A program made the position numbers and the translations under genes. This document shows, in pieces, positions 1 to 64,000 of a stretch of 64,000 nt of DNA. The notes under the pieces were generated by a model. That model had not been told where the DNA came from, searched no databases, and saw nothing but the letters and a program-made list of their open reading frames with translations. The stretch comes from an uncultured Verrucomicrobiae bacterium (GTDB lineage Bacteria; Verrucomicrobiota; Verrucomicrobiia; Chthoniobacterales; Terrimicrobiaceae), in contig CAVPOC010000001.1 of NCBI GenBank assembly GCA_963706955.1, forward strand, positions 96,001 through 160,000, given 5' to 3'. Numbering within the stretch: position 1 is the stretch's first letter; every line of letters begins with the position of its first letter.

Positions 1-1
1 T

Positions 2-151
2 ATTGCTGCTCAATGCCTGCACCAGTCGCCACCGTCGGGCGAGCGCCTCGCGCCCGATTATCCCGCCCCTTTGGTGGACCACGCGCGGGCTCGTGAGAAG
101 GCGCTGGAGCTCTTCGCGAAGAACCGGGAGGCATACGCGCCCCGCGTATGA
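2..151 (+). CDS. C-terminal fragment of a DNA photolyase/cryptochrome family protein (truncated by window edge)
   Basis: Frame 2, absent from the ORF track, reads ...APDYPAPLVDHARAREKALELFAKNREAYAPRV*. This matches the YPxPIVDHxxAR photolyase C-terminal motif. Confidence 0.7.
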   Translation: MAAQCLHQSPPSGERLAPDYPAPLVDHARAREKALELFAKNREAYAPRV

Positions 152-309
152 GGTTCCGGCGTCCTCGCCGGACCTGTCTTTTGAACCCTCAGATCGACCA
201 TGGAAATTGTCTTCGGCCAGCCGCTCCGGCGGCGGCCGGGCAGCTGCCGGACGAGGATTCGCCTCGGCGAATGCGCTACCAAGAGTTAGCGACGCCAGTC
301 TAGCTGTCT

Positions 310-2522
<2,213 letters not shown>

Positions 2523-2639
2523 ATCGAGAGAAGCAAAAGCAAACTGGTTAGCAGGATTTGCATGATGAACAAGAATGGCCGTGCCGTAAATTATCGCTCT
2601 GGAATCCTTCCAATCTTCCTGTAATTGCTAAATAGCTCT

Positions 2640-3590
2640 ATGCCCGTCCAATTTCGCGACTACTACCAGACTTTAGGCATCTCGAAGAGCGCCACGCAGG
2701 ATGAAATTAAGAGCGCCTTTCGAAAGCTCGCGCGCAAATACCATCCTGACACCGCTCAGGACAAGAAATCGGCTGAAGAGAAATTCAAGGAGATAAACGA
2801 AGCCTATGAGGTCTTGAGCGATCCCGAGAAACGGAAAAAATACGACGAATACGGCGCCAACTGGCAGCAGGGCGGCTTTCAGCCTCCGCCTGGGCAAGGC
2901 AATACCTGGGGGGAATTCTCTGGCCGCCCTGGTGACGGCGGAATGGAGTTCCATTTCGGAGGGACGGGATTCAGCGACTTTTTCGAGCAGCTGTTTGGTT
3001 CAAGACGCCAGCGCGGTCGGGGGTTTGGGGAGGAAAGTTTTGGCGAGATTCCGATGCAGGGCCAGGATGCCGAGGCCGATATCCTGGTAGCCCTCGAAGA
3101 GGCACTGCACGGCTCGACGCGGCAGATTTCTTTTCGTCGTGGAGCTTCCGGGAAGGCCCAAACCTACACCGTTAAAATTCCCAAGGGCGTGCGCGAGGGA
3201 CAGCGCATCCGCCTGGCGGGGCTGGGAGAAGAGGGTGGGGGAGGCGGTCACGCCGGTGATTTGTACCTGAGGATCAAACTCGAGAAGCATCCCGACTTCG
3301 AAGTTCAGGATAGCGATCTCTTCTATGATCTCGAAGTTCCGGCTTGGCAGGCGGTCTTGGGTGGTGATGTCGAGATTCCCACCCTTGATGGCCGAGCGAA
3401 ACTCCACCTCCCTCCAGGTGCGCAGAGTGGCCAAAAATTCCGGCTTACTGGGCGGGGTCTTGCCCAGAAGGGAGGCGGACGGGGAAACTTTTATGCGGTT
3501 CTTCGGCCGACGCTACCCCGCGACATCAGCCAGCGGGAGAGAGAGCTTTGGCAAGAAATCGCCTCCCTGGAGCAAAAACATAATCGCTGA
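2640..3590 (+). CDS. DnaJ-class chaperone, CbpA-like (J domain, G/F region and C-terminal domain, no zinc finger)
   Basis: [31 protein letters not shown] and KIPKGV motifs. Confidence 0.92.
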
Positions 3591-3643
3591 TGTCTCTTGC
3601 AGCATTCCTCGCAATCATCGCCGAAAAGCTCGCTCTTGGCTTG

Positions 3644-3705
3644 TTGTAGCGACGATGTCCTCATCGTCGAAAGGTTCGTTGGCGGCGGGGACGCCGTCGC
3701 GACAA
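3644..3705. repeat. REP-like GTAG inverted-repeat doublet between convergent genes
   Basis: ttgtagcgacgatgtcctc...ggggacgccgtcgcgacaa are imperfect inverted arms, and each arm carries its own hairpin. Confidence 0.45.
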
Positions 3706-3730
3706 TACCGTTGTCCTCTAAGAATCGACT

Positions 3731-5720
3731 CTAGCTGGCGTCTGGCAGGATTTCCTTGGTGAGACGGTCAACTCCCTGTCGTGCGAAGTCACTGGGAGGG
3801 TAGACTTTCTGGGCTTTGAGGTACCACGCGAGGCTCGAGCCCGGCTGTTTTTTCTGTTCCAGTTCCTCGGCCTCCCGAATGGCGTGGACGAAATCGGCGG
3901 CTTTCGTTGTCAGGTTCGCGCGGACCTGGTTTAGCTTGTTGTCATCGGGGAAATTGCGGAATGCTTTTTCCGCGCTTTCCCACGCTCCCGCATAGTCGCC
4001 GCGCTTTTCGATTTCCTGAGCTTGAATGAGCGCTGTTTCGATGACCTGCATGTCTTCGAGGACCTTGCGAAGTTGCTCTTGCTTTTCCGGATACATGGCG
4101 GTCGCGGCGATAAAGCGCATCCTGTCCTCGTAGATTTGCCGGTAATTCTTTTGGCTGACCAGTTGGTCAAAATCAACCATCGCCCGCGATTGCACATCCG
4201 CCTGAGAGAAGATCACTTTGGAGACTTCGGTCAGCGAGGGATTGCGGGGCCATATTTCCGTGGCGGCTTTTAGCTCGGCTTCGAGAGTGTTCTTGTCACC
4301 GCTTACGGCAGCGTTGCGTGCCTTGGCGATGTGCATGGCAGAGATCTGTTTCGCGGTCTCAATGGCTGCCATTGGTTTGGAGGCGTCAAAATCCTTCGCT
4401 GTTTCCCCCAGCTCGGCGACGATCTTTTCGGCGAGGGCGTAGTCCTTGACCTCGATGGCGCTGATTAGTTGATTCGACTTGTGGACGAACGCGAGAGCCT
4501 TGCGTTTGTCTTCCCGGTCAAGCGTGCGCACATCGGGAAGGTACTCTCCGAGCATAAAGGTTTCGGCGAGCCGCTTGGTTGCGCTTTCCAGCTCGTTTTT
4601 CTCAAGCAAAAACCTGAACGCCTGGATGCCTTCACGGACGTCACGCATGATCTCGTTGGCCAAAGAATCGATCGTTCCCATATTTGGAGGAAGGCCGCTC
4701 GTTTTAGCGAAAAGACTTTTTGCATCCTCACCGATGCGCAGCTGGCTGTCGCCATCTGCAAAGATGTTGCGATAGAAGCGCGTGCCGATAACCGCATGCT
4801 GAAAACGCCTCTGCAGGAAGTGCTGCACAATGAGGGACTGGAAGTCGATCTTGACCTGGAGTTCAGCCACTTCACGTTTGAGCTGGTTTGCTCGAATGAG
4901 CGCGTTGACCTCCGCGAGCCGTGTGACGATGGGCTGCATCTGCATGTCGCGACTAAGCTGCTGCTGTTGCTGCTGCGGATTCGGGCCTCCTCCTCCATCT
5001 TTCGACTTGCTCGACCCGCCGCCGCCCTCGAGCTTTGTTCCCTCCGCCGTTATGCGCGCGTTCCATTCGAGGCGCTTTCGTTCGTCCTCGAGACTCTTGC
5101 TGGCGGCGTTTAGGCGGTCATTACTCTTGCGGGCCAACCACGCGGAGTAGACCTGGCTCGCGATGGAATCGCAAAGATGTGCGTCCTGTTCAAATCGCGA
5201 GGCCTTTGCCAAAAACTGGAAGGCCTGATCGGTCGACTGAGGGGTCACCTTGCCAGGCGCAAGCTTGTCCATGATTTGAGCAAGCAGAGCCTGATATTCG
5301 CTATCGGATTCGGTGGTGGCTGCCGGCGCGTTCAGATATTTCTCAAAACGAGCCTGGAAGAGTGCATTATTGTTAATGCTCCAGTTCTTGCCATCCCAGC
5401 TGGCGATGTTGCTCCCCGGGTCGAAGAACGGAACGTCTTTGCCCAGAAAATTCGAACCACCACCGGGCGCGGCCGATTGCGATTGTCCACCCGACCCCTG
5501 CGCCGGAGCACCGCCGCCCTGTGCTGGCGCTGGTTTCGATGGAACTGCCAGTGTGGGTTGGAGGACGTTTTGGACCGGCTGCTGAGGAGCAGCTTGCTGC
5601 TGGGGGGCAGCTTGTTGCCGCGGGGCCTGTTGTGGAGGGGCAGAAGGTTCCGTCCGGTGGATTTTCCTGGGCAGCCACCAGCGCTGCGGAGCTTAACAAA
5701 GCAGAGAGAACGCGTTTCAT
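3731..5720 (-). CDS. Large secreted alpha-helical (TPR-like) hypothetical protein (frameshift near 5655)
   Basis: Signal peptide MKRVLSALLSSAALVAAQE, then a P/Q linker and a continuous frame through GKDVPFFDPGS...FQARFEKYLN into ORF 3731..5272. Confidence 0.7.
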
Positions 5721-6115
5721 GATTTCGTCATGTCTTTGGTGCGCAATATACCTTTGTCATCGACCTCCAGCAGAAAAATAAATCGTTGGCCCCTTTGGAT
5801 GTTGATGTGGCTGAAATCCGTGGTGACCAACACGGGGACGACTTGACTGCCATTGTCCACACCGACGGCGATTAAGCGGCCTTTGGTTGGCGACCATCCC
5901 AGGGAATTCAGCACCTCGCCCTGCAGCCTATAGACATTTCCTCGCAAGCTATTGGCGTTCTCCAAGTACGTCGCCACATCCAGCGGCGTGGCCGTCCGAA
6001 ACGGTTGCGAGCTCGTCGTGATAAAGAAGCGGGAGCCAAGAAATGCCGCCACGATCAGAACAATGGCCACGACGATTCCCAAGGGGAGTCGGGATTTCTT
6101 ACTGCGCCGCGCCAC
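5717..6115 (-). CDS. Membrane-anchored hypothetical protein with a probable OB-fold-like beta domain
   Basis: N-terminal TM helix followed by a beta-rich domain. Its stop overlaps the start of the downstream gene. Confidence 0.65.
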   Translation of the reverse strand: MARRSKKSRLPLGIVVAIVLIVAAFLGSRFFITTSSQPFRTATPLDVATYLENANSLRGNVYRLQGEVLNSLGWSPTKGRLIAVGVDNGSQVVPVLVTTDFSHINIQRGQRFIFLLEVDDKGILRTKDMTKS

Positions 6116-6179
6116 GCTCCTGATTACCTTTTCCTTAGGCCTAACATCAACCGGAAACTATAAGCGAGTTTTGGCGTTG

Positions 6180-6557
6180 CTAAAACGGCGCGTCGCTTCC
6201 CGGGCCCACAACTTCGTAAGCCAAGTCTTGGAAGTAGCGTCGGACACGTTCCGCTTGATCGCCTTGAATCTCGATCTCTCTCCCGCGAACGGCACCCCCG
6301 CAAGCAAGATGGCGGCGGACGCCGCGCGCCAACTCCTCGAGTTCGAAAATTGAAAGATGCGGCGGCAGTTGGCTGACCACGATCACGGTCTTCCCTCCGC
6401 GCTGGGCCCGTTCTCGCCTCAAGACAATCCGAAATTTTTTCTTTGCACTTAAGGGAGCCGAATCTGCCGGAACCTCCGGCAAACCGACGCTGCTAAGAGT
6501 AGAAAACGGGGATTGCAGAGGCTGCTGCGGCGCTGAGATGGGGATCTTCTTGCTCAT
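6180..6557 (-). CDS. yciH: SUI1/YciH family translation initiation factor
   Basis: RRERAQRGGKTV, LACGGAV and IEIQGD motifs. Confidence 0.88.
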   Translation of the reverse strand: MSKKIPISAPQQPLQSPFSTLSSVGLPEVPADSAPLSAKKKFRIVLRRERAQRGGKTVIVVSQLPPHLSIFELEELARGVRRHLACGGAVRGREIEIQGDQAERVRRYFQDLAYEVVGPGSDAPF

Positions 6558-6592
6558 CGGCTCTGAGTCTCAGCACTAGTTTGGCACGGCTC

Positions 6593-8424
6593 TTAGGACC
6601 GTTCAGCTGCAGGGGCCACCCGCGCGGCGGCACGTTTGCGCGCCGTCGCATCGAGAATCTTCTTTCGCAGGCGCAACGACTTTGGGGTGGCCTCCACGTA
6701 TTCGTCGGGCGCAATGAATTCGATCGATCGCTCCAGGCTCATGATTACAGGGGGCGCCAGCGAGATGCCTTTGCCATCACCCTGGCTTCGCATATTGGTT
6801 AGTTTTTTCGCCTTGCAGGGATTCACCGGCATGTCGTCGGGGCGAGAATTTTCGCCGACGATCATTCCCTCATAAATCTCCTCCTGGGGGCCTATGAAGA
6901 GTCTGCCGCGCTCCTGAATGGAGTCGAGGGCGTAAGCCATGCTGATCCCGGCTTCCATTGAAACGAGCACGCCCCTGCCTCGACTCGGGATCTCACCCCT
7001 GTAGGGCGCCATATTCCTTGAAGAGATGGCTGGCGATGCCATGCCCTTTGGTGAGGTTCACAAGATCAGTTTCGAAGCCGATCAGTCCACGCGTCGGGAT
7101 GATCGCTTCCACAAGCACGGTATGGGGATTGTGTTGCATGGCAGCAATCTCAGCCTTCCGGCTGGCCAGCGATTGAAGAATGTCGCCCAAATTCTCGGCA
7201 GGCACGTCAACATAGACGGTCTCGAGGGGCTCCAGGAGAGAGCCATCCTCGGCGTGTTCGTAGATCACCTCTGGACGTGAGACGAGAATCTCAAATCCTT
7301 CCCGTCGCATTTGTTCTACCAGAATGGCTATCTGCATCTCGCCGCGGGCCTTCACCTCGAAATGGCCGGCCGTTTCGGTCTCCGTAACCTGCAAGGAAAC
7401 GTTCGTGCGTGTTTCCCGAACGAGACGATCTTTAATCTGGCGCGCGGTGAGGAGCTTTCCCTCGCGCCCCGCGAGCGGCGAATCATTGACGCAGAGCCTC
7501 ATGGTTATCGTCGGCGGATCGATATGGATGAAGGGAAGCGCCTCGCGGTCTTCGGAATCGGTGATTGTCTCGCCAATAAAGACGTTCTCGAAACCGGAGA
7601 TTCCCACGATGTCGCCTTCGCTCGCGCTCTCGACTTGAACCTTGTCAAGTCCTTCATGGCTGAAGACCGCCGTGACATTCGCCCGCGTCTTCTTCCCGCT
7701 TGTGTGAAAGCAAACGACGCTTTGCCCGACCGCCACGCGACCGCTGACGATTCGCCCATAGGCGATCCGGCCGAGGTAATCGCTATAGTCGAGATTGGAC
7801 ACGAGGAATTGCAGATAGTCGACATCGGACTTCTTCGGCGGCCGGAATGTGCCAGGCGATGGCCTCATAGAGCGGAAGCATTGTCTGGCTGGGATCGACC
7901 AGCTCCCGCTTCGCAAAGCCCTGCTTCGCACTTGCGTAAATATGCGGAAAGTCGAGCTGCTCATCCGTCGCATTGAGCTCGAGAAACAGCTCGAAGACCA
8001 TGTCGAGCACTTTGTGCGGGCGGGCATTCTCCCGGTCGATCTTGTTGATCACGACCACTGGCTTCAGGCCGTTTTCCATGGCTTTCCGCAAAACAAACTT
8101 CGTTTGCGCCTGCGGTCCGTCGTGAGCATCCACGACCAGAAGGACGCCATTAACCATCTTCATGATCCGCTCGACCTCCCCTCCAAAATCAGCGTGTCCG
8201 GGAGTATCGACGATATTCACATGATAACCGTTCCAGCGAAAAGCCGCGTTTTTTGCGCGAATGGTTATGCCCTTTTCTCTTTCGAGATCCATGGAATCCA
8301 TCACCCGCTCGTCAACCTTCTGGTTTGCGCGAAATGTCCCCGACTGCTTGAGCAGTTGGTCCACGAGTGTCGTCTTGCCGTGGTCCACGTGCGCAATGAT
8401 GGCTATGTTACGAATGTTCTCCAT
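6593..8424 (-). CDS. typA: Translational GTPase TypA/BipA (two frameshifts, near 7840 and 7010)
   Basis: [59 protein letters not shown] and TPKSLRLRK across three ORFs. Confidence 0.95.
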
Positions 8425-8490
8425 GTGCTCCGCTCGGCGAGGCCGTGAACTATGGGTGCGGTCCCCCGCGGTGTCAACAGGAGCGCCGCA

Positions 8491-8904
8491 TCAAGCTTCC
8501 ACGAGCACTTCCGAACTGGCGATCGCTTCAATCAAGAGCCACGCGCCCGGGCGGAACCACCGGAACTCTCCGGAGGAAAGAACGACATCTTCGCCGCCGC
8601 CATCGGCGGTGATCCAAACGCTGCCGGCCCCACAGGTGATTCTGCCCCCCTTCGGAAGATGCGCGCTCTCCACCATCCCTTTTCGAAGCTGATGCAAACC
8701 GTTGACCAAGGTCGACTCGGTGTTCCTCCGCGCCACGCTCCGAGCCAACCGAATCGCCCGCTGCATCAACCCTTCGCCAGGGATCACGGTTGGTGAGAGT
8801 TTGGGAGTGCGAGTAAGTTCGGCGATGGCCGCGGAAACGCCGCTCCTTCCCTTGGCGCCGGATGCCAATGTCTGCCGCCCATCGTTGAAAACAGCTTCGG
8901 TCAT
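8491..8904 (-). CDS. DUF2917 family cupin-like protein
   Basis: ITCGAGSVWITADGGGEDVVLSSGE pattern. It is divergent from a MocR regulator, the usual context for this family. Confidence 0.7.
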   Translation of the reverse strand: MTEAVFNDGRQTLASGAKGRSGVSAAIAELTRTPKLSPTVIPGEGLMQRAIRLARSVARRNTESTLVNGLHQLRKGMVESAHLPKGGRITCGAGSVWITADGGGEDVVLSSGEFRWFRPGAWLLIEAIASSEVLVEA

Positions 8905-8933
8905 AAAGTGGATTTTCGCACCAGTTCGCAGAA

Positions 8934-9018
8934 ATAACAGATTCAGAGAATCAAATTTATATCCTGTACAGATGTGCTGAACGCCGCATCTGTTATGTCT
9001 CAAAGAAGTCGCATCTGT
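8934..9018. promoter_or_regulatory. Putative MocR operator array (ACAGAT/ATCTGT repeats)
   Basis: ACAGAT at 8937 and 8968; ATCTGT at 8988 and 9013; ATAACAGAT/ATCTGTTAT inverted pair. Confidence 0.55.
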
Positions 9019-9061
9019 GTATAGCCGCGCTCGAGCAGCTGTGTTATTCTGTGCAGTGAGA

Positions 9062-10483
9062 ATGTTAGAGGAAAAGCCACTGTACTTGCAGGTAGCCGAC
9101 AATGTCGCCGACCTGATCACCATGGGCAGCCTGAGGGCTGGAGATCGCGTTCCGTCGGTCCGGCGCTTGAGCGGTCAGCAGAACGTCAGCATTCCCACCG
9201 TGTTGCAGGCTTATATGGTTTTGGAAAATCGACGCATGATCGAGGCGCGGCCCAAATCGGGCTTCTTCGTCAAGCCAAGGCTTTCCGACGCGCTGGCCGA
9301 ACCCGTTGCATCGGCACGGACGTCGAAGGTGCCCTGGGCCGATTTTCACCCCTCCATTCCAATTGTTCGTGATCTGGTCAATCCCGACTTGGTGCCCCTT
9401 GGCGGAGCGATTCCCAGCCCGGAATTACTCCCCGGCGCGAAGCTCGCCCGTATCGTCGGGAAGCTGGCCCGAGAGCAGACCGCGGAAACGATCAACTACG
9501 ATCCGGTGCCAGGCTGCCTTAAACTGCGCCGTGAGATTAGCCGGCGCTCGTTGGATTGGGGCTGCCACTTGAGCAGCGAAGAACTGTTGATCGTCAATGG
9601 CGCGACCGAGGGCGTCCATCTTGCCTTGCGAGCGATCACCAAGCCGGGCGATACAGTTCTCATCGAGTCACCGACCTATTATGGTCTCGTTCACATCCTC
9701 AATCAGATCGGACTGAAAGCGGTCGCCGTGCCAGCTTCGGCCCGCGAGGGGTTGAGTATCGAGGAAACCGAGCGTGCGCTCAGCCGAAATAAGGTTGCCG
9801 CCATGACTTTGATTCCGAGCTTTAACAACCCGCTGGGGAGTTTGATGCCCGAGGAGAATCGCCTCGCTCTTTTACACCTCGCCAAGCGACACGGGGTTCC
9901 GATCATCGAAGACGACATCTACGGAGACCTTCAGCATGACGGCACCCGGCCGCGTTGTCTCAAGGCTCTCGACAAGGACAATCTGGTGATCCTTTGCGGC
10001 TCCTTTTCTAAGACGCTCGCTCCAGGCTATCGCATCGGCTACATCTCGCCGGGCCGCTTTTACGACAAGGTGGTCGAGCTCAAAATCGCCACGAATTGGG
10101 GAGGCGCCGCGCTGCCCGCCTTGGCAGTGGCCGAATTTCTCCGTAATGGCGGATACGATAACCATCTCCGCAGAATTCGTCGGACCTATCGAGAGCAGGT
10201 CCAGAAGATGCGCGAGGCGATCGCGACAGGATTTCCCAAGCCACTCCGAATCAGTAACCCGCAAGGCGGCTTTGTGCTCTGGGTCGAGCTCCCTGCCACC
10301 ATCGATGCCATGCAACTCTGCGCGGAGGCTCGCAAGGTCGGGATCAGCATCGCACCAGGCCCGATCTTCTCGCCGGTCGGCGACTTCCGCAATTACATCC
10401 GCCTGAGCTGCGGCTTTCCCTGGACCAGCAAAATCGAACGCGCCATCGGTGTCCTGGGGCGCCTGGCTGCGCGGCTGGCTTGA
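9062..10483 (+). CDS. MocR/GntR family regulator with PLP aminotransferase domain
   Basis: wHTH PLYLQVA...PSVRRLS...VLQAY; EDDIYG, SFSKTLAPGYRIG, GGFVLW and IRLSCG. Confidence 0.93.
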   Translation: MLEEKPLYLQVADNVADLITMGSLRAGDRVPSVRRLSGQQNVSIPTVLQAYMVLENRRMIEARPKSGFFVKPRLSDALAEPVASARTSKVPWADFHPSIPIVRDLVNPDLVPLGGAIPSPELLPGAKLARIVGKLAREQTAETINYDPVPGCLKLRREISRRSLDWGCHLSSEELLIVNGATEGVHLALRAITKPGDTVLIESPTYYGLVHILNQIGLKAVAVPASAREGLSIEETERALSRNKVAAMTLIPSFNNPLGSLMPEENRLALLHLAKRHGVPIIEDDIYGDLQHDGTRPRCLKALDKDNLVILCGSFSKTLAPGYRIGYISPGRFYDKVVELKIATNWGGAALPALAVAEFLRNGGYDNHLRRIRRTYREQVQKMREAIATGFPKPLRISNPQGGFVLWVELPATIDAMQLCAEARKVGISIAPGPIFSPVGDFRNYIRLSCGFPWTSKIERAIGVLGRLAARLA

Positions 10484-10941
10484 TCCTCGATCTCCACGTC
10501 GTCGCGGGGGTAATCTGGAGCAGCGATCTCCTCATCGTCGAAGGCCCTTGAAGCGTGATCGTCCTCACGGTCGCGGGCGGCCGGCGGGGGGCCCACCACC
10601 TCGGTGCGCCAGGCGGGGACACGCCGCGACATTGTTCTGATACCGCCGAGCAGTTTCTCCGTGAATATGAACAGCGTTCATGTTTTCGATGAAGGGATGA
10701 TGTGGCGTTTCCAAGCGAGCGCGGGATGTCTATGCGTCCGCCTTGGGTTTCGTGTGTTCGACTGGATGTGGATAATTGCTCACTGAACTGTGTATCTTTG
10801 CACAGAAATCGCCTCTCGTCGGATCCCCACTCCCAAAGCTTCACAAATCTCAGCGTCCCGGCAGACCAATCACGGTCTTTGCAAATCATGAATTACGTTC
10901 ATCGAAGTGTTATCGAGTGGGAGAGCGGCTGGGTCTCTAAT

Positions 10942-11910
10942 TCAACGCATCGGCGCAGAGGGATGTCGATGGAAGGCCGCTCTGATTGCCGGTTCAGCTC
11001 CGGAGCGTCGGCCGAGATTGGCAACCGCCATACGGCAGAGGCCGATAAACGTTTGCTCTGGCTTCCGAAGTTCACGATTGCCTTGGTGAATGACCGCCCA
11101 TTGCCGCACGATTTTGGAACGTGGTGTCGGCCGCATGATCAGCGAACCTTCGGAGAGTTCCTTCTCGGCCACCCAGGGTGCCATCAGCGCGACGCCAAGC
11201 CCAAGCTTTGCCAGTTGCTTCATGATCTCGAAACTCGGAATTTCAACGTAAGAGGAGAGTCCCACGCCGCTGCGGAGAAAGAAATCCTCCGCCCTTCGAA
11301 AGGTGATACTCTTGCGGTGGTAAAGCAGAAAGTGCTCCTTCGTCAGATCCGTCGTCGTGACCGCGTCCTTCTCCGCCCACGGATGCAATGGAGAGAACAG
11401 GAGATAGAGACGGTCGCGGAAAAGCGGGTGCGCCTTGAGCCCTGCGGGCAGCTTGTCCTCAACAACCACGGCGAGGTCTGCCCGCCCCTCTTCAATTTTG
11501 CTGACCGCCGTTGGGCTGTCTTCAAGACCGACAATAATTGAGACCGTTGGATACGATTCTCGGAACTCCCTCAAAATCGGTGCGAGGACGATCTGCGCCA
11601 TGGCAGTGCTGAAAATTACCGTTAGCTTCGCATGGAACTCCCTGCGGCTGGAGACTGACTCGGTCGCGCGATCGAGGCTGTCGAGAATGCGAAGAACCTG
11701 TCCGAGAAAATGCCGCCCCTCCGGGGTAAGGTGGGTAGTTTTGCCTTTCTTGTAGACCAGGCTGCAACCGAGTTGTTCTTCCAGTCGCCGCATGCCGTGG
11801 CTGATCGCAGATTGCGTTAGGTTGAGCAGAGCTGCCGTTCTGGTGAAACTCCCTACCTGGGCGAGAGTAGCAAAGACCCGCAGCAAGCGAAGGTCGATTT
11901 CTGCCGCCAT
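10942..11910 (-). CDS. LysR family transcriptional regulator
   Basis: LRVFATLAQVGSFTRTAALLNLTQSAISHGMRRLEEQLG HTH plus a substrate-binding domain. Confidence 0.93.
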   Translation of the reverse strand: MAAEIDLRLLRVFATLAQVGSFTRTAALLNLTQSAISHGMRRLEEQLGCSLVYKKGKTTHLTPEGRHFLGQVLRILDSLDRATESVSSRREFHAKLTVIFSTAMAQIVLAPILREFRESYPTVSIIVGLEDSPTAVSKIEEGRADLAVVVEDKLPAGLKAHPLFRDRLYLLFSPLHPWAEKDAVTTTDLTKEHFLLYHRKSITFRRAEDFFLRSGVGLSSYVEIPSFEIMKQLAKLGLGVALMAPWVAEKELSEGSLIMRPTPRSKIVRQWAVIHQGNRELRKPEQTFIGLCRMAVANLGRRSGAEPAIRAAFHRHPSAPMR

Positions 11911-11912
11911 AC

Positions 11913-11927
11913 ATGCACTCTATTCAT
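11913..11927. promoter_or_regulatory. Putative LysR T-N11-A recognition site
   Basis: ATGCA-CTCTA-TTCAT dyad immediately upstream of the lysR start, in the divergent intergenic region. Confidence 0.45.
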
Positions 11928-12004
11928 CATTATCCTGAAAAACAATCACTGTGTTCATGGGAAATTTCCGTGCATCGCGCGCTCTGGCGGACTACCTCAT
12001 CGCG

Positions 12005-13084
12005 ATGGCATCACGAGGTCGATCGGCACGCAGGTCACCAGGCCGATTGGTCGGAGCCTTCCGGCTTGGTTACGTCCCGCTGGTTGACGCCGCGCCCTTG
12101 CTGGTGGCGGAAGCGCTAGGTCTCTTTGCCGATCGAGGCCTGACCGTAGAGCTGAGTGCCGAGCTCGGCTGGGGATCGATTCGCGAAAAACTGGTCTACG
12201 GCGAGTTGGACGTCGCTCATGCTCCGGGTCCCCTTGTCTTTTCGATCCTCTTGGGCACGGATTCGAAGGCGTGCCCGGTGAGCACCGACTTTGTGCTCAG
12301 CTTGCAGGGCAACGCGATAACATTATCACGCCGTTTCTGGGACCGTGGCGTTCGCGACGTCCCTACTTTTCAAGCAATGGTGCGAAACGAAGCACCTCAC
12401 AAACCGGCTTTTGCCGTGGTGGCACGTTTTTCGAGTCATCATTTCTTGTTGCGCAGGTGGTTACGGAGCACGGGCCTAGACCCAGATCGCGATGTCCGTA
12501 TGGTCGTTTTGCCGCCGCCCCTGGTTGCCGAGCATCTAAAGGAGGGGCAGATCGACGGGTTCTGTGCGGGCGAGCCGTGGAACTCTGCGGCGGCGCTTTC
12601 CGGAGAGGGTTGGGTGGTTGCAACGAGCCTTTCACTCGCTCCGCGGCATCCTGAGAAGGTCCTGCTCGTCCGCGACGAACTGATTTTTCGTCAGCCGGAA
12701 GCCTATGGCATCTTGCGAACGGCGATGACGGAAGCCTGTCGTTTCTGTGATCAAAGTGAGAACCGCCGGAGTGTGGCGGACATTCTTCACGAGGCACGCA
12801 TCTTTCCTGTCTCGAAAGAAGTTCTGATGAACTCGCTCGTCGGACCGTTCCACACGGGTGTTGCCGATTTGGGTTCGGCAGAGCCATTTCTCGTCTTTTA
12901 TAGGGATGGCGCGAACGAAGCGACGGAGGAGCGTGCCAAATGGTGCCTGGAGGCCGTCTTGGAGACCGGCGCCTTAAAGGCCGACAGTCGAACTCGTAAA
13001 CTTTGCCTGGAGGCATTCCTCGACAAGCGCGAGCGGAGCCTTCCGCCGTCCGCGCGGACTACCCCGCATTCGACTGCTAAGTAA
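12005..13084 (+). CDS. NasS-like cytoplasmic nitrate/nitrite sensor (NrtA/CmpA fold)
   Basis: GYVPLVDAAPL, WGSIRE, QGNAITLS, DGFCAGEPW and HPEKVL motifs. No signal peptide; sits upstream of the nitrate operon. Confidence 0.8.
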   Translation: MASRGRSARRSPGRLVGAFRLGYVPLVDAAPLLVAEALGLFADRGLTVELSAELGWGSIREKLVYGELDVAHAPGPLVFSILLGTDSKACPVSTDFVLSLQGNAITLSRRFWDRGVRDVPTFQAMVRNEAPHKPAFAVVARFSSHHFLLRRWLRSTGLDPDRDVRMVVLPPPLVAEHLKEGQIDGFCAGEPWNSAAALSGEGWVVATSLSLAPRHPEKVLLVRDELIFRQPEAYGILRTAMTEACRFCDQSENRRSVADILHEARIFPVSKEVLMNSLVGPFHTGVADLGSAEPFLVFYRDGANEATEERAKWCLEAVLETGALKADSRTRKLCLEAFLDKRERSLPPSARTTPHSTAK

Positions 13085-13110
13085 TCTAAAGTCTCAGGTT
13101 GGCGAGAAAA

Positions 13111-13126
13111 AGGCACGAAACGTGCT
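13111..13126 (+). promoter_or_regulatory. Putative sigma54 (-24/-12) promoter of the nrt/nitrate operon
   Basis: aGGCACGAAACGTGCt has exact GG-N10-GC spacing with a GGCACG core. Confidence 0.55.
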
Positions 13127-13339
13127 CTAGCCTAAGCACGACAACGGCAATTGCGCAGGGCATGAACTTCGAAACTCGCCAGGAGTGGGCTGGAGAGGGG
13201 ACTCACCTCTGGCGTGCCAGCCTCATCTTAGAACTGTCTGGCGCGCAGTTAATCGAGGGGAAAGGGAACCACCGCAGGAACGTTACCTGCTCTTATCCCA
13301 GCTCCTCCACGAGAATTAGGGAAGGGAAATTTATTAACC

Positions 13340-14659
13340 ATGGATAAAGACAGGAATCGGGAACTCTCCACGAGTCGCGGCACGTTGAGGGTCGAGGGAC
13401 ACTCGGGCATCACGCGGCGTCGATTTCTGTCGGGATCGGCCAAGGGAATTGGCCTGTCGGCCTTACTGAGTGGACTGCCGACCGGGTGGGTCGGCTCCGT
13501 GTTTGCAAGCGATGCCCCGGAAACGTCGGACCTTAAGATTGGCATCATTGCGTTAACAGATTGTTCAACCATCGTCATCGCGCATGAGAAGGGCCTCTTC
13601 AAAAAGTATGGGATCAGTTCGGTGGTGAGCAAGGGAGCCAGCTGGGCAGCCATTAGGGATGCCCTCTCCAACGGCGATATCCAAGCGACGCACATGTTGT
13701 TAGGCATGCCGATCGCTTCGACGATGGGGCTGGCCGGATCACCAAAGAAGCCGATGATCGTTCCATGGCTGCTAAACCGCAACGGGCAAGCCATCACGTT
13801 ATCAAACAAGTATAAGGGGAAAATCACCGAGGATCCGGCAACGCTCAAGCCGTTCGTTGACGAAGCGAAGGCCAGCGGGATGCCACTTTCGTTTGCCATG
13901 ACCTTTCCGCCGGGGACGCACGCGATGTGGATACGCTATTTTCTCGGCGCAGGTGGGATAAACCCGGATGCCGACGTCGCCCTCATTACCGTTCCACCGC
14001 CGCAGATGGTTGCCAATATGAAGATCGGCAAGATGGATGGGTTCTGTGTGGGCGAACCATGGAACGCTCGCGCGATCGCGGACGATGTTGGTTTTACCGG
14101 CATCACCACCCAGGCAATCTGGAAAGACCATCCTGAGAAGGTCTGCGCGTTCACGGCAGAGTTTGCGGACGCCAATCCAAAAACCATCAAAGCCGTGGTG
14201 AAGGCGTTGCACGAAGCGAGCGTTTGGGCAGACGATTTGAACAACCGGCCGGAATTGGCGAGGATCGTAGCCTCTCCCACCTACATCAATTGCCCGGAAG
14301 ACGTTATTCTAAGCCGCCTCCAGGGGAAATACATCATGGGTGACGGCCGCAAATTTCGCGATCCCAACTACATGATTTTTAGTGAGCGCAACTGCAACTA
14401 TCCGCAACCGAAATACGCCAAGTGGTGGCTGACGCAGTTTCGTCGTTGGGGGTTCGTTGAAGCAGCCCCCGACTACGAAGGCATATCTAAGCAGGTGATG
14501 CGGGCAGACATCTATGAAGAGGCGATGAAGGAGCTTGGCTATTCTCATGCGGGCCTTAGCGATGCGTCGGAAACGCTCTTCGACAACGTTCCGTTTGATC
14601 CCAAAGGCGACCTGGAAGCCTATGCTAAGAGCTTTTCCGTTCATAACCTAAAGGGTTAA
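13340..14659 (+). CDS. nrtA: Nitrate/nitrite ABC transporter substrate-binding protein with Tat signal
   Basis: TRRRFL Tat motif; IIALTDC, NGQAIT, FPPGTH, GFCVGEPW and DHPEK motifs. Confidence 0.88.
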   Translation: MDKDRNRELSTSRGTLRVEGHSGITRRRFLSGSAKGIGLSALLSGLPTGWVGSVFASDAPETSDLKIGIIALTDCSTIVIAHEKGLFKKYGISSVVSKGASWAAIRDALSNGDIQATHMLLGMPIASTMGLAGSPKKPMIVPWLLNRNGQAITLSNKYKGKITEDPATLKPFVDEAKASGMPLSFAMTFPPGTHAMWIRYFLGAGGINPDADVALITVPPPQMVANMKIGKMDGFCVGEPWNARAIADDVGFTGITTQAIWKDHPEKVCAFTAEFADANPKTIKAVVKALHEASVWADDLNNRPELARIVASPTYINCPEDVILSRLQGKYIMGDGRKFRDPNYMIFSERNCNYPQPKYAKWWLTQFRRWGFVEAAPDYEGISKQVMRADIYEEAMKELGYSHAGLSDASETLFDNVPFDPKGDLEAYAKSFSVHNLKG

Positions 14660-14661
14660 AG

Positions 14662-15978
14662 ATGGCGGACCTCGCTCATCCCCAGGGAAGCGGACACAGG
14701 TCCGATAAGCCGGTTTCCCTTCGTTCGACGGAGCTTTTGGCCCGACGCGGCGAAGCTCTCGACCTTTCCCGGCTGCTTGCACGAAGTCGCTCGCCTCAGC
14801 TGTCGGTAGCTGGCGATCCCGAACTCGAGCACCTCACGTTCGGAATTCTCCCGTTGACCGATTGCGCCCCCATTGTCATCGCGCATGAAAGGAAGTTGTT
14901 CGAACGGTCGGGCATCACCTCAAGCGTGGCCAAATTTGGGAGCTGGACAGCCAGCCGGGATGAGCTCTTAAGCGGAAGAGCGCACGCAGCGCAGATGCTC
15001 TTCGGCATGCCTGTCGCCGCGGCCGTCGGCAAACTCGGCACGGAGCATAGACCGCTCGTTATTCCCTGGATCCTTAATCGGAACGGCCAGGCGGTCACCA
15101 TATCGGTCAGACACTCTCGGCGGGTAAGTTCAAGCGCCCGCGACCTTCGCGCCTTCGCGCAGGAGTGTCGCGAGAAGGGTCGGCCGATGGTCTTTGCCAT
15201 GACGCTTCAACCGGGGACGCACGCTATGTGGCTTCGCTATTGGCTCGCGTCCGGAGGCATCAATCCGGATACCGATGTTGCTCTGATCACGATCCCCCCG
15301 CCCATGATGGTCGCGAACATGCGGGCGGGGCGGCTTGACGGATTTTGCGCGGGCGAACCATGGAATGTGAGGGCCATCGAGGAGGAACTTGGTTTTACGG
15401 CGGTGCTCAGCGAGGAAATCTGGCCCGATCATCCCGAAAAGGTCCTCGCGTTCACGGAGGATTTTTCCGAGGCCTACCCGAATTCGGTGAAGGCAGCTCT
15501 CAAAGCCCTCCACGAAGCTTCCCTCTGGTGCGACGAGGAAAGTAACCGCGATGAGTTGGCAGCAATTCTCGAGCAACCCCAATACCTTGCTTGTCCTGCC
15601 AAAACCATCAAGTCACGCCTGGGCCCGGTGGTCGACTGGGCGGGCGGTCGCACCGCGCAGAATCTGCGCGGTTTGACGTTCTCTCGTCGCGAATGCAACT
15701 ATCCACAGCCGAAATTTGCCGTCTGGTGGTTGTCGCAATTTCGCCGCTGGGGCATGCTGCCCGCCGCGCCTGATTATCTCGGGGTGGCCACGCGCGTGAT
15801 GCGCCCCGATTTTTACGAGGCTGCCATGAACGAGCTGGGCGTCCCACATGGGCGGCCGGAATTTACTTCCGAAACCCTCTTCGATGGCAAGGTTTTCGAT
15901 CCGGCGCAGCCGGAGAAATACGCCGCAGAATTCGAGATTACCGCTCTCAAGCGAAAGCCGGCACTCCATGAATCATGA
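14662..15978 (+). CDS. Second NrtA-like protein without an evident export signal
   Basis: Closely parallels the upstream NrtA (NRNGQA, PGTHAMW, CNYPQPK). The N-terminus is hydrophilic. Confidence 0.82.
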   Translation: MADLAHPQGSGHRSDKPVSLRSTELLARRGEALDLSRLLARSRSPQLSVAGDPELEHLTFGILPLTDCAPIVIAHERKLFERSGITSSVAKFGSWTASRDELLSGRAHAAQMLFGMPVAAAVGKLGTEHRPLVIPWILNRNGQAVTISVRHSRRVSSSARDLRAFAQECREKGRPMVFAMTLQPGTHAMWLRYWLASGGINPDTDVALITIPPPMMVANMRAGRLDGFCAGEPWNVRAIEEELGFTAVLSEEIWPDHPEKVLAFTEDFSEAYPNSVKAALKALHEASLWCDEESNRDELAAILEQPQYLACPAKTIKSRLGPVVDWAGGRTAQNLRGLTFSRRECNYPQPKFAVWWLSQFRRWGMLPAAPDYLGVATRVMRPDFYEAAMNELGVPHGRPEFTSETLFDGKVFDPAQPEKYAAEFEITALKRKPALHES

Positions 15979-16859
15979 AAGAATCAATCCTTAAGAAAAT
16001 TGATTGGCTGATCCTCCCGGCGATCGGCATCGCCGTTTGCATCCTGCTTTGGAACTTGATTGCCGGCAAGGAAGTGAGGAAGGAAGCCCTGGATGACTTT
16101 GGGGACAAGGTGGTCAAGGTCCAGCGGGTTGGAGTTTCCGCGGACCTTCCCTCGCCAGCCGAAACGTGGATGAAGAGCAAGCCCTACATCCTTGAGCCGT
16201 TCGCCAAGCGCGGCGAGTTGGATCAGGGGATTCTAAGCTTTACGTGGCTCTCCTTGAAATTGGTCGCGCAAGGCTACGTCATCGCTCTGCTTGTCGGCAC
16301 GCCGATCGGATTCTTGCTGGGTCTTTCCAGGACCTTCGCGAAAATGTTCGACCCGATCTTCCAAGTGCTTCGTCCGGTCTCCCCTTTGGCATGGCTGCCG
16401 CTTGGGATGGTGCTCTTTCTTGGCGCGAAGCTAACGATTCCCGGGGTTGGCCTCAGTTACTCGGCCTCGGACCTCGCCGCCATTTTCACGATTGCGATCT
16501 GTTCGATGTGGCCAACGGTTCTAAATACCGCGGTGGGCGTCCGCGCAATTCCTCAGGATTACCTTAACGTTGCCAAAGTCCTTAAACTCTCGAGGACCAA
16601 GACGCTTTTCAAGGTCCTCTTGCCGGCCACATTGCCGTACATGTTTACGGGATTTCGCCTTTCCCTGGGGATCGCCTGGCTCGTCATCGTGGCTGCGGAA
16701 ATGCTCACGGGGAAGCCGGGAGTCGGCGGCTTTCTCTGGCAGCAGTACAATGCCCTAAGCTATGCCCACATTATCTTGTGCATCCTCACGATCGGCATCG
16801 TCGGCTTCGTGCTCGACCGGTTAATGAGCATGGTCGAAGCGCAGTTTAAGACCGCTTGA
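15975..16859 (+). CDS. nrtB: Nitrate ABC transporter permease
   Basis: FQVLRPVSPLAWLP, WPTVLNTAVGV and IAWLVIVAAEML motifs. Confidence 0.9.
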   Translation: MKESILKKIDWLILPAIGIAVCILLWNLIAGKEVRKEALDDFGDKVVKVQRVGVSADLPSPAETWMKSKPYILEPFAKRGELDQGILSFTWLSLKLVAQGYVIALLVGTPIGFLLGLSRTFAKMFDPIFQVLRPVSPLAWLPLGMVLFLGAKLTIPGVGLSYSASDLAAIFTIAICSMWPTVLNTAVGVRAIPQDYLNVAKVLKLSRTKTLFKVLLPATLPYMFTGFRLSLGIAWLVIVAAEMLTGKPGVGGFLWQQYNALSYAHIILCILTIGIVGFVLDRLMSMVEAQFKTA

Positions 16860-16863
16860 GATC

Positions 16864-17781
16864 ATGACCGTGCTCGAAGTTAAGAACGTCTCCAAGGGGT
16901 TTGGTCCAAAGGGCAAGCGCACCGAGGTGCTCGAAGACATTACCCTTCAAGTCGAACGGGGGGAATTTCTCGCAATCATCGGCTATTCCGGCGCCGGCAA
17001 AACGACGCTGATGTCCCTGCTGGCCGGCTTGATCAAGCCAGACACCGGTTCGATCAAGTTGCACGGCAAACCGATGGAAGGACCTGGGCCAGACCGTGGG
17101 ATAGTTTTTCAAAACTACTCGCTGCTCCCGTGGCTGACCGTCTATGACAACATTGCGCTGGCGGTGGACCAGGTTTTCTCCAACTGGTCCGCTGAGCGAC
17201 GCCGTCAGCACATCGAAAAGCAAATTGCCACGGTGAAGCTGACCCCGGCGCGCGACAAGATCCCTCGCGAACTCTCCGGCGGAATGCGCCAACGAGTATC
17301 CGTGGCACGGGCGCTCTCCCTCCAGCCCGAGCTGCTTTTGCTTGATGAACCGCTCAGCGCTCTGGATGCGCTCACCCGCGCTAATCTGCAGGATGAAATC
17401 AACCGGATTTGCCAGGAAGAGAGGAAGACGGTCATTCTGATCACCAATGATCCCGATGAAGCCATCCTTCTGGCGGATCGGGTCATTCCGCTGACCGCCG
17501 GACCGCGCGCCACCCTCGGACCTTCCATCCCCGTAACCATCCCCCGTCCGCGCTCGCGCAGGCTGATCAACGAGAGCTACGATTTCAAACAGACGCGCAA
17601 TGAGGTGATCGAGTACCTTCTCATGGCCACCGATAAGCGCAAGGTCGCTATAAGTAAGAAGCTTATCTTGCCGGATCTTTTGCCTGAGGACCTCACCGAG
17701 CCGCGCTCGATCTTTGGCAGAAAACGCCGACCGCGCAGGCGCAGTGAGCAGAAGCGCGAGACGGTCGAGGTGGCCGTATGA
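16864..17781 (+). CDS. nrtC: Nitrate ABC transporter ATP-binding protein (H-loop His replaced by Asn)
   Basis: [23 protein letters not shown] and ITND motifs. Confidence 0.88.
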
Positions 17782-18642
17782 GTGATCGGGCTTATCTCGA
17801 ACTGTGGGATCTTACCAAGAGCTATCCCACCCGACAGGGTGAGGCGGTGATCGTTAAGAACATTAGCTTCAAATTCCGCAAGGGAGAGTTCGTTACGATT
17901 ATCGGCCACTCCGGTTGCGGCAAATCAACGATCCTAATGATGGTGGCCGGACTAAGCACGGTGACTTCCGGCGGCATCGTTCTGGCGGGGAAGGAGCTCA
18001 ACGGGCCTGGTCCTGACCGCGGTGTTGTTTTCCAGTCGCCTTCGCTTCTTCCATGGATGAGCGCCTTCGAAAACGTCATGCTCGGGGTAGATCAGGTATT
18101 CCACACGGCCGAACGTCACGAGCGGCGACTTATCGGCGAATACTACCTGACTCTCGTCGGACTCGCCGACTCGATGCATAAGCTTCCCGCAGAGCTTTCC
18201 CAAGGCATGCGCCAGCGGGTGGGCATCGCGCGTGCCTTTGCCCTTGCTCCGAAAATGTTGTTGCTCGACGAGCCATTTGGAATGCTCGATTCCCTCACGC
18301 GATATGAGCCTTCAGGAAGTTCTGATCAGTCTTTGGCGTCGAGAGCGGATTACGGCCATGATGGTCACCCACGATGTCGATGAAGCGCTCTTTCTCAGCG
18401 ACCGGATCGTTTGCATGACCGATGGGCCAGCGGCCGGTATTGGCGAGATCGTGGAAGTCGATTTCCCCCGACCTCGCTTTCGCAAGGAAGTGATGGAGCA
18501 TCCCGATTATTACAAGCTTCGCGCACAGCTCATCGAATTTCTCGAGCTTCGCGCGCATCGTCCGTCTGGAGGGGTTGCCCCACCCGGTGTTGAGAGGAGC
18601 CCGGAGTCGAAACAAGAGCAGCGCGCGATTGCGATGACCTAG
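17778..18642 (+). CDS. nrtD: Nitrate ABC transporter ATP-binding protein (frameshift near 18310)
   Basis: [17 protein letters not shown] and LLDEPFG, then VTHDVDEA in the next frame. Confidence 0.88.
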
Positions 18643-18659
18643 CATCTGAGTCTCACGCG

Positions 18660-20304
18660 ATGACTAAGATACCTGTGATTCCCGAAACGGCACCATTCGA
18701 TGCCATGCAGCGCATGTGGCTGAACGGCTTTCTCGCGGGTCTGTTCAGCTCAGAGCCCACCGCGATCGCGGTGTCGGCGGCCACCTCGTCGTCGCTGGGT
18801 CCATTGCTCTTTTTGTTCGGCTCTCAAACGGGAACTTCCGAGGGACTCGCACGACGCTTCGCGAAGGAAGCCAAGAAGGTGGGCTTTGAGACGCGCGTCA
18901 TCGGAATGGAGAGCTATTCGACCGATCGATCTTACTAAGGAAAAGCGTCTGATCATCATCACAAGCACCTACGGAGATGGGGAGATGCCCGATAATGCGC
19001 AAACCTTTTGGGACTATCTAAAGAACGGGACCGCTCCGCGCCTTGAGCATCTGGAATTTTCGGTCCTGGCCCTCGGCGATCGCAACTACTCTCAATTCTG
19101 TCAGGCAGGCAAGGCCTTCGACGCGCGGCTTGAGGATTTGGGAGCCAAGCGGATCCATCCTCGCACCGATTGTGACGTGGATTGCGAGGGTCCTTCAGTG
19201 GAGTGGTTCAACGGTTTACTCAGGTCGTTGGAGGGTGCTGTCCCTTCTGCGGGGACGAGTCAAAACGCCGTCACTTCCACCTCAACGGTTGAGAGCACGC
19301 CTTCCTTTGGCAAGGCCAACCCATTCCTTGCGGTTCTGAAGACGAATCGCGTTTTGAATGCCCCAGGTTCTGCAAAGGAGACGCGGCACCTCGAGATCAT
19401 CCTCGAAGGTTCCGGACTCGAGTATGAGGTCGGCGATGCCTTGGGAGTCGTGCCGACCAACTGTCCGGATTTTGTCCGCGAGATCTTAGACGCTGCCGGT
19501 CTTGACGGTGAGGAGGCCGTGAAGGCCCCCGATAACGAGGAGATGCCTTTACGGATGGCCCTGTTACGAAAGTTTGACCTGAAGTCCTTTTTGGCCGATC
19601 TGCCGGCAAAGGCTGCCTCAGCGGCGGATTTTGCGGCGCCGTTGCGAAAGCTGCAGCCGCGTCTCTATTCGATTTCCTCAAGCTCGAAAGCCCATCCGGG
19701 AGAAGTGCATCTCACCGTGGCCGTCGTCCGCTATGAATTGAATGGTCGTGCTCGCAAGGGCGTCTGCTCGACGTTCTTTGCCGATCGGGTCGGAGCGGAC
19801 ACTAAGGTCCCTGTATTCGTGCACCGGTCGCCGAGCTTCAAACTTCCCGCCGATGGATCCAGGCCCATCATCATGGTGGGCCCCGGCACGGGCGTTGCTC
19901 CATTCAGGGCCTTTCTCGAGGAGCGCCGGGCAGTCGCCGCGACCGGAAGGAACTGGCTTTTCTTCGGAGATCAGAAAGCTCTCTGCGACTTTCTCTATCG
20001 TGAGCAGCTCGAGGCGATGAAGCAGGATGGACTACTGACGAGGCTCGACACCGCCTTCTCCCGCGATCAACCAGAGAAGATCTATGTTCAAGATCGGATG
20101 ATCGAAAACGCTGGTGAGATCTGGTCGTGGCTGCAGGAAGGAGGATACTTCTATGTCTGCGGCGATGCTCAGCGCATGGCTAAGGACGTCGATGCCGCGC
20201 TCCACAAGATCGCCGAAACGGCCGGTCAGCTCTCAACGAACAGGCCGGGGAGTATCGTCAAGCAACTTAAGTTTGAGAAGAGATATTTGCGTGATGTGTA
20301 TTAG
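18660..20304 (+). CDS. CysJ-like diflavin (FMN/FAD/NADPH) reductase (frameshift near 18920)
   Basis: FGSQTGTSE and TSTYGDGEMPDNA flavodoxin motifs; RLYSISS, GVCS, GPGTGVAPFR, YVCGDA and RYLRDVY FNR motifs. Confidence 0.88.
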
Positions 20305-20379
20305 AAAACAAAGCCAGGCTGGCCTGTTGTTGGGGACGTGTGCGCTCCCTCACGTGCTCTTTATGCCATGTGAGAATCG

Positions 20380-22120
20380 ATGACGATTACGCCGATCAAA
20401 GAGATTGCGGGGAAACCATTGAACGAGGAGCAGACGACTTATCTGACGGGCTTCTTCGCAGGGATGGCGCAGCGTGCGGTCGTCTTTGCCGATTTCCTCT
20501 CCGAAGCTAAGGGCGCGGCAAACTCTTCCTAAAGCCCCAGGGGAGAAAACAGTGAGGAGGAAGTCCAGCTCACCGCGGAGGAGCGCATTAAGAATGAGGA
20601 ACACCCTCTCGATTCTTACTATCGCCTCCTCGAAAATGCGAGAAGCAACCAGGCGCCGGACAAGGAGGAAACTTATCGATTCAAATGGAATGGCCTTTTT
20701 TATCTCTCTCCTGTGAAGGACGCCTTCATGGCGCGCCTTCGAATTCCGGGAGGGATCGTGAAAACGTATCAGCTTCGCGGCCTTGCCCAGACAGCAAAGG
20801 ATCTGACGAGCGGTTACTGCCAGATTACCACGCGCGCAAACTTCCAGATGCGTCTGATTCAGCCCAAGGATGCCCCCGAAGTGCTTAGACGCATCCAAGC
20901 CGTTGGACTTCATACCCGCGGCACCGGAGCTGACAATATCAGAAACCTGACGTCGAACCCGACGGCCGGAATCGATCCGCAAGAGCTAATCGATTGCACC
21001 CCCTATGTGCGCGAACTCGCAGACTTCATCCTTTCGCATCGCGAATTCTATAATCTGCCGCGCAAGTTCAACATTGCGTTCGACGGAGGAGGGTTGATCG
21101 GGTCGGTTGAGGATACGAACGACATCGGTGTGAAGGCCGTCAAGGTCGAAGACGATGTTTTCTTCCGCGTTGCCCTTGGAGGGGCGACCGGCCACAAGTC
21201 GTTTGCGCGTGATCTCGGCGTGATCGTGCCACCGCAGGAGATTGTCAAGGTAGTCATCGCCATTGTTCGCGTCTATGTGAGGAACGGCAATCGCGGAGAT
21301 CGAAAGAAGGCGCGCCTTAAGCATCTTCTCGATAAATGGACCATGGAGGAATACCTCGCGCGAGACGGAGAAAGTCCTCGGCGGCCAGCTTAAGCCGCAG
21401 TCCCTTCGACCCGAGGGCGATTGTCTACCCTGGCGCTGAATTGCCGCATAGCCATATCGGTGCTTACCCTCAGAAACAAACGGGTCTGCACTATCTCGGT
21501 GTGGCATTGCCGGCGGGACAGATTACGCCCGCGCAGATGTTTCGCGATTGCCGATCTGGCGGATAACTACGCCTCCGCCGAGATCCGGCTGACCGTCTGG
21601 CAGAACTTTATCATTCCAAACATTCCCGAGGCCTATGTCGAAACTGTCAAGAAAGCAGTCCGCAAGATGGGCTTTGACTATCAGCAATCGAATATTGCCA
21701 GCGGCGTCATCGCGTGCACGGGCAACAAGTATTGCAAGTTTTCCTCCACAGATACCAAAGGACATGCCTTAGCTTTGATCAAATATCTCGAGAAGCGGAT
21801 CAAACTCGATCAGCCGGTGAATATCCATTTTACCGGCTGTCCGAACTCATGCGCCCAACACTATATGGGGGACATCGGGATGTTGGGAGCGAAAACCCGA
21901 GACGGTCGAGAGGCGTATCATGTCTTTGTTGGCGGAGGATTTGGGACGAACGCGGCGTGCGGGAGACAGATTTACCAAGCCCTGCCGTTCGACGAATTGA
22001 ACGGTGCTGTGGAAAAGATTCTCCTCGCTTACCTCAAGCACCGCCAGGGCTACCGAGTCATTTCAGTCCTTTACGATGCGACACGATGTAAACTCTCTGC
22101 AAGTGCTTTTCCAGGAATGA
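20380..22120 (+). CDS. nirA: Siroheme nitrite reductase, NirA family (in-frame TAA at 20530 plus frameshifts near 21360, 21540 and 22050)
   Basis: [42 protein letters not shown] and [10 protein letters not shown] motifs. Confidence 0.87.
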
Positions 22121-23725
22121 CCGGACTTAGCCTTGAAGTTAATCTCATTGATGAACTTCTTGCCGAGCAACAACGGCTCACGCCTGTTGAACGCTTCGCG
22201 AAAAGGCACGATCGTGCAGATTTTCCTGCTCAGGCGCACTACTATCGCGATTTAATCCCCTCCTCGCTGCCTGCACGGCGGCAACAATACGCGTTTGCCG
22301 TCGATCTCGACGTCTGCTCCGGCTGCAAGGCTTGTGTCAGTGCTTGCCATTCGCTGAATGGACTTGAGGAGGACGAAACCTGGCGCGACGTCGGACTGAT
22401 TACCGGCTCCGAAGCCGGAAAGCCGTATCTGCAGACGGTCACCACGGCTTGCCATCATTGCCTTGAACCCGCCTGCCTCGAGGGTTGCCCGGTTCTCGCT
22501 TACGATAAGCATCCCGAAACCGGAATTGTGCGCCATCTCGATGACCAATGTATCGGCTGCCAATACTGCACCATGAAGTGCCCCTACGACGTGCCGAAGT
22601 ATTCGCACCGTCTCGGGATCGTCAGGAAGTGCGACATGTGCACGGATCGTCTGGCTAGTCGGTGAGGCTCCCGCTTGTGTGCAGGCTTGCCCGCACGAAG
22701 CGATCGCCATTCGGCTGGTGGATGTTGCCGAAATCAACGCAGCGGCGTCGGCGGGCGCGCAGATCGTTCCGGGCGCATTTGATTCCGGCTATACCAAACC
22801 GACGACGAAGTATTTCTCGAAGAGAGGAATTCCGAAGAATGCCGAACCCGCCGACGCACATGCGCTGCGTCTGGAACACCCCCACTGGCCATTGATTATC
22901 ATGCTTCTCTTCTCGCAGCTCGCCGTGGGTATGTTTGTCACGAGTGCAGTCGATGGCGATGGTGAGTGGATCGTCGTCACTGTCCTGTGGCTTTGGCAGC
23001 GACAATCGGGTTTGCTACGCTTAACGCCGGGCTGGGTGCATCGGTTTTTCACCTGGGACGGCCGCTCGGCGCCTGGAGGTTTTTCCTTGGCCTGCGGACA
23101 TCATGGATGAGCCGGGAGATTCTGGCATTTGCAATTTTTGCGGCCGTCGCATTTCTTGGCACCGCGCTTTGCTGGATTGCTCCGGCCAGCGCTCTACGCC
23201 CGAGCCGGGCTGGCCGGCGCAGCCGCTGGTCGGCCTCCTGGCGGTCTTTACTTCGGTAATGATCTACGCGGATACACGCCGCGCGTGGTGGGCGCTAACT
23301 TCGACTGCGGCGAGATTCTACGGTGCGACCGTTATCCTGGGCTTAACCGCGGTCGCTGCGGTCTTGAGTCCGATCGCGGCGTCTGAGGCGGCGTTTCGCG
23401 TCGCTATGGCTCTCTCGATCGCGGCGCGGACAATATTTTTCGTCTGGGAAACACTAAGCAGCGTGCGAGCCGTGGCGGATCCTTCCAGTCCGATTCACCG
23501 CTCCGAGAAAACGATCCGCACGCTGCTGCCGTGGTTTGGTCGCGTCCGCGTGACCGTATTTGTTCTAGGAACACTTGTTTCCGTGGATGGCGCTCATCAC
23601 GAGCGCACCGGTGGCAATCGCTGCCGCAGGTCTGGCGCTGGCGCTTTCAGTGCTCGGTCATGTGCGTCGAGCGCTTCGGATTTTTTACAGCTGTGACGGC
23701 CCCCCGCATGCCCGGAGGCGTATGA
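22117..23725 (+). CDS. Fused DmsB-like 4x[4Fe-4S] domain and DmsC/YnfH-like membrane anchor (several frameshifts)
   Basis: [37 protein letters not shown] and KCDMC...ACVQACP; then [16 protein letters not shown] and SVFHLGRP...TSWMSREI with TM helices. Confidence 0.8.
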
Positions 23726-25984
23726 CGCAACTCAGGGAAAAAAGGGATAGCGTTGCGCGATTGGAACCGCTGCGTGAAGCGTTTGCCCTTCGAGCTTGGA
23801 ACGGACCTTTAACCGAAGAACTCATCCGCAACCCTGGTAAATTTGGGCTTGGGCAGGTGCCGGCACGACTGGCGCCGGATGCGACCACGACGATGGTCTG
23901 TGGCTTCTGTTCGACTGGCTGCGGCCTTAATATTCATATGCGCAACGGACAGGCGATCAACCTAAGTGCGGACAGCAGCTACCCAGTCAATCTGGGAATG
24001 GCCTGTCCCAAGGGATGGGAGGCGCTCACCCCACTGTCCGCTCCCGATCGCGGCACCACCCCAATGGTCCGGGCGGTCCGCGGCGGTCCCCTTGAAGCGT
24101 GCGATTGGGAGCGCGCCCTGATCTTGTTCTGCGAGCGATTCAAAGAGCTTCGGCGCAACTATGGTCCGGAGTCGGTTGCTTTCCTGAGCACAGGACAGAT
24201 CACTACTGAGGAGATGGCCTTCCTCGGATGTCTGTTCAAGTTCGGCATGGGATTTGTGCACTGTGACAGTAACACCCGCCAGTGCATGGCCACATCGCAT
24301 GTCGCCTACAAAGAGTCCTTCGGCTTCGACGCGCCGCCCTTTACCTATGCGGATTTTGAACTCTCGGATGTGTTGGTCTTTGTCGGGGCGAATCCGTGTC
24401 TTGCTCATCCCATCATGTGGCAGCGCGTCATGCGCAATCCGAAAAAGCCTGAAATTCTCGTGGTCGATCCTCGCACCACCGAAACTTCGATGGCGGCGAC
24501 GCAGCACTTTTCCATTCGGCCGAAGTCGGACCTGGTGCTGCTTTACGGTCTTGCGAATCTGCTGATCGCCAGCGATTCGATCGACCGCCCTTTCATTGAT
24601 GCGCACACTTCCGGCTTCGAAGAATTTGCTCGCTTTGTCAGCGCGTTCACCCCGGAGCGTGTCGCTCGGGAAACCGAACTGAGTGTCGCCCAGTTGGAGC
24701 GATTTGCCCGAACAATTGGACAGGGACAGGCCGTCTCCTTTTGGTGGACGATGGGAGTGAATCAGGGCCACGAATCGACGCGGACGGCGCAGGCGATCAT
24801 CAATCTGGCGCTAATGACGGGCAACATCGGCCGCCCTGGAACTGGTGCAAATTCGATTACCGGGCAGTGTAATGCGATGGGCTCGCGGCTGTTCGCAAAC
24901 ATCACCAGCCTTCTCGGTGGCCACAACGTGGACGAAGAGATGCACCGCCGTAAGATCTCGAGAGTATTGGGAATTCGAGAAGAAGCTATCCCTCGTGGCC
25001 CTTCGATGGCCTACGATCAAATCGTGCGAAGCATCGCCGATGGCAGGATCAAAGGTCTCTGGGTCATCGCGACCAACTCATCCCACTCGTGGATCCATCA
25101 AGATGACTTTAACAACCTCATCAACAAACTCGATTTCCTCGTTGTGCAGGACATGTATCCTACCACCGAGACCGCACAGCGAGCGGATCTCTACTTTCCG
25201 GCAGCGGGCTGGGGCGAAAAGGAAGGCACCTTGATCAACTCCGAGCGCCGAATCGGACTCGTCAAGAAAGTGCGACGCGCGCCGGGGCGGGCACTTTCCG
25301 ATTTCCATATTTGCCAGTTGATCGCGCACTATTGGGGATGTGAGGGGATGTTTGCACGGTGGACTTCGCCCGAAGCTGTCTTTCAAACCTTGAAAGCAGT
25401 TTCTGAAGGGATGCCCAACGATATCACTGGCGTCCGCGACTATGGCATGATCGATGAATGTGGCGGCATCCAATGGCCGCTCAGCGATGCCGATGTCTCT
25501 CGATTTGCCAGTGCTAAGTTTCAAGTTCCGTCGGAAAGGCGATTGTTCGAGGACGGCAAGTTCTTTACCCCTGATCGTCGGGCACGTTTCGTTTTCGAAC
25601 AACCACGCATGGCACCGGAGCAAGTCGATGCAGAATATCCTTTTCTCCTCATGACCGGACGCGGGACATCGTCGCAGTGGCACACCAACACCCGGACGGG
25701 CAAATCGGATGTGCTGCGCAAGCTTTATCCCCCCAACTGCTATGTGGAAATAAATCCTCACGATGCTGAGAAGTTGGGCATTCGGAAAAACATCCGTCGT
25801 GAGAATCGCATCCCGGCGTGCGCAGGTTCGAGCGACGGCATTTGTGACGCCGACGATCCGACCTGGGCAGCTCTTCATTCCCATGCACTATCGCGAAGCA
25901 AACCGGTTGACCTTTCCGTCCTTTGATCCCTACTCCCGTCAGCCGTCTTACAAGGCATGCGCGGTGCAGGTTGAAGCGATTTGA
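23722..25984 (+). CDS. Assimilatory-type nitrate reductase catalytic subunit, Mo-bisPGD with [4Fe-4S] (frameshift near 25785)
   Basis: CGFCSTGC...[38 protein letters not shown] and [10 protein letters not shown] motifs. No Tat signal. Confidence 0.88.
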
Positions 25985-26057
25985 AGACGTGAAACGACTG
26001 CTTTTTTGCAGCGCTTAACGGCATAGTCTTGTGGACGAATCGGCGGAACCTAGGCCG

Positions 26058-26624
26058 CTACAAATCGTCAGGGGAGTTCCAGTTGGTAAACAGAGCCGAT
26101 TGCGAATCGGAAATCTCCTTTGCGTTCATCATTCCTGCTTTAAGAGCTTCGTCAATGAGACGCTGAAACGAGCGATCGTTGCCTGCGAGAATCTCTTCGA
26201 CAAGCGGAAGGATTTTGAGCGGGTAGACCGCAGCTGTCCCGCAATAAAATCCCTCATGGAGCGGCACAGTTCCGGCGCATTCAGATTCTTCGATTAATTC
26301 CCGAAGAAAGTTGACCGTTATTCGTGGCATGTCCACGGCCAGCGTCACCAAAAAGCCGGAGGCAGTCTGCCGCAAAGCGGCTTCAAGACCACCAAGAGGC
26401 CCGAGGCCGGCAACCCGATCATGAACGAACGTCCACGGTCCTGGTGGGAATTCCATACCCGACTGCACTGAGAAGAAGAGCTGATCCGGACCGAGTTTGG
26501 CCAACTTGTCGATCTGAAAGCGCCACATTGGCATGCCTTCATACTCGATCGAAGCCTTGTTAGTTCCCATGCGACTCGATCGGCCACCGGCGAGCAAGAC
26601 AGCGGCGAATTTTTCATGGTTCAT
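26058..26624 (-). CDS. mobA: Molybdenum cofactor guanylyltransferase
   Basis: VLLAGGRSSRMGTNKA, GPLGGL, AVDMP and NWNSPDD motifs. Confidence 0.9.
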   Translation of the reverse strand: MNHEKFAAVLLAGGRSSRMGTNKASIEYEGMPMWRFQIDKLAKLGPDQLFFSVQSGMEFPPGPWTFVHDRVAGLGPLGGLEAALRQTASGFLVTLAVDMPRITVNFLRELIEESECAGTVPLHEGFYCGTAAVYPLKILPLVEEILAGNDRSFQRLIDEALKAGMMNAKEISDSQSALFTNWNSPDDL

Positions 26625-27087
26625 CGACCTTGAGGATTCCATCGGTGAGGATTCTCGCGCGGAGGCCGCCGCGCCCTTTCATGGCGGCTTCCGCGCCTTC
26701 GCAAAAGGCCTGATTCATCCAGGAACAGGGCGCAGATTCCTGCGTTCCTTCAAAGAACACTCCTTGAACCTCGAACTCTTTACCAATCCAGAAGTTTAGA
26801 TCAATGCCACGCGTTATAACATTACGGCGGAAGGCGCCGGGATTTTTGTCTGTGACCCCGAAGCGACGGCAGAGATCCACATACGTCTCCCACGCGAAAA
26901 AGGTGATCTGGCCCTTGTAATCGTTCTTATGGTCGAAATAACGATCGCCGACGAGTCCCTTGCCAGCAATGCACTCGACCTGAGCCACCGAAACGCTAGG
27001 ATGCTCGCCCGCGGGAAGACCGTAATGTCCGACAAAATTGTGAGCCGGCGAAATATAGATGGCGGCAATTTGCACGTGTGAAGCCAT
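26614..27087 (-). CDS. MOSC domain protein
   Basis: GLVGDRY, QIT, FRRNVIT, PC and GRGGLRARILTDG motifs. Confidence 0.85.
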   Translation of the reverse strand: MASHVQIAAIYISPAHNFVGHYGLPAGEHPSVSVAQVECIAGKGLVGDRYFDHKNDYKGQITFFAWETYVDLCRRFGVTDKNPGAFRRNVITRGIDLNFWIGKEFEVQGVFFEGTQESAPCSWMNQAFCEGAEAAMKGRGGLRARILTDGILKVDEP

Positions 27088-27279
27088 GCTAAAAAAACTA
27101 TTTGATTCTCGGCAAACTGCGCCGTTTTTCTTGAGAAGTTGTTCGAGCTTGTCCTTGGTTCCTCTGCGAACTCCTTGTCCGCTCTTCTGAAGCACCTTCA
27201 GCTCCAGCGACTTTAGACCGGACGGGGATTCTTTGAACTTTACGGGAGTGGGCTTAGAGCGAAAATTGCACTGCATTCG

Positions 27280-28431
27280 ATGAAACGTCCAGAGGCCGGC
27301 AACTTCCCACGGCGAGATCCTGAGAGGCAGACCTTCGCCGGCCTTATCGTCCGCGAACGAAATCCAGAGAACCTCGAGTTTCCTTTTTCTACCCTAAATA
27401 GTTTTCTCACTTCCAAGGAACAGTTCTTCGTTCGCAGTCACTTCGGAGTTCCGAAACTGGAGCTGGACGCTTGGCGACTCGTGATCGAGGGACGGGTGGA
27501 GGAGCCGTATGAGATCGGCTTCGATGAATTGCTTCGGATGCCATCGCGCACCGTGACGATGACCTTAGAATGTGCGGGCAACAGCCGGATTTTTCTTTCA
27601 CCGAAGGTAGGAGGGGTGCAGTGGGAACTTGGTGCGGTCAGCACTGCAGAGTGGACCGGCGTGCCGCTCGCAGCTATGCTCAAACGAGCTGGAGTCAAAG
27701 CGGGAGCGACGGAGGTCGTGCTCGAAGGCGCGGACAATGGTGCTATCGCGAAGGAACCTGTATCGCCGGGGAAAATCCACTATGCGCGCAGCCTTCCACT
27801 GGCCAAGGCGCTGATGCCCGAAGTGATTCTCGCCTACCGCATGAACAGCGAGCCTTTGCCGCCTTCGCACGGTTTTCCGCTGCGCGCGATTGTGCCTGGA
27901 TGGTATGGAATGGCATCAGTCAAATGGTTGACGCGCGTCGTTGTCACGGATGGTACTTTCCGCGGCTACTTTCAAACTTCAGATTACTCCTTCTGGGAGC
28001 AGCGTGACGAACTGCCCATCCAATTGCTGCCCGTGAGCGAGGTTGAAGTGAAGGCTGAAGTCGCCCGGCCTGCCTTGCACGAAATCATCGGGGCCGACAC
28101 GATCTACCGGGTTTATGGCGCGGCATGGACGGGAGAGTCTGAGATAAGCAGAGTGGAGATGAGCACTGATGGAGGAAACCGTTGGGAAGAGGCGCAACTG
28201 TTAGGTGAATCAGTGCCATATGCCTGGCGTTTTTGGGAGTATTATTGGCGGACGCCAGGACAAGCTGGAATCTACACGCTGATGGCGCGCGCGACGGATG
28301 CACGCGGTAACGTGCAGGCCATGCAACGCGACGCTCATCGTGGATCATACATGATCAGCCATGTGCAGCCGATCGAGGTCGAGGTTCGAAAGCTCTCTGC
28401 ATTACCCTCAACCGACAGCTACGCAATATGA
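27280..28431 (+). CDS. Sulfite oxidase family molybdoenzyme (cytoplasmic)
   Basis: FFVRSH, LECAGNSR, WTGVPL, HGFPLRAIVPGWYGMASVKWL and a C-terminal dimerisation domain. Confidence 0.88.
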   Translation: MKRPEAGNFPRRDPERQTFAGLIVRERNPENLEFPFSTLNSFLTSKEQFFVRSHFGVPKLELDAWRLVIEGRVEEPYEIGFDELLRMPSRTVTMTLECAGNSRIFLSPKVGGVQWELGAVSTAEWTGVPLAAMLKRAGVKAGATEVVLEGADNGAIAKEPVSPGKIHYARSLPLAKALMPEVILAYRMNSEPLPPSHGFPLRAIVPGWYGMASVKWLTRVVVTDGTFRGYFQTSDYSFWEQRDELPIQLLPVSEVEVKAEVARPALHEIIGADTIYRVYGAAWTGESEISRVEMSTDGGNRWEEAQLLGESVPYAWRFWEYYWRTPGQAGIYTLMARATDARGNVQAMQRDAHRGSYMISHVQPIEVEVRKLSALPSTDSYAI

Positions 28432-28624
28432 GGATGAGCCGTGCAGGGTTTGATCGGTCTGACAAGAGCATAAGCGAGGTGAAACCTGGCGACCGTCTCC
28501 AAACGTAAAAAAGGTGCTCTTGATTGGAGGGAAATGTCTGCGTTCGACGAACACGCAAAAAAATTTGCCGGCGGTAGCATGAAAAGGGCAGCGAGCCTTC
28601 GATGTCGACGGGAGAGATCATAGG

Positions 28625-29896
28625 ATGGCACATTTTGGACTGATTTGTCCCGAATTGAGCGGGCATCTCAATCCAATGACGACGCTGGGTCGTGAACTCA
28701 AGCGGCGTGGGCACCGTGTGACACTCATTGGTCGACCGGATGCGCAGAAGAAGACCGAAACCGCCGGCCTTGAATTTGCCGTCGTCGGCGAAAAGGAGTT
28801 CCCTGCGGGTTCGCTGGTTCAGACCACGGCAAAGCTCGGACGTTTGGCCGGATTGAATGCGATTCGATTTACAGCCGAGTTGCTGCGGCGCGCCGCAGTC
28901 ACAGTCTTGGATCAGGCGCCGGACGCCGTTAGGACTGCAGGTGTCGACGCATTGCTGGTGGATCAGGTCACCCCTGCCGGAGAGACGGTCGCGGAGATGC
29001 TGCATTTGCCATTTGTTTCGGTTTGCAATGCGCTGGCGCTAAATCCGGACCGAGCTCTTCCCCCAGCAGTGACACCGTGGCGTTACCGTCGAGGCACAAT
29101 CTGGCGCTGGCGCAATGCGCTTGGCGATTCGATTCTGCGGATAGCCGCCCGACCGATCATTCGCGAGATCAACGCGCGGCGTGTCCGACACGGGCTATCA
29201 GAAATGGCAGTGCGGATCTCGGATGGTGTGGGGTCGGCGCAAATCGCCCAGCAGCCAGCCTTTTTCGACTACCCGCGTGAGCGTCTGCCAAACAACTTCC
29301 ATTACACAGGTCCCTGGCACGCGCTTGAGTCCGGCGATAAAATGGAGTTCCCGTGGGAGAAATTAGACGACCGCCCATTAATATACGCTTCGATGGGAAC
29401 TCTGCAGAACCGACAAGCGCCCATCTTTCAGGCGATCGCTTCCGCCTGCGCAGGGCTAAACGCGCAGCTCGTTTTGTCACTGGGAAGCCACGATCAACGC
29501 ATCGACCTAAAATTGGCAGGCGCGGCCATTGTCGTCCCGTTCGCTCCGCAACTTGAGTTGCTGGGACGTGCCGCGCTAACGATTACGCACGCCGGACTGA
29601 ACACCGCCCTCGAGTCTTTGGCCCAAGGTGTGCCGATGGTGGCTATTCCCATTACAAATGACCAACCGGGAGTCGCCAGTCGTCTCGAATGGCTGGGTGT
29701 TGCCAGGATCGTGCCGCCAGCGCGGCTGACTGCCCATCGTTTGCGTGCCAGCGTGAGGACCGTTCTCGATGAGCCTTACTACCGTGCACGGGCTCGGCAA
29801 TGGAAGTTGACTCTCGCCAGCATTGAGGGCCTTCGACTTGCCGCCGATATCGTCGAGCGTGCCATCAAGAGCGGGCAACCCGTGCGGCGGCCGTAA
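28625..29896 (+). CDS. GT1/MGT family glycosyltransferase (CrtX-like)
   Basis: GHLNP, YASMGT and the PQLELL...ITHAGLNTALE...PITNDQP UGT signature. Confidence 0.85.
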   Translation: MAHFGLICPELSGHLNPMTTLGRELKRRGHRVTLIGRPDAQKKTETAGLEFAVVGEKEFPAGSLVQTTAKLGRLAGLNAIRFTAELLRRAAVTVLDQAPDAVRTAGVDALLVDQVTPAGETVAEMLHLPFVSVCNALALNPDRALPPAVTPWRYRRGTIWRWRNALGDSILRIAARPIIREINARRVRHGLSEMAVRISDGVGSAQIAQQPAFFDYPRERLPNNFHYTGPWHALESGDKMEFPWEKLDDRPLIYASMGTLQNRQAPIFQAIASACAGLNAQLVLSLGSHDQRIDLKLAGAAIVVPFAPQLELLGRAALTITHAGLNTALESLAQGVPMVAIPITNDQPGVASRLEWLGVARIVPPARLTAHRLRASVRTVLDEPYYRARARQWKLTLASIEGLRLAADIVERAIKSGQPVRRP

Positions 29897-29943
29897 GCCC
29901 GTTGCAATTGGCTTTTTTAGAGGGTATTATCAATGGGCCGACG

Positions 29944-30252
29944 ATGCCAGTTCACCGGGTCGCTTCTACCAACGAATTGCCGCCGGGCAGCGCACTTGCT
30001 GTTGAGGTTGCCGGCAGGACGATCGGTTTGTTCAACGTGGATGGTGCGATCTACGCCATCGACAACATTTGCACGCACGATAGCGCGCCCCTGAGCGAAG
30101 GCGTGGTCACCGACGGGTGCGTCGTCTGTCCCTGGCATGGAGCCCAGTTCGACCTCGCTACGGGTCAAGCGCTCACCCCTCCCGCCGTTGAAGACGTCAG
30201 GACCTACGAGGTCGTCGTGTCCGGCGACGATGTCTGCCTGCAAATTGATTAG
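29944..30252 (+). CDS. Rieske [2Fe-2S] ferredoxin
   Basis: CTH and CPWHG motifs. Confidence 0.88.
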   Translation: MPVHRVASTNELPPGSALAVEVAGRTIGLFNVDGAIYAIDNICTHDSAPLSEGVVTDGCVVCPWHGAQFDLATGQALTPPAVEDVRTYEVVVSGDDVCLQID

Positions 30253-30536
30253 CTTGAGGCGGCGGCCATTTGGTTTCCGAATTGAACTCAGTAAGGGCTT
30301 GGAATGGCACGTGGTTGAGCTCCCACCGGGCCTCCAGCGGATCTAAACTCGATCAACACCTGGCGCGTCTTCTGGATAAGGATTCTTCTGTCTGGGTAAT
30401 CAGAAAGTCGATTAGGCCTCCTAAGCAAAGGCGTGGTGACTCCGCAGCTTCAACGGCCTTGTGAGGTCTTGCGGGGATAAGCGGGTGGGGCGAACCGGCA
30501 CCAGCGCAGAGGGTGCGCGTCCTCGCCGATTTGATA

Positions 30537-31671
30537 TCAACGTTCGTCGTTTGGATTACGAGCAAGCTCCACCTCGAGGTTGCCATTCTGCAAGTTGACT
30601 CTTGTTCCGAACTGTCGGCTCTCACGAGTGAGAACTTTGCTAAGCCAGGCGGCGTCGGCCTCTGAAGCATGCCGCAGGCGGAATTGGAAGATCTGAAGCG
30701 GAACGATCCTTAGGCGAACGAGCTGACCGGTCTGCGCGTCGAGCGTCGGGAAGTACATCAGCGCAAGGTCGTCGCGATAGGATTCGTTTCCCTCAATGCC
30801 TTCGTAGTCATTCAGGAAATCTCCGGCGCCATAAACGATGAGTTTGCCTTTGTAGACATCCAACGGACGAACGTGGTGTGACGAATGGCCGTGAACAATA
30901 TCGACCGCCCCGGAATCGATCAGCGCGTGAGCGAACTCGATCTGTTCATCGGGAACGTCATATCCCCAGTTGCTTCCCCAGTGCACGGAGAAGATCACCA
31001 GATCCTCGGGGCGGCTTTGCCGTCTGATTGAGTCGACGGTCGTGGCGCGCGTTTCCGCTGAAAGGTCACTAAGGAAATTCACTCCTGGAGAAGAGGGACC
31101 AGCCGCCCACGATTCCGGCACGCCGGCGGAATCCATTGCATATCCAAAGACGAGCAGCCTCGTGCCAGGCGCCACTTCAAGAATCGCTGGAGCAGCCGCC
31201 TCCGCCGCTGTCTCGCCCGCTCCGGCGGACTTGATGTTCGCCCGGCGGAGAGTTTCAAGGGTTTCACCGAGTCCACGGAAACCGAGGTCTGCCGTGTGGT
31301 TGTTAGCAACAACGCAGCAGTCGATTGCGGCTGCCTTGAGCACGCTCGACGTTCTCTGGGTGCATTCGGTAATGAATTCCCTTGCCCGGCCAGAAATCAT
31401 CGCTCCGGGTGATACTTGTTTCCAGATTGACGATTCGTGCGGCAGGCCGGATCTCCTTGAGGATCTCGAGTGCTGACCCCCAGACATAACGGTGGTCCAC
31501 GTTGCGCGGAATGAGGCCGTTGCGCTTCTCGGCGAGCGTTACGTAGATCCGTGCGTCCCTCACGTAGGGTTCAAAAAGCTGTGGCGGACTGGCTACGGGC
31601 AGAATTTGATCGATTCCGCGACCGGTCATAAGATCTCCGCAGAAAAATAATGTAACCAGCGCGCGCGTCAT
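30537..31671 (-). CDS. CapA family metallophosphoesterase-fold protein (frameshift near 31345)
   Basis: GDLMTGRGIDQ, NLET, ANNH, VHWG, GHSSHH and YGAGDF motifs. Confidence 0.85.
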
Positions 31672-31807
31672 TTTTGGTGTCTCACCTCAGCGGCGGGGGG
31701 TAATTCGCTTACCCGTAATCGTATCACGAAATAGAGCGTCGGGCGTGGAGAATCATGGGCGCCGAGAAACCTCGACTTCGTGTCCTCGCCGATTTTTCAT
31801 TGGAGGC

Positions 31808-32248
31808 GTGCGTGATCCGTTTCTGCAGGCGGCGATCGATGAAGCCAGGCGGGGGTTGGCCGAGGGAGGCATCCCGATTGGTTCGGTGATTGTCCACCGC
31901 GAAACGATTATCGGGCGGGGTCACAACATGCGCGTGCAAAAGGGGGATCCATTGCTTCATGGAGAAATGAGCGCGCTCCAGCAAGCCGGTCGCCAGCCGG
32001 CATCAGTCTATCGAGAGTGCGTTCTCTATACGACGCTCTCACCATGTCCAATGTGCAGTGGGACCGCGCTCCTCTACAAAATTCCGAAGATCGTCATCGG
32101 CGAAAATCAGACATTCCTTGGCGCCGAAGACTGGCTCCGCAGCCAGGGAGTGCAGTTGGATGTCGTTCAGGATGATGAATGCATCGAGATGATGCGCAAA
32201 TTCATTGCGGAGCGGCCGGACCTTTGGAATGAGGACATTGGCATTTAG
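31808..32248 (+). CDS. Zn-dependent nucleoside/cytosine deaminase
   Basis: PIGSV, HGE and PCPMC motifs. GTG start follows a ggagg RBS. Confidence 0.87.
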   Translation: MRDPFLQAAIDEARRGLAEGGIPIGSVIVHRETIIGRGHNMRVQKGDPLLHGEMSALQQAGRQPASVYRECVLYTTLSPCPMCSGTALLYKIPKIVIGENQTFLGAEDWLRSQGVQLDVVQDDECIEMMRKFIAERPDLWNEDIGI

Positions 32249-32266
32249 GCAGGAAGACAAATACTT

Positions 32267-33292
32267 TCAGTCCGGCCATGTGAGCAGCTTGGCAAAGCGC
32301 AAGCCAGCTTCCGTAAGCCGAGGGGAGCCGGCTGGTCCACCCACCAGGTTTTTGGTGATTCGAGTGTAAGGCTGACCCGTTTCCTTAACCCACGTAACCA
32401 TGGGCTCGGTGATCGAGATTGTCGCCGCCTCGATCCTGATCGGAACTCCATAGCGAGAGAAGGTAACTGTCCAGGCGAGCGGGTTGGCGATTTCGCCTGT
32501 TGGAACAAGCCAAGGGTAAGCGCGGACGAGAAAAAAGTTCGGCGAGTTTCGGATGGTTATTTTGAAGGCCGGTTCCGCGCCGGTGAGGAAATCGGAGATT
32601 TTGAGTGTCGGATTTCTATGCGCCGCGAGCAACAGCTTCGCGGGATCGCACCCGGCAAGATTCAGACCGTTATAGATGCCATGAGGGTTCTGATCTTTTC
32701 GGAAATAGGCTTCGTGCCAGCCTTCGAAGTTTCGATTCAACATCATACAGACTTCGAAATGGGTGTGAGCGCGCTCGCGGTCGATGCCGGTTCCCGTAAA
32801 GCCCATCAAGCCGAGGACTTCGCCTTGGCGCACCGGCTGTCCGGGCTCGACAGAGATGGAAGAGAGGTGGGCGTAGAGCGTGTAGTAAGGGCAACCATCC
32901 CAGAGATGCTCGACAACGACGTATCTCCCGTAGTTCGAGGCGCCGGAGTCCCGGCTCACGTACACAACGTTTCCGCCGGCGGTCGCTCGCACCACGTCGC
33001 TGGGGTTACCGAATGCGTCTCGGCGGACCGGCCGGATGTCAATTCCCTCATGGAGTTGCAGGTAGGAAATCTTGCCGCCATCGCCGCGAACGGGTCCCCG
33101 CACGAAACCGAATTGACCGCCTTGCCAAGGCTGAGACCTCGCACCTTCGAAATCGCGGTTTATATACATGTAGAAGTCTCGCGGTCGGTCCTGGAGCAGA
33201 GCGCGATTGTCTGTGGGAAAGTCAATCAGCGGTTGGGCGCGCAAGGCCTCGATGACGAAAAAGCAGAGTCCTGCGACGCGCGCCAAGTTCAT
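32267..33292 (-). CDS. M23 family metallopeptidase, secreted
   Basis: HEGID, YGRYV, YAHL and HTHFE motifs; signal peptide. Confidence 0.85.
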   Translation of the reverse strand: MNLARVAGLCFFVIEALRAQPLIDFPTDNRALLQDRPRDFYMYINRDFEGARSQPWQGGQFGFVRGPVRGDGGKISYLQLHEGIDIRPVRRDAFGNPSDVVRATAGGNVVYVSRDSGASNYGRYVVVEHLWDGCPYYTLYAHLSSISVEPGQPVRQGEVLGLMGFTGTGIDRERAHTHFEVCMMLNRNFEGWHEAYFRKDQNPHGIYNGLNLAGCDPAKLLLAAHRNPTLKISDFLTGAEPAFKITIRNSPNFFLVRAYPWLVPTGEIANPLAWTVTFSRYGVPIRIEAATISITEPMVTWVKETGQPYTRITKNLVGGPAGSPRLTEAGLRFAKLLTWPD

Positions 33293-33855
33293 TGCGGAGC
33301 ATTCTTGGGGGTCGGCTTGGCTTTTGCCTCTTTGGCCTGTGCCTTCCGAGCGTCTTTCAGGACGGCGAGCGCTTTCTTCTGTTGTGCGGCAAATTCCTTT
33401 TCCTTTCCGATGATCGGATAGCGTGCCTGCAGCTCGATAATTTCGCGTGGCAGGAGCCCAGAAGGAAAGGGCATGATTCCGTCGGTAATCTTCTGGCCCA
33501 CCGTCATGGCGGAAGCGACTCTCCCGTTGACCATGGCGATTACCAGGGTGTCGCGATACTCAACGCTGTGTTGCAGGAGCTTATTCGTGCCGCTGGCATC
33601 CAGTTTGAAATAACAGCCGAAGGTGCCGTCTGCTGCAGCGAAAGGATAGAAGGCGACGATGTCCCGTTCCGTCACGATAGGGACCTTCCGAACGACGGTC
33701 TGCTTGGGCGGGTTGATCAGTGTCACGGGGACGACGAAAGGTTCACCCTCGCGAGGATTTCCCTCCGCATGCAGTCGAATCGAAACGGGAGGAGGCTTTT
33801 GCTCCGCCCCGAGGGCCAGCAACGGAAGGAGAAAAATTGGCAGGAGCCGGAACAT
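33289..33855 (-). CDS. Secreted hypothetical protein resembling a stand-alone SecDF P1-head domain
   Basis: Signal peptide; PIVTERDI...FKLDASG...IAMVNGRVASA pattern. Confidence 0.55.
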   Translation of the reverse strand: MFRLLPIFLLPLLALGAEQKPPPVSIRLHAEGNPREGEPFVVPVTLINPPKQTVVRKVPIVTERDIVAFYPFAAADGTFGCYFKLDASGTNKLLQHSVEYRDTLVIAMVNGRVASAMTVGQKITDGIMPFPSGLLPREIIELQARYPIIGKEKEFAAQQKKALAVLKDARKAQAKEAKAKPTPKNAPQ

Positions 33856-33921
33856 GGCGGGATGATATTTATCAAGAAGGGATTTGCAACCGTGGTGCCG
33901 CTAGCATAGCAAGTTACAGCG

Positions 33922-34614
33922 ATGAAGTTGTTTGCTCTTTCCGTCGGTTGCATCTTGCCGGCAGTTCTCCTCGCCCAAGAGGTGCCCGGCGCGAGGCCGA
34001 GTCCTACGCCCGCTGTCTCCTATCCTAGCTCGGCCTTCTCGCTGCCACCTCCGGACGAAGGCAGTGTCTTTTTCGCCGAACGGCAGGAGGCCAAGTTCAC
34101 GCTGAGCAGGGAAGGCCAAGCTCGGCTGGTGGAAGACGAAGTAGCTGAGTATCCGCGCGCGAAAGGCAGCCCCGACAGCGTGACAACAATGTTCACGAGG
34201 TTTTTCACGGATATGTTCTCATCCATCCGGGTAGGACGACTGCGCGCGGAGCCGACCACCCAGACTCTTAAGGTCGAGCCCTCACAATTTTCTCTGGCGG
34301 AGCGTCGAGAATTGGATGCCACCTACACCGTTCGCAATAACGCCAAGAAAATTCTTCGACTGGATTTCAATACCACTCAGCGTATTGATATCCTGACCTT
34401 CGATCCTTCCGGAAAAACTATCGAGAAATGGTCCGAAGATCGCTTATTCCTCTTGCAGGAGGGGGTGGTCATCGTCAACCCCAAGGAACGGATCGAGTAT
34501 TCTGAGAAGGTCGCCACAAGGGACATGAAGCCTCAGGAGCCGTATACCATCAAAGCCGATATCGTCGGTTACCCAGATTACTCGGCTGAAGCGCCCGTCA
34601 CTCCTTCCCCTTAG
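33922..34614 (+). CDS. Secreted protein with a BsuPI-like Ig-fold domain
   Basis: Signal peptide; TVRNN..LRLDFNTTQRIDI..WSEDRLF pattern. Confidence 0.6.
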   Translation: MKLFALSVGCILPAVLLAQEVPGARPSPTPAVSYPSSAFSLPPPDEGSVFFAERQEAKFTLSREGQARLVEDEVAEYPRAKGSPDSVTTMFTRFFTDMFSSIRVGRLRAEPTTQTLKVEPSQFSLAERRELDATYTVRNNAKKILRLDFNTTQRIDILTFDPSGKTIEKWSEDRLFLLQEGVVIVNPKERIEYSEKVATRDMKPQEPYTIKADIVGYPDYSAEAPVTPSP

Positions 34615-34835
34615 CCAGCCAGCCCGGCGAGAAAGAGCGCGTTTCGCGGATCTGACCAGCTGAACAACGTCCTCGGCAGCTCGAGAGGAGGGCTGTCCGA
34701 CGGTGATAGTGCCAAGGCGGCGTGGGATCTAAGGCCCGGAAAAAGCGGAAATTTTGTAAGCTGGCAACGTCTGCAAATTATTTGTTGCCAAAGCTCCTGA
34801 CGATCACTACGCCTAGCCACTAAATCATCACCGCC

Positions 34836-35081
34836 ATGTCCGAAAAATCCATTGAAGAAAAAGTCAAAGACATCATCGTCGAGCAATTGGGAGTTAATCC
34901 CGAGCAGGTCACCCCGACAGCCTCGTTCATCGAAGACTTGGGAGCCGACTCGCTCGATACGGTCGAGCTTGTCATGGCATTCGAAGAAGAGTTTGGGGTG
35001 GAAGTTCCGGATGAGGACGCCGAAAAGCTCCAGACGGTCGGCGACGTCGTCAAGTATATCGAAGAGCGCAGCCAGAAGTAA
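34836..35081 (+). CDS. acpP: Acyl carrier protein
   Basis: [20 protein letters not shown]. Confidence 0.97.
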
Positions 35082-35112
35082 GCCAGGCGGCCGCTGTTTA
35101 ACCGAGCCTTTC

Positions 35113-35150
35113 CGTCCCGAGCGCGTGAGTGCCTCGGGACGTTTCGTTTT
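35113..35150 (+). terminator. Intrinsic terminator after acpP
   Basis: cgtcccgag...ctcgggacg stem followed by tttcgtttt. Confidence 0.6.
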
Positions 35151-35221
35151 CTCCAAAAAACACGCTTCGCCGCCTACCCGCAAATCTCCGCGCGGCGCGC
35201 TGCGCCTTCACGATTGAGATA

Positions 35222-36389
35222 ATGCCCGGCTTGGTCGTTCGTCCCCGAGCAAGGATTCTGCACGGACACGATTGGGTTTACGCCAGCGAGGTCCTCAAGG
35301 TTTTTGGAGATCCTGCAGATGGCGACGTTATTTCGTTGAAGGATGGCCGTGATCGATTGCTCGGCTGCGCCATATTCAACTCCAAGTCTCAAATCGTCGC
35401 TAGACGCTTCTCAAAGAGAAGGCAGGATCTCGATTGGGAGTTCTTTTCCCGTCGGGTGGAGCAAGCGATCGCCAGGCGAGTGCAGACCGGTTGCGATCCA
35501 GAGTTATGCCGTTTGATTTGGAGCGAAGGCGACGGACTCCCTGGAATAATCGCTGACCGCTATCGGGACGTCATTGTCCTTCAGACGCTCACGCTTGGGA
35601 TGGACAGGCACAAGTTGCTGCTGGTCGAAATCTTATCCAAGCTGAGCGGAGTTCGACATGTGATTGAACGCAACGACGTGCCTGTCCGAACGACTGAAGG
35701 ATTACCGCTGATCGCAGGTCCACTTTTTGGCGGCGGTCCGGGCGAGCGCGAAATCGATATCAAGGGGGTCCGCTTTCTCGTCGATTTTCTTCACGGCCAA
35801 AAGACCGGCTTGTACCTCGACCAGATTGAGAACTACTCGATTGTGGCAAACTATGCTCCGGGTCGGCGCGTTCTCGATTGCTTTTCCAACCAGGGTGGCT
35901 TTGCTCTGGCCTGCGCGGCACGCGGGGCGCTCGAGGTGACCGCGGTGGAAAGCACCGGGCGAGAACGCCCGCAAACTCCGCGAGAACACTATTCGCAATG
36001 GATTGCGCGTCACCGTTGCTGAGGAAGATGTCTTCTCCTTTCTGAAGTCTGCCGAACGCCGCGGCGACCGCTATGATCTCATCATCCTTGATCCCCCGTC
36101 ATTTACCCGCGCCCGCGATAAGATCAATGATGCGCTGCGCGGCTATCGGGAGCTGCACCTGCGAAGCGCCCGGTTGCTTACACATGGTTTACTGGCAACG
36201 TTCTCCTGCTCACATCACGTCTCTGCCAAAGAGTTCGAGTCGTCGGTCGCGGCCGGCTTTTTCGACGCGAAGCGTGGGGCACGGATAATTCGTCGGCTCT
36301 TCCAGGGTCCTGATCACCCCGTCCTCCTGCATCTGCCGGAAACTTTTTACCTCAAAGGTCTTTTCCTCGACGTGCCGACGGGTCGATGA
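35222..36389 (+). CDS. RlmI-like PUA-domain SAM-dependent rRNA m5C methyltransferase (frameshift near 35957)
   Basis: GHDWVY, EGDGLPG, GQKTGLYLDQ, LDCFS, LDPPSF, FSCS, DHP and YLKG motifs. Confidence 0.87.
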
Positions 36390-36448
36390 TCTTTGTGCTG
36401 GAAATTTCTGTCCCGCCTCGCCAAAGTCTCGTAGGATCAAAATTTTAT

Positions 36449-37075
36449 ATGCCACCGGATCCCAGCAAAGTCTCAGGGCCTTACCTTGATTTGGAGGAGG
36501 AGAATGCGGAAGACCTCGGCGAGGAGGTGCAGAAGACGAATACCGAGCTGGAAAAACTCAAGCGACAGCTCGAAGACATCGAGAAGCAAAAGCTGCGCTT
36601 GGAGGAGCTCAAGAAGCGGCAGGACGAGCTGGAATCCGGGCGCACCGAGATGACGGATAAGCTTACGCGTTCATTGGTCACCGTGCAACGCGAGGCCGAA
36701 GAGGCGCAGAAGCGACTCGAGCAGCTCAATGCCATCCACAATTCCTTCACCCAGCACCTCCGCTACATCGAGGCGATCAATCCGAAGAGTTGGGGCGCAG
36801 TGGATTTGCCCAAAGAGCTTAGCAAGGCCCTTAGCGCCGTCGAAGATGCGCGGGCCGATTATTCTAAGGCTCAGGCCAGGATCGCGGTGGAGACGTCACC
36901 GGAGGTTGCCGCCACCCCTACCTTGTCCGGATCATTCGAACAGGATTACAGTTTCTCGGAAGAGCGTGGGTTCGGCTATTGGCTTAAGTCCGGCTTTGCC
37001 TTTACACTTCCCCTTCAAATTGTCGGCTTAGCGGCATTAGCCATCTGGGCCTGGTCTCTATTTGGCACGCACTAG
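36449..37075 (+). CDS. Coiled-coil protein with C-terminal membrane anchor
   Basis: Long E/K/Q heptad helix and a hydrophobic C-terminus. Confidence 0.65.
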   Translation: MPPDPSKVSGPYLDLEEENAEDLGEEVQKTNTELEKLKRQLEDIEKQKLRLEELKKRQDELESGRTEMTDKLTRSLVTVQREAEEAQKRLEQLNAIHNSFTQHLRYIEAINPKSWGAVDLPKELSKALSAVEDARADYSKAQARIAVETSPEVAATPTLSGSFEQDYSFSEERGFGYWLKSGFAFTLPLQIVGLAALAIWAWSLFGTH

Positions 37076-37077
37076 CT

Positions 37078-37434
37078 ATGGCAAAGCCCTCAGGATCCAA
37101 AGCCAGCCGGCTCGCGGCGGAAGAGCGCATGCTTGAGCAGCAACGTGAGGAGATCATGCGCAGAACGCAGGAGCTGGAACAGAAGCTAAAGGTCCTCCCC
37201 ACAGTCATTGAGGCCCAGGAGGAGCAGCGGCGCGCCTTGGCAAAACGCCGCGCGGCCTCGGCGGGACGCGCCATCTCGCCTTATACATTGGGGGGCGGCG
37301 GACGACGAACCAGGGCGCGCGGAACCCAGACGCCGTCGCGACAACGCTATGCGGCTCAGGTCAAAACAATGGCGCTGCTGATCGCGCTGGCCATCATCTT
37401 CACGCTTCTTTGGCGCGTTGTTCCCGCGAGCTGA
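37078..37434 (+). CDS. Small coiled-coil protein with C-terminal membrane anchor
   Basis: Charged helix, basic linker and terminal TM segment MALLIALAIIFTLLW. Confidence 0.6.
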   Translation: MAKPSGSKASRLAAEERMLEQQREEIMRRTQELEQKLKVLPTVIEAQEEQRRALAKRRAASAGRAISPYTLGGGGRRTRARGTQTPSRQRYAAQVKTMALLIALAIIFTLLWRVVPAS

Positions 37435-37470
37435 GACGTCGGTTCGTCGTAGGACCGGCTAATCTTTGAC

Positions 37471-38481
37471 ATGTCATCCGCAAACGAGCGCTCCAAAGCG
37501 TCACGTTCTGAATATCTCAAAGCTTACCGCATCATGCTCATGGCGCGCGTGCTCGAGGAGAAGCTCGCCAGCCTCTACCGTGGCGGTCTGATCAAAGGCG
37601 GCGTCTTTTTGGGGCGCGGCCAAGAGGCACTAAGTGTCTCCGTTGGCATCAATCTTCGCAAGGGTGATATTTTCGCGCCGCTGATACGCGATCAGGCCGG
37701 GCGAATGGCCTTTGGCGATTCCGTTCTGGACACGTTGCGCACCTATCTCGGATCGCAGCTTGGCTCGATGCGGGGCCGCGACGGGAACATCCATCGGGGG
37801 CGGCCGCGCGAAGGTTATTACGCGATGATCAGCCATCTTGGCGCAATGATTCCGGTGATCGCGGGTGCCTTGATGGCGCGCCGATTTAGGGGGGAGACAG
37901 GTGTTGTCGGTGCGACGTGTCTCGGCGACGGCGGCACCTCGACCGGGGCGTTTCACGAAGGGATCAATGTGGCCGCGGTCGAGAAGCTTCCCTTGGTGAT
38001 CGTTGTGGCAAATAACCAGTATGCGTATTCCACGCCGAACGATCGCCAGTTCGCATGTCAGGATCTGCTCGACAAGGCGGTAGGTTATGGGGTGGCTGGC
38101 CATCGTGTGGAGGCGACCGATTTGGCCGAGTGCCTGAAAGTGGTCGGGTCTGCCATCGAGGCCGCGCGCCGCGGGGGTGGTCCGCAACTTGTCGTGGGAG
38201 ACTTGCTGCGCCTGGTCGGCCACGGTGAACACGATGATGCCGCCTATGTTACCCCGGAGCTGAAGTCGAGTCCATTGGGCCGAGATTGCCTCAAGGTCGG
38301 CGAAGAATTTCTGATTCACAAAGGTTGGGCATCAGGCGAGCAGATCACTCGGTGGCGCGCTGAAGCCAAGAATGAAGTCGATGTCACGGCCGCGAAGGTG
38401 CAGCGAGAACCATCGCCCGATCCGAACGAGGACGACTGGAAGGCAATTTCCACCCCCTGCGAAACCGTGGCCGAGGCATGA
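37471..38481 (+). CDS. 2-oxoacid dehydrogenase E1 alpha
   Basis: GQEA, the GDG...NNQYA ThDP motif, and GHGEHD. Confidence 0.9.
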   Translation: MSSANERSKASRSEYLKAYRIMLMARVLEEKLASLYRGGLIKGGVFLGRGQEALSVSVGINLRKGDIFAPLIRDQAGRMAFGDSVLDTLRTYLGSQLGSMRGRDGNIHRGRPREGYYAMISHLGAMIPVIAGALMARRFRGETGVVGATCLGDGGTSTGAFHEGINVAAVEKLPLVIVVANNQYAYSTPNDRQFACQDLLDKAVGYGVAGHRVEATDLAECLKVVGSAIEAARRGGGPQLVVGDLLRLVGHGEHDDAAYVTPELKSSPLGRDCLKVGEEFLIHKGWASGEQITRWRAEAKNEVDVTAAKVQREPSPDPNEDDWKAISTPCETVAEA

Positions 38482-39440
38482 TCACCTATCTGGAAGCCAT
38501 TCGTTCCGGGCTTGCCAAAGCACTGGCCGACGATCCGCGCGTTTTCTTGTATGGCCAGGATATTGGCTCTTTCGGAGGAGCCTTCAAGGCCACTAAGAAT
38601 CTTGCCAAAGAATTTCCGGGAAGAGTGCTCGACTCTCCGCTGAGCGAGGACGCCATCGTGGGCGTGGCGATCGGCGCCGCGATCGAGGGGATGCGTCCCA
38701 TCATCGAGATGCAATTCGCCGATTTTTCGGTGTGCGGCATGAACCAGATAGTCAATCATGCGGCGACTTTGTTCTATCGCACAGAGGTGCCTTGTCCGAT
38801 TGTGGTGAGACTGCCATCTGGCGGCACGCCGGGCAGTGGGCCCTTTCACAGCCAGAGCATGGAGGCTTTGTATGCCCATTATCCCGGTCTTATTGTGATG
38901 ACTCCCGGGACAGTGGAAGATGCATTTTCGATGTTGGTGGAAGCGGTGGCGCTCGATGATCCGGTGCTCTTCTGCGAGCACAAGTTCCTTTACAACCACT
39001 TGAAGGCCGATCGACTGCCCGACTCCAACATCCCTTCATTAAAGGCGCGCCTGGCCAGACAAGGGCGCGATGCGACGGTGGTCACTTATGGGGCAATGCT
39101 TCATGAATCCTTCGCCGCGGCCGACGAACTGGCCGAGGACGGATACGAAATAGAAATCGTCGACCTAAGAACGGTCAAGCCACTGGATACTGATACGGTC
39201 TTGGCTTCGGTGGCCCGTACCGGGCGCATGTTGTGTGTCGCTGAAGCTTGGCCGTGGGGCGGCGTGTCGGCCGAGGTGGTCGCCCGCGTCTCCGCCGACG
39301 GTTTTGGCCTGCTGGACGCTCCTCCGCAGCGGCTCAGTGCGAGGGATACTCCGGTCCCGTATCATCCCGATCTGTGGTCGGCGCATCGTCCAACCGCGAG
39401 CGCGATAGCTTCTGCGATGCGGCGTCTGCTGGAAATGTAA
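38478..39440 (+). CDS. 2-oxoacid dehydrogenase E1 beta
   Basis: DSPLSE, EMQFADF, HSQS and DLRTVKPLD motifs. Confidence 0.92.
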   Translation: MITYLEAIRSGLAKALADDPRVFLYGQDIGSFGGAFKATKNLAKEFPGRVLDSPLSEDAIVGVAIGAAIEGMRPIIEMQFADFSVCGMNQIVNHAATLFYRTEVPCPIVVRLPSGGTPGSGPFHSQSMEALYAHYPGLIVMTPGTVEDAFSMLVEAVALDDPVLFCEHKFLYNHLKADRLPDSNIPSLKARLARQGRDATVVTYGAMLHESFAAADELAEDGYEIEIVDLRTVKPLDTDTVLASVARTGRMLCVAEAWPWGGVSAEVVARVSADGFGLLDAPPQRLSARDTPVPYHPDLWSAHRPTASAIASAMRRLLEM

Positions 39441-39444
39441 ACCT

Positions 39445-40638
39445 ATGGCTCTCGTCCCCATTCTCATGCCACAGCTCGGCGAATCGATCGCCGAAGCAAC
39501 AATCATCAAGGTGCTCCTTAGTCAGGGTGATGCGGTCGCAGGCGACAGCAATGTGATTGAAGTCGAGACCAACAAGGCCGTCATGGAGGTAACCTCCCCC
39601 TGCAGCGGCCATCTTTCCGAGATTCTCGTGGAGGAGGGGAAGAGCTATCCGGTCGGAGCGATCCTTGGATATGTCGAAGTCGATGCCCAGGAAGCCGCCA
39701 GATTGGGACTCGAGGAAACCCCCACGAAAGCATCTCACAGAAAAGGAACCCAACGCCAAGCCGTGCCCGTCGGCCCAAGTCAAGTCGAACCGACCGTCAA
39801 AGGATTGCCGGTGCCGGCGCCTGCGACAGGCGCCACGTATTTGTCGCCCCGAATGAAGGCCCGTATGGCCGAACTCGGCCTTCACGCTGCCGATATGGCC
39901 GGAGTCGCCGGAAGCGGAGCGGGTGGACGCGTGACCATAGAGGACCTGGAGAAGTTTCTCGAAGCTCTCGAGCGCAACCGCATTAGTCCCGCTTCTCCCA
40001 TGCGCGTCGCGGTTGCCGATGCGATGCGCCGCAGCGCTACGCGGCCTTTGGCCACTGTCGTCTTGCCAGTCCGCTTGGATGCGATGCTCTCGCACCGAAA
40101 AGCGAGTGCGCCGCGCAAGGCGGGGCCGGCGTTGTATGCATTGCGCGCTCTAGCGATTGCGCTTTCAGAGAATAGCGCGCCAGCCGGCAGGCTCATCGGC
40201 GATCGAATCATCCATCCACGCTCCATCGACATCGGATTTGCGGTGGAGGCTGAGGATGGTGTGCTTGTCCCGGTCATTCGCAATGCCGATCAATTCAAGC
40301 TCGTCGATCTGGCAGAACGTTATGATCGCCTCGTTGATCTTGCCCGGCAGCGCCGCCTTCCCGCGGGCGAGACGGGCGGCTCGATCGCGACGGTTACAAA
40401 CTATGGCGTGTTCGGTCTGACGATTGCGACGCCAATTCCATTGCCGGAGCAAACCTTGCTCCTCGGCATGGGTTGTGGGCAGGTAGTGCCCCATTGGGAA
40501 TCCCAAAAGAGTGCGTTCGTGCCAATAACCGAAGCAGCCTTCACGCTTAGCTTCGATCATCGCGTCCTCGATGGCGGAGCTGCCGGACGTCTCTTGAAGC
40601 GCGTTTCGGAACTCCTAAACGCACCTGCTGAATTGTGA
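39445..40638 (+). CDS. 2-oxoacid dehydrogenase E2 dihydrolipoyl acyltransferase (compact)
   Basis: Lipoyl domain EVETNKA, PSBD GSGAGGRVT and catalytic DHRVLDG. Confidence 0.88.
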   Translation: MALVPILMPQLGESIAEATIIKVLLSQGDAVAGDSNVIEVETNKAVMEVTSPCSGHLSEILVEEGKSYPVGAILGYVEVDAQEAARLGLEETPTKASHRKGTQRQAVPVGPSQVEPTVKGLPVPAPATGATYLSPRMKARMAELGLHAADMAGVAGSGAGGRVTIEDLEKFLEALERNRISPASPMRVAVADAMRRSATRPLATVVLPVRLDAMLSHRKASAPRKAGPALYALRALAIALSENSAPAGRLIGDRIIHPRSIDIGFAVEAEDGVLVPVIRNADQFKLVDLAERYDRLVDLARQRRLPAGETGGSIATVTNYGVFGLTIATPIPLPEQTLLLGMGCGQVVPHWESQKSAFVPITEAAFTLSFDHRVLDGGAAGRLLKRVSELLNAPAEL

Positions 40639-40682
40639 GTCCTTCGTCGCCCGACGGAGCGCGGAGCCTTTCGCGTGCGCCG

Positions 40683-42271
40683 CTATTCGGCCAACTGAGG
40701 CAGTGCCTGCCCAGGGGTGATGGTCTCCTTTGATCTGTCGACAGCGACCAATTTGGCGCAACCGGCGAAAATTACCGCGACGATGAGATAACTGAATGCC
40801 ACGGTCGGATCGTGGGCGATGCCGATTTGATGCCCGTGCATAAAGCCAAAGAACGTTAATATGGCTCCCGCGAGTGCAAATCCAGCGCCTTTCATGAAGT
40901 TGCGATCGATGATGCATACAGCTATCGCACCGAGGATCAGTCCCGCCGAGAATCGAGCCGCCTCCGAGAACTTCGAGACCTCTGTAGAGGACTCCTTGAT
41001 CTTTCATTTTTGCCATGAGCTCCTCCGTGACGGTGAAGGTCCCCACCGATGCCAGCGCGCCATTCATCAGCGTCACGGCCCAGTGCGCCAGGTGCGGTGT
41101 CAGGGCAAGAATGATGGCCGGAGCATGGCTCTTCGGCGTCTCTTGAAATGCCTGCGAACCGATCAACATCCCGATGTAGAGCAGAATCGGCAGAATGGCG
41201 ATGGTCGGAATGAGCGCGAGCATGAGGGAAATTGTGCCGAACCAACACAGCAGAATCACCGCAATGCCGGTGGCTGCGGAATAGCCGATCCGTCCTCCCA
41301 TGGCCTTCCATCCGGGATGCCCGATGTAAACGGCGTTGATGAAGGGGTTCCCCATCAGGCAACCAATCAAGCTGACTACCCCGTCCGCCGTTAACACTCG
41401 CGTCGTTGGGAATTCGTCCCCAGCAACCGCAGCGCTTTCCACATTATCGAGGGCTTCCACAAGATCATAAATTCCAAACGGAATGGCGGTGACCAGGATC
41501 ACCCCGAGGAACTCGAAGCCGGAGAAAACATGGCCGAACGCCGGCAGTGGCACTCGGAAACCAAAATTGGCCACCGCATCGGTCAGACCTTTCAGACTCA
41601 TGCCGCCATAGTTGAGGCCCAGAGCGGTCGAACCCCAGGCAATCAACGTTCCCACCGCGATAGCCACCAAGCCCGCGGGAATTCCGCGATACTTAACGCC
41701 ACCGAACCAGCTGAGCAGAATGATGGCAAAGCAGATAAACCCGATCATGGGCGTCATGAACATTTGAACTGCCGGTGCCATCGAGATGAAGGTGATGGAA
41801 ACTCCGGCCAGGGTCCCTAGCAGCGCGGCGCGCGGAGTAATCCGCCGAATGATCGGCCCAATGAAGCCTCCGATCATGAGGACAAAGCTTTGCACAAACA
41901 CCCACGTCAGGCCCGCCTCCCAACCCTTGACGGGATCGCCGGTAGCCAGAGCTATCGGCAGCATGATCACAAAGGTAACCACGAACATGTGCGGCACACT
42001 GACACCCGACGGCAAAGCACAGACGTCGTCTCTACCCGTCTGTTTGGCGAGTCGGATAAGCCAGCCACGCGTAGTAGAGTGTAGACAGGCATAGCATCAG
42101 ACCGGTCGCTGGCAGAATGCGGCCGAACACGATATCATCGGGCATCTTGAGAACGAAGCGCAGCAGCGCTGTCAGCGTTAGCAAGTTGACGAGGATATTG
42201 GTTCCAAAGCCGAAGAAAGCGTTCCAGTCTCCAGGGACCCAGATTTTCGGCTTCGTCGTGCGTGTGCTCAT
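40683..42271 (-). CDS. NCS2/AzgA-like permease (two frameshifts, near 42055 and 40940)
   Basis: GDWNAFFG, ALPSGVSVPH, PRAALLG, NVESA and VYIGHPGWK motifs; many TM helices. Confidence 0.8.
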
Positions 42272-42302
42272 AGTTGCTCTTTGTTGGTGATTGGAGTTCT
42301 TC

Positions 42303-42980
42303 TCATGTCAGCGCGGCGAGGATCTTGTCCGAGTGGGAGATCCAGCCGAAAATTCCGCCCTGGGCCTTGATCATTTTGAGTCCCATTTCCTGAAATTCCG
42401 GGAAGTAAGAACCGACGCAGTCCTCGGGAACGAGGCAATCGTAGCCACGATCGTTGGCTTCGCGCACCGTCGTATTGACGCAGACCTCCGTCGTTACTCC
42501 CGTGACGATGAGTTGCCGAACGCCCCGATTTTGGAGGATGGCGTGGAGGTCGGTGGCGAAGAAAGCGCCTTTGCCGGGTTTGTCGATGACCGGTTCGCCA
42601 GGCAAGGGATAGAGTTCCGGAATGATATCATGGCCTGCCTCGCCGCGAACGAGGATGCGTCCCATTGGGCCGATGTCCCCGATGGACGTCTGGCTGCGCC
42701 CGCGAATCTTCTTGGCCGGTGGCAGGTCGGCGAGGTCGGGTCGATGCCCCTCGCGAGTATGGATGACGGGCAGGTCAGTCGCCCGCCAGGCTTGCAGCAG
42801 GCGTTGATTCGGCTCGATGGTGCGCCGGAGCTGCGAGACATCGTTGCCAAGCATTTCTCCGAATCCTCCCGGCTCAAGAAAGTCTCGCTGCATGTCGATA
42901 ATGAGCAGAGCGCAATGTGCGAGGTCGATCTCAAAGGGGTACGGCTCGGCCTCGATGCTCAGAATGGCGCCGTTGATCAT
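42303..42980 (-). CDS. trtA: Isochorismatase-family cysteine hydrolase with triuret hydrolase (TrtA-type) signature
   Basis: IDMQRDF, GGFGEMLGND, HTREGH, DKPGKG, TTEVCV, REANDRG, SYFP and QGGIFG motifs. Confidence 0.72.
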   Translation of the reverse strand: MINGAILSIEAEPYPFEIDLAHCALLIIDMQRDFLEPGGFGEMLGNDVSQLRRTIEPNQRLLQAWRATDLPVIHTREGHRPDLADLPPAKKIRGRSQTSIGDIGPMGRILVRGEAGHDIIPELYPLPGEPVIDKPGKGAFFATDLHAILQNRGVRQLIVTGVTTEVCVNTTVREANDRGYDCLVPEDCVGSYFPEFQEMGLKMIKAQGGIFGWISHSDKILAALT

Positions 42981-43016
42981 TGAGGAAGGGTAGATTGCAC
43001 GTCTCCGTGCATCTGT

Positions 43017-43034
43017 AAGCGTCTTGCGTGCCAA
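43017..43034 (-). promoter_or_regulatory. Putative sigma54 promoter of the trtA-permease unit
   Basis: Minus strand TTGGCACGCAAGACGCTT has GG-N10-GC spacing, ~37 bp upstream of the ATG. Confidence 0.6.
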
Positions 43035-43138
43035 AATTGCGTCGCAGACGTGACATCCGCCTCGACACACGCCTGGAGGTCCGATGATCTCCGAGAAATC
43101 TCGTCACCGCCGAGATCCCGGAAGTAGTTTCAGCGATC

Positions 43139-43526
43139 GTGGAACCGAATGCCTCGCCGATTTATCCGCTCATTCAACTGACAGGACCTCTTTCAGATCT
43201 CTGAGAAGGCCGGCGCGATTCCCTGGCAACCCTTCCGCGATGGCGTGGAGATCTATCGATTATACGGGGATGGGGTCTCCGGTCCGACAGCGGCTCTCCT
43301 TCGGTATAAGGGGGAGGCGATGGTTCCGTTGCACGAACATATCGGTTATGAGCATATTTTGGTGCTCTCCGGTTCGCAGCGTGATCAAAACGGGACGGCT
43401 TCTGCGGGCACTTTAACGATAAACGCTCCGGGGACCCGGCATCGTGTAGTCAGCGAAGCTGGTTGCATCGTTCTGGCCATCTACGAAAAGCCCGTCAGAT
43501 TTTGCCAACCCGAGTCCGTGGAGTAA
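43139..43526 (+). CDS. ChrR-like cupin (frameshift near 43183)
   Basis: IPWQPFRDGVEIYRLY, PLHEHIGYEHILVLSG and PGTRH motifs. Confidence 0.75.
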
Positions 43527-43655
43527 CCTCCTCTCGAATCGGCGTTAGATCGACGATCAGCGGAAAAGAGCGCTGCCGCTGCGTGCAAAAAATATGCCGT
43601 TGCCCGGGTAGGCTCGCTTGTGTAGCTTTCGCATCCCCAAACCTCAACACGCGCT

Positions 43656-44639
43656 ATGGGCAGGATTTACAACAATATCGTCGAAACCGTTGGCAGGACG
43701 CCGCTCGTAAAACTCAACAAAGTTACCGATGGCGTCGATGCGACGATCGCGCTCAAATGCGAGTTCTTCAATCCCCTCGGCAGCGTCAAAGACCGCATTG
43801 GCATGGCAATGATCGAGGATGCTGAAGCGGCGGGGATCCTCACCAAGGACACGATCATCGTTGAACCAACGAGTGGAAACACAGGGATCGCGCTAGCCTT
43901 TGTCGCCGCGGCTAAAGGCTACAAGCTGATTCTCACCATGCCAGAAACGATGAGCGTCGAGCGTCGAACGCTCCTCGCCATGTTCGGCGCAAAGCTCGTC
44001 CTCACGCCGGGCGCTGAGGGAATGCGCGGAGCGATCGCGCGGGCCGAGCAGATCGTCAAAGAGACTCCCAATTGCTGGATCCCGCAGCAGTTCAACAATC
44101 CTGCGAACCCCGAGATTCACCGCACGACCACGGCCGAGGAAATTTGGGAGGACACGGAAGGCAAGGTCGACATCCTCGTGGCGGCGGTTGGCACCGGCGG
44201 GACGATAAGTGGCTGCGTGGAGGTCATCCGCCCGCGTAAACCTTCTTTCCAGGCGATTGCCGTGGAACCTAAGGATTCTCCGGTGATTTCACAGACACTC
44301 GCGGGCCAACCGCTCAAGCCCGGCCCCCACAAAATTCAGGGCACAGGGGCGGGGTTTGTTCCTAATAATCTCCATCTCAAGGGCGAGAACGGCGATCCGC
44401 AGATTACGGAATGCATCCAGGTAAGCAATGAAGATGCTTTTGTTATGGCGCGCCGGCTCGCCAAAGAGGAAGGTATTCTCGCGGGCATCAGTTCGGGGGC
44501 GAATGTTTGGGCCGCCATCCAGGTGGCCAAACGTCCGGAGAACGCGGGGAAGTTGATCGTGACGGTAGCCTGCTCGACGGGCGAGCGCTACCTGAGCACG
44601 CCACTGGCGGAAGCTGCCCGCGCAGAGGTGGGGGGCTAG
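43656..44639 (+). CDS. cysK: Cysteine synthase A
   Basis: [31 protein letters not shown] and HKIQG motifs. Confidence 0.95.
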
Positions 44640-44643
44640 CGAG

Positions 44644-45306
44644 ATGGCGAAAAGTGACCAGCCTCCCGCCGACGATCGCGTTTACGACATCGGAGGCTTC
44701 GAAGCTGAGCTTTTCTGGGAGAAGAATCGCTCGATTATTCTCGTCTGCGTCGGCCTTGCGCTCGTGGTAGCAGCGGCGCTGGCGATCTGGTTTATCAGAG
44801 CTCACAGCCAACGCCAGGCTGCGGCTGCCTTCTTCGCCCAAGCCCAGGATCCGGCTGCCTGGCGCGAGGTGATTGAAAGGTATCCGGGTTCGGCACCTGC
44901 CGCCGACGCCTACTTTCTTTTGGCCGATTCGTTGCGACGAGAGGGCAAGCTGGAGGAATCGTCCACGCAATATGAGAAGATTCTAAGTGCGTTTCCGAAG
45001 AGTTCATTAGTGGGTGGGGCGCGGCTCGGTCTCGCAGAAAATTTGTCGGTGGCGGGAAAGACCGACGAGGCTCTGGCTGCCTTACGGTCACTAAAGGAAA
45101 AAGACGCCGGTAGTTACGCCGCACCTTTCGCCGCACTTCTGGAAGGCCGCATCCTGATGCGGAGCGGAAAGTTCGATCAAGCGCGCGAGGTTTTCTCCAA
45201 TCTTGTTTCCAGCTACCCTCGTTCGCCCGCTGCGCGCACGGCCGGAGCTCAGCTGGATGCCATTGTTCCGTTCTTACCCCCGGGGCCGGAAAAGACCAAG
45301 GACTAG
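44644..45306 (+). CDS. Membrane-anchored TPR protein (YfgM-like)
   Basis: FWEKNR followed by a TM helix, then TPR helices with YPGS/YPRS turns. Confidence 0.75.
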   Translation: MAKSDQPPADDRVYDIGGFEAELFWEKNRSIILVCVGLALVVAAALAIWFIRAHSQRQAAAAFFAQAQDPAAWREVIERYPGSAPAADAYFLLADSLRREGKLEESSTQYEKILSAFPKSSLVGGARLGLAENLSVAGKTDEALAALRSLKEKDAGSYAAPFAALLEGRILMRSGKFDQAREVFSNLVSSYPRSPAARTAGAQLDAIVPFLPPGPEKTKD

Positions 45307-46088
45307 GCAGGCAGAGGATGATCACCAGCGAGGAGGACATCGAAGGCGTCCTCGTGCGTCACCGAATCCTCCTTGACCGTCGGTCGGACCGAGCTCTCCG
45401 CGAGGAGAACTCCTCCGCGTTCGACAATGACGGAATGCGCGGCAATTCGGCCTTCGATGAGACCTCCCTGGTCGATCCAGATGCGTCCAGCACATTCGAA
45501 ATTTCCCGTTGCCTGGCCATACACGATTAGCTCATTGGTCTCGATTGGATAGGAGAGCTCCGCACGACTCTCTTTTTCGATGACCATTGATTTTGCTCTT
45601 ATCTGGCAGCTGAGTCGCCCGGAATAGACGAGGCGCACGACCGTCTCGGAGACCAAAGTTCCGCTCACCCTCCCGGCGATGAGGGCCTCGTGGCAGACGG
45701 TAAGCGCACTGCTGATGTATCCAGACGGGGTAATGATCAGATTGCCTCTTGTATCTATCGGCCTTGTCGTGCTCGAAGAGACGGTGACGTCCGAGAGTTC
45801 GATAGCTGCATTACATTCGGGACAAAGCGTGGTTCGCGCACACCCCGAGACCTCATGAGCCTGCCCACAATGGTAGCAGCGAACCTGACGCGGGGGGACC
45901 TTGGGGAGCCTGCGCCTGATCCGGGTGCGGACCTCGCTCGAGTATCTCGCCAAGCCCGCGCTCGGGGGCGAGACCTGATAGTAGCTGCCACATCCGCGGC
46001 AGTAAGTGGAAATAAGGTGCTCCGGCTCGTCCTGGACAAACCCGCAGTGCGGACAGCGGGACGGCGCCTTGCGCGGGAGCTGGGGCAT
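45303..46088 (-). CDS. Bactofilin domain protein with two N-terminal zinc ribbons
   Basis: CPHC/CRGC and CYHC/CPEC pairs, followed by bactofilin beta-helix repeats (IEGRIAAHSVIVERGG). Confidence 0.75.
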   Translation of the reverse strand: MPQLPRKAPSRCPHCGFVQDEPEHLISTYCRGCGSYYQVSPPSAGLARYSSEVRTRIRRRLPKVPPRQVRCYHCGQAHEVSGCARTTLCPECNAAIELSDVTVSSSTTRPIDTRGNLIITPSGYISSALTVCHEALIAGRVSGTLVSETVVRLVYSGRLSCQIRAKSMVIEKESRAELSYPIETNELIVYGQATGNFECAGRIWIDQGGLIEGRIAAHSVIVERGGVLLAESSVRPTVKEDSVTHEDAFDVLLAGDHPLPA

Positions 46089-46094
46089 CAGGAG

Positions 46095-46540
46095 CTATGC
46101 AGTAACAGGAGCGGGCTGAATCTTGCGAGTTTGGTCGTGATCCGCGGAGATTCCGGAACGTTCCGCACTTGACTTCGGAGTGACCTCCGATTTTCCAACG
46201 AAAATGGCACCCTCCTCGATGACAATGCGCATCGCTTTGAGATCTCCGGTCAGCTGGGAAGTTGATTTGAGCTCCGCGCGCTCAAGGACGGAAATGTTTC
46301 CCTTGACGCTGCCATACACGACGACGGACTTCGTCTTGAGTTCCCCGTGAACATCGGCGTTCTTGCCTAACGTGAGGTTTCCGTCTTCGGAGAAGATCTC
46401 ACCCTCCAACTTGCCGTCGAAGATCAACTCGGTCTCGAACTTGATCGTTCCCTTGATGTCCACGTCGCTGGCGAGAACATTCTTCGACGAAGTAGAGGTA
46501 GTTTCAGGACAAAGCCACTGGTCAGATTATTCAAATTCAT
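46095..46540 (-). CDS. Bactofilin (start uncertain, N-terminal frameshift)
   Basis: NVLASDVDIKGTIKF...DGKLEGEI...VKGNI...IEEGAIFVG. Confidence 0.85.
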
Positions 46541-46581
46541 AGGGAAGATCTCCTCCGAATCTAGCCCCAGTTTCCATCAGG

Positions 46582-48043
46582 TCAATCCTTCAGGCGCTTA
46601 CGAGGGGCGGCCTTGTGGGTTCCGGGAAGGATAATCGCCGATTCGGGTGATATTCCCGCCAACTCCTCAGCGGGATAGAGCCAGATCTCACTCAGGGTTG
46701 GGTGGTAGTGCGGAGTCGTGGCGAGCTCTCCTGCCGTTGCATGAAAACGCATGGCAACGACGACCTCGTGAATCAATTCCGATGCGTCCGGTCCGACAAC
46801 CGAACCTCCAATGATTTCGCGGGTGGACTTGTCGGCGAGGAGTTTCACGAAACCGTCCATCTCGTCCATGATGATGGATTTTCCGTGATCGCAGAATGGA
46901 TAGCTGGCTACAAGGTGGTCGATGTTCTTGGCCCTCGCTTCCGACTCTGAAAGGCCGACAACCGCCACTTGCGGCTCGGTGAAGACGACATAAAGCTTCA
47001 GCCGATAGTCCATGCTCTCCAGCTTCGAGTCGTTCTGTAACAATCGGGCGGCGTTTCGGGCGGCTCGTTCTCCCTGCTCAATGGCCAGATGGACGATTTC
47101 AAAGGGACCGCAGCAATCTCCCGCCGCGAAGATAGTCGGTGTAGAGGTTTGCTGATGAGCGTTAACCGCAATAACTCCATCGGCAAGGTCGACGCCCACG
47201 TTTTCCAACCCGAGTCCGGCTACCTTCGGTTTACGACCCAGCGCATTAAGTATGGCCGCGGCCTCGACTGTTTGGCGGCTTCCCTCATGCTCGAAGATGA
47301 CGCGGCTGGTAGCCCCATTGCTCTCAACTTGCAGGATTTTCGTCTTCGTGAAGATGTTCACGCCGCGTTTGCGGAAGCTCTGCTCCACGACTTTCGCTGC
47401 ATCTTCGTCAAATCCTTTCGCAACCTGTGCGCTGCGTTGCAGGATCGTGACCCGGGACCGAAAGGCGTGGAGATAGTGAGCGAGTTCGAGGGCCACCGGT
47501 CCTGCCCCGAGAACGATGACAGATTCTGGGATCGCTGCGAGGTCCAGCACATCGTCGCTGGTGAGGCAACTTGCGCTGCTCAGACCGGGAATATCGGGAA
47601 AGTTGATCTCCGATCCGGTGGAGATGAGAAACGATTTTGCGGTGATGGTCTGCTCGCCTCCATCGAGAGGGCGGACCCGCACAGTTGTCGTGTCGATGAA
47701 CGACCCGGTCCCACGGACAAAATCAAAGTCTCCTTCTTCCAGTTGCTGGCGGCGGTAGTGGGCGAATTCATCGATCAACCTCCGCTTCCGCGCGAGGATC
47801 TCGCTGATATCGATATTGGGCATTTTCAACGCGAAGCCCGAATTCGGGCGCGTGACCAATTGCCCGAAAGCGGTTGGCAGATTCAATTAAGCTCTTGCTC
47901 GGCATGCACCCGCGAAGGATGCAGAGCCCTCCGACATCACGGGCCCCCTCGATGACACAGGTCTTCAGACCGGCGCCGGCTGCGGTTCGCGCCGCGGCAT
48001 ATCCGGCGCTGCCTCCCCCGATGACGACGAAGTCGTAGTTCAC
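46582..48043 (-). CDS. Pyridine nucleotide-disulfide oxidoreductase, dihydrolipoamide dehydrogenase-like (frameshift near 47820)
   Basis: GGGSAG, GGLCILRGCMPSK, GAGPVALE, AAGD and HPTLSE motifs. Confidence 0.87.
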
Positions 48044-48083
48044 GCCACGCGCTCGGAAGCCCTGGGACGACGCCGTGGCATTT

Positions 48084-48581
48084 TTATCCGAGGGCCTGAT
48101 TTACCGCCCATTCAGTAGCGAGCAGCGGAGGCTGCCCCTCCCGGGCGGGAAGACAGAAAAATGCGTATGCCTTCCGTGGCGGCATCCAACCGACAATCTC
48201 GCAAACAACCTTCTCTTTCATGTTCGGATCACGTTCGACATAGCGCAGGTATGTCGTCCGCAACGGTTGGGTGCCTTTGGATGATTTTCCCTTGGAAGCG
48301 GTCCTCGCGGGCGCTTCGGAAGCTTCGACGCTCCAGAGCGCGGCAGGGGCGTTCAGCGAGAGCACCATGGAAAGTTCAGGCGGCGAGAGTTCTTTCAGGG
48401 GTCCGCTCCTGCGAACAGAGGCGCAATATCGCGCCAGATCGTTGAGAAATCCGACCACCACATCGAAATCGCCTTGCCGATATTTGAAGGCCTTTTCGCC
48501 GGTCAGTCCGAAAATATTTCTGGCCATGACCGGCTTGCCGAGAAACCGGTCAATTTCAGACTTTGTCGATCCGAGGAGCAT
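48084..48581 (-). CDS. Hypothetical protein
   Basis: Fills the gap between ilvC and the oxidoreductase on the same strand; no recognisable motif. Confidence 0.45.
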   Translation of the reverse strand: MLLGSTKSEIDRFLGKPVMARNIFGLTGEKAFKYRQGDFDVVVGFLNDLARYCASVRRSGPLKELSPPELSMVLSLNAPAALWSVEASEAPARTASKGKSSKGTQPLRTTYLRYVERDPNMKEKVVCEIVGWMPPRKAYAFFCLPAREGQPPLLATEWAVNQALG

Positions 48582-48596
48582 GGTAAGCGCCGACCA

Positions 48597-49623
<1,027 letters not shown>

Positions 49624-49637
49624 GGCTTGTTCGCGGG

Positions 49638-50123
49638 TTAGGTATTTTTGCGAGTCCGGGGAAGGGCCACCTTCCCGGTCCGGGTAAGTGCGAGGATACC
49701 GAAACGATCCATCAGCATGAGAAACTTGTTGAGCTTGCTATCGGTGCCGGTCACTTCGATGGCGAGTGTTTCGGCCTGCACGTCAATAATCTTGGCGCGA
49801 AAAATATCGCAGATTTGCATTACCTCAGAGCGCGTTTTTGACGTTGCGGTCACTCTCAGCAGGACGAGCTCACGATCGACATATTCCTCGTCGCGGAAAT
49901 CCTGCACATCGATGACGTCGACCAGCTTTTCCAATTGTTTCATCACTTGCTCGAGGACCTTGTCGTCACCACGAACGACGATCGTCATTCGGGAAGCGGT
50001 GGCGTCGAGGGTCGGACCAACGTTCAGGCTATCGATGTTAAATCCACGCCCGCTGAACATTCCCGCAATCCGAGCAAGAACGCCGAACTTGTTTTCAACG
50101 AGGATAGAAATGGTGTGGCGCAT
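49638..50123 (-). CDS. ilvN: Acetolactate synthase small subunit
   Basis: [27 protein letters not shown] and TRTG motifs. Confidence 0.95.
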
Positions 50124-50244
50124 GAATCGACAGGGGCGGTGATACTGGCTGGTCGGCGGCGCGGCGTCAATTCAAAGGGTGATTGAGGGCGTTGGGCGGC
50201 GGTCTCCGCAGCAGGGCCGTTCCATCAGCAGGCACGTCCTCGGT

Positions 50245-51603
50245 TCAAAGCATGGGAATGCCACTCTTCGAAATCTTCTCCACGAAGCCGGTGTGATAGG
50301 TGCCCCGGCGAAAGTCGGCGTTCTGCAAGATAGCTTGTTGAAAGGGAATGGTGGTCTTGATGCCCGTGATCATGTACTCGCCCAGCGCGCGCGACATTCG
50401 GTTGATGCAGGCTTTGCGACTCGAGGCGGTGGTGATGACTTTGGCAATCATCGAATCGTAATGCGGTGGCACGGGGTAGCCCGCATAGGCATGAGAGTCG
50501 ATACGCACCCCGCGCCCGCCGGGCGCGTAATAGAGCTTAATCTCGCCAGGGCAGGGAATGAAGTTATTGGCGGGATCTTCCGCGTTTATTCGGCATTCGA
50601 TCGAATGATGCCGTGCGATCGCGTCAACGAGGTGACGGGAGAGGTGCTCTCCGGCCGCGACCTGGATTTGTTGTTTCACGAGATCGCACCCGTAAACTTC
50701 CTCGGTAATCGGATGCTCCACCTGGATACGGGTGTTCATTTCCATGAAATAGAAATGGCCGTCATCATCGACCAGGAACTCAATGGTGCCGGCATTCGCG
50801 TATCCGACCTTCTCGGACAGTTTGATCGAGGCCGCACCCATCTTCTCCCTTAGCTCCGGAGTCATCAGGGGCGATGGGCATTCCTCGACGATCTTTTGAT
50901 TGCGTCTCTGGATCGAGCAGTCGCGCTCGCCGAGGTGCACGACCCGGCCGTGCTCATCACCAAAAACTTGAAACTCGATGTGGTGAGGATTGACGATGAA
51001 CTTTTCAATATAGACCTCGGGATTGCTGAAGGCCTTGTCCGCTTCGAGGCGGGCCGCATGATAGCCTTGCACGAGGCTTCCTTCGTTGCTCGCGACCCGC
51101 ATTCCGCGTCCTCCGCCCCCGGCCACCGCTTTGATCATGACCGGAAATCCAACCTTTCGCGCGACTTTGATGGCCTCCTCCTCGCTATCGACGATCCCTT
51201 CGCTTCCCGGAGAGATAGGAACCCCGGCGTTGCGAGCGCAGTCACGCGCAGAGTTCTTGTCGCCCATAAGCCGAATGGCGGAGGCGGGCGGACCAATAAA
51301 CTTGATATTGCAGCTTGCGCATACCTCGGCGAAATGCGCGTTTTCGGCAAGAAACCCGTAGCCGGGATGAATCGCATCGACGTCAGCGATCTCGGCAGCG
51401 CTGATGATGCGATCAATCTTAAGATAGCTCTGCAGGCTCGGTGCGGGCCCAATGCAGATCGCCTCATCCGCCAACTGGACGTGCAAGCTTTCCAAATCGG
51501 GCTCCGAATAGACGGCGACAGTTTGGATGCCGAGCTCTTTGCAGGCTCGGATGATTCTGAGGGCGATCTCGCCGCGATTGGCGATAAGGATTTTTTTGAA
51601 CAT
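50245..51603 (-). CDS. accC: Acetyl-CoA carboxylase biotin carboxylase
   Basis: [32 protein letters not shown] and [10 protein letters not shown] motifs. Confidence 0.96.
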
Positions 51604-51657
51604 TGCTAGACGGTCAACCAGCTCGCAAACGGGGAACCCGTGCTGGCAGGGCTTTAT

Positions 51658-52110
51658 CTATTTGACACGGAAAAGTGTCTGGCCAAACTGCACCGGCTTT
51701 CCATTCTCGGCCAAGACCTCGGCAATTACGCCCGAGATCTCGGCCTTGATCTCGTTCATCACCTTCATGGCTTCGATGATGCAGACGACAGTGTCGGGAG
51801 TAATCTCCTGGCCTGCGGCGACGTAGGGAGGAGCCTCAGGCGACTGCGCCGCGTAGAACGTGCCCACCATCGGCGATTTTATCTCCTTATGTGAAGTCTC
51901 GGGAGCAGCTCCTTCACTTTGGGCGCCTCCTGGCTGTCGCGGTGACCCGACCGCGGCGGGCGCCGGGGCCGACATGGCGATGATCGAATCTGCATTCCTA
52001 GCACTGCTAGTCTTGAGGGTGATCTTGAACCCCTCACGCTCCATTTTGAAGACGGACAAGCCGTTCTTCTTCATCAGGTCGATCAGTGTTCGAATCTCTT
52101 TGAGGTCCAC
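51658..52110 (-). CDS. accB: Biotin carboxyl carrier protein
   Basis: SPMVGTFY and EAMKVMNEI motifs. Confidence 0.95.
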   Translation of the reverse strand: MDLKEIRTLIDLMKKNGLSVFKMEREGFKITLKTSSARNADSIIAMSAPAPAAVGSPRQPGGAQSEGAAPETSHKEIKSPMVGTFYAAQSPEAPPYVAAGQEITPDTVVCIIEAMKVMNEIKAEISGVIAEVLAENGKPVQFGQTLFRVK

Positions 52111-52226
52111 AGGTGGCAAGTTTGAGGGGTCACGAGACTCTCACGATGCGTGGGGCGGGTCAAGAGATTCGACAGGAAGGCCCTTTACAAACCCCATGCG
52201 ATAAAGCAGTTTTCGCTTTCCGCCCT

Positions 52227-52640
52227 ATGTGGTTGCTCTTGCCCATTCTGCTTGTTCTTCATGTGGTCGTTTGTTTGCTGCTCGTGCTGGTTGTTTTGAT
52301 GCAGCTTCCTCGCAGTGAGGGGCTCGGTGCCGCCTTCGGGGGCACCGTTACGGAGAACATTTTCGGGGCGCAAACAACGCACGTGCTGGCGAAGTTTACC
52401 GTATGGCTTGGGGTGGCGTTCTTTGCCATTACCCTGATGCTGGCCGTCGCCTACTCGCACCGAGACGTCGGCCGGAGCCAGATTCAGCGCGAATTACTGA
52501 ACAGCGCCGTGCCTGCGGCCTCGCCATCGCTCATGTCCAGTCCTGCACCGGCGTCGAGTTCGGATGCGACTGCGCCTGCAGCGGCCGCTCCTGCTCCCAC
52601 TCCCCAAGCTCCAGGAACTCCTGCGTCCGCGGCACCTTAG
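52227..52640 (+). CDS. secG: Preprotein translocase subunit SecG
   Basis: VLMQ...GLGAAFGG...FG with two TM helices and an A/P-rich tail. Confidence 0.9.
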   Translation: MWLLLPILLVLHVVVCLLLVLVVLMQLPRSEGLGAAFGGTVTENIFGAQTTHVLAKFTVWLGVAFFAITLMLAVAYSHRDVGRSQIQRELLNSAVPAASPSLMSSPAPASSSDATAPAAAAPAPTPQAPGTPASAAP

Positions 52641-52662
52641 TTTCCCTTTTCCCGCGCGAGCG

Positions 52663-53499
52663 ATGAAGATCGCGAACTCTCCGGTATCTGCACGCGAGTT
52701 TCGCGCAAAGGCCACTCGCCCAGTGGTGCTGGTTCCCACAATGGGCGCTCTCCATGAGGGCCACGCTGCTCTAATTCGCTGCGCACGGAAGCTTGCCGGA
52801 GCGAAGGGAACCGTCGTTATCTCAGTGTTTGTCAATCCCATCCAGTTTGGTCCCAACGAGGATTTCTCGAAATATCCGCGTTCCTGGAAGCGCGATTTGG
52901 ATGTTTGCGGACGAGCTGGCGCCGATCTTGTTTTTCGTCCTTCGGTCGAACAGATCTACCGCGGCGACCATTCCGTCTTCGTGGAAGAGAGTTCTCTTTC
53001 GCGATCTTTGTGCGGCGCCTCACGGCCGGGCCATTTTCGCGGTGTGTGCACCGTCGTCGCGAAGTTGTTCCTGATTGTTCGCCCCGATATCGCCATCTTC
53101 GGAGAAAAGGACTGGCAGCAGCTTGCGATCATTCGAAGAATGGTGCGTGATCTCGATGTTCCCATTCGAATTGTTGGTCATCCCACAGTTCGCGAGCGTG
53201 ACGGTCTGGCAATGAGTTCGCGTAACGATTACCTGACGCCCGAGGAACGCACTGTCGCTCCTGGCATTTATGCTGCCTTGACGCTCGCCGCCGGCGCAAC
53301 GCGGTCAATTGATATTCTGAAAAGAGGACGACGCCTCATCGAGCAGATTCCCGGAACGAAGATCGACTACCTGGAGCTCGTCGATGCCGAGACCATCGAG
53401 CCGGCGAGGAGCTTTTCCCGTCCAATGCGCCTGGCTGTGGCGGTATTTCTCGGCAAAGCTCGCCTAATTGATAATATCGGCATCGCCGCGCGAACCTGA
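52663..53499 (+). CDS. panC: Pantoate--beta-alanine ligase
   Basis: PTMGALHEGH, FVNPIQF, RPGHFRGV, FGEKD, AMSSRN and RLIDN motifs. Confidence 0.95.
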   Translation: MKIANSPVSAREFRAKATRPVVLVPTMGALHEGHAALIRCARKLAGAKGTVVISVFVNPIQFGPNEDFSKYPRSWKRDLDVCGRAGADLVFRPSVEQIYRGDHSVFVEESSLSRSLCGASRPGHFRGVCTVVAKLFLIVRPDIAIFGEKDWQQLAIIRRMVRDLDVPIRIVGHPTVRERDGLAMSSRNDYLTPEERTVAPGIYAALTLAAGATRSIDILKRGRRLIEQIPGTKIDYLELVDAETIEPARSFSRPMRLAVAVFLGKARLIDNIGIAART

Positions 53500-53556
53500 C
53501 TTAACGTCCGCCTGGCCGAAAAACTGCTGCCGCCCGCATAATCACCCCCTGCTGTG

Positions 53557-55146
53557 ATGAGAGAATTCGATTGCGTCGTCATTGGCAGCGGCATCGCTGG
53601 TCTCTCGTTTGCGCTCAAGGCAGCAGAAAAGGGATCCGTTGCGCTGGTGACTAAACGCCTGCTGGCGGACTCGAACACCGCCTGGGCGCAAGGGGGTGTC
53701 GCCTGTGTGGTTAGCGAAGAGGATTCGTTTGACCTTCACGTTCGCGACACGCTTGTCGCCGGTGCCGGGCTTTGCAACGAGGAGGTCGTGCGCGCGGTAG
53801 TCACCGAGGGTCCCGCTCGCGTCCACGAGCTGATCAATTTCGGAATGCATTTCGATGAGAGGCAGCTCGCCAACGGTCAGCGCGAACTCGATCTGGCCCG
53901 GGAGGGTGGGCACTCCAAGCGCCGGGTGCTTCATTCTCAAGATTTCACTGGACTGGAGATTGAACGAACCCTGATCAGCCAAATCTCCGCGCACGCGAGT
54001 ATCACCGTCTTTGAAAATCACATGGCCGTAGATTTTCTGACCACGGGCAAGTTGGGCTACGCGATGCAGGATTGTTGCGTCGGTGTGTATGTCCTCGATG
54101 AGGCGAGTAGTCAGGTGGAGACCTTGCGCAGTGATATCAACGTGCTCGCCACCGGCGGTTGTGGAAAAGTCTACCTCTATTCAACAAATCCGGATATCGC
54201 CACCGGCGATGGAGTGGCGATGGCCTGGCGGGCCGGCGCCTTGATTTCCAACATGGAGTTTATTCAGTTCCACCCGACCTGTCTCTACCATGCGGAAGCG
54301 AAGTCATTTCTTATCTCGGAGGCCGTTCGCGGCGAAGGAGGCGTTTTGCTTGATGCCAGGGGTCGACGCTTCATGGAGCACCATCATCCGCAAAAAGAGT
54401 TGGCTCCACGCGATATCGTTGCCCGCGCCATTGACGGGGAAATGAAACGAAGCGGAAGCAAGTGTGTCTTCCTCGATATTACTCACAAGCCGGCGGAGTT
54501 TATCCGGGCGCGCTTTCCATCCATTCACGAGACCTGCTTGCGCCACGGGATAGACATTACCGCCCAACCGATTCCCGTTGTTCCCGCCGCCCACTACCAA
54601 TGCGGAGGCGTGAAAACTGACCTCAATGGAGAGACGAGCTTGCGTGGGCTGTATGCGATTGGTGAGGTCGCCTGCACGGGTTTGCACGGTGCCAACCGCT
54701 TGGCCAGTAATTCACTGTTGGAAGGCCTGGTGCTCGCGCACAGGGCAACGGGAAAATCAATGCGCAACCGCAAGCCGCGCCTCGAATTCGATTTGCCGGA
54801 GTGGCGGCCGGGCCAAGTCCAGGACTTGGACGAATTTGTCGTCATCTACCACAACTGGGACGAAATCCGCCGGCTCATGTGGGACTACGTCGGAATCGTT
54901 CGCACCGACAAGCGGCTCCATCGCGCAGCCACGCGCCTGCGCAACTTGCATGCAGAGATTCAGGAATTTTATTGGAACTTCAAAGTTTCGACGGAGCTGC
55001 TCGAGCTGCGCAATTTGGTCACGGTGGCCTCTTTGATCGTTGATTGCGCAATCAGTCGTCGCGAGAGTCGTGGCTTGCACTACACGTTGAATTACCCCGA
55101 GAGCGACCCGCGCTTCTTACGGGATACCACCATGCGCCGGACATGA
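53557..55146 (+). CDS. nadB: L-aspartate oxidase
   Basis: GSGIAGL, AQGG, REGGHS, QFHPT, SEAVRGEG, HGANRLASNSLLEG and ESRGLHY motifs. Confidence 0.95.
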   Translation: MREFDCVVIGSGIAGLSFALKAAEKGSVALVTKRLLADSNTAWAQGGVACVVSEEDSFDLHVRDTLVAGAGLCNEEVVRAVVTEGPARVHELINFGMHFDERQLANGQRELDLAREGGHSKRRVLHSQDFTGLEIERTLISQISAHASITVFENHMAVDFLTTGKLGYAMQDCCVGVYVLDEASSQVETLRSDINVLATGGCGKVYLYSTNPDIATGDGVAMAWRAGALISNMEFIQFHPTCLYHAEAKSFLISEAVRGEGGVLLDARGRRFMEHHHPQKELAPRDIVARAIDGEMKRSGSKCVFLDITHKPAEFIRARFPSIHETCLRHGIDITAQPIPVVPAAHYQCGGVKTDLNGETSLRGLYAIGEVACTGLHGANRLASNSLLEGLVLAHRATGKSMRNRKPRLEFDLPEWRPGQVQDLDEFVVIYHNWDEIRRLMWDYVGIVRTDKRLHRAATRLRNLHAEIQEFYWNFKVSTELLELRNLVTVASLIVDCAISRRESRGLHYTLNYPESDPRFLRDTTMRRT

Positions 55147-55220
55147 GGGCTCTACGTTTTCAGTTGCGGCCGCGCAGCGCAGCGGGCATAGTAGGCGCCC
55201 CAAGCCGCCTTTTGATTGGT

Positions 55221-56062
55221 ATGAGAATCGCTACCGCTATATCAGCTGTGTTTTTCGTGACTGCTATATTGAGAGCTTCCGAAGCGCAATCACCCATTTC
55301 CTCGAGCACAGACTTCCAGAAAGCGGCCATGCGGCTGCGTGAGAATGCGCTCTTGAAACTCGAACCGCAGGTGGTCGCGGGGACGAACTTCCGGTCGGGA
55401 TTCAATCGCTACCCTGGAAGCGCGGCATTGTGACGACAGTTTTCTGGGTCGGGGAACGGCCGACAGCAAACAATCCCGTTCCCAATTATAAGAGCTCATG
55501 GGATCAACGCTGGGCGCAGAATTATGGGGGCTTGGATAATCCGGATCCGGCGCTTCGCCGAAACTTCATTCCTGCCAAATTCGTTCCGCGGCAGAACCCA
55601 TTCTATATTGCGCTTCCCTACAATGATGTATCTCGCGGGACGACGAAAGCCGAAGCGCGCCGGGCCGTTCCCTGGTTCAAGCAAACTTTCGAGCGGCCTG
55701 GAAAAAGCGTGCTCAAGGGCCGGTGGGTGGCGGTAAGACGGGGCAACCGGATTGCCTATGCGCAGTGGGAAGATTGTGGGCCATTCAGAACCGACCACTG
55801 GCAGTATGTTTTCGGAAATCAAAGACCGCTCCCGAATCTAAACCAGGGCGCGGGTCTGGACGTGTCGCCGGCGGTGCGCGACTACCTTGGCATGCGAGGC
55901 AAGGATGTCTGCGATTGGAAATTTGTTGAGGCTCGCGATGTCCCCCCAGGGCCGTGGAGCAAGTACGGCGACAACAACACCTTCGTGTTGCAACGTCGTG
56001 GGGTAAACCTATTCCTGGTGGACCGCAATAACGCCTACGGCATTAGGAAGCGCCTCGACTAA
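55221..56062 (+). CDS. Secreted hypothetical protein, possible DPBB-like glycan-active fold (frameshift near 55413)
   Basis: Signal peptide, then YPWKRGIVTTVFWVGE, YIALPYND, AQWEDCGPF and GLDVSPAV. Confidence 0.6.
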
Positions 56063-56078
56063 GCGTTTTCGTTTTTCT

Positions 56079-56740
56079 TCAAGTCAATTTTTCGGTGCGT
56101 CGCTCCCCCGGGAACGACACCGAGAGGCCGGTGCTTTCCGGAGCGAACCACTTTAGGATAGCGAGAAGGGCTTTGGCTGCTTCTTCAGGAGCGACGGAGC
56201 GCATGCAGCGAAAGTCCAGCGGCACTCGCGCAGAAAGCACGGGTTGCATTCCACTTGATGGCGAGGACAATGCTGCTCGGTGAGCGCGCGCCGGTCAGGC
56301 GCGGTTAAGTCGAGCTGAAGATCACCACCAGCGGACGCCAAAACCGTCGGCGAGATGCATTGTCCCGGTGTCGTTCGTGAGGAGAGCCGCAAACGGGCGC
56401 GGAGCTGTTCCCGCCACTTTAGGAGTTGCTCGATGAGCTCCGCGAGCGAAGTTTTGCTGGTGACGAACGGAAGTTGAAAGCGGCGGGTTGGCTTCGCGCG
56501 TCTTCGCCATCTGCCAGTAGCGGTCCGCCTGATGTTTGGGTCGGGCAGCTTTCTTCTTTTCGAGCTCGTCAATGCCAAGGCGACGGAGAGATTTTCCCTT
56601 GCGAGTTTGCGGTAGCGGGGCAGGATCGCCCAGAGCACGGCGCCTACGGCCTGTCCAAGCACAAAGCAGACCGCAAGAGGAAGATGGCGGATCACAGTAA
56701 TGGCGCTCAGCGCAAGCCAGTAAGTCAGCCGATCCAACAT
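56079..56740 (-). pseudogene. Collapsed remnant of a lipid A acyltransferase-heptosyltransferase II (LpxL-WaaF) fusion gene
   Basis: LpxL-like N-terminus (LPRYRKLARENL) joined to GT9 fragments KTSLAELIEQL, LLTNDTGTMHLA and VECNPCFLREC..DFRCM in shifting frames, all within ~660 bp. Confidence 0.6.
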
Positions 56741-57917
56741 GCAGAAAAAAGTGTCCAAACTTAGCAACGCGGCTTTCGCATCGGAAGGAGCTTCCATTGG
56801 CCCGGGCTCGACCGTGGGGATTCTCGGTGGTGGGCAGCTCGGACGCATGTTTGGGATTGCCGCGCGGCGGATGGGCTATCGCGTTCACGCTTTCGAGCCA
56901 CACCCCGATAGCCCGGCTGGACAGATTAGCGACGTGGAAGTCAATGCGTCCTACGATGACTTCGCTGCGCTCGAGCGATTTGCTCGGGAAGTCGATGTCA
57001 TCTCCTTCGAGTTCGAAAACATTCCCCTCTCTGCGATCAGGGAAGTCGCGAAAATCCGTCCGCTGCGCCCGCGGGGCGAGGTGTTGCACATCTGCCAGAA
57101 TCGGGAAAGGGAGAAGGCATTCCTGCGCGAGCATCGGTTCCCCCATGCGTCCTTCGCCGTCGCTGAATCGCCGGAGGGTTTGCGCACGGCCCTCGACAGT
57201 ATTGGGATGCCCGCGGTGCTCAAGACCGCCGATTTCGGATACGACGGCAAAGGTCAGTTGAAGCTCGAGGGAGACGTCGACGTCGAAAAGACTTGGGCGC
57301 GCTTTCACTCCGGACGCGGCGTCCTCGAGGAATGGATCCCCTTTCAAGCGGAGCTCTCGGTGGTGGTGGCCCGGGGTCTGGACGGTCGCATGCTGGCTTT
57401 CCCACCGGCGGAAAATCTGCATCGGAAACACATCCTCGACATCTCCATAGTGCCGGGTCGCTTCCCGCAGACAATCGCGGACGCGGCCGTCGGCCTCGCC
57501 TGCGAAATCACTGCATCTCTCGACGTGGTTGGACTTCTCGCGGTTGAATTTTTTCTCACAGAGGACTCCCAATTGCTGGTCAACGAACTGGCGCCTCGTC
57601 CCCACAACTCCGGCCACTACACTTTCGATGCGTGCGTCACCAGCCAGTTCGAGCAACAGCTCCGCGCCGTTTGCGGACTCCCCTTGGGCTCAACATCATT
57701 GCTCAGTCCGGTCGTCATGTGGAACCTTCTGGGACACCTTTGGAAAAGCGGAGAGCCCGACTGGAACGTGATCCTTTCCGAACCGCGGGCCAAGCTCCAT
57801 CTCTATGGAAAACGGGAAGCCCGTCCGGGGAGAAAGATGGGCCACGTTTCGGTGCTGGCGGAAGTGGAGGAAGCCCTGGCTTTGGTCGAGACTTTCAGGA
57901 GGAAGCTCGAAGATTGA
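56739..57917 (+). CDS. purK: N5-carboxyaminoimidazole ribonucleotide synthase
   Basis: GILGGGQLGRM, FEFEN, GYDGKGQ, NELAPRPHNSGH, SQFEQ, HLYGK and RKMGH motifs. Confidence 0.95.
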   Translation: MQKKVSKLSNAAFASEGASIGPGSTVGILGGGQLGRMFGIAARRMGYRVHAFEPHPDSPAGQISDVEVNASYDDFAALERFAREVDVISFEFENIPLSAIREVAKIRPLRPRGEVLHICQNREREKAFLREHRFPHASFAVAESPEGLRTALDSIGMPAVLKTADFGYDGKGQLKLEGDVDVEKTWARFHSGRGVLEEWIPFQAELSVVVARGLDGRMLAFPPAENLHRKHILDISIVPGRFPQTIADAAVGLACEITASLDVVGLLAVEFFLTEDSQLLVNELAPRPHNSGHYTFDACVTSQFEQQLRAVCGLPLGSTSLLSPVVMWNLLGHLWKSGEPDWNVILSEPRAKLHLYGKREARPGRKMGHVSVLAEVEEALALVETFRRKLED

Positions 57918-57927
57918 GTTCTCGACG

Positions 57928-58299
57928 ATGAACTCCCGTGTTGTCAGGACAAGGCTGCCGGTGCGCGTCATTGCGGCGGCTTTGCTCCTCGGCCTTTTTC
58001 TGATCGGCTTTCTCGTCCTCGCCGTCTGGCAGAGCGGGGCCGCCATCGAAAAGGCTCGCATGACCGGCAGGGTCGTCGCCAAGGAATTCGTTCCCGCCCC
58101 AGAGCAGCAGGTGACCGTTGGCCGCAAAGGCGGGCTGAGCGCCGCCCAATCGTCGGGCGAATACATCCTGACCGTGGAGGTGGCCACGGAGGACAAGAAA
58201 ACGAAGAAGCCTTACGATGTCTGGGTGGACAAGAGACGCTACGAAGCTGTTAAAATCGGCGATCTTTTCGACGTGGGACCCTATCTGGTGCGCGAATAA
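57928..58299 (+). CDS. Membrane-anchored hypothetical protein
   Basis: TM helix followed by a small beta domain (GRVVAKEF...YEAVKIGD). Confidence 0.6.
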   Translation: MNSRVVRTRLPVRVIAAALLLGLFLIGFLVLAVWQSGAAIEKARMTGRVVAKEFVPAPEQQVTVGRKGGLSAAQSSGEYILTVEVATEDKKTKKPYDVWVDKRRYEAVKIGDLFDVGPYLVRE

Positions 58300-58373
58300 A
58301 AAATGAACGCCTTCCCAAGCTCGCTGTCTCAGGATGTAAATACGCTGTCAAAAATTCCTCTTCCGTATTTCAC

Positions 58374-59363
58374 ATGAGTATTCTCGCACAGCAAACAAAC
58401 AATCAGGTCCAAGAAGCGCGTCAGTGGGTCGAGCCACTCGTTGCCGAAGTTAGCAAGGTCGTTATTGGCCAAAAGAAGCTAGTTTATCGCTTGCTCACGG
58501 GCCTTCTCTGCAATGGCCATGTCTTGCTCGAAGGGGTGCCCGGCTTGGCCAAAACGCTAACGGTGCGAACGCTGGCAGCATGTATCCGCACCGGCTTTCA
58601 GCGCATCCAGTTCACACCGGATCTTCTTCCCGCCGATTTGATTGGCACGCTGATCTATAACCCCAGGGATGGAGAATTTACGACCAAACTGGGCCCGATT
58701 TTTTCCAACCTCATCCTCGCAGACGAGATCAACCGCGCGCCAGCCAAGGTTCAGAGTGCCTTGCTCGAAGCTATGCAGGAGCGCCAGGTGACTATTAGCG
58801 ACACCAGCTATCCGCTCTCCGATCCTTTCTTGGTGCTGGCGACGCAAAATCCGATCGAGCAGGAAGGGACCTATCAACTTCCTGAGGCCCAACTCGACCG
58901 CTTCATGCTCAAGGTGAACGTTGGATATCCAACGCGCGAAGAAGAGCGTGAAATCCTCGATGCGATGGCGACCTCTGCGCCGCTCCTGAGTGTCCAGCCG
59001 ATCGTCTCGCCTGAGGAAATTATTCACGCGCGCAGCGTGGTTAATTCGATCTATGTGGATGATCGCATCAAGGAGTATATCGTTAATGTCGTCTGGGCGA
59101 CGCGCGATCCGGCGGTGTCCAAGCTCAAACTCGATGGGATGATTCGCCTCGGCGCCTCCCCGCGGGCGACAATCTACCTTACCTTGGCGGCCAAGGCCCA
59201 GGCTTTCATCGCTGGTCGCGGATATGTGACGCCCCAGGATGTCAAGTCGATTGGGCTGGATGTGCTTCGCCACCGTATCGGAGTGAGCTACGAAGCCGAA
59301 GCCGAATCGGTCACCAGTGAGATGATTGTGGAAAAGATCTTTGCCGGACTGCCCGTTCCCTAG
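58374..59363 (+). CDS. moxR: MoxR family AAA+ ATPase
   Basis: GVPGLAKT, RIQFTPDLLP, LADEINRAP, ATQNPIE and LPEAQLDRF motifs. Confidence 0.95.
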   Translation: MSILAQQTNNQVQEARQWVEPLVAEVSKVVIGQKKLVYRLLTGLLCNGHVLLEGVPGLAKTLTVRTLAACIRTGFQRIQFTPDLLPADLIGTLIYNPRDGEFTTKLGPIFSNLILADEINRAPAKVQSALLEAMQERQVTISDTSYPLSDPFLVLATQNPIEQEGTYQLPEAQLDRFMLKVNVGYPTREEEREILDAMATSAPLLSVQPIVSPEEIIHARSVVNSIYVDDRIKEYIVNVVWATRDPAVSKLKLDGMIRLGASPRATIYLTLAAKAQAFIAGRGYVTPQDVKSIGLDVLRHRIGVSYEAEAESVTSEMIVEKIFAGLPVP

Positions 59364-59450
59364 TCGACTCGGCTGGAGCTCTACTTCCCATTGGCTATGC
59401 GGCTGCTTCGAGTGACGGCCCTGATGATCTGATTGTCCCCCTCTGCTGTT

Positions 59451-60341
59451 ATGAATCGAGACCCACGCGAGATCCTGAAGAAGATTCGGCATCTCGAGTT
59501 GCGCACCCGACGACTCGTTAACGCGTCATTTTCCGGACGGTATCATAGCGTCTTCAAAGGGCGCGGAATGAACTTCGAAGAGGTTCGCGAATACACCCCC
59601 GGTGATGAAATCCGCAGCATCGACTGGAATGTTACTGCGCGGATGAACGCAGCCTACGTGAAGAAGTTTACCGAGGAGCGGGAGCTAACGGTAATGCTCC
59701 TGGTGGACGTGAGCGCGTCCGGCAGCTTTGGCAGCGTGGAGCTTAGCAAACGGGAGTTGGCCGCGGAGGTCGCAGCGATCCTCGCCTTTAGCGCCGTCAA
59801 CAACAGCGACAAAGTCGGACTTCTGCTCTTCTCCGATGATGTCGAGTTGTTCATTCCTCCGAAAAAGGGACGCCTGCATACACTGCGCTTAATCCGCGAG
59901 ATGCTCTATTTCGAGCCCAAAGGCCGGCAAACAAATGTGACTACCGCCTTGGATTACCTGAACAAAGTGATCTCTCGTCGCGCCGTCGTATTTCTCATTT
60001 CCGATTTTCTGGCTCCGGATTATAGCAAGTCACTCTCCGTCGCTGGCCGGCGCCACGATCTTGTGGCAATGCCCGTCTTCGATCCCGGCGAGGAACGGCT
60101 TCCGAATGTAGGCTTGGTCACCTTCGAGGATGCCGAGACGGGTGAGCAGATCGAAATCAATACCTCGAACTCCTCCGTGCGCAATGCCTTCGCCGCGGAG
60201 GAGGAAGGCCGACGCAAAAAGCTTTTCAAGCTTTTCGGCGCGCGAGGAATCGACTTCGTGCCACTCGGCACGGACAAGGATTATCTGGTGGCGCTGCGAA
60301 GCTTTTTTGAGCGCCGGGAACGAAGATTGACCGCCGCATGA
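59451..60341 (+). CDS. DUF58 VWA-like protein
   Basis: GMNFEEVREY, IDWNVTAR, DVSAS and ISDF motifs. Confidence 0.92.
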   Translation: MNRDPREILKKIRHLELRTRRLVNASFSGRYHSVFKGRGMNFEEVREYTPGDEIRSIDWNVTARMNAAYVKKFTEERELTVMLLVDVSASGSFGSVELSKRELAAEVAAILAFSAVNNSDKVGLLLFSDDVELFIPPKKGRLHTLRLIREMLYFEPKGRQTNVTTALDYLNKVISRRAVVFLISDFLAPDYSKSLSVAGRRHDLVAMPVFDPGEERLPNVGLVTFEDAETGEQIEINTSNSSVRNAFAAEEEGRRKKLFKLFGARGIDFVPLGTDKDYLVALRSFFERRERRLTAA

Positions 60342-60859
60342 TGCCTCCGACAGCCCAAGCGACTCCAGCACCAATCCACGACATTGCCGGTCCGGTTTGG
60401 TTCTTTCCGTATCCCGTCTGGATGGCGGTGGCGGCCGGCCTCGCGTTTCTCGTCCTCGTAGGCCTGCTTTTCTGGTTCACGCGGCGCAAACGAGCGGCTC
60501 CCGTGCTCAGCGCGCGTGAACGGGCTCTCGCGGTGTTGCGAGAGCTGCGTGACGAAGCTTCAGAGGCTGACCCGTATGGTTTCGGTGTGCGGGTTTCTGA
60601 TGCATTGCGCACCTACATTCGTGATCAACACAGCCTCGATGCCGTCACCCGAACGTCCGTCGAATTCCTGGAAGCGTTGCGCGACAACGCCGCCTTCACC
60701 AACAACGAGAAGGCGGCTATTTCGGAGTTCCTCGAGTCCGTTGATCTGCTCAAGTACGCGCGGCAAGCTGCGGCGGCGGCAGAGATTCAAATTCTCCTCG
60801 AGATCGCCGAACGGGTCGTGCGCGGAGAGAGTCCGCCGCAAGCTGTCGTTTCCAAATGA
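60338..60859 (+). CDS. DUF4381-like membrane protein of the Bat operon
   Basis: IHDI..P.W followed by a TM helix; LRTYI, TSVEFL and DLLKYA; position in the operon. Confidence 0.72.
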   Translation: MMPPTAQATPAPIHDIAGPVWFFPYPVWMAVAAGLAFLVLVGLLFWFTRRKRAAPVLSARERALAVLRELRDEASEADPYGFGVRVSDALRTYIRDQHSLDAVTRTSVEFLEALRDNAAFTNNEKAAISEFLESVDLLKYARQAAAAAEIQILLEIAERVVRGESPPQAVVSK

Positions 60860-61875
60860 CCGAAGGAAGTCCATTTGGTTTTAGTTTTGCCCATCCCTGG
60901 GTTCTGCTTTTTCTCCTCTTGCTCCCGATCCTCGCGGTATTGAAAGGTCGTGTTGGAGGCACGGCGGGAGTGACGTTTTCCAGCACTTCGGCGTTGTCTT
61001 CGCTCGGCCGCCGGCGGCGATCGCGCGCCGGGGCGCTCCTCGCTTTGCTGACGCATCTGGCGCTAGCCAGTCTGATCATTGCGCTGGCCCGGCCGCAGCT
61101 TGGCCGCACACTTACTCGCGTCGAGGCCAGCGGAGTGGACATCATGCTGGCTCTGGATGTGTCGCGATCGATGCTGGCGGAGGATTATACGATTGGCTCG
61201 GAGCGCGCCAATCGGATTGAAGCGGTCAAAAAGGTCACCGAGGAATTCATTCGACAGCGACCGAACGATCGCATCGGAATTGTTGCTTTTGCCGGCCGTC
61301 CTTATCTCGTCAGTCCGCTCACACTCGATCACGATTGGTTAATCCAAAACCTCGATCGCCTGCAGATCGGGCTGGTTGAGGATGGGACGGCGATTGGCTC
61401 GGCCATTGCCGCGGCCGCGAACCGTCTTAAGGACAAAGAGGCCAAGAGCAAGCTGCTCGTTCTTCTCACTGATGGCGACAACAACGCGGGTCGCGTCACC
61501 CCGTTGACGGCTACCGAGGCGGCCAAAGCCCTCGGCATTCGAATTTACACGATCGGAGCAGGCACCAATGGAGAGGTTCCGTTTCCCTTTACTGATCCGT
61601 TTGGCAGAACCGTCTATCGAAATGTCCTGATGCAATATAACGACGAGCTGCTCAGGCAGATTGCTTCGGTCACCAAAGGGAAATATTTTCGGGCGGCAGA
61701 CACGCACACATTGAAGGACGTTTTCAATGAGATCGACCAGATGGAGAAGACAAAGGTAAGCGTCGAAAAGACAGCGGACTATCGTGACTTGTTTCCGATG
61801 TTCCTCCTGGCAGGATTTGTCCTGCTCGGATCGGAGGTTCTCCTTTCTCAAACAGTATGGAAACGTCTCCCTTGA
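60856..61875 (+). CDS. batA: BatA-like VWA membrane protein
   Basis: FAHPW, ALARP, MIDAS DVSRS, SPLTLD, GTAIG and LLTDG motifs. Confidence 0.88.
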   Translation: MTEGSPFGFSFAHPWVLLFLLLLPILAVLKGRVGGTAGVTFSSTSALSSLGRRRRSRAGALLALLTHLALASLIIALARPQLGRTLTRVEASGVDIMLALDVSRSMLAEDYTIGSERANRIEAVKKVTEEFIRQRPNDRIGIVAFAGRPYLVSPLTLDHDWLIQNLDRLQIGLVEDGTAIGSAIAAAANRLKDKEAKSKLLVLLTDGDNNAGRVTPLTATEAAKALGIRIYTIGAGTNGEVPFPFTDPFGRTVYRNVLMQYNDELLRQIASVTKGKYFRAADTHTLKDVFNEIDQMEKTKVSVEKTADYRDLFPMFLLAGFVLLGSEVLLSQTVWKRLP

Positions 61876-64000
61876 CTTTTTCACAGCCGGCGTGGTTTTT
61901 CGCTTTGGCGATTGTTCCAATCGTCGCGGCGCTCTACCTTTGGTCGCAGCGGCGTAGCGATGCTCTCCTCTCCAAAGTGGTGGCTCCGCGGCTCCGGTCA
62001 CAGCTTGCGGGGACCGTTAGCAAGGGACGGAGGACGCTGAAGTCGGCCGTGATCCTAGCGGTCTTCGGTCTTATCGCCATGGCTCTTGCTCGGCCGCAAA
62101 TGGGTTTCGTTCAGCGCGAGGTTAAGCAGCGTGGCCGTGATGTGATCGTCGCGATCGATACCTCGCGCAGCATGCTTGCCACTGACGTGGCGCCCAGTCG
62201 GTTGGCACGGGCCAAGCTCGTCGCGCAGGATTTGCTGCGCTTGGTCCGAGGAGATCGCGTCGGCCTGGTGGCCTTTGCGGGCTCGGCCTTTCTCCAGGCT
62301 CCGCTGACTCTGGATTACAATGCGGTCTTAACCTCTCTCGAGGAACTCGACACCGCGGTGATTCCTAAGGGTGGATCGAACATCGCCGAGGCGATTCGCA
62401 TTGCCGAACAGGCCTTCGGAAAGGGGGAGGGGCAAACGCGCGCTCTCGTTATCTTGACCGACGGCGAGGAATTGGATGCCGACGGCGTTGCCGCTGCGAA
62501 AAGGGCTGGCGAGCTCGGCGTGCGTGTTTTTACCGTTGGCATTGGCTCCGCGGAAGGCTCTCTCATTCCCCTGCGTAGTGACGAGGGGGGAACCGATTTC
62601 GTTCGCGACACTGCCGGAAAGCCGGTGCAAAGCAAGCTTGACGAAAAGCGGCTGAAGGAGATTGCGGAAGCGGGAGGAGGTTTTTACGTCCCACTGAGCG
62701 CCGAGGCAGCGCGCAATATCTTTGAGGACGGAATTCTCAAACTCGACGAGGCGGAAACTGGAATCTTGTCGGCACGACAGCCGATCGAACGTTATCAATG
62801 GCCGTTGGGCGTGGCGGTGGGATTGCTCGTTCTTTGGTTGCTTCTCGGCGACAGAAGAAGGCCGATCGTTCTTCGTAGAGGCGCGACCGCCCTTGTTCTG
62901 TTTGGTTTTTCGGCGACGCTCTCCACCGCAGCTACTGGACTCGAGGAGTATGAGGCTGGACATTTCGAAAAGGCCAAGGTGGACTTCGAACGGCGTTTGC
63001 AAGCGACTCCTCAATCGGACAAACTCCATTTCAACGCTGGAGCCGCCTCCTATAAACTTGGGGATTTTGCCAAGGCGGTGGATCATTTTACGCAGTCGCT
63101 TCTGAGCGGGGATCCAAAGTTGCGTGAAGATTCGTCCTACAATCTCGGGAACGCTCTCGTGCGTCGTGGCGAAGCCGCTAAAGGAAACGAAGAAAAGAAA
63201 GCTGATTGGAAGAATGCCATCCAGCATTACTCCGAAGCGCTGAAGCTTGATCCGCAGAACAAGCAGGCGGAGGAGAACCGGGAGATTGTCAAAAAGATGC
63301 TCGAAGATCTCGAGAAACAGGAAAAAGAGCAGCAGCAGAAGCAGGATCAACAGCAACAGAAGCAGGATCAACAGCAGCAGAAGCAAGATCAGCAGCAGCA
63401 GAAGCAGGATCAGCAGCAGCAGAAGCAAGATCAGCAGCAGCAGAAGCAGGATCAGCAGCAGCAGAAGCAGGATCAGCAGCAGCAGAAGCAAGATCAACAG
63501 CAGCAGAAGCAAGATCAACAGCAGCAGAAGCAGGATCAGCAGCAACAGAAGCAGGATCAGCAGCAGAAGCAGGATCAGCAACAGCAGAACCAGGGCCAGG
63601 CAAAGCAGGACCAGCAGCAACAGAAGCAGGAGCAGCAGCAGCAAAACCAGGGCCAGTCAAAGCAGGAGCAGCGGGATCAACAGCAACAGGGCCAGGATCA
63701 GGCAAAGCAGGACCAGCAGCAAAAGCAACAGAAAGGCGACCAGCAGCAACAGAAGCAAGCTTCAAAGGATCAAGAGCAGGCCAAGCCTGAGCGGGATGAA
63801 AAAGGTCAGCAAAGTCAGGATCAGCCGCAGAAGGATCGCGAAGGCAAGGACGAGCCTGCAAATGAGAGTCAACCACAAGGGCAACAACAGATGGCCAAAA
63901 ACTCAGATCAACAACCTCAGCCAACTCCTGGTGAGAAGAAGAAGGGCGACCTGAAGCCAAGCGAAGAGCCGCAGCAAGAAGCTGGATCGGAAGGTAGCGC
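61872..64000 (+). CDS. BatB-BatC-like VWA-TPR fusion with Gln-rich linker (runs off the window end)
   Basis: Read by hand from TTG 61872: FSQPAW, ALARP, DTSRSM, PLTLD and LTDGE, then TPR segments (FNAGAASY, YNLGNAL) and Q-rich repeats. Confidence 0.85.
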   Translation, partial: MTFSQPAWFFALAIVPIVAALYLWSQRRSDALLSKVVAPRLRSQLAGTVSKGRRTLKSAVILAVFGLIAMALARPQMGFVQREVKQRGRDVIVAIDTSRSMLATDVAPSRLARAKLVAQDLLRLVRGDRVGLVAFAGSAFLQAPLTLDYNAVLTSLEELDTAVIPKGGSNIAEAIRIAEQAFGKGEGQTRALVILTDGEELDADGVAAAKRAGELGVRVFTVGIGSAEGSLIPLRSDEGGTDFVRDTAGKPVQSKLDEKRLKEIAEAGGGFYVPLSAEAARNIFEDGILKLDEAETGILSARQPIERYQWPLGVAVGLLVLWLLLGDRRRPIVLRRGATALVLFGFSATLSTAATGLEEYEAGHFEKAKVDFERRLQATPQSDKLHFNAGAASYKLGDFAKAVDHFTQSLLSGDPKLREDSSYNLGNALVRRGEAAKGNEEKKADWKNAIQHYSEALKLDPQNKQAEENREIVKKMLEDLEKQEKEQQQKQDQQQQKQDQQQQKQDQQQQKQDQQQQKQDQQQQKQDQQQQKQDQQQQKQDQQQQKQDQQQQKQDQQQQKQDQQQKQDQQQQNQGQAKQDQQQQKQEQQQQNQGQSKQEQRDQQQQGQDQAKQDQQQKQQKGDQQQQKQASKDQEQAKPERDEKGQQSQDQPQKDREGKDEPANESQPQGQQQMAKNSDQQPQPTPGEKKKGDLKPSEEPQQEAGSEGS
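63339..63587 (+). repeat. Coding tandem repeat of ~12 x 21 bp (KQDQQQQ)
   Basis: Unit aagca(g/a)gatca(g/a)ca(g/a)ca(g/a)cag, with one 18-bp unit and synonymous variation only. Confidence 0.92.

Follow-up and report, generated by a model that had tools for sequence, protein, structure and literature searches.

A Verrucomicrobiae nitrate assimilation operon with a predicted cytoplasm-facing menaquinol:nitrate reductase and a putative NADPH-fed NirA

Genes at the locus and their integrity

The window analysed here is a stretch of 64,000 nucleotides from an uncultured Verrucomicrobiae bacterium of soil (assembly GCA_963706955.1, contig CAVPOC010000001.1, positions 96,001 to 160,000). Domain identities from Pfam and NCBIfam give the gene order nrtA-nrtA-nrtB-nrtC-nrtD, flavoprotein, NirA, FeS-anchor, Mo subunit (Table 1), as the initial annotation had read it, and the ATGA start/stop overlaps said to couple the last three genes are both present, at 22117-22120 (NirA/FeS-anchor) and 23722-23725 (FeS-anchor/Mo subunit). 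Among the importer genes the ntrB model passes its NCBIfam cut-off (224.7 vs 209) and ntrCD stays just below (290.9 vs 291.8). The NasS label of the first binding protein is suggested by gene position, and the convergent MobA-like and MOSC genes are a probable cofactor supply for the operon.

Table 1. Features of the nitrate assimilation locus, in window coordinates
Feature	Position	Strand	Basis
NrtA/NasS-like nitrate-binding protein	11951..13084	+	Pfam NMT1_2 E 3.5e-70
Nitrate ABC importer: two NrtA, NrtB, NrtC, NrtD	13340..18642	+	NMT1_2; ntrB; ntrCD
CysJ-like diflavin (FMN/FAD/NADPH) reductase	18660..20304	+	Flavodoxin_1, FAD_binding_1, NAD_binding_1
Leader helix of flavoprotein	18681..18755	+	Related to E. 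coli CysJ octamerisation leader, residues about 28-45
NirA siroheme/[4Fe-4S] nitrite reductase	20380..22120	+	PRK09567
Leader helix of NirA, then flexible linker	20404..20478	+	Homologous to flavoprotein leader
DmsB-like four-[4Fe-4S] domain fused to 8-helix DmsC/NrfD-type anchor	22117..23725	+	
Mo-bisPGD nitrate reductase catalytic subunit, N-terminal [4Fe-4S]	23722..25984	+	Pfam Molybdopterin, Molybdop_Fe4S4, Molydop_binding
MobA-like guanylyltransferase and MOSC-domain protein, convergent on operon	26058..27276	-	NTP_transf_3, MOSC

All four enzyme genes (flavoprotein, NirA, FeS-anchor and Mo subunit) are broken in the window by single-base errors. Each break is due to one surplus base, as near 18922, 22052, 22656, 22953, 23194, 23223, 23584, 23664 and 25793, and NrtD is broken by another near 18309. 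The raw ORF 21421-22665 is an artefact that joins the C-terminal half of NirA to the FeS domain. These frameshifts are assembly errors and not decay, because extra bases of this kind are absent from the short-read contigs of 4/4 runs among the matches listed (long pieces about 96-99% alike), because the indel density of the operon equals the genome background, and because serS and typA of the same window are likewise truncated or split. Against a 95%-identical MAG there are 15 single-base indels in 6,659 bases of the 5' part of the operon and 166 in 76,328 bases from other parts of the genome, the background being taken from the 15 contigs that aligned out of 20 compared.

The FeS domain and its anchor had been described as a single ORF. 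This does not hold for the window as assembled, where they lie on four ORF pieces, but it does hold for the relatives. In the closest 80 of 488 matching loci, which are related and not independent, the two parts form one ORF in 76, are split in 1 and are cut by a contig end in 3. The fusion is thus intact in accurate sequence, and the concern that its parts might be separate or decayed genes falls away.

A predicted membrane-anchored nitrate reductase

The motifs NTRQCM and GQCNAMG are found in 54/54 Mo subunits and align to the Cys-Met site of NapA (2jio), and the four cysteines of the N-terminal [4Fe-4S] cluster are invariant. The family scores 328 bits to NapA and 125 bits to the DmsA model. 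It does not reach the NCBIfam nitrate reductase cut-offs (439 vs 1000 for haloarchaeal NasA, 402 vs 1100 for NasC), and its best NCBIfam model is Fdh-alpha, at 452 vs a cut-off of 666. Formate dehydrogenases of the FdhF type have a Cys or Sec followed by His, and this identity was rejected on the Cys-Met pair of all 54 proteins. No C-terminal BFD/NADH module is present, as every one of the 54 ends 13-32 residues past the last core motif. In a quick tree the Mo subunit forms its own clade apart from NasA/NasC/NarB, with a Cetobacterium enzyme grouping with it on a long branch. That enzyme, the nearest plasmid-borne relative (43% identity), belongs to a soluble system in which its partners are a small FeS subunit and an FAD oxidoreductase; quinol is therefore not indispensable to this catalytic type.

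The fusion, 534 aa long in one relative (L004), has four cluster motifs with 16 invariant cysteines in 66/66 sequences. Its anchor aligns to E. coli DmsC with an E-value of 5e-21. The fusion was modelled at a pLDDT of 87, and structure comparison returns ActC (Z 22.0, rmsd 3.3, 276 aligned) and PsrC (Z 18.9, rmsd 4.2, 246 aligned). The equivalents of DmsC His65, Ser82, Ser85, Glu87 and Arg271 are invariant in all 66; PMC8076601 gives His65, Ser82 and Glu87 as quinone-site residues of DmsC, Ser85 as one of SoeC, and Arg271 as the channel gate. The system therefore shares with E. coli DmsABC and Thermus PsrABC a Mo subunit, a four-cluster protein and an 8-helix anchor of PsrC fold that keeps the quinol-site residues, His65/Glu87 among them. 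It differs in that B and C are fused, the catalytic subunit is Nas/Nap-like, Tat export is lacking and the charge bias of the anchor is inverted. No Tat motif was found in the leaders of 54 Mo subunits and 66 fusions, with DmsA as a positive control, which bears out the initial description of the nitrate reductase as Tat-less. Loops on the FeS side carry on average 13.7 Lys+Arg and those on the far side 2.8, in the same direction in 66/66 fusions, whereas the corresponding segments of E. coli DmsC have 5 vs 8. Raw counts are inflated by the greater length of the loops on the FeS side, and the DmsC control that limits this inflation is one sequence.

The anchor is thus predicted to be inverted, with the FeS and Mo parts facing the cytoplasm. 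Such an orientation is also expected for the DmsC-like anchor of the cytoplasm-facing sulfite:quinone oxidoreductase SoeABC (PMC8076601), and the charge bias and missing signals predict the same arrangement here. SoeABC has the same His65/Ser82/Ser85/Glu87 set, the likeness being to its published description. Soe, however, has separate subunits, oxidises sulfite and reduces quinone, whereas the active site here is that of a nitrate reductase and electrons would flow in the opposite direction. For the futalosine menaquinone route the genome encodes two proteins of the MqnA/D family and two of the MqnC/E family, and neither MenD nor NirB is over cut-off. The proposal of a cytoplasm-facing, quinol-linked nitrate reduction is hence supported by inverted loop charges and invariant quinol-site residues, and the best reading of anchor and Mo subunit is a menaquinol:nitrate reductase facing the cytoplasm.

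Anchor and reductase are closely linked in evolution, contrary to one way in which the proposal could have failed. In 71/71 loci with room for it, the Mo subunit gene begins no more than 300 nt from the anchor gene, and 40 of the 52 with assigned starts show an overlap of at most 8 nt. Among 251 sampled Verrucomicrobiota genomes the fusion occurs in 22, which are also the 22 with a Mo subunit at over 1,000 bits, and in 21 of them it lies directly 5' of a Mo subunit; in G081 fusion and reductase are on different contigs. In 201 Planctomycetota genomes 19/20 full or sister-type fusions are directly 5' of a Mo subunit, the 20th being on a 2-kb contig. One reductase of the anchored clade (G071) has no adjacent fusion. 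The 80 loci also show nrt genes (33), NirA (53) and NirB (6), and some loci have a further FAD/BFD protein together with a multiheme cytochrome c.

NirA, the flavoprotein and their shared leader

The flavoprotein (547 aa in an intact relative, L001) scores 468 bits to PRK06214 (cut-off 432), its family profile scores 612 bits to E. coli SiRFP (6efv), and it stays below TIGR01931 (590 vs 668) while having the domains of a diflavin reductase. In planctomycete loci another N-terminal module replaces its flavodoxin domain. NirA, 577 aa in L001, reaches 711 bits to PRK09567 (cut-off 523), and its four siroheme/FeS cysteines are invariant in 48/48 sequences. The initial annotation had called the two a sulfite-reductase-like pair. 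This suits the CysJ-like flavoprotein but not the hemoprotein, which is a plant/ferredoxin-type nitrite reductase: among solved structures the plant nitrite reductases come closest to it (274 bits, vs 82 for SiRHP), and a CysI-type identity was rejected on these scores and on TIGR02041 (129 vs 757).

NirA and flavoprotein adjoin in 47/48 loci holding both, and pass the cut-offs of the alphaproteobacterial NirA family (PRK09567) and of 'sulfite reductase subunit alpha' (PRK06214), a pairing exemplified by bll4571/bll4570. The same pair is found in Methylocystis and in Sulfitobacter, where a plasmid carries it without a nitrate reductase nearby. In B. diazoefficiens, bll4570 (CysJ-like) and nirA (bll4571) are numbered one after the other and are induced together (log2 4.8 and 5.0; PMC4926349 Table 3). 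Cabrera et al. 2016 treat B. japonicum NirA as ferredoxin-dependent; the enzyme is genetically proven, the ferredoxin donor is assumed, and bll4570 is unmentioned there (PMC4724949).

Both proteins begin with the same leader, whose motif occurs in 44/48 NirA and 36/37 flavoproteins (hhalign probability 96.8, E 2e-10 between the two). An HMM of 44 leaders finds E. coli CysJ at 13.6 bits (E 0.007), a weak match that covers the second helix of the CysJ leader only, and the two aromatic residues of the motif correspond to CysJ Tyr39/Phe40 in the alignment. None of 4,248 ORF starts in the genome exceeds 10 bits. Among held-out proteins the leader is found in 6/6 NirA-family enzymes, 5 of them with an adjacent flavoprotein, and in 0/7 other siroheme enzymes; around one NirA with the leader (L089), the nearest 15 kb contain no flavoprotein. 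The AlphaFold model of NirA shows a helix at 16-31 and a pLDDT under 50 over residues 33-59. Because both proteins start with a helix related to the CysJ leader, we suggest that they form a tethered NADPH:nitrite reductase. In E. coli CysJ8-CysI4 a diflavin reductase likewise feeds a siroheme enzyme and has a related leader, but its hemoprotein, which lacks a leader, binds the FNR domain via its own N-terminal 80 residues; here the hemoprotein is NirA-type and both partners carry one leader helix.

The two modules also occur apart. Six loci combine anchor and nitrate reductase with NirB and have neither NirA nor flavoprotein, while the NirA/flavoprotein pair lies beside an anchor-less NasA in G035, G080 and Methylocystis. 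The FAD/NAD(P)H module of the anchor-less reductase is fused in G035 (Pfam), is read as fused in G080, where length and score match, and is separate in Methylocystis. Since these reductases carry their own module beside the same pair, the anchor seems to fill the electron-donor slot. Of the hybrid system first proposed, both parts are conserved, but as two modules and not as one obligate unit.

Proposed electron routes and alternatives

Overall we propose, with a probability of roughly 0.6, menaquinol-fed nitrate reduction in the cytoplasm combined with an NADPH-fed NirA served by a leader-tethered flavoprotein, a reading drawn from sequences and models. Nitrate would be imported by NrtABCD. 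Reduced menaquinone would bind to the inverted anchor at a DmsC-type site close to its cytoplasmic face, and electrons would travel along the fused domain's four [4Fe-4S] clusters and the catalytic subunit's own cluster to Mo-bisPGD, where nitrate would be reduced to nitrite in the cytoplasm. With quinol site and Mo site on the same side there would be no redox loop like that of NarGHI, and any energy gain would lie upstream, where dehydrogenases reduce quinone. NirA would then reduce nitrite to ammonium, its low-potential siroheme being fed from NADPH via FAD and FMN of the CysJ-like protein, with both proteins probably held together by the shared helix, co-opted from CysJ self-assembly. The respiratory quinol pool and NADPH thus probably replace the textbook NADH or ferredoxin as donors of the two steps.

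NarGHI has a NarG-type, Asp-ligated subunit, a heme-b NarI anchor and a redox loop. The complex proposed here instead joins a subunit of Nas type to a DmsC-type anchor that lacks heme, although M. tuberculosis NarGHI is likewise membrane-bound, quinol-fed and also assimilatory (PMC4326299). Quinol-fed assimilation therefore has a functional precedent in that enzyme, as the inverted anchor has in SoeABC. NasA, NasC and NarB (Klebsiella, Paracoccus, Bradyrhizobium NasC-Flp, cyanobacteria) are alike in being cytoplasmic Cys-ligated Mo enzymes of nrt/nir operons, but are supplied by NAD(P)H flavoproteins or by ferredoxin (PMC4724949), and the present enzyme lacks the C-terminal BFD or FAD module of NasA/NasC. 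The clostridial and fusobacterial soluble (fermentative) nitrate reductases have the closest catalytic subunit among plasmid records, but combine it with an FeS subunit and an FAD oxidoreductase and have no membrane anchor. No description of this anchored enzyme was found in the literature searched, and none of the NrfD-anchor complexes in the available part of PMC8076601 is a nitrate reductase. That bacteria have in this locus a third way to supply nitrate assimilation with electrons, an inverted NrfD-type complex using menaquinol for nitrate and coupled to a self-assembling NADPH:nitrite reductase whose two proteins co-polymerise by a common CysJ-type leader, is a more tentative idea that we would put somewhat below even odds. 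If true, this route would predominate in those Verrucomicrobiota that use nitrate and would be common in Planctomycetota, the nitrate step would be paid through the respiratory chain, with protons perhaps moving via the conserved Glu/Arg path of the anchor, and the electron donor of rhizobial NirA would be re-assigned.

It is also conceivable, if unlikely, that the quinol:nitrate chemistry mainly drains the quinol pool, for redox balance or low-oxygen survival, and that assimilation uses the by-product nitrite. M. tuberculosis NarGHI serves both roles (PMC4326299), the nearest soluble relative resembles the C. ljungdahlii fermentative nitrate reductase in its set of three genes (a likeness judged by gene content), and the additional FAD/BFD protein and cytochrome of some loci would fit. 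Yet the pair is encoded alongside NrtABCD and a nitrite reductase of assimilatory type, often coupled through overlapping codons, and a same-side quinol site would leave a drain without a redox loop. Slightly less probable again is that the FeS domain, and through it the nitrate reductase, is supplied with electrons by NADPH from the flavoprotein or by a soluble ferredoxin/flavodoxin, the anchor serving as a tether or as an overflow to quinone. Other bacteria have a NasA to which a CysJ-like module is fused (PMC4013037), the Cetobacterium relative takes electrons via its FeS subunit, and flavoprotein and fusion are neighbours in many loci. But the anchor is kept in the six NirB loci, the flavoprotein tracks NirA even on the Sulfitobacter plasmid, and the quinol-site residues are invariant.

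With the menaquinol:nitrate module left as proposed, NirA could still be an ordinary ferredoxin- or flavodoxin-dependent enzyme, the flavoprotein merely reducing a diffusible carrier and the leader being a homo-oligomer tag. The plant-like core, the ferredoxin dependence ascribed to the B. japonicum enzyme and the homo-assembly driven by the leader in E. coli all agree with this, but we consider it improbable given that the leader is absent from the other siroheme enzymes tested and that the flavoprotein, with its own flavodoxin domain or the planctomycete module, would need no extra carrier. Least credible, and very improbable, are a Mo enzyme for another substrate, such as a formate:quinone oxidoreductase, and a decaying pseudogene cluster. 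Automatic names point to the former, Fdh-alpha being the best model and many fusions being called 'formate dehydrogenase iron-sulfur subunit' by JGI, and the frameshift in every gene in the window points to the latter. Against these stand the NapA-like Met after the Mo-binding Cys, the context of nitrate uptake and nitrite reduction, the background-level indel density and the short-read contigs that lack the extra bases.

Gene order and assembly errors

The nitrate genes of the source genome (G000, 4.16 Mb, 92.5% complete; the window is C1:96001-160000) are found in the order nitrate-binding protein, nrtA-nrtA-nrtB-nrtC-nrtD, diflavin reductase, NirA, a gene joining an FeS domain of four [4Fe-4S] clusters to a DmsC-type anchor, and the molybdenum (Mo) subunit of a nitrate reductase. 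The ATGA coupling of the last three genes, pointed out in the initial annotation, is visible as overlaps in the sequence. Near-identical sequence is present in soil and rhizosphere metagenome runs, and no RNA run is listed for this region. From its match to a Terrimicrobium MAG (locus L001), the organism is a verrucomicrobium of Chthoniobacterales type.

In the window, frameshifts interrupt all four genes from the flavoprotein to the Mo subunit, most of them caused by one surplus base, which might be read as the decay of a pseudogene cluster. We rejected this reading because such extra bases are absent from the short-read contigs of 4/4 runs (among the 12 indel rows listed of 33) and because serS and typA of the same window are broken likewise; rpoB is intact. 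Relative to the closest named locus, L001 of a Terrimicrobium MAG (95% nucleotide identity), there are 15 single-base indels per 6,659 bases in the 5' part of the operon and 166 per 76,328 elsewhere. The operon damage is therefore a property of the assembly. Protein analyses were carried out on intact relatives (P0001 and P0002 from locus L004, P0003 and P0004 from L001). A reading of NirA and the FeS part as one fusion was also rejected.

Coordinates of the operon genes and associated features (window positions, unless a G000 contig, C, or a relative locus, L, is named)
Feature	Coordinates	Remarks
Diflavin reductase (CysJ-like flavoprotein)	18660-20304	In this lineage (L001-L006, L028) about 45 residues shorter than relatives; deletion in connecting domain
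NirA	20380-22120	
FeS-anchor gene	22117-23725	
N-terminal extension of FeS-anchor protein	22117-22280	Conserved, about 50 residues
Mo subunit	23722-25984	
N-terminal extension of Mo subunit	23722-23890	Conserved, about 50 residues; absent from the unaccompanied reductase of L083
serS, typA and one further gene	1674-2522, 6993-8424, 30537-31671	Cut or split, same kind of error
Sulfite-oxidase-family Mo enzyme	27280-28431	No evident signal; adjoins mobA/MOSC
Second Mo-enzyme module	C6:103575-111643	Outside the window; globin/flavohemoglobin-like gene, Crp/Fnr-like regulator, membrane protein, Mo subunit, FeS subunit, Rieske-like protein, MFS transporter (named by reading translations)
Stand-alone FNR-type half of CysJ	C8:828228-829382	
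Flavodoxin-like match	C8:438607-439032	
Presumed NuoG-like ORF	C2:291241-292935	
Sister clade of fusion and reductase	L084:5478-9363	Also L100, L101, L102
FAD/NADH + BFD protein, then membrane-tethered multiheme cytochrome c	L084:636-4019, L060:14506-17839, L021:3705-7165	Adjoin anchored reductase; FAD gene identified by domain scan in L084 and L060 only
PP2C phosphatase/Ser-Thr kinase fusion	L076:8092-9840, L083:6026-7756	Beside NarK-like transporter in nitrate clusters; L083 assigned by likeness of its translation to L076

The anchored nitrate reductase

The FeS-anchor fusion with its Mo subunit is real and widespread, and constitutes an uncharacterised version of the iron-sulfur molybdoenzyme architecture. 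The fusion, initially noticed as a single ORF, is a single ORF in 76 of the best 80 of 488 relatives matched by a scan with the FeS domain (split in one, cut off in three), and the linkage to the reductase also holds, with a Mo subunit at most 300 nt downstream in all 71 of these 80 loci that have room for it. As the 80 loci are closely related, whole genomes were sampled as well. The fusion is present in 22 of 251 Verrucomicrobiota genomes, the same 22 that carry the Mo subunit at more than 1,000 bits, and lies directly before a Mo subunit in 21 of them; in genome G081 the two are on separate contigs, and G071 contains one reductase unaccompanied by a fusion in addition to a sister-type pair. 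Thirteen further genomes have only weaker Mo-subunit matches, of which three were inspected and the other 10, which may be formate dehydrogenases, were left out of the nitrate-reductase count. The planctomycete sample (201 genomes of the phylum of G251) contains 15 genomes with the fusion and five with the sister type, and 19 of 20 full or sister-type fusions directly precede a Mo subunit once four weak or partial matches are removed. One myxococcal locus (L060) likewise has this arrangement. In a profile search 7,995 of 8,000 scored candidates passed, with both domains present in 120/120 among the matches listed. No full fusion was found in plasmid records (0 of 842 cover 80% of the query), and Foldseek found no solved chain spanning both domains, which is no proof of absence.

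All four cluster motifs of the FeS domain are kept in 66/66 aligned sequences, and the alignment of the anchor to E. coli DmsC extends across all eight helices (E 5e-21). The AlphaFold model of the fusion (pLDDT 87) resembles ActC (Z 22.0) and PsrC (Z 18.9), a range in which cytochrome bd subunits also score. The quinone site of DmsC includes His65, Ser82 and Glu87, and His65 mutants block quinol oxidation (Calisto and Pereira, PMC8076601). The equivalents of His65, Ser82, Ser85, Glu87 and Arg271 are invariant in the 66 aligned anchors. Lys and Arg average 13.7 on the FeS side versus 2.8 on the far side, in the same direction in 66/66, and the E. coli DmsC control has 5 versus 8 on the corresponding sides. 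A leader check found neither a Tat motif nor a hydrophobic leader on the fusion or the Mo subunit. Given this charge bias and the missing export signals, the complex should face the cytoplasm, in line with the original proposal. SoeABC, the only cytoplasm-facing member listed for the NrfD-anchor family in the available text of PMC8076601, is a precedent for this orientation; no nitrate reductase was found among the complexes in that text.

Of the solved structures, NapA is the closest to the Mo subunit (328 bits). All 54 aligned sequences show Cys-Met at the position of the Mo ligand together with a GQxNAMG segment. The subunit has no BFD or FAD module at its C-terminal end and scores below every NCBIfam cut-off. 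Its reading as a formate dehydrogenase was rejected. In a quick tree the anchored enzymes cluster with a sister anchored clade and with a soluble enzyme of Cetobacterium, apart from classical NasA (support 95). Four branches of this tree, that of Cetobacterium among them, are flagged as long, so that no evolutionary direction is drawn from it. Fusions of the sister clade lack the conserved N-terminal extension, have identical quinol-site motifs and adjoin a reductase with a slightly altered active-site motif. The N-terminal extensions of the fusion and of the Mo subunit may serve to dock the two proteins to each other. The second Mo-enzyme module of G000, whose Mo subunit has 764 aa and a Cys-Met site, is possibly another membrane-linked nitrate reductase, judging from its translated genes.

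NirA, the flavoprotein and their shared leader

NirA scores above the cut-off of PRK09567 and the flavoprotein above that of PRK06214, and the two are adjacent in 47 of the 48 loci holding both. The NirA core is closest to plant nitrite reductases; siroheme nitrite reductases use transiently bound ferredoxin (Ghazi Esfahani et al., PMC11195156). Since a whole-length profile comparison of the two proteins picked a spurious internal match, their leader was tested on N-terminal pieces. The two proteins share an N-terminal helix (hhalign probability 96.8), with cross-scores above 10 bits in 45/50 NirA, 44/44 flavoproteins and 0/4,248 background ORF starts. The leader profile matches a part of E. 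coli CysJ that includes Tyr39 and Phe40 (13.6 bits, E 0.007); both are among the four residues needed for the CysJ octamer (Walia et al., bioRxiv 10.64898/2026.04.08.717228). In a held-out test the leader was found in 6/6 NirA-family proteins, five of them beside a flavoprotein, and in 0/7 other siroheme enzymes. In the NirA model, residues 16-31 form a helix carried by a linker of low confidence. A predicted complex of both leader peptides (2+2 copies) scored 0.16 with a mark of 0.32 and, in the absence of controls, is counted neither for nor against binding. We give even odds to the leader mediating binding between NirA and the flavoprotein. The planctomycete flavoproteins of L053, L055, L069 and L078 (PRK06214 type, 700 bits) retain the leader but have no flavodoxin domain.

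A cys cluster on C3 of G000 encodes a separate sulfite reductase, whose donor is perhaps the FNR-type protein on C8 together with the flavodoxin-like match. With these present, the operon flavoprotein would not be needed for sulfur assimilation. In B. japonicum, deletion has established the role of NirA, which is described as ferredoxin-dependent (PMC4724949), and bll4570, annotated as a sulfite reductase (NADPH) flavoprotein, is induced together with NirA (PMC4926349, Table 3). Our reading of the pair would bear on this B. diazoefficiens gene, as the NirA donor there has so far been assumed.

Two proposed electron supplies and their precedents

Anchor-less reductases beside NirA and the flavoprotein come with an NAD(P)H input of their own: it is fused to the reductase in genome G035 (Pyr_redox_2 + BFD) and, judged by length, in G080, and is a separate protein in Methylocystis. 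The anchored loci have NirA in 53 and NirB in six of the best 80, never both, and three NirB checked are NirB-NirD fusions. The anchor is thus linked to the nitrate reductase, whose donor slot it fills. With menaquinol at about -75 mV and nitrate at about +420 mV, electron transfer from the first to the second is strongly favourable, and siroheme requires a low-potential donor, which would explain a split supply. We consider quinol the probable donor for the nitrate step and, with slightly more confidence, NADPH through the flavoprotein that for the nitrite step; the two-supply scheme as a whole has a probability of about 0.62. G000 has futalosine-pathway genes, and a profile search of this genome gave no MenD or NirB over the cut-off. 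In nitrate reduction by menaquinol, the sites of quinol and Mo would lie on the same side, hence there would be no redox loop, and energy would be conserved upstream at a proton-pumping NADH dehydrogenase, of which we take the ORF on C2 to be a NuoG-like part.

Textbook assimilatory nitrate reductases take electrons from NAD(P)H or ferredoxin. Each part of the scheme has a precedent: quinol-fed nitrate assimilation by M. tuberculosis NarGHI (PMC4326299), the inverted anchor of SoeABC, CysJ modules fused to NasA in other bacteria (PMC4013037) and soluble clostridial nitrate reductases (PMC9124969). The literature searched, which left most subscription papers outside its coverage, gave no description of a reductase of Nas type coupled to a DmsC-type anchor in inverted orientation, or of the NirA-CysJ pair, in agreement with the initial view of an uncharacterised hybrid. 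The anchored enzyme would work like an inverted DmsABC or SoeABC with a Nas active site, and by membership tests belongs to neither family. If the scheme is true, this quinol-fed, inward-facing form couples the respiratory chain to nitrogen assimilation in PVC bacteria that are abundant in soil and water. The NrfD-anchor family would gain a nitrate reductase and, after SoeABC, a second cytoplasm-facing member, offering a natural test of whether NrfD anchors move protons whichever way they are oriented. Automatic annotation currently labels these genes DMSO reductase or formate dehydrogenase, and therefore nitrate use in PVC phyla is probably mis-scored.

A search of G000 for an ANTAR/NasT gene gave no match, but neither did its control, so that this result carries no information. 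The PP2C/Ser-Thr kinase fusion is a possible regulator in place of NasT.
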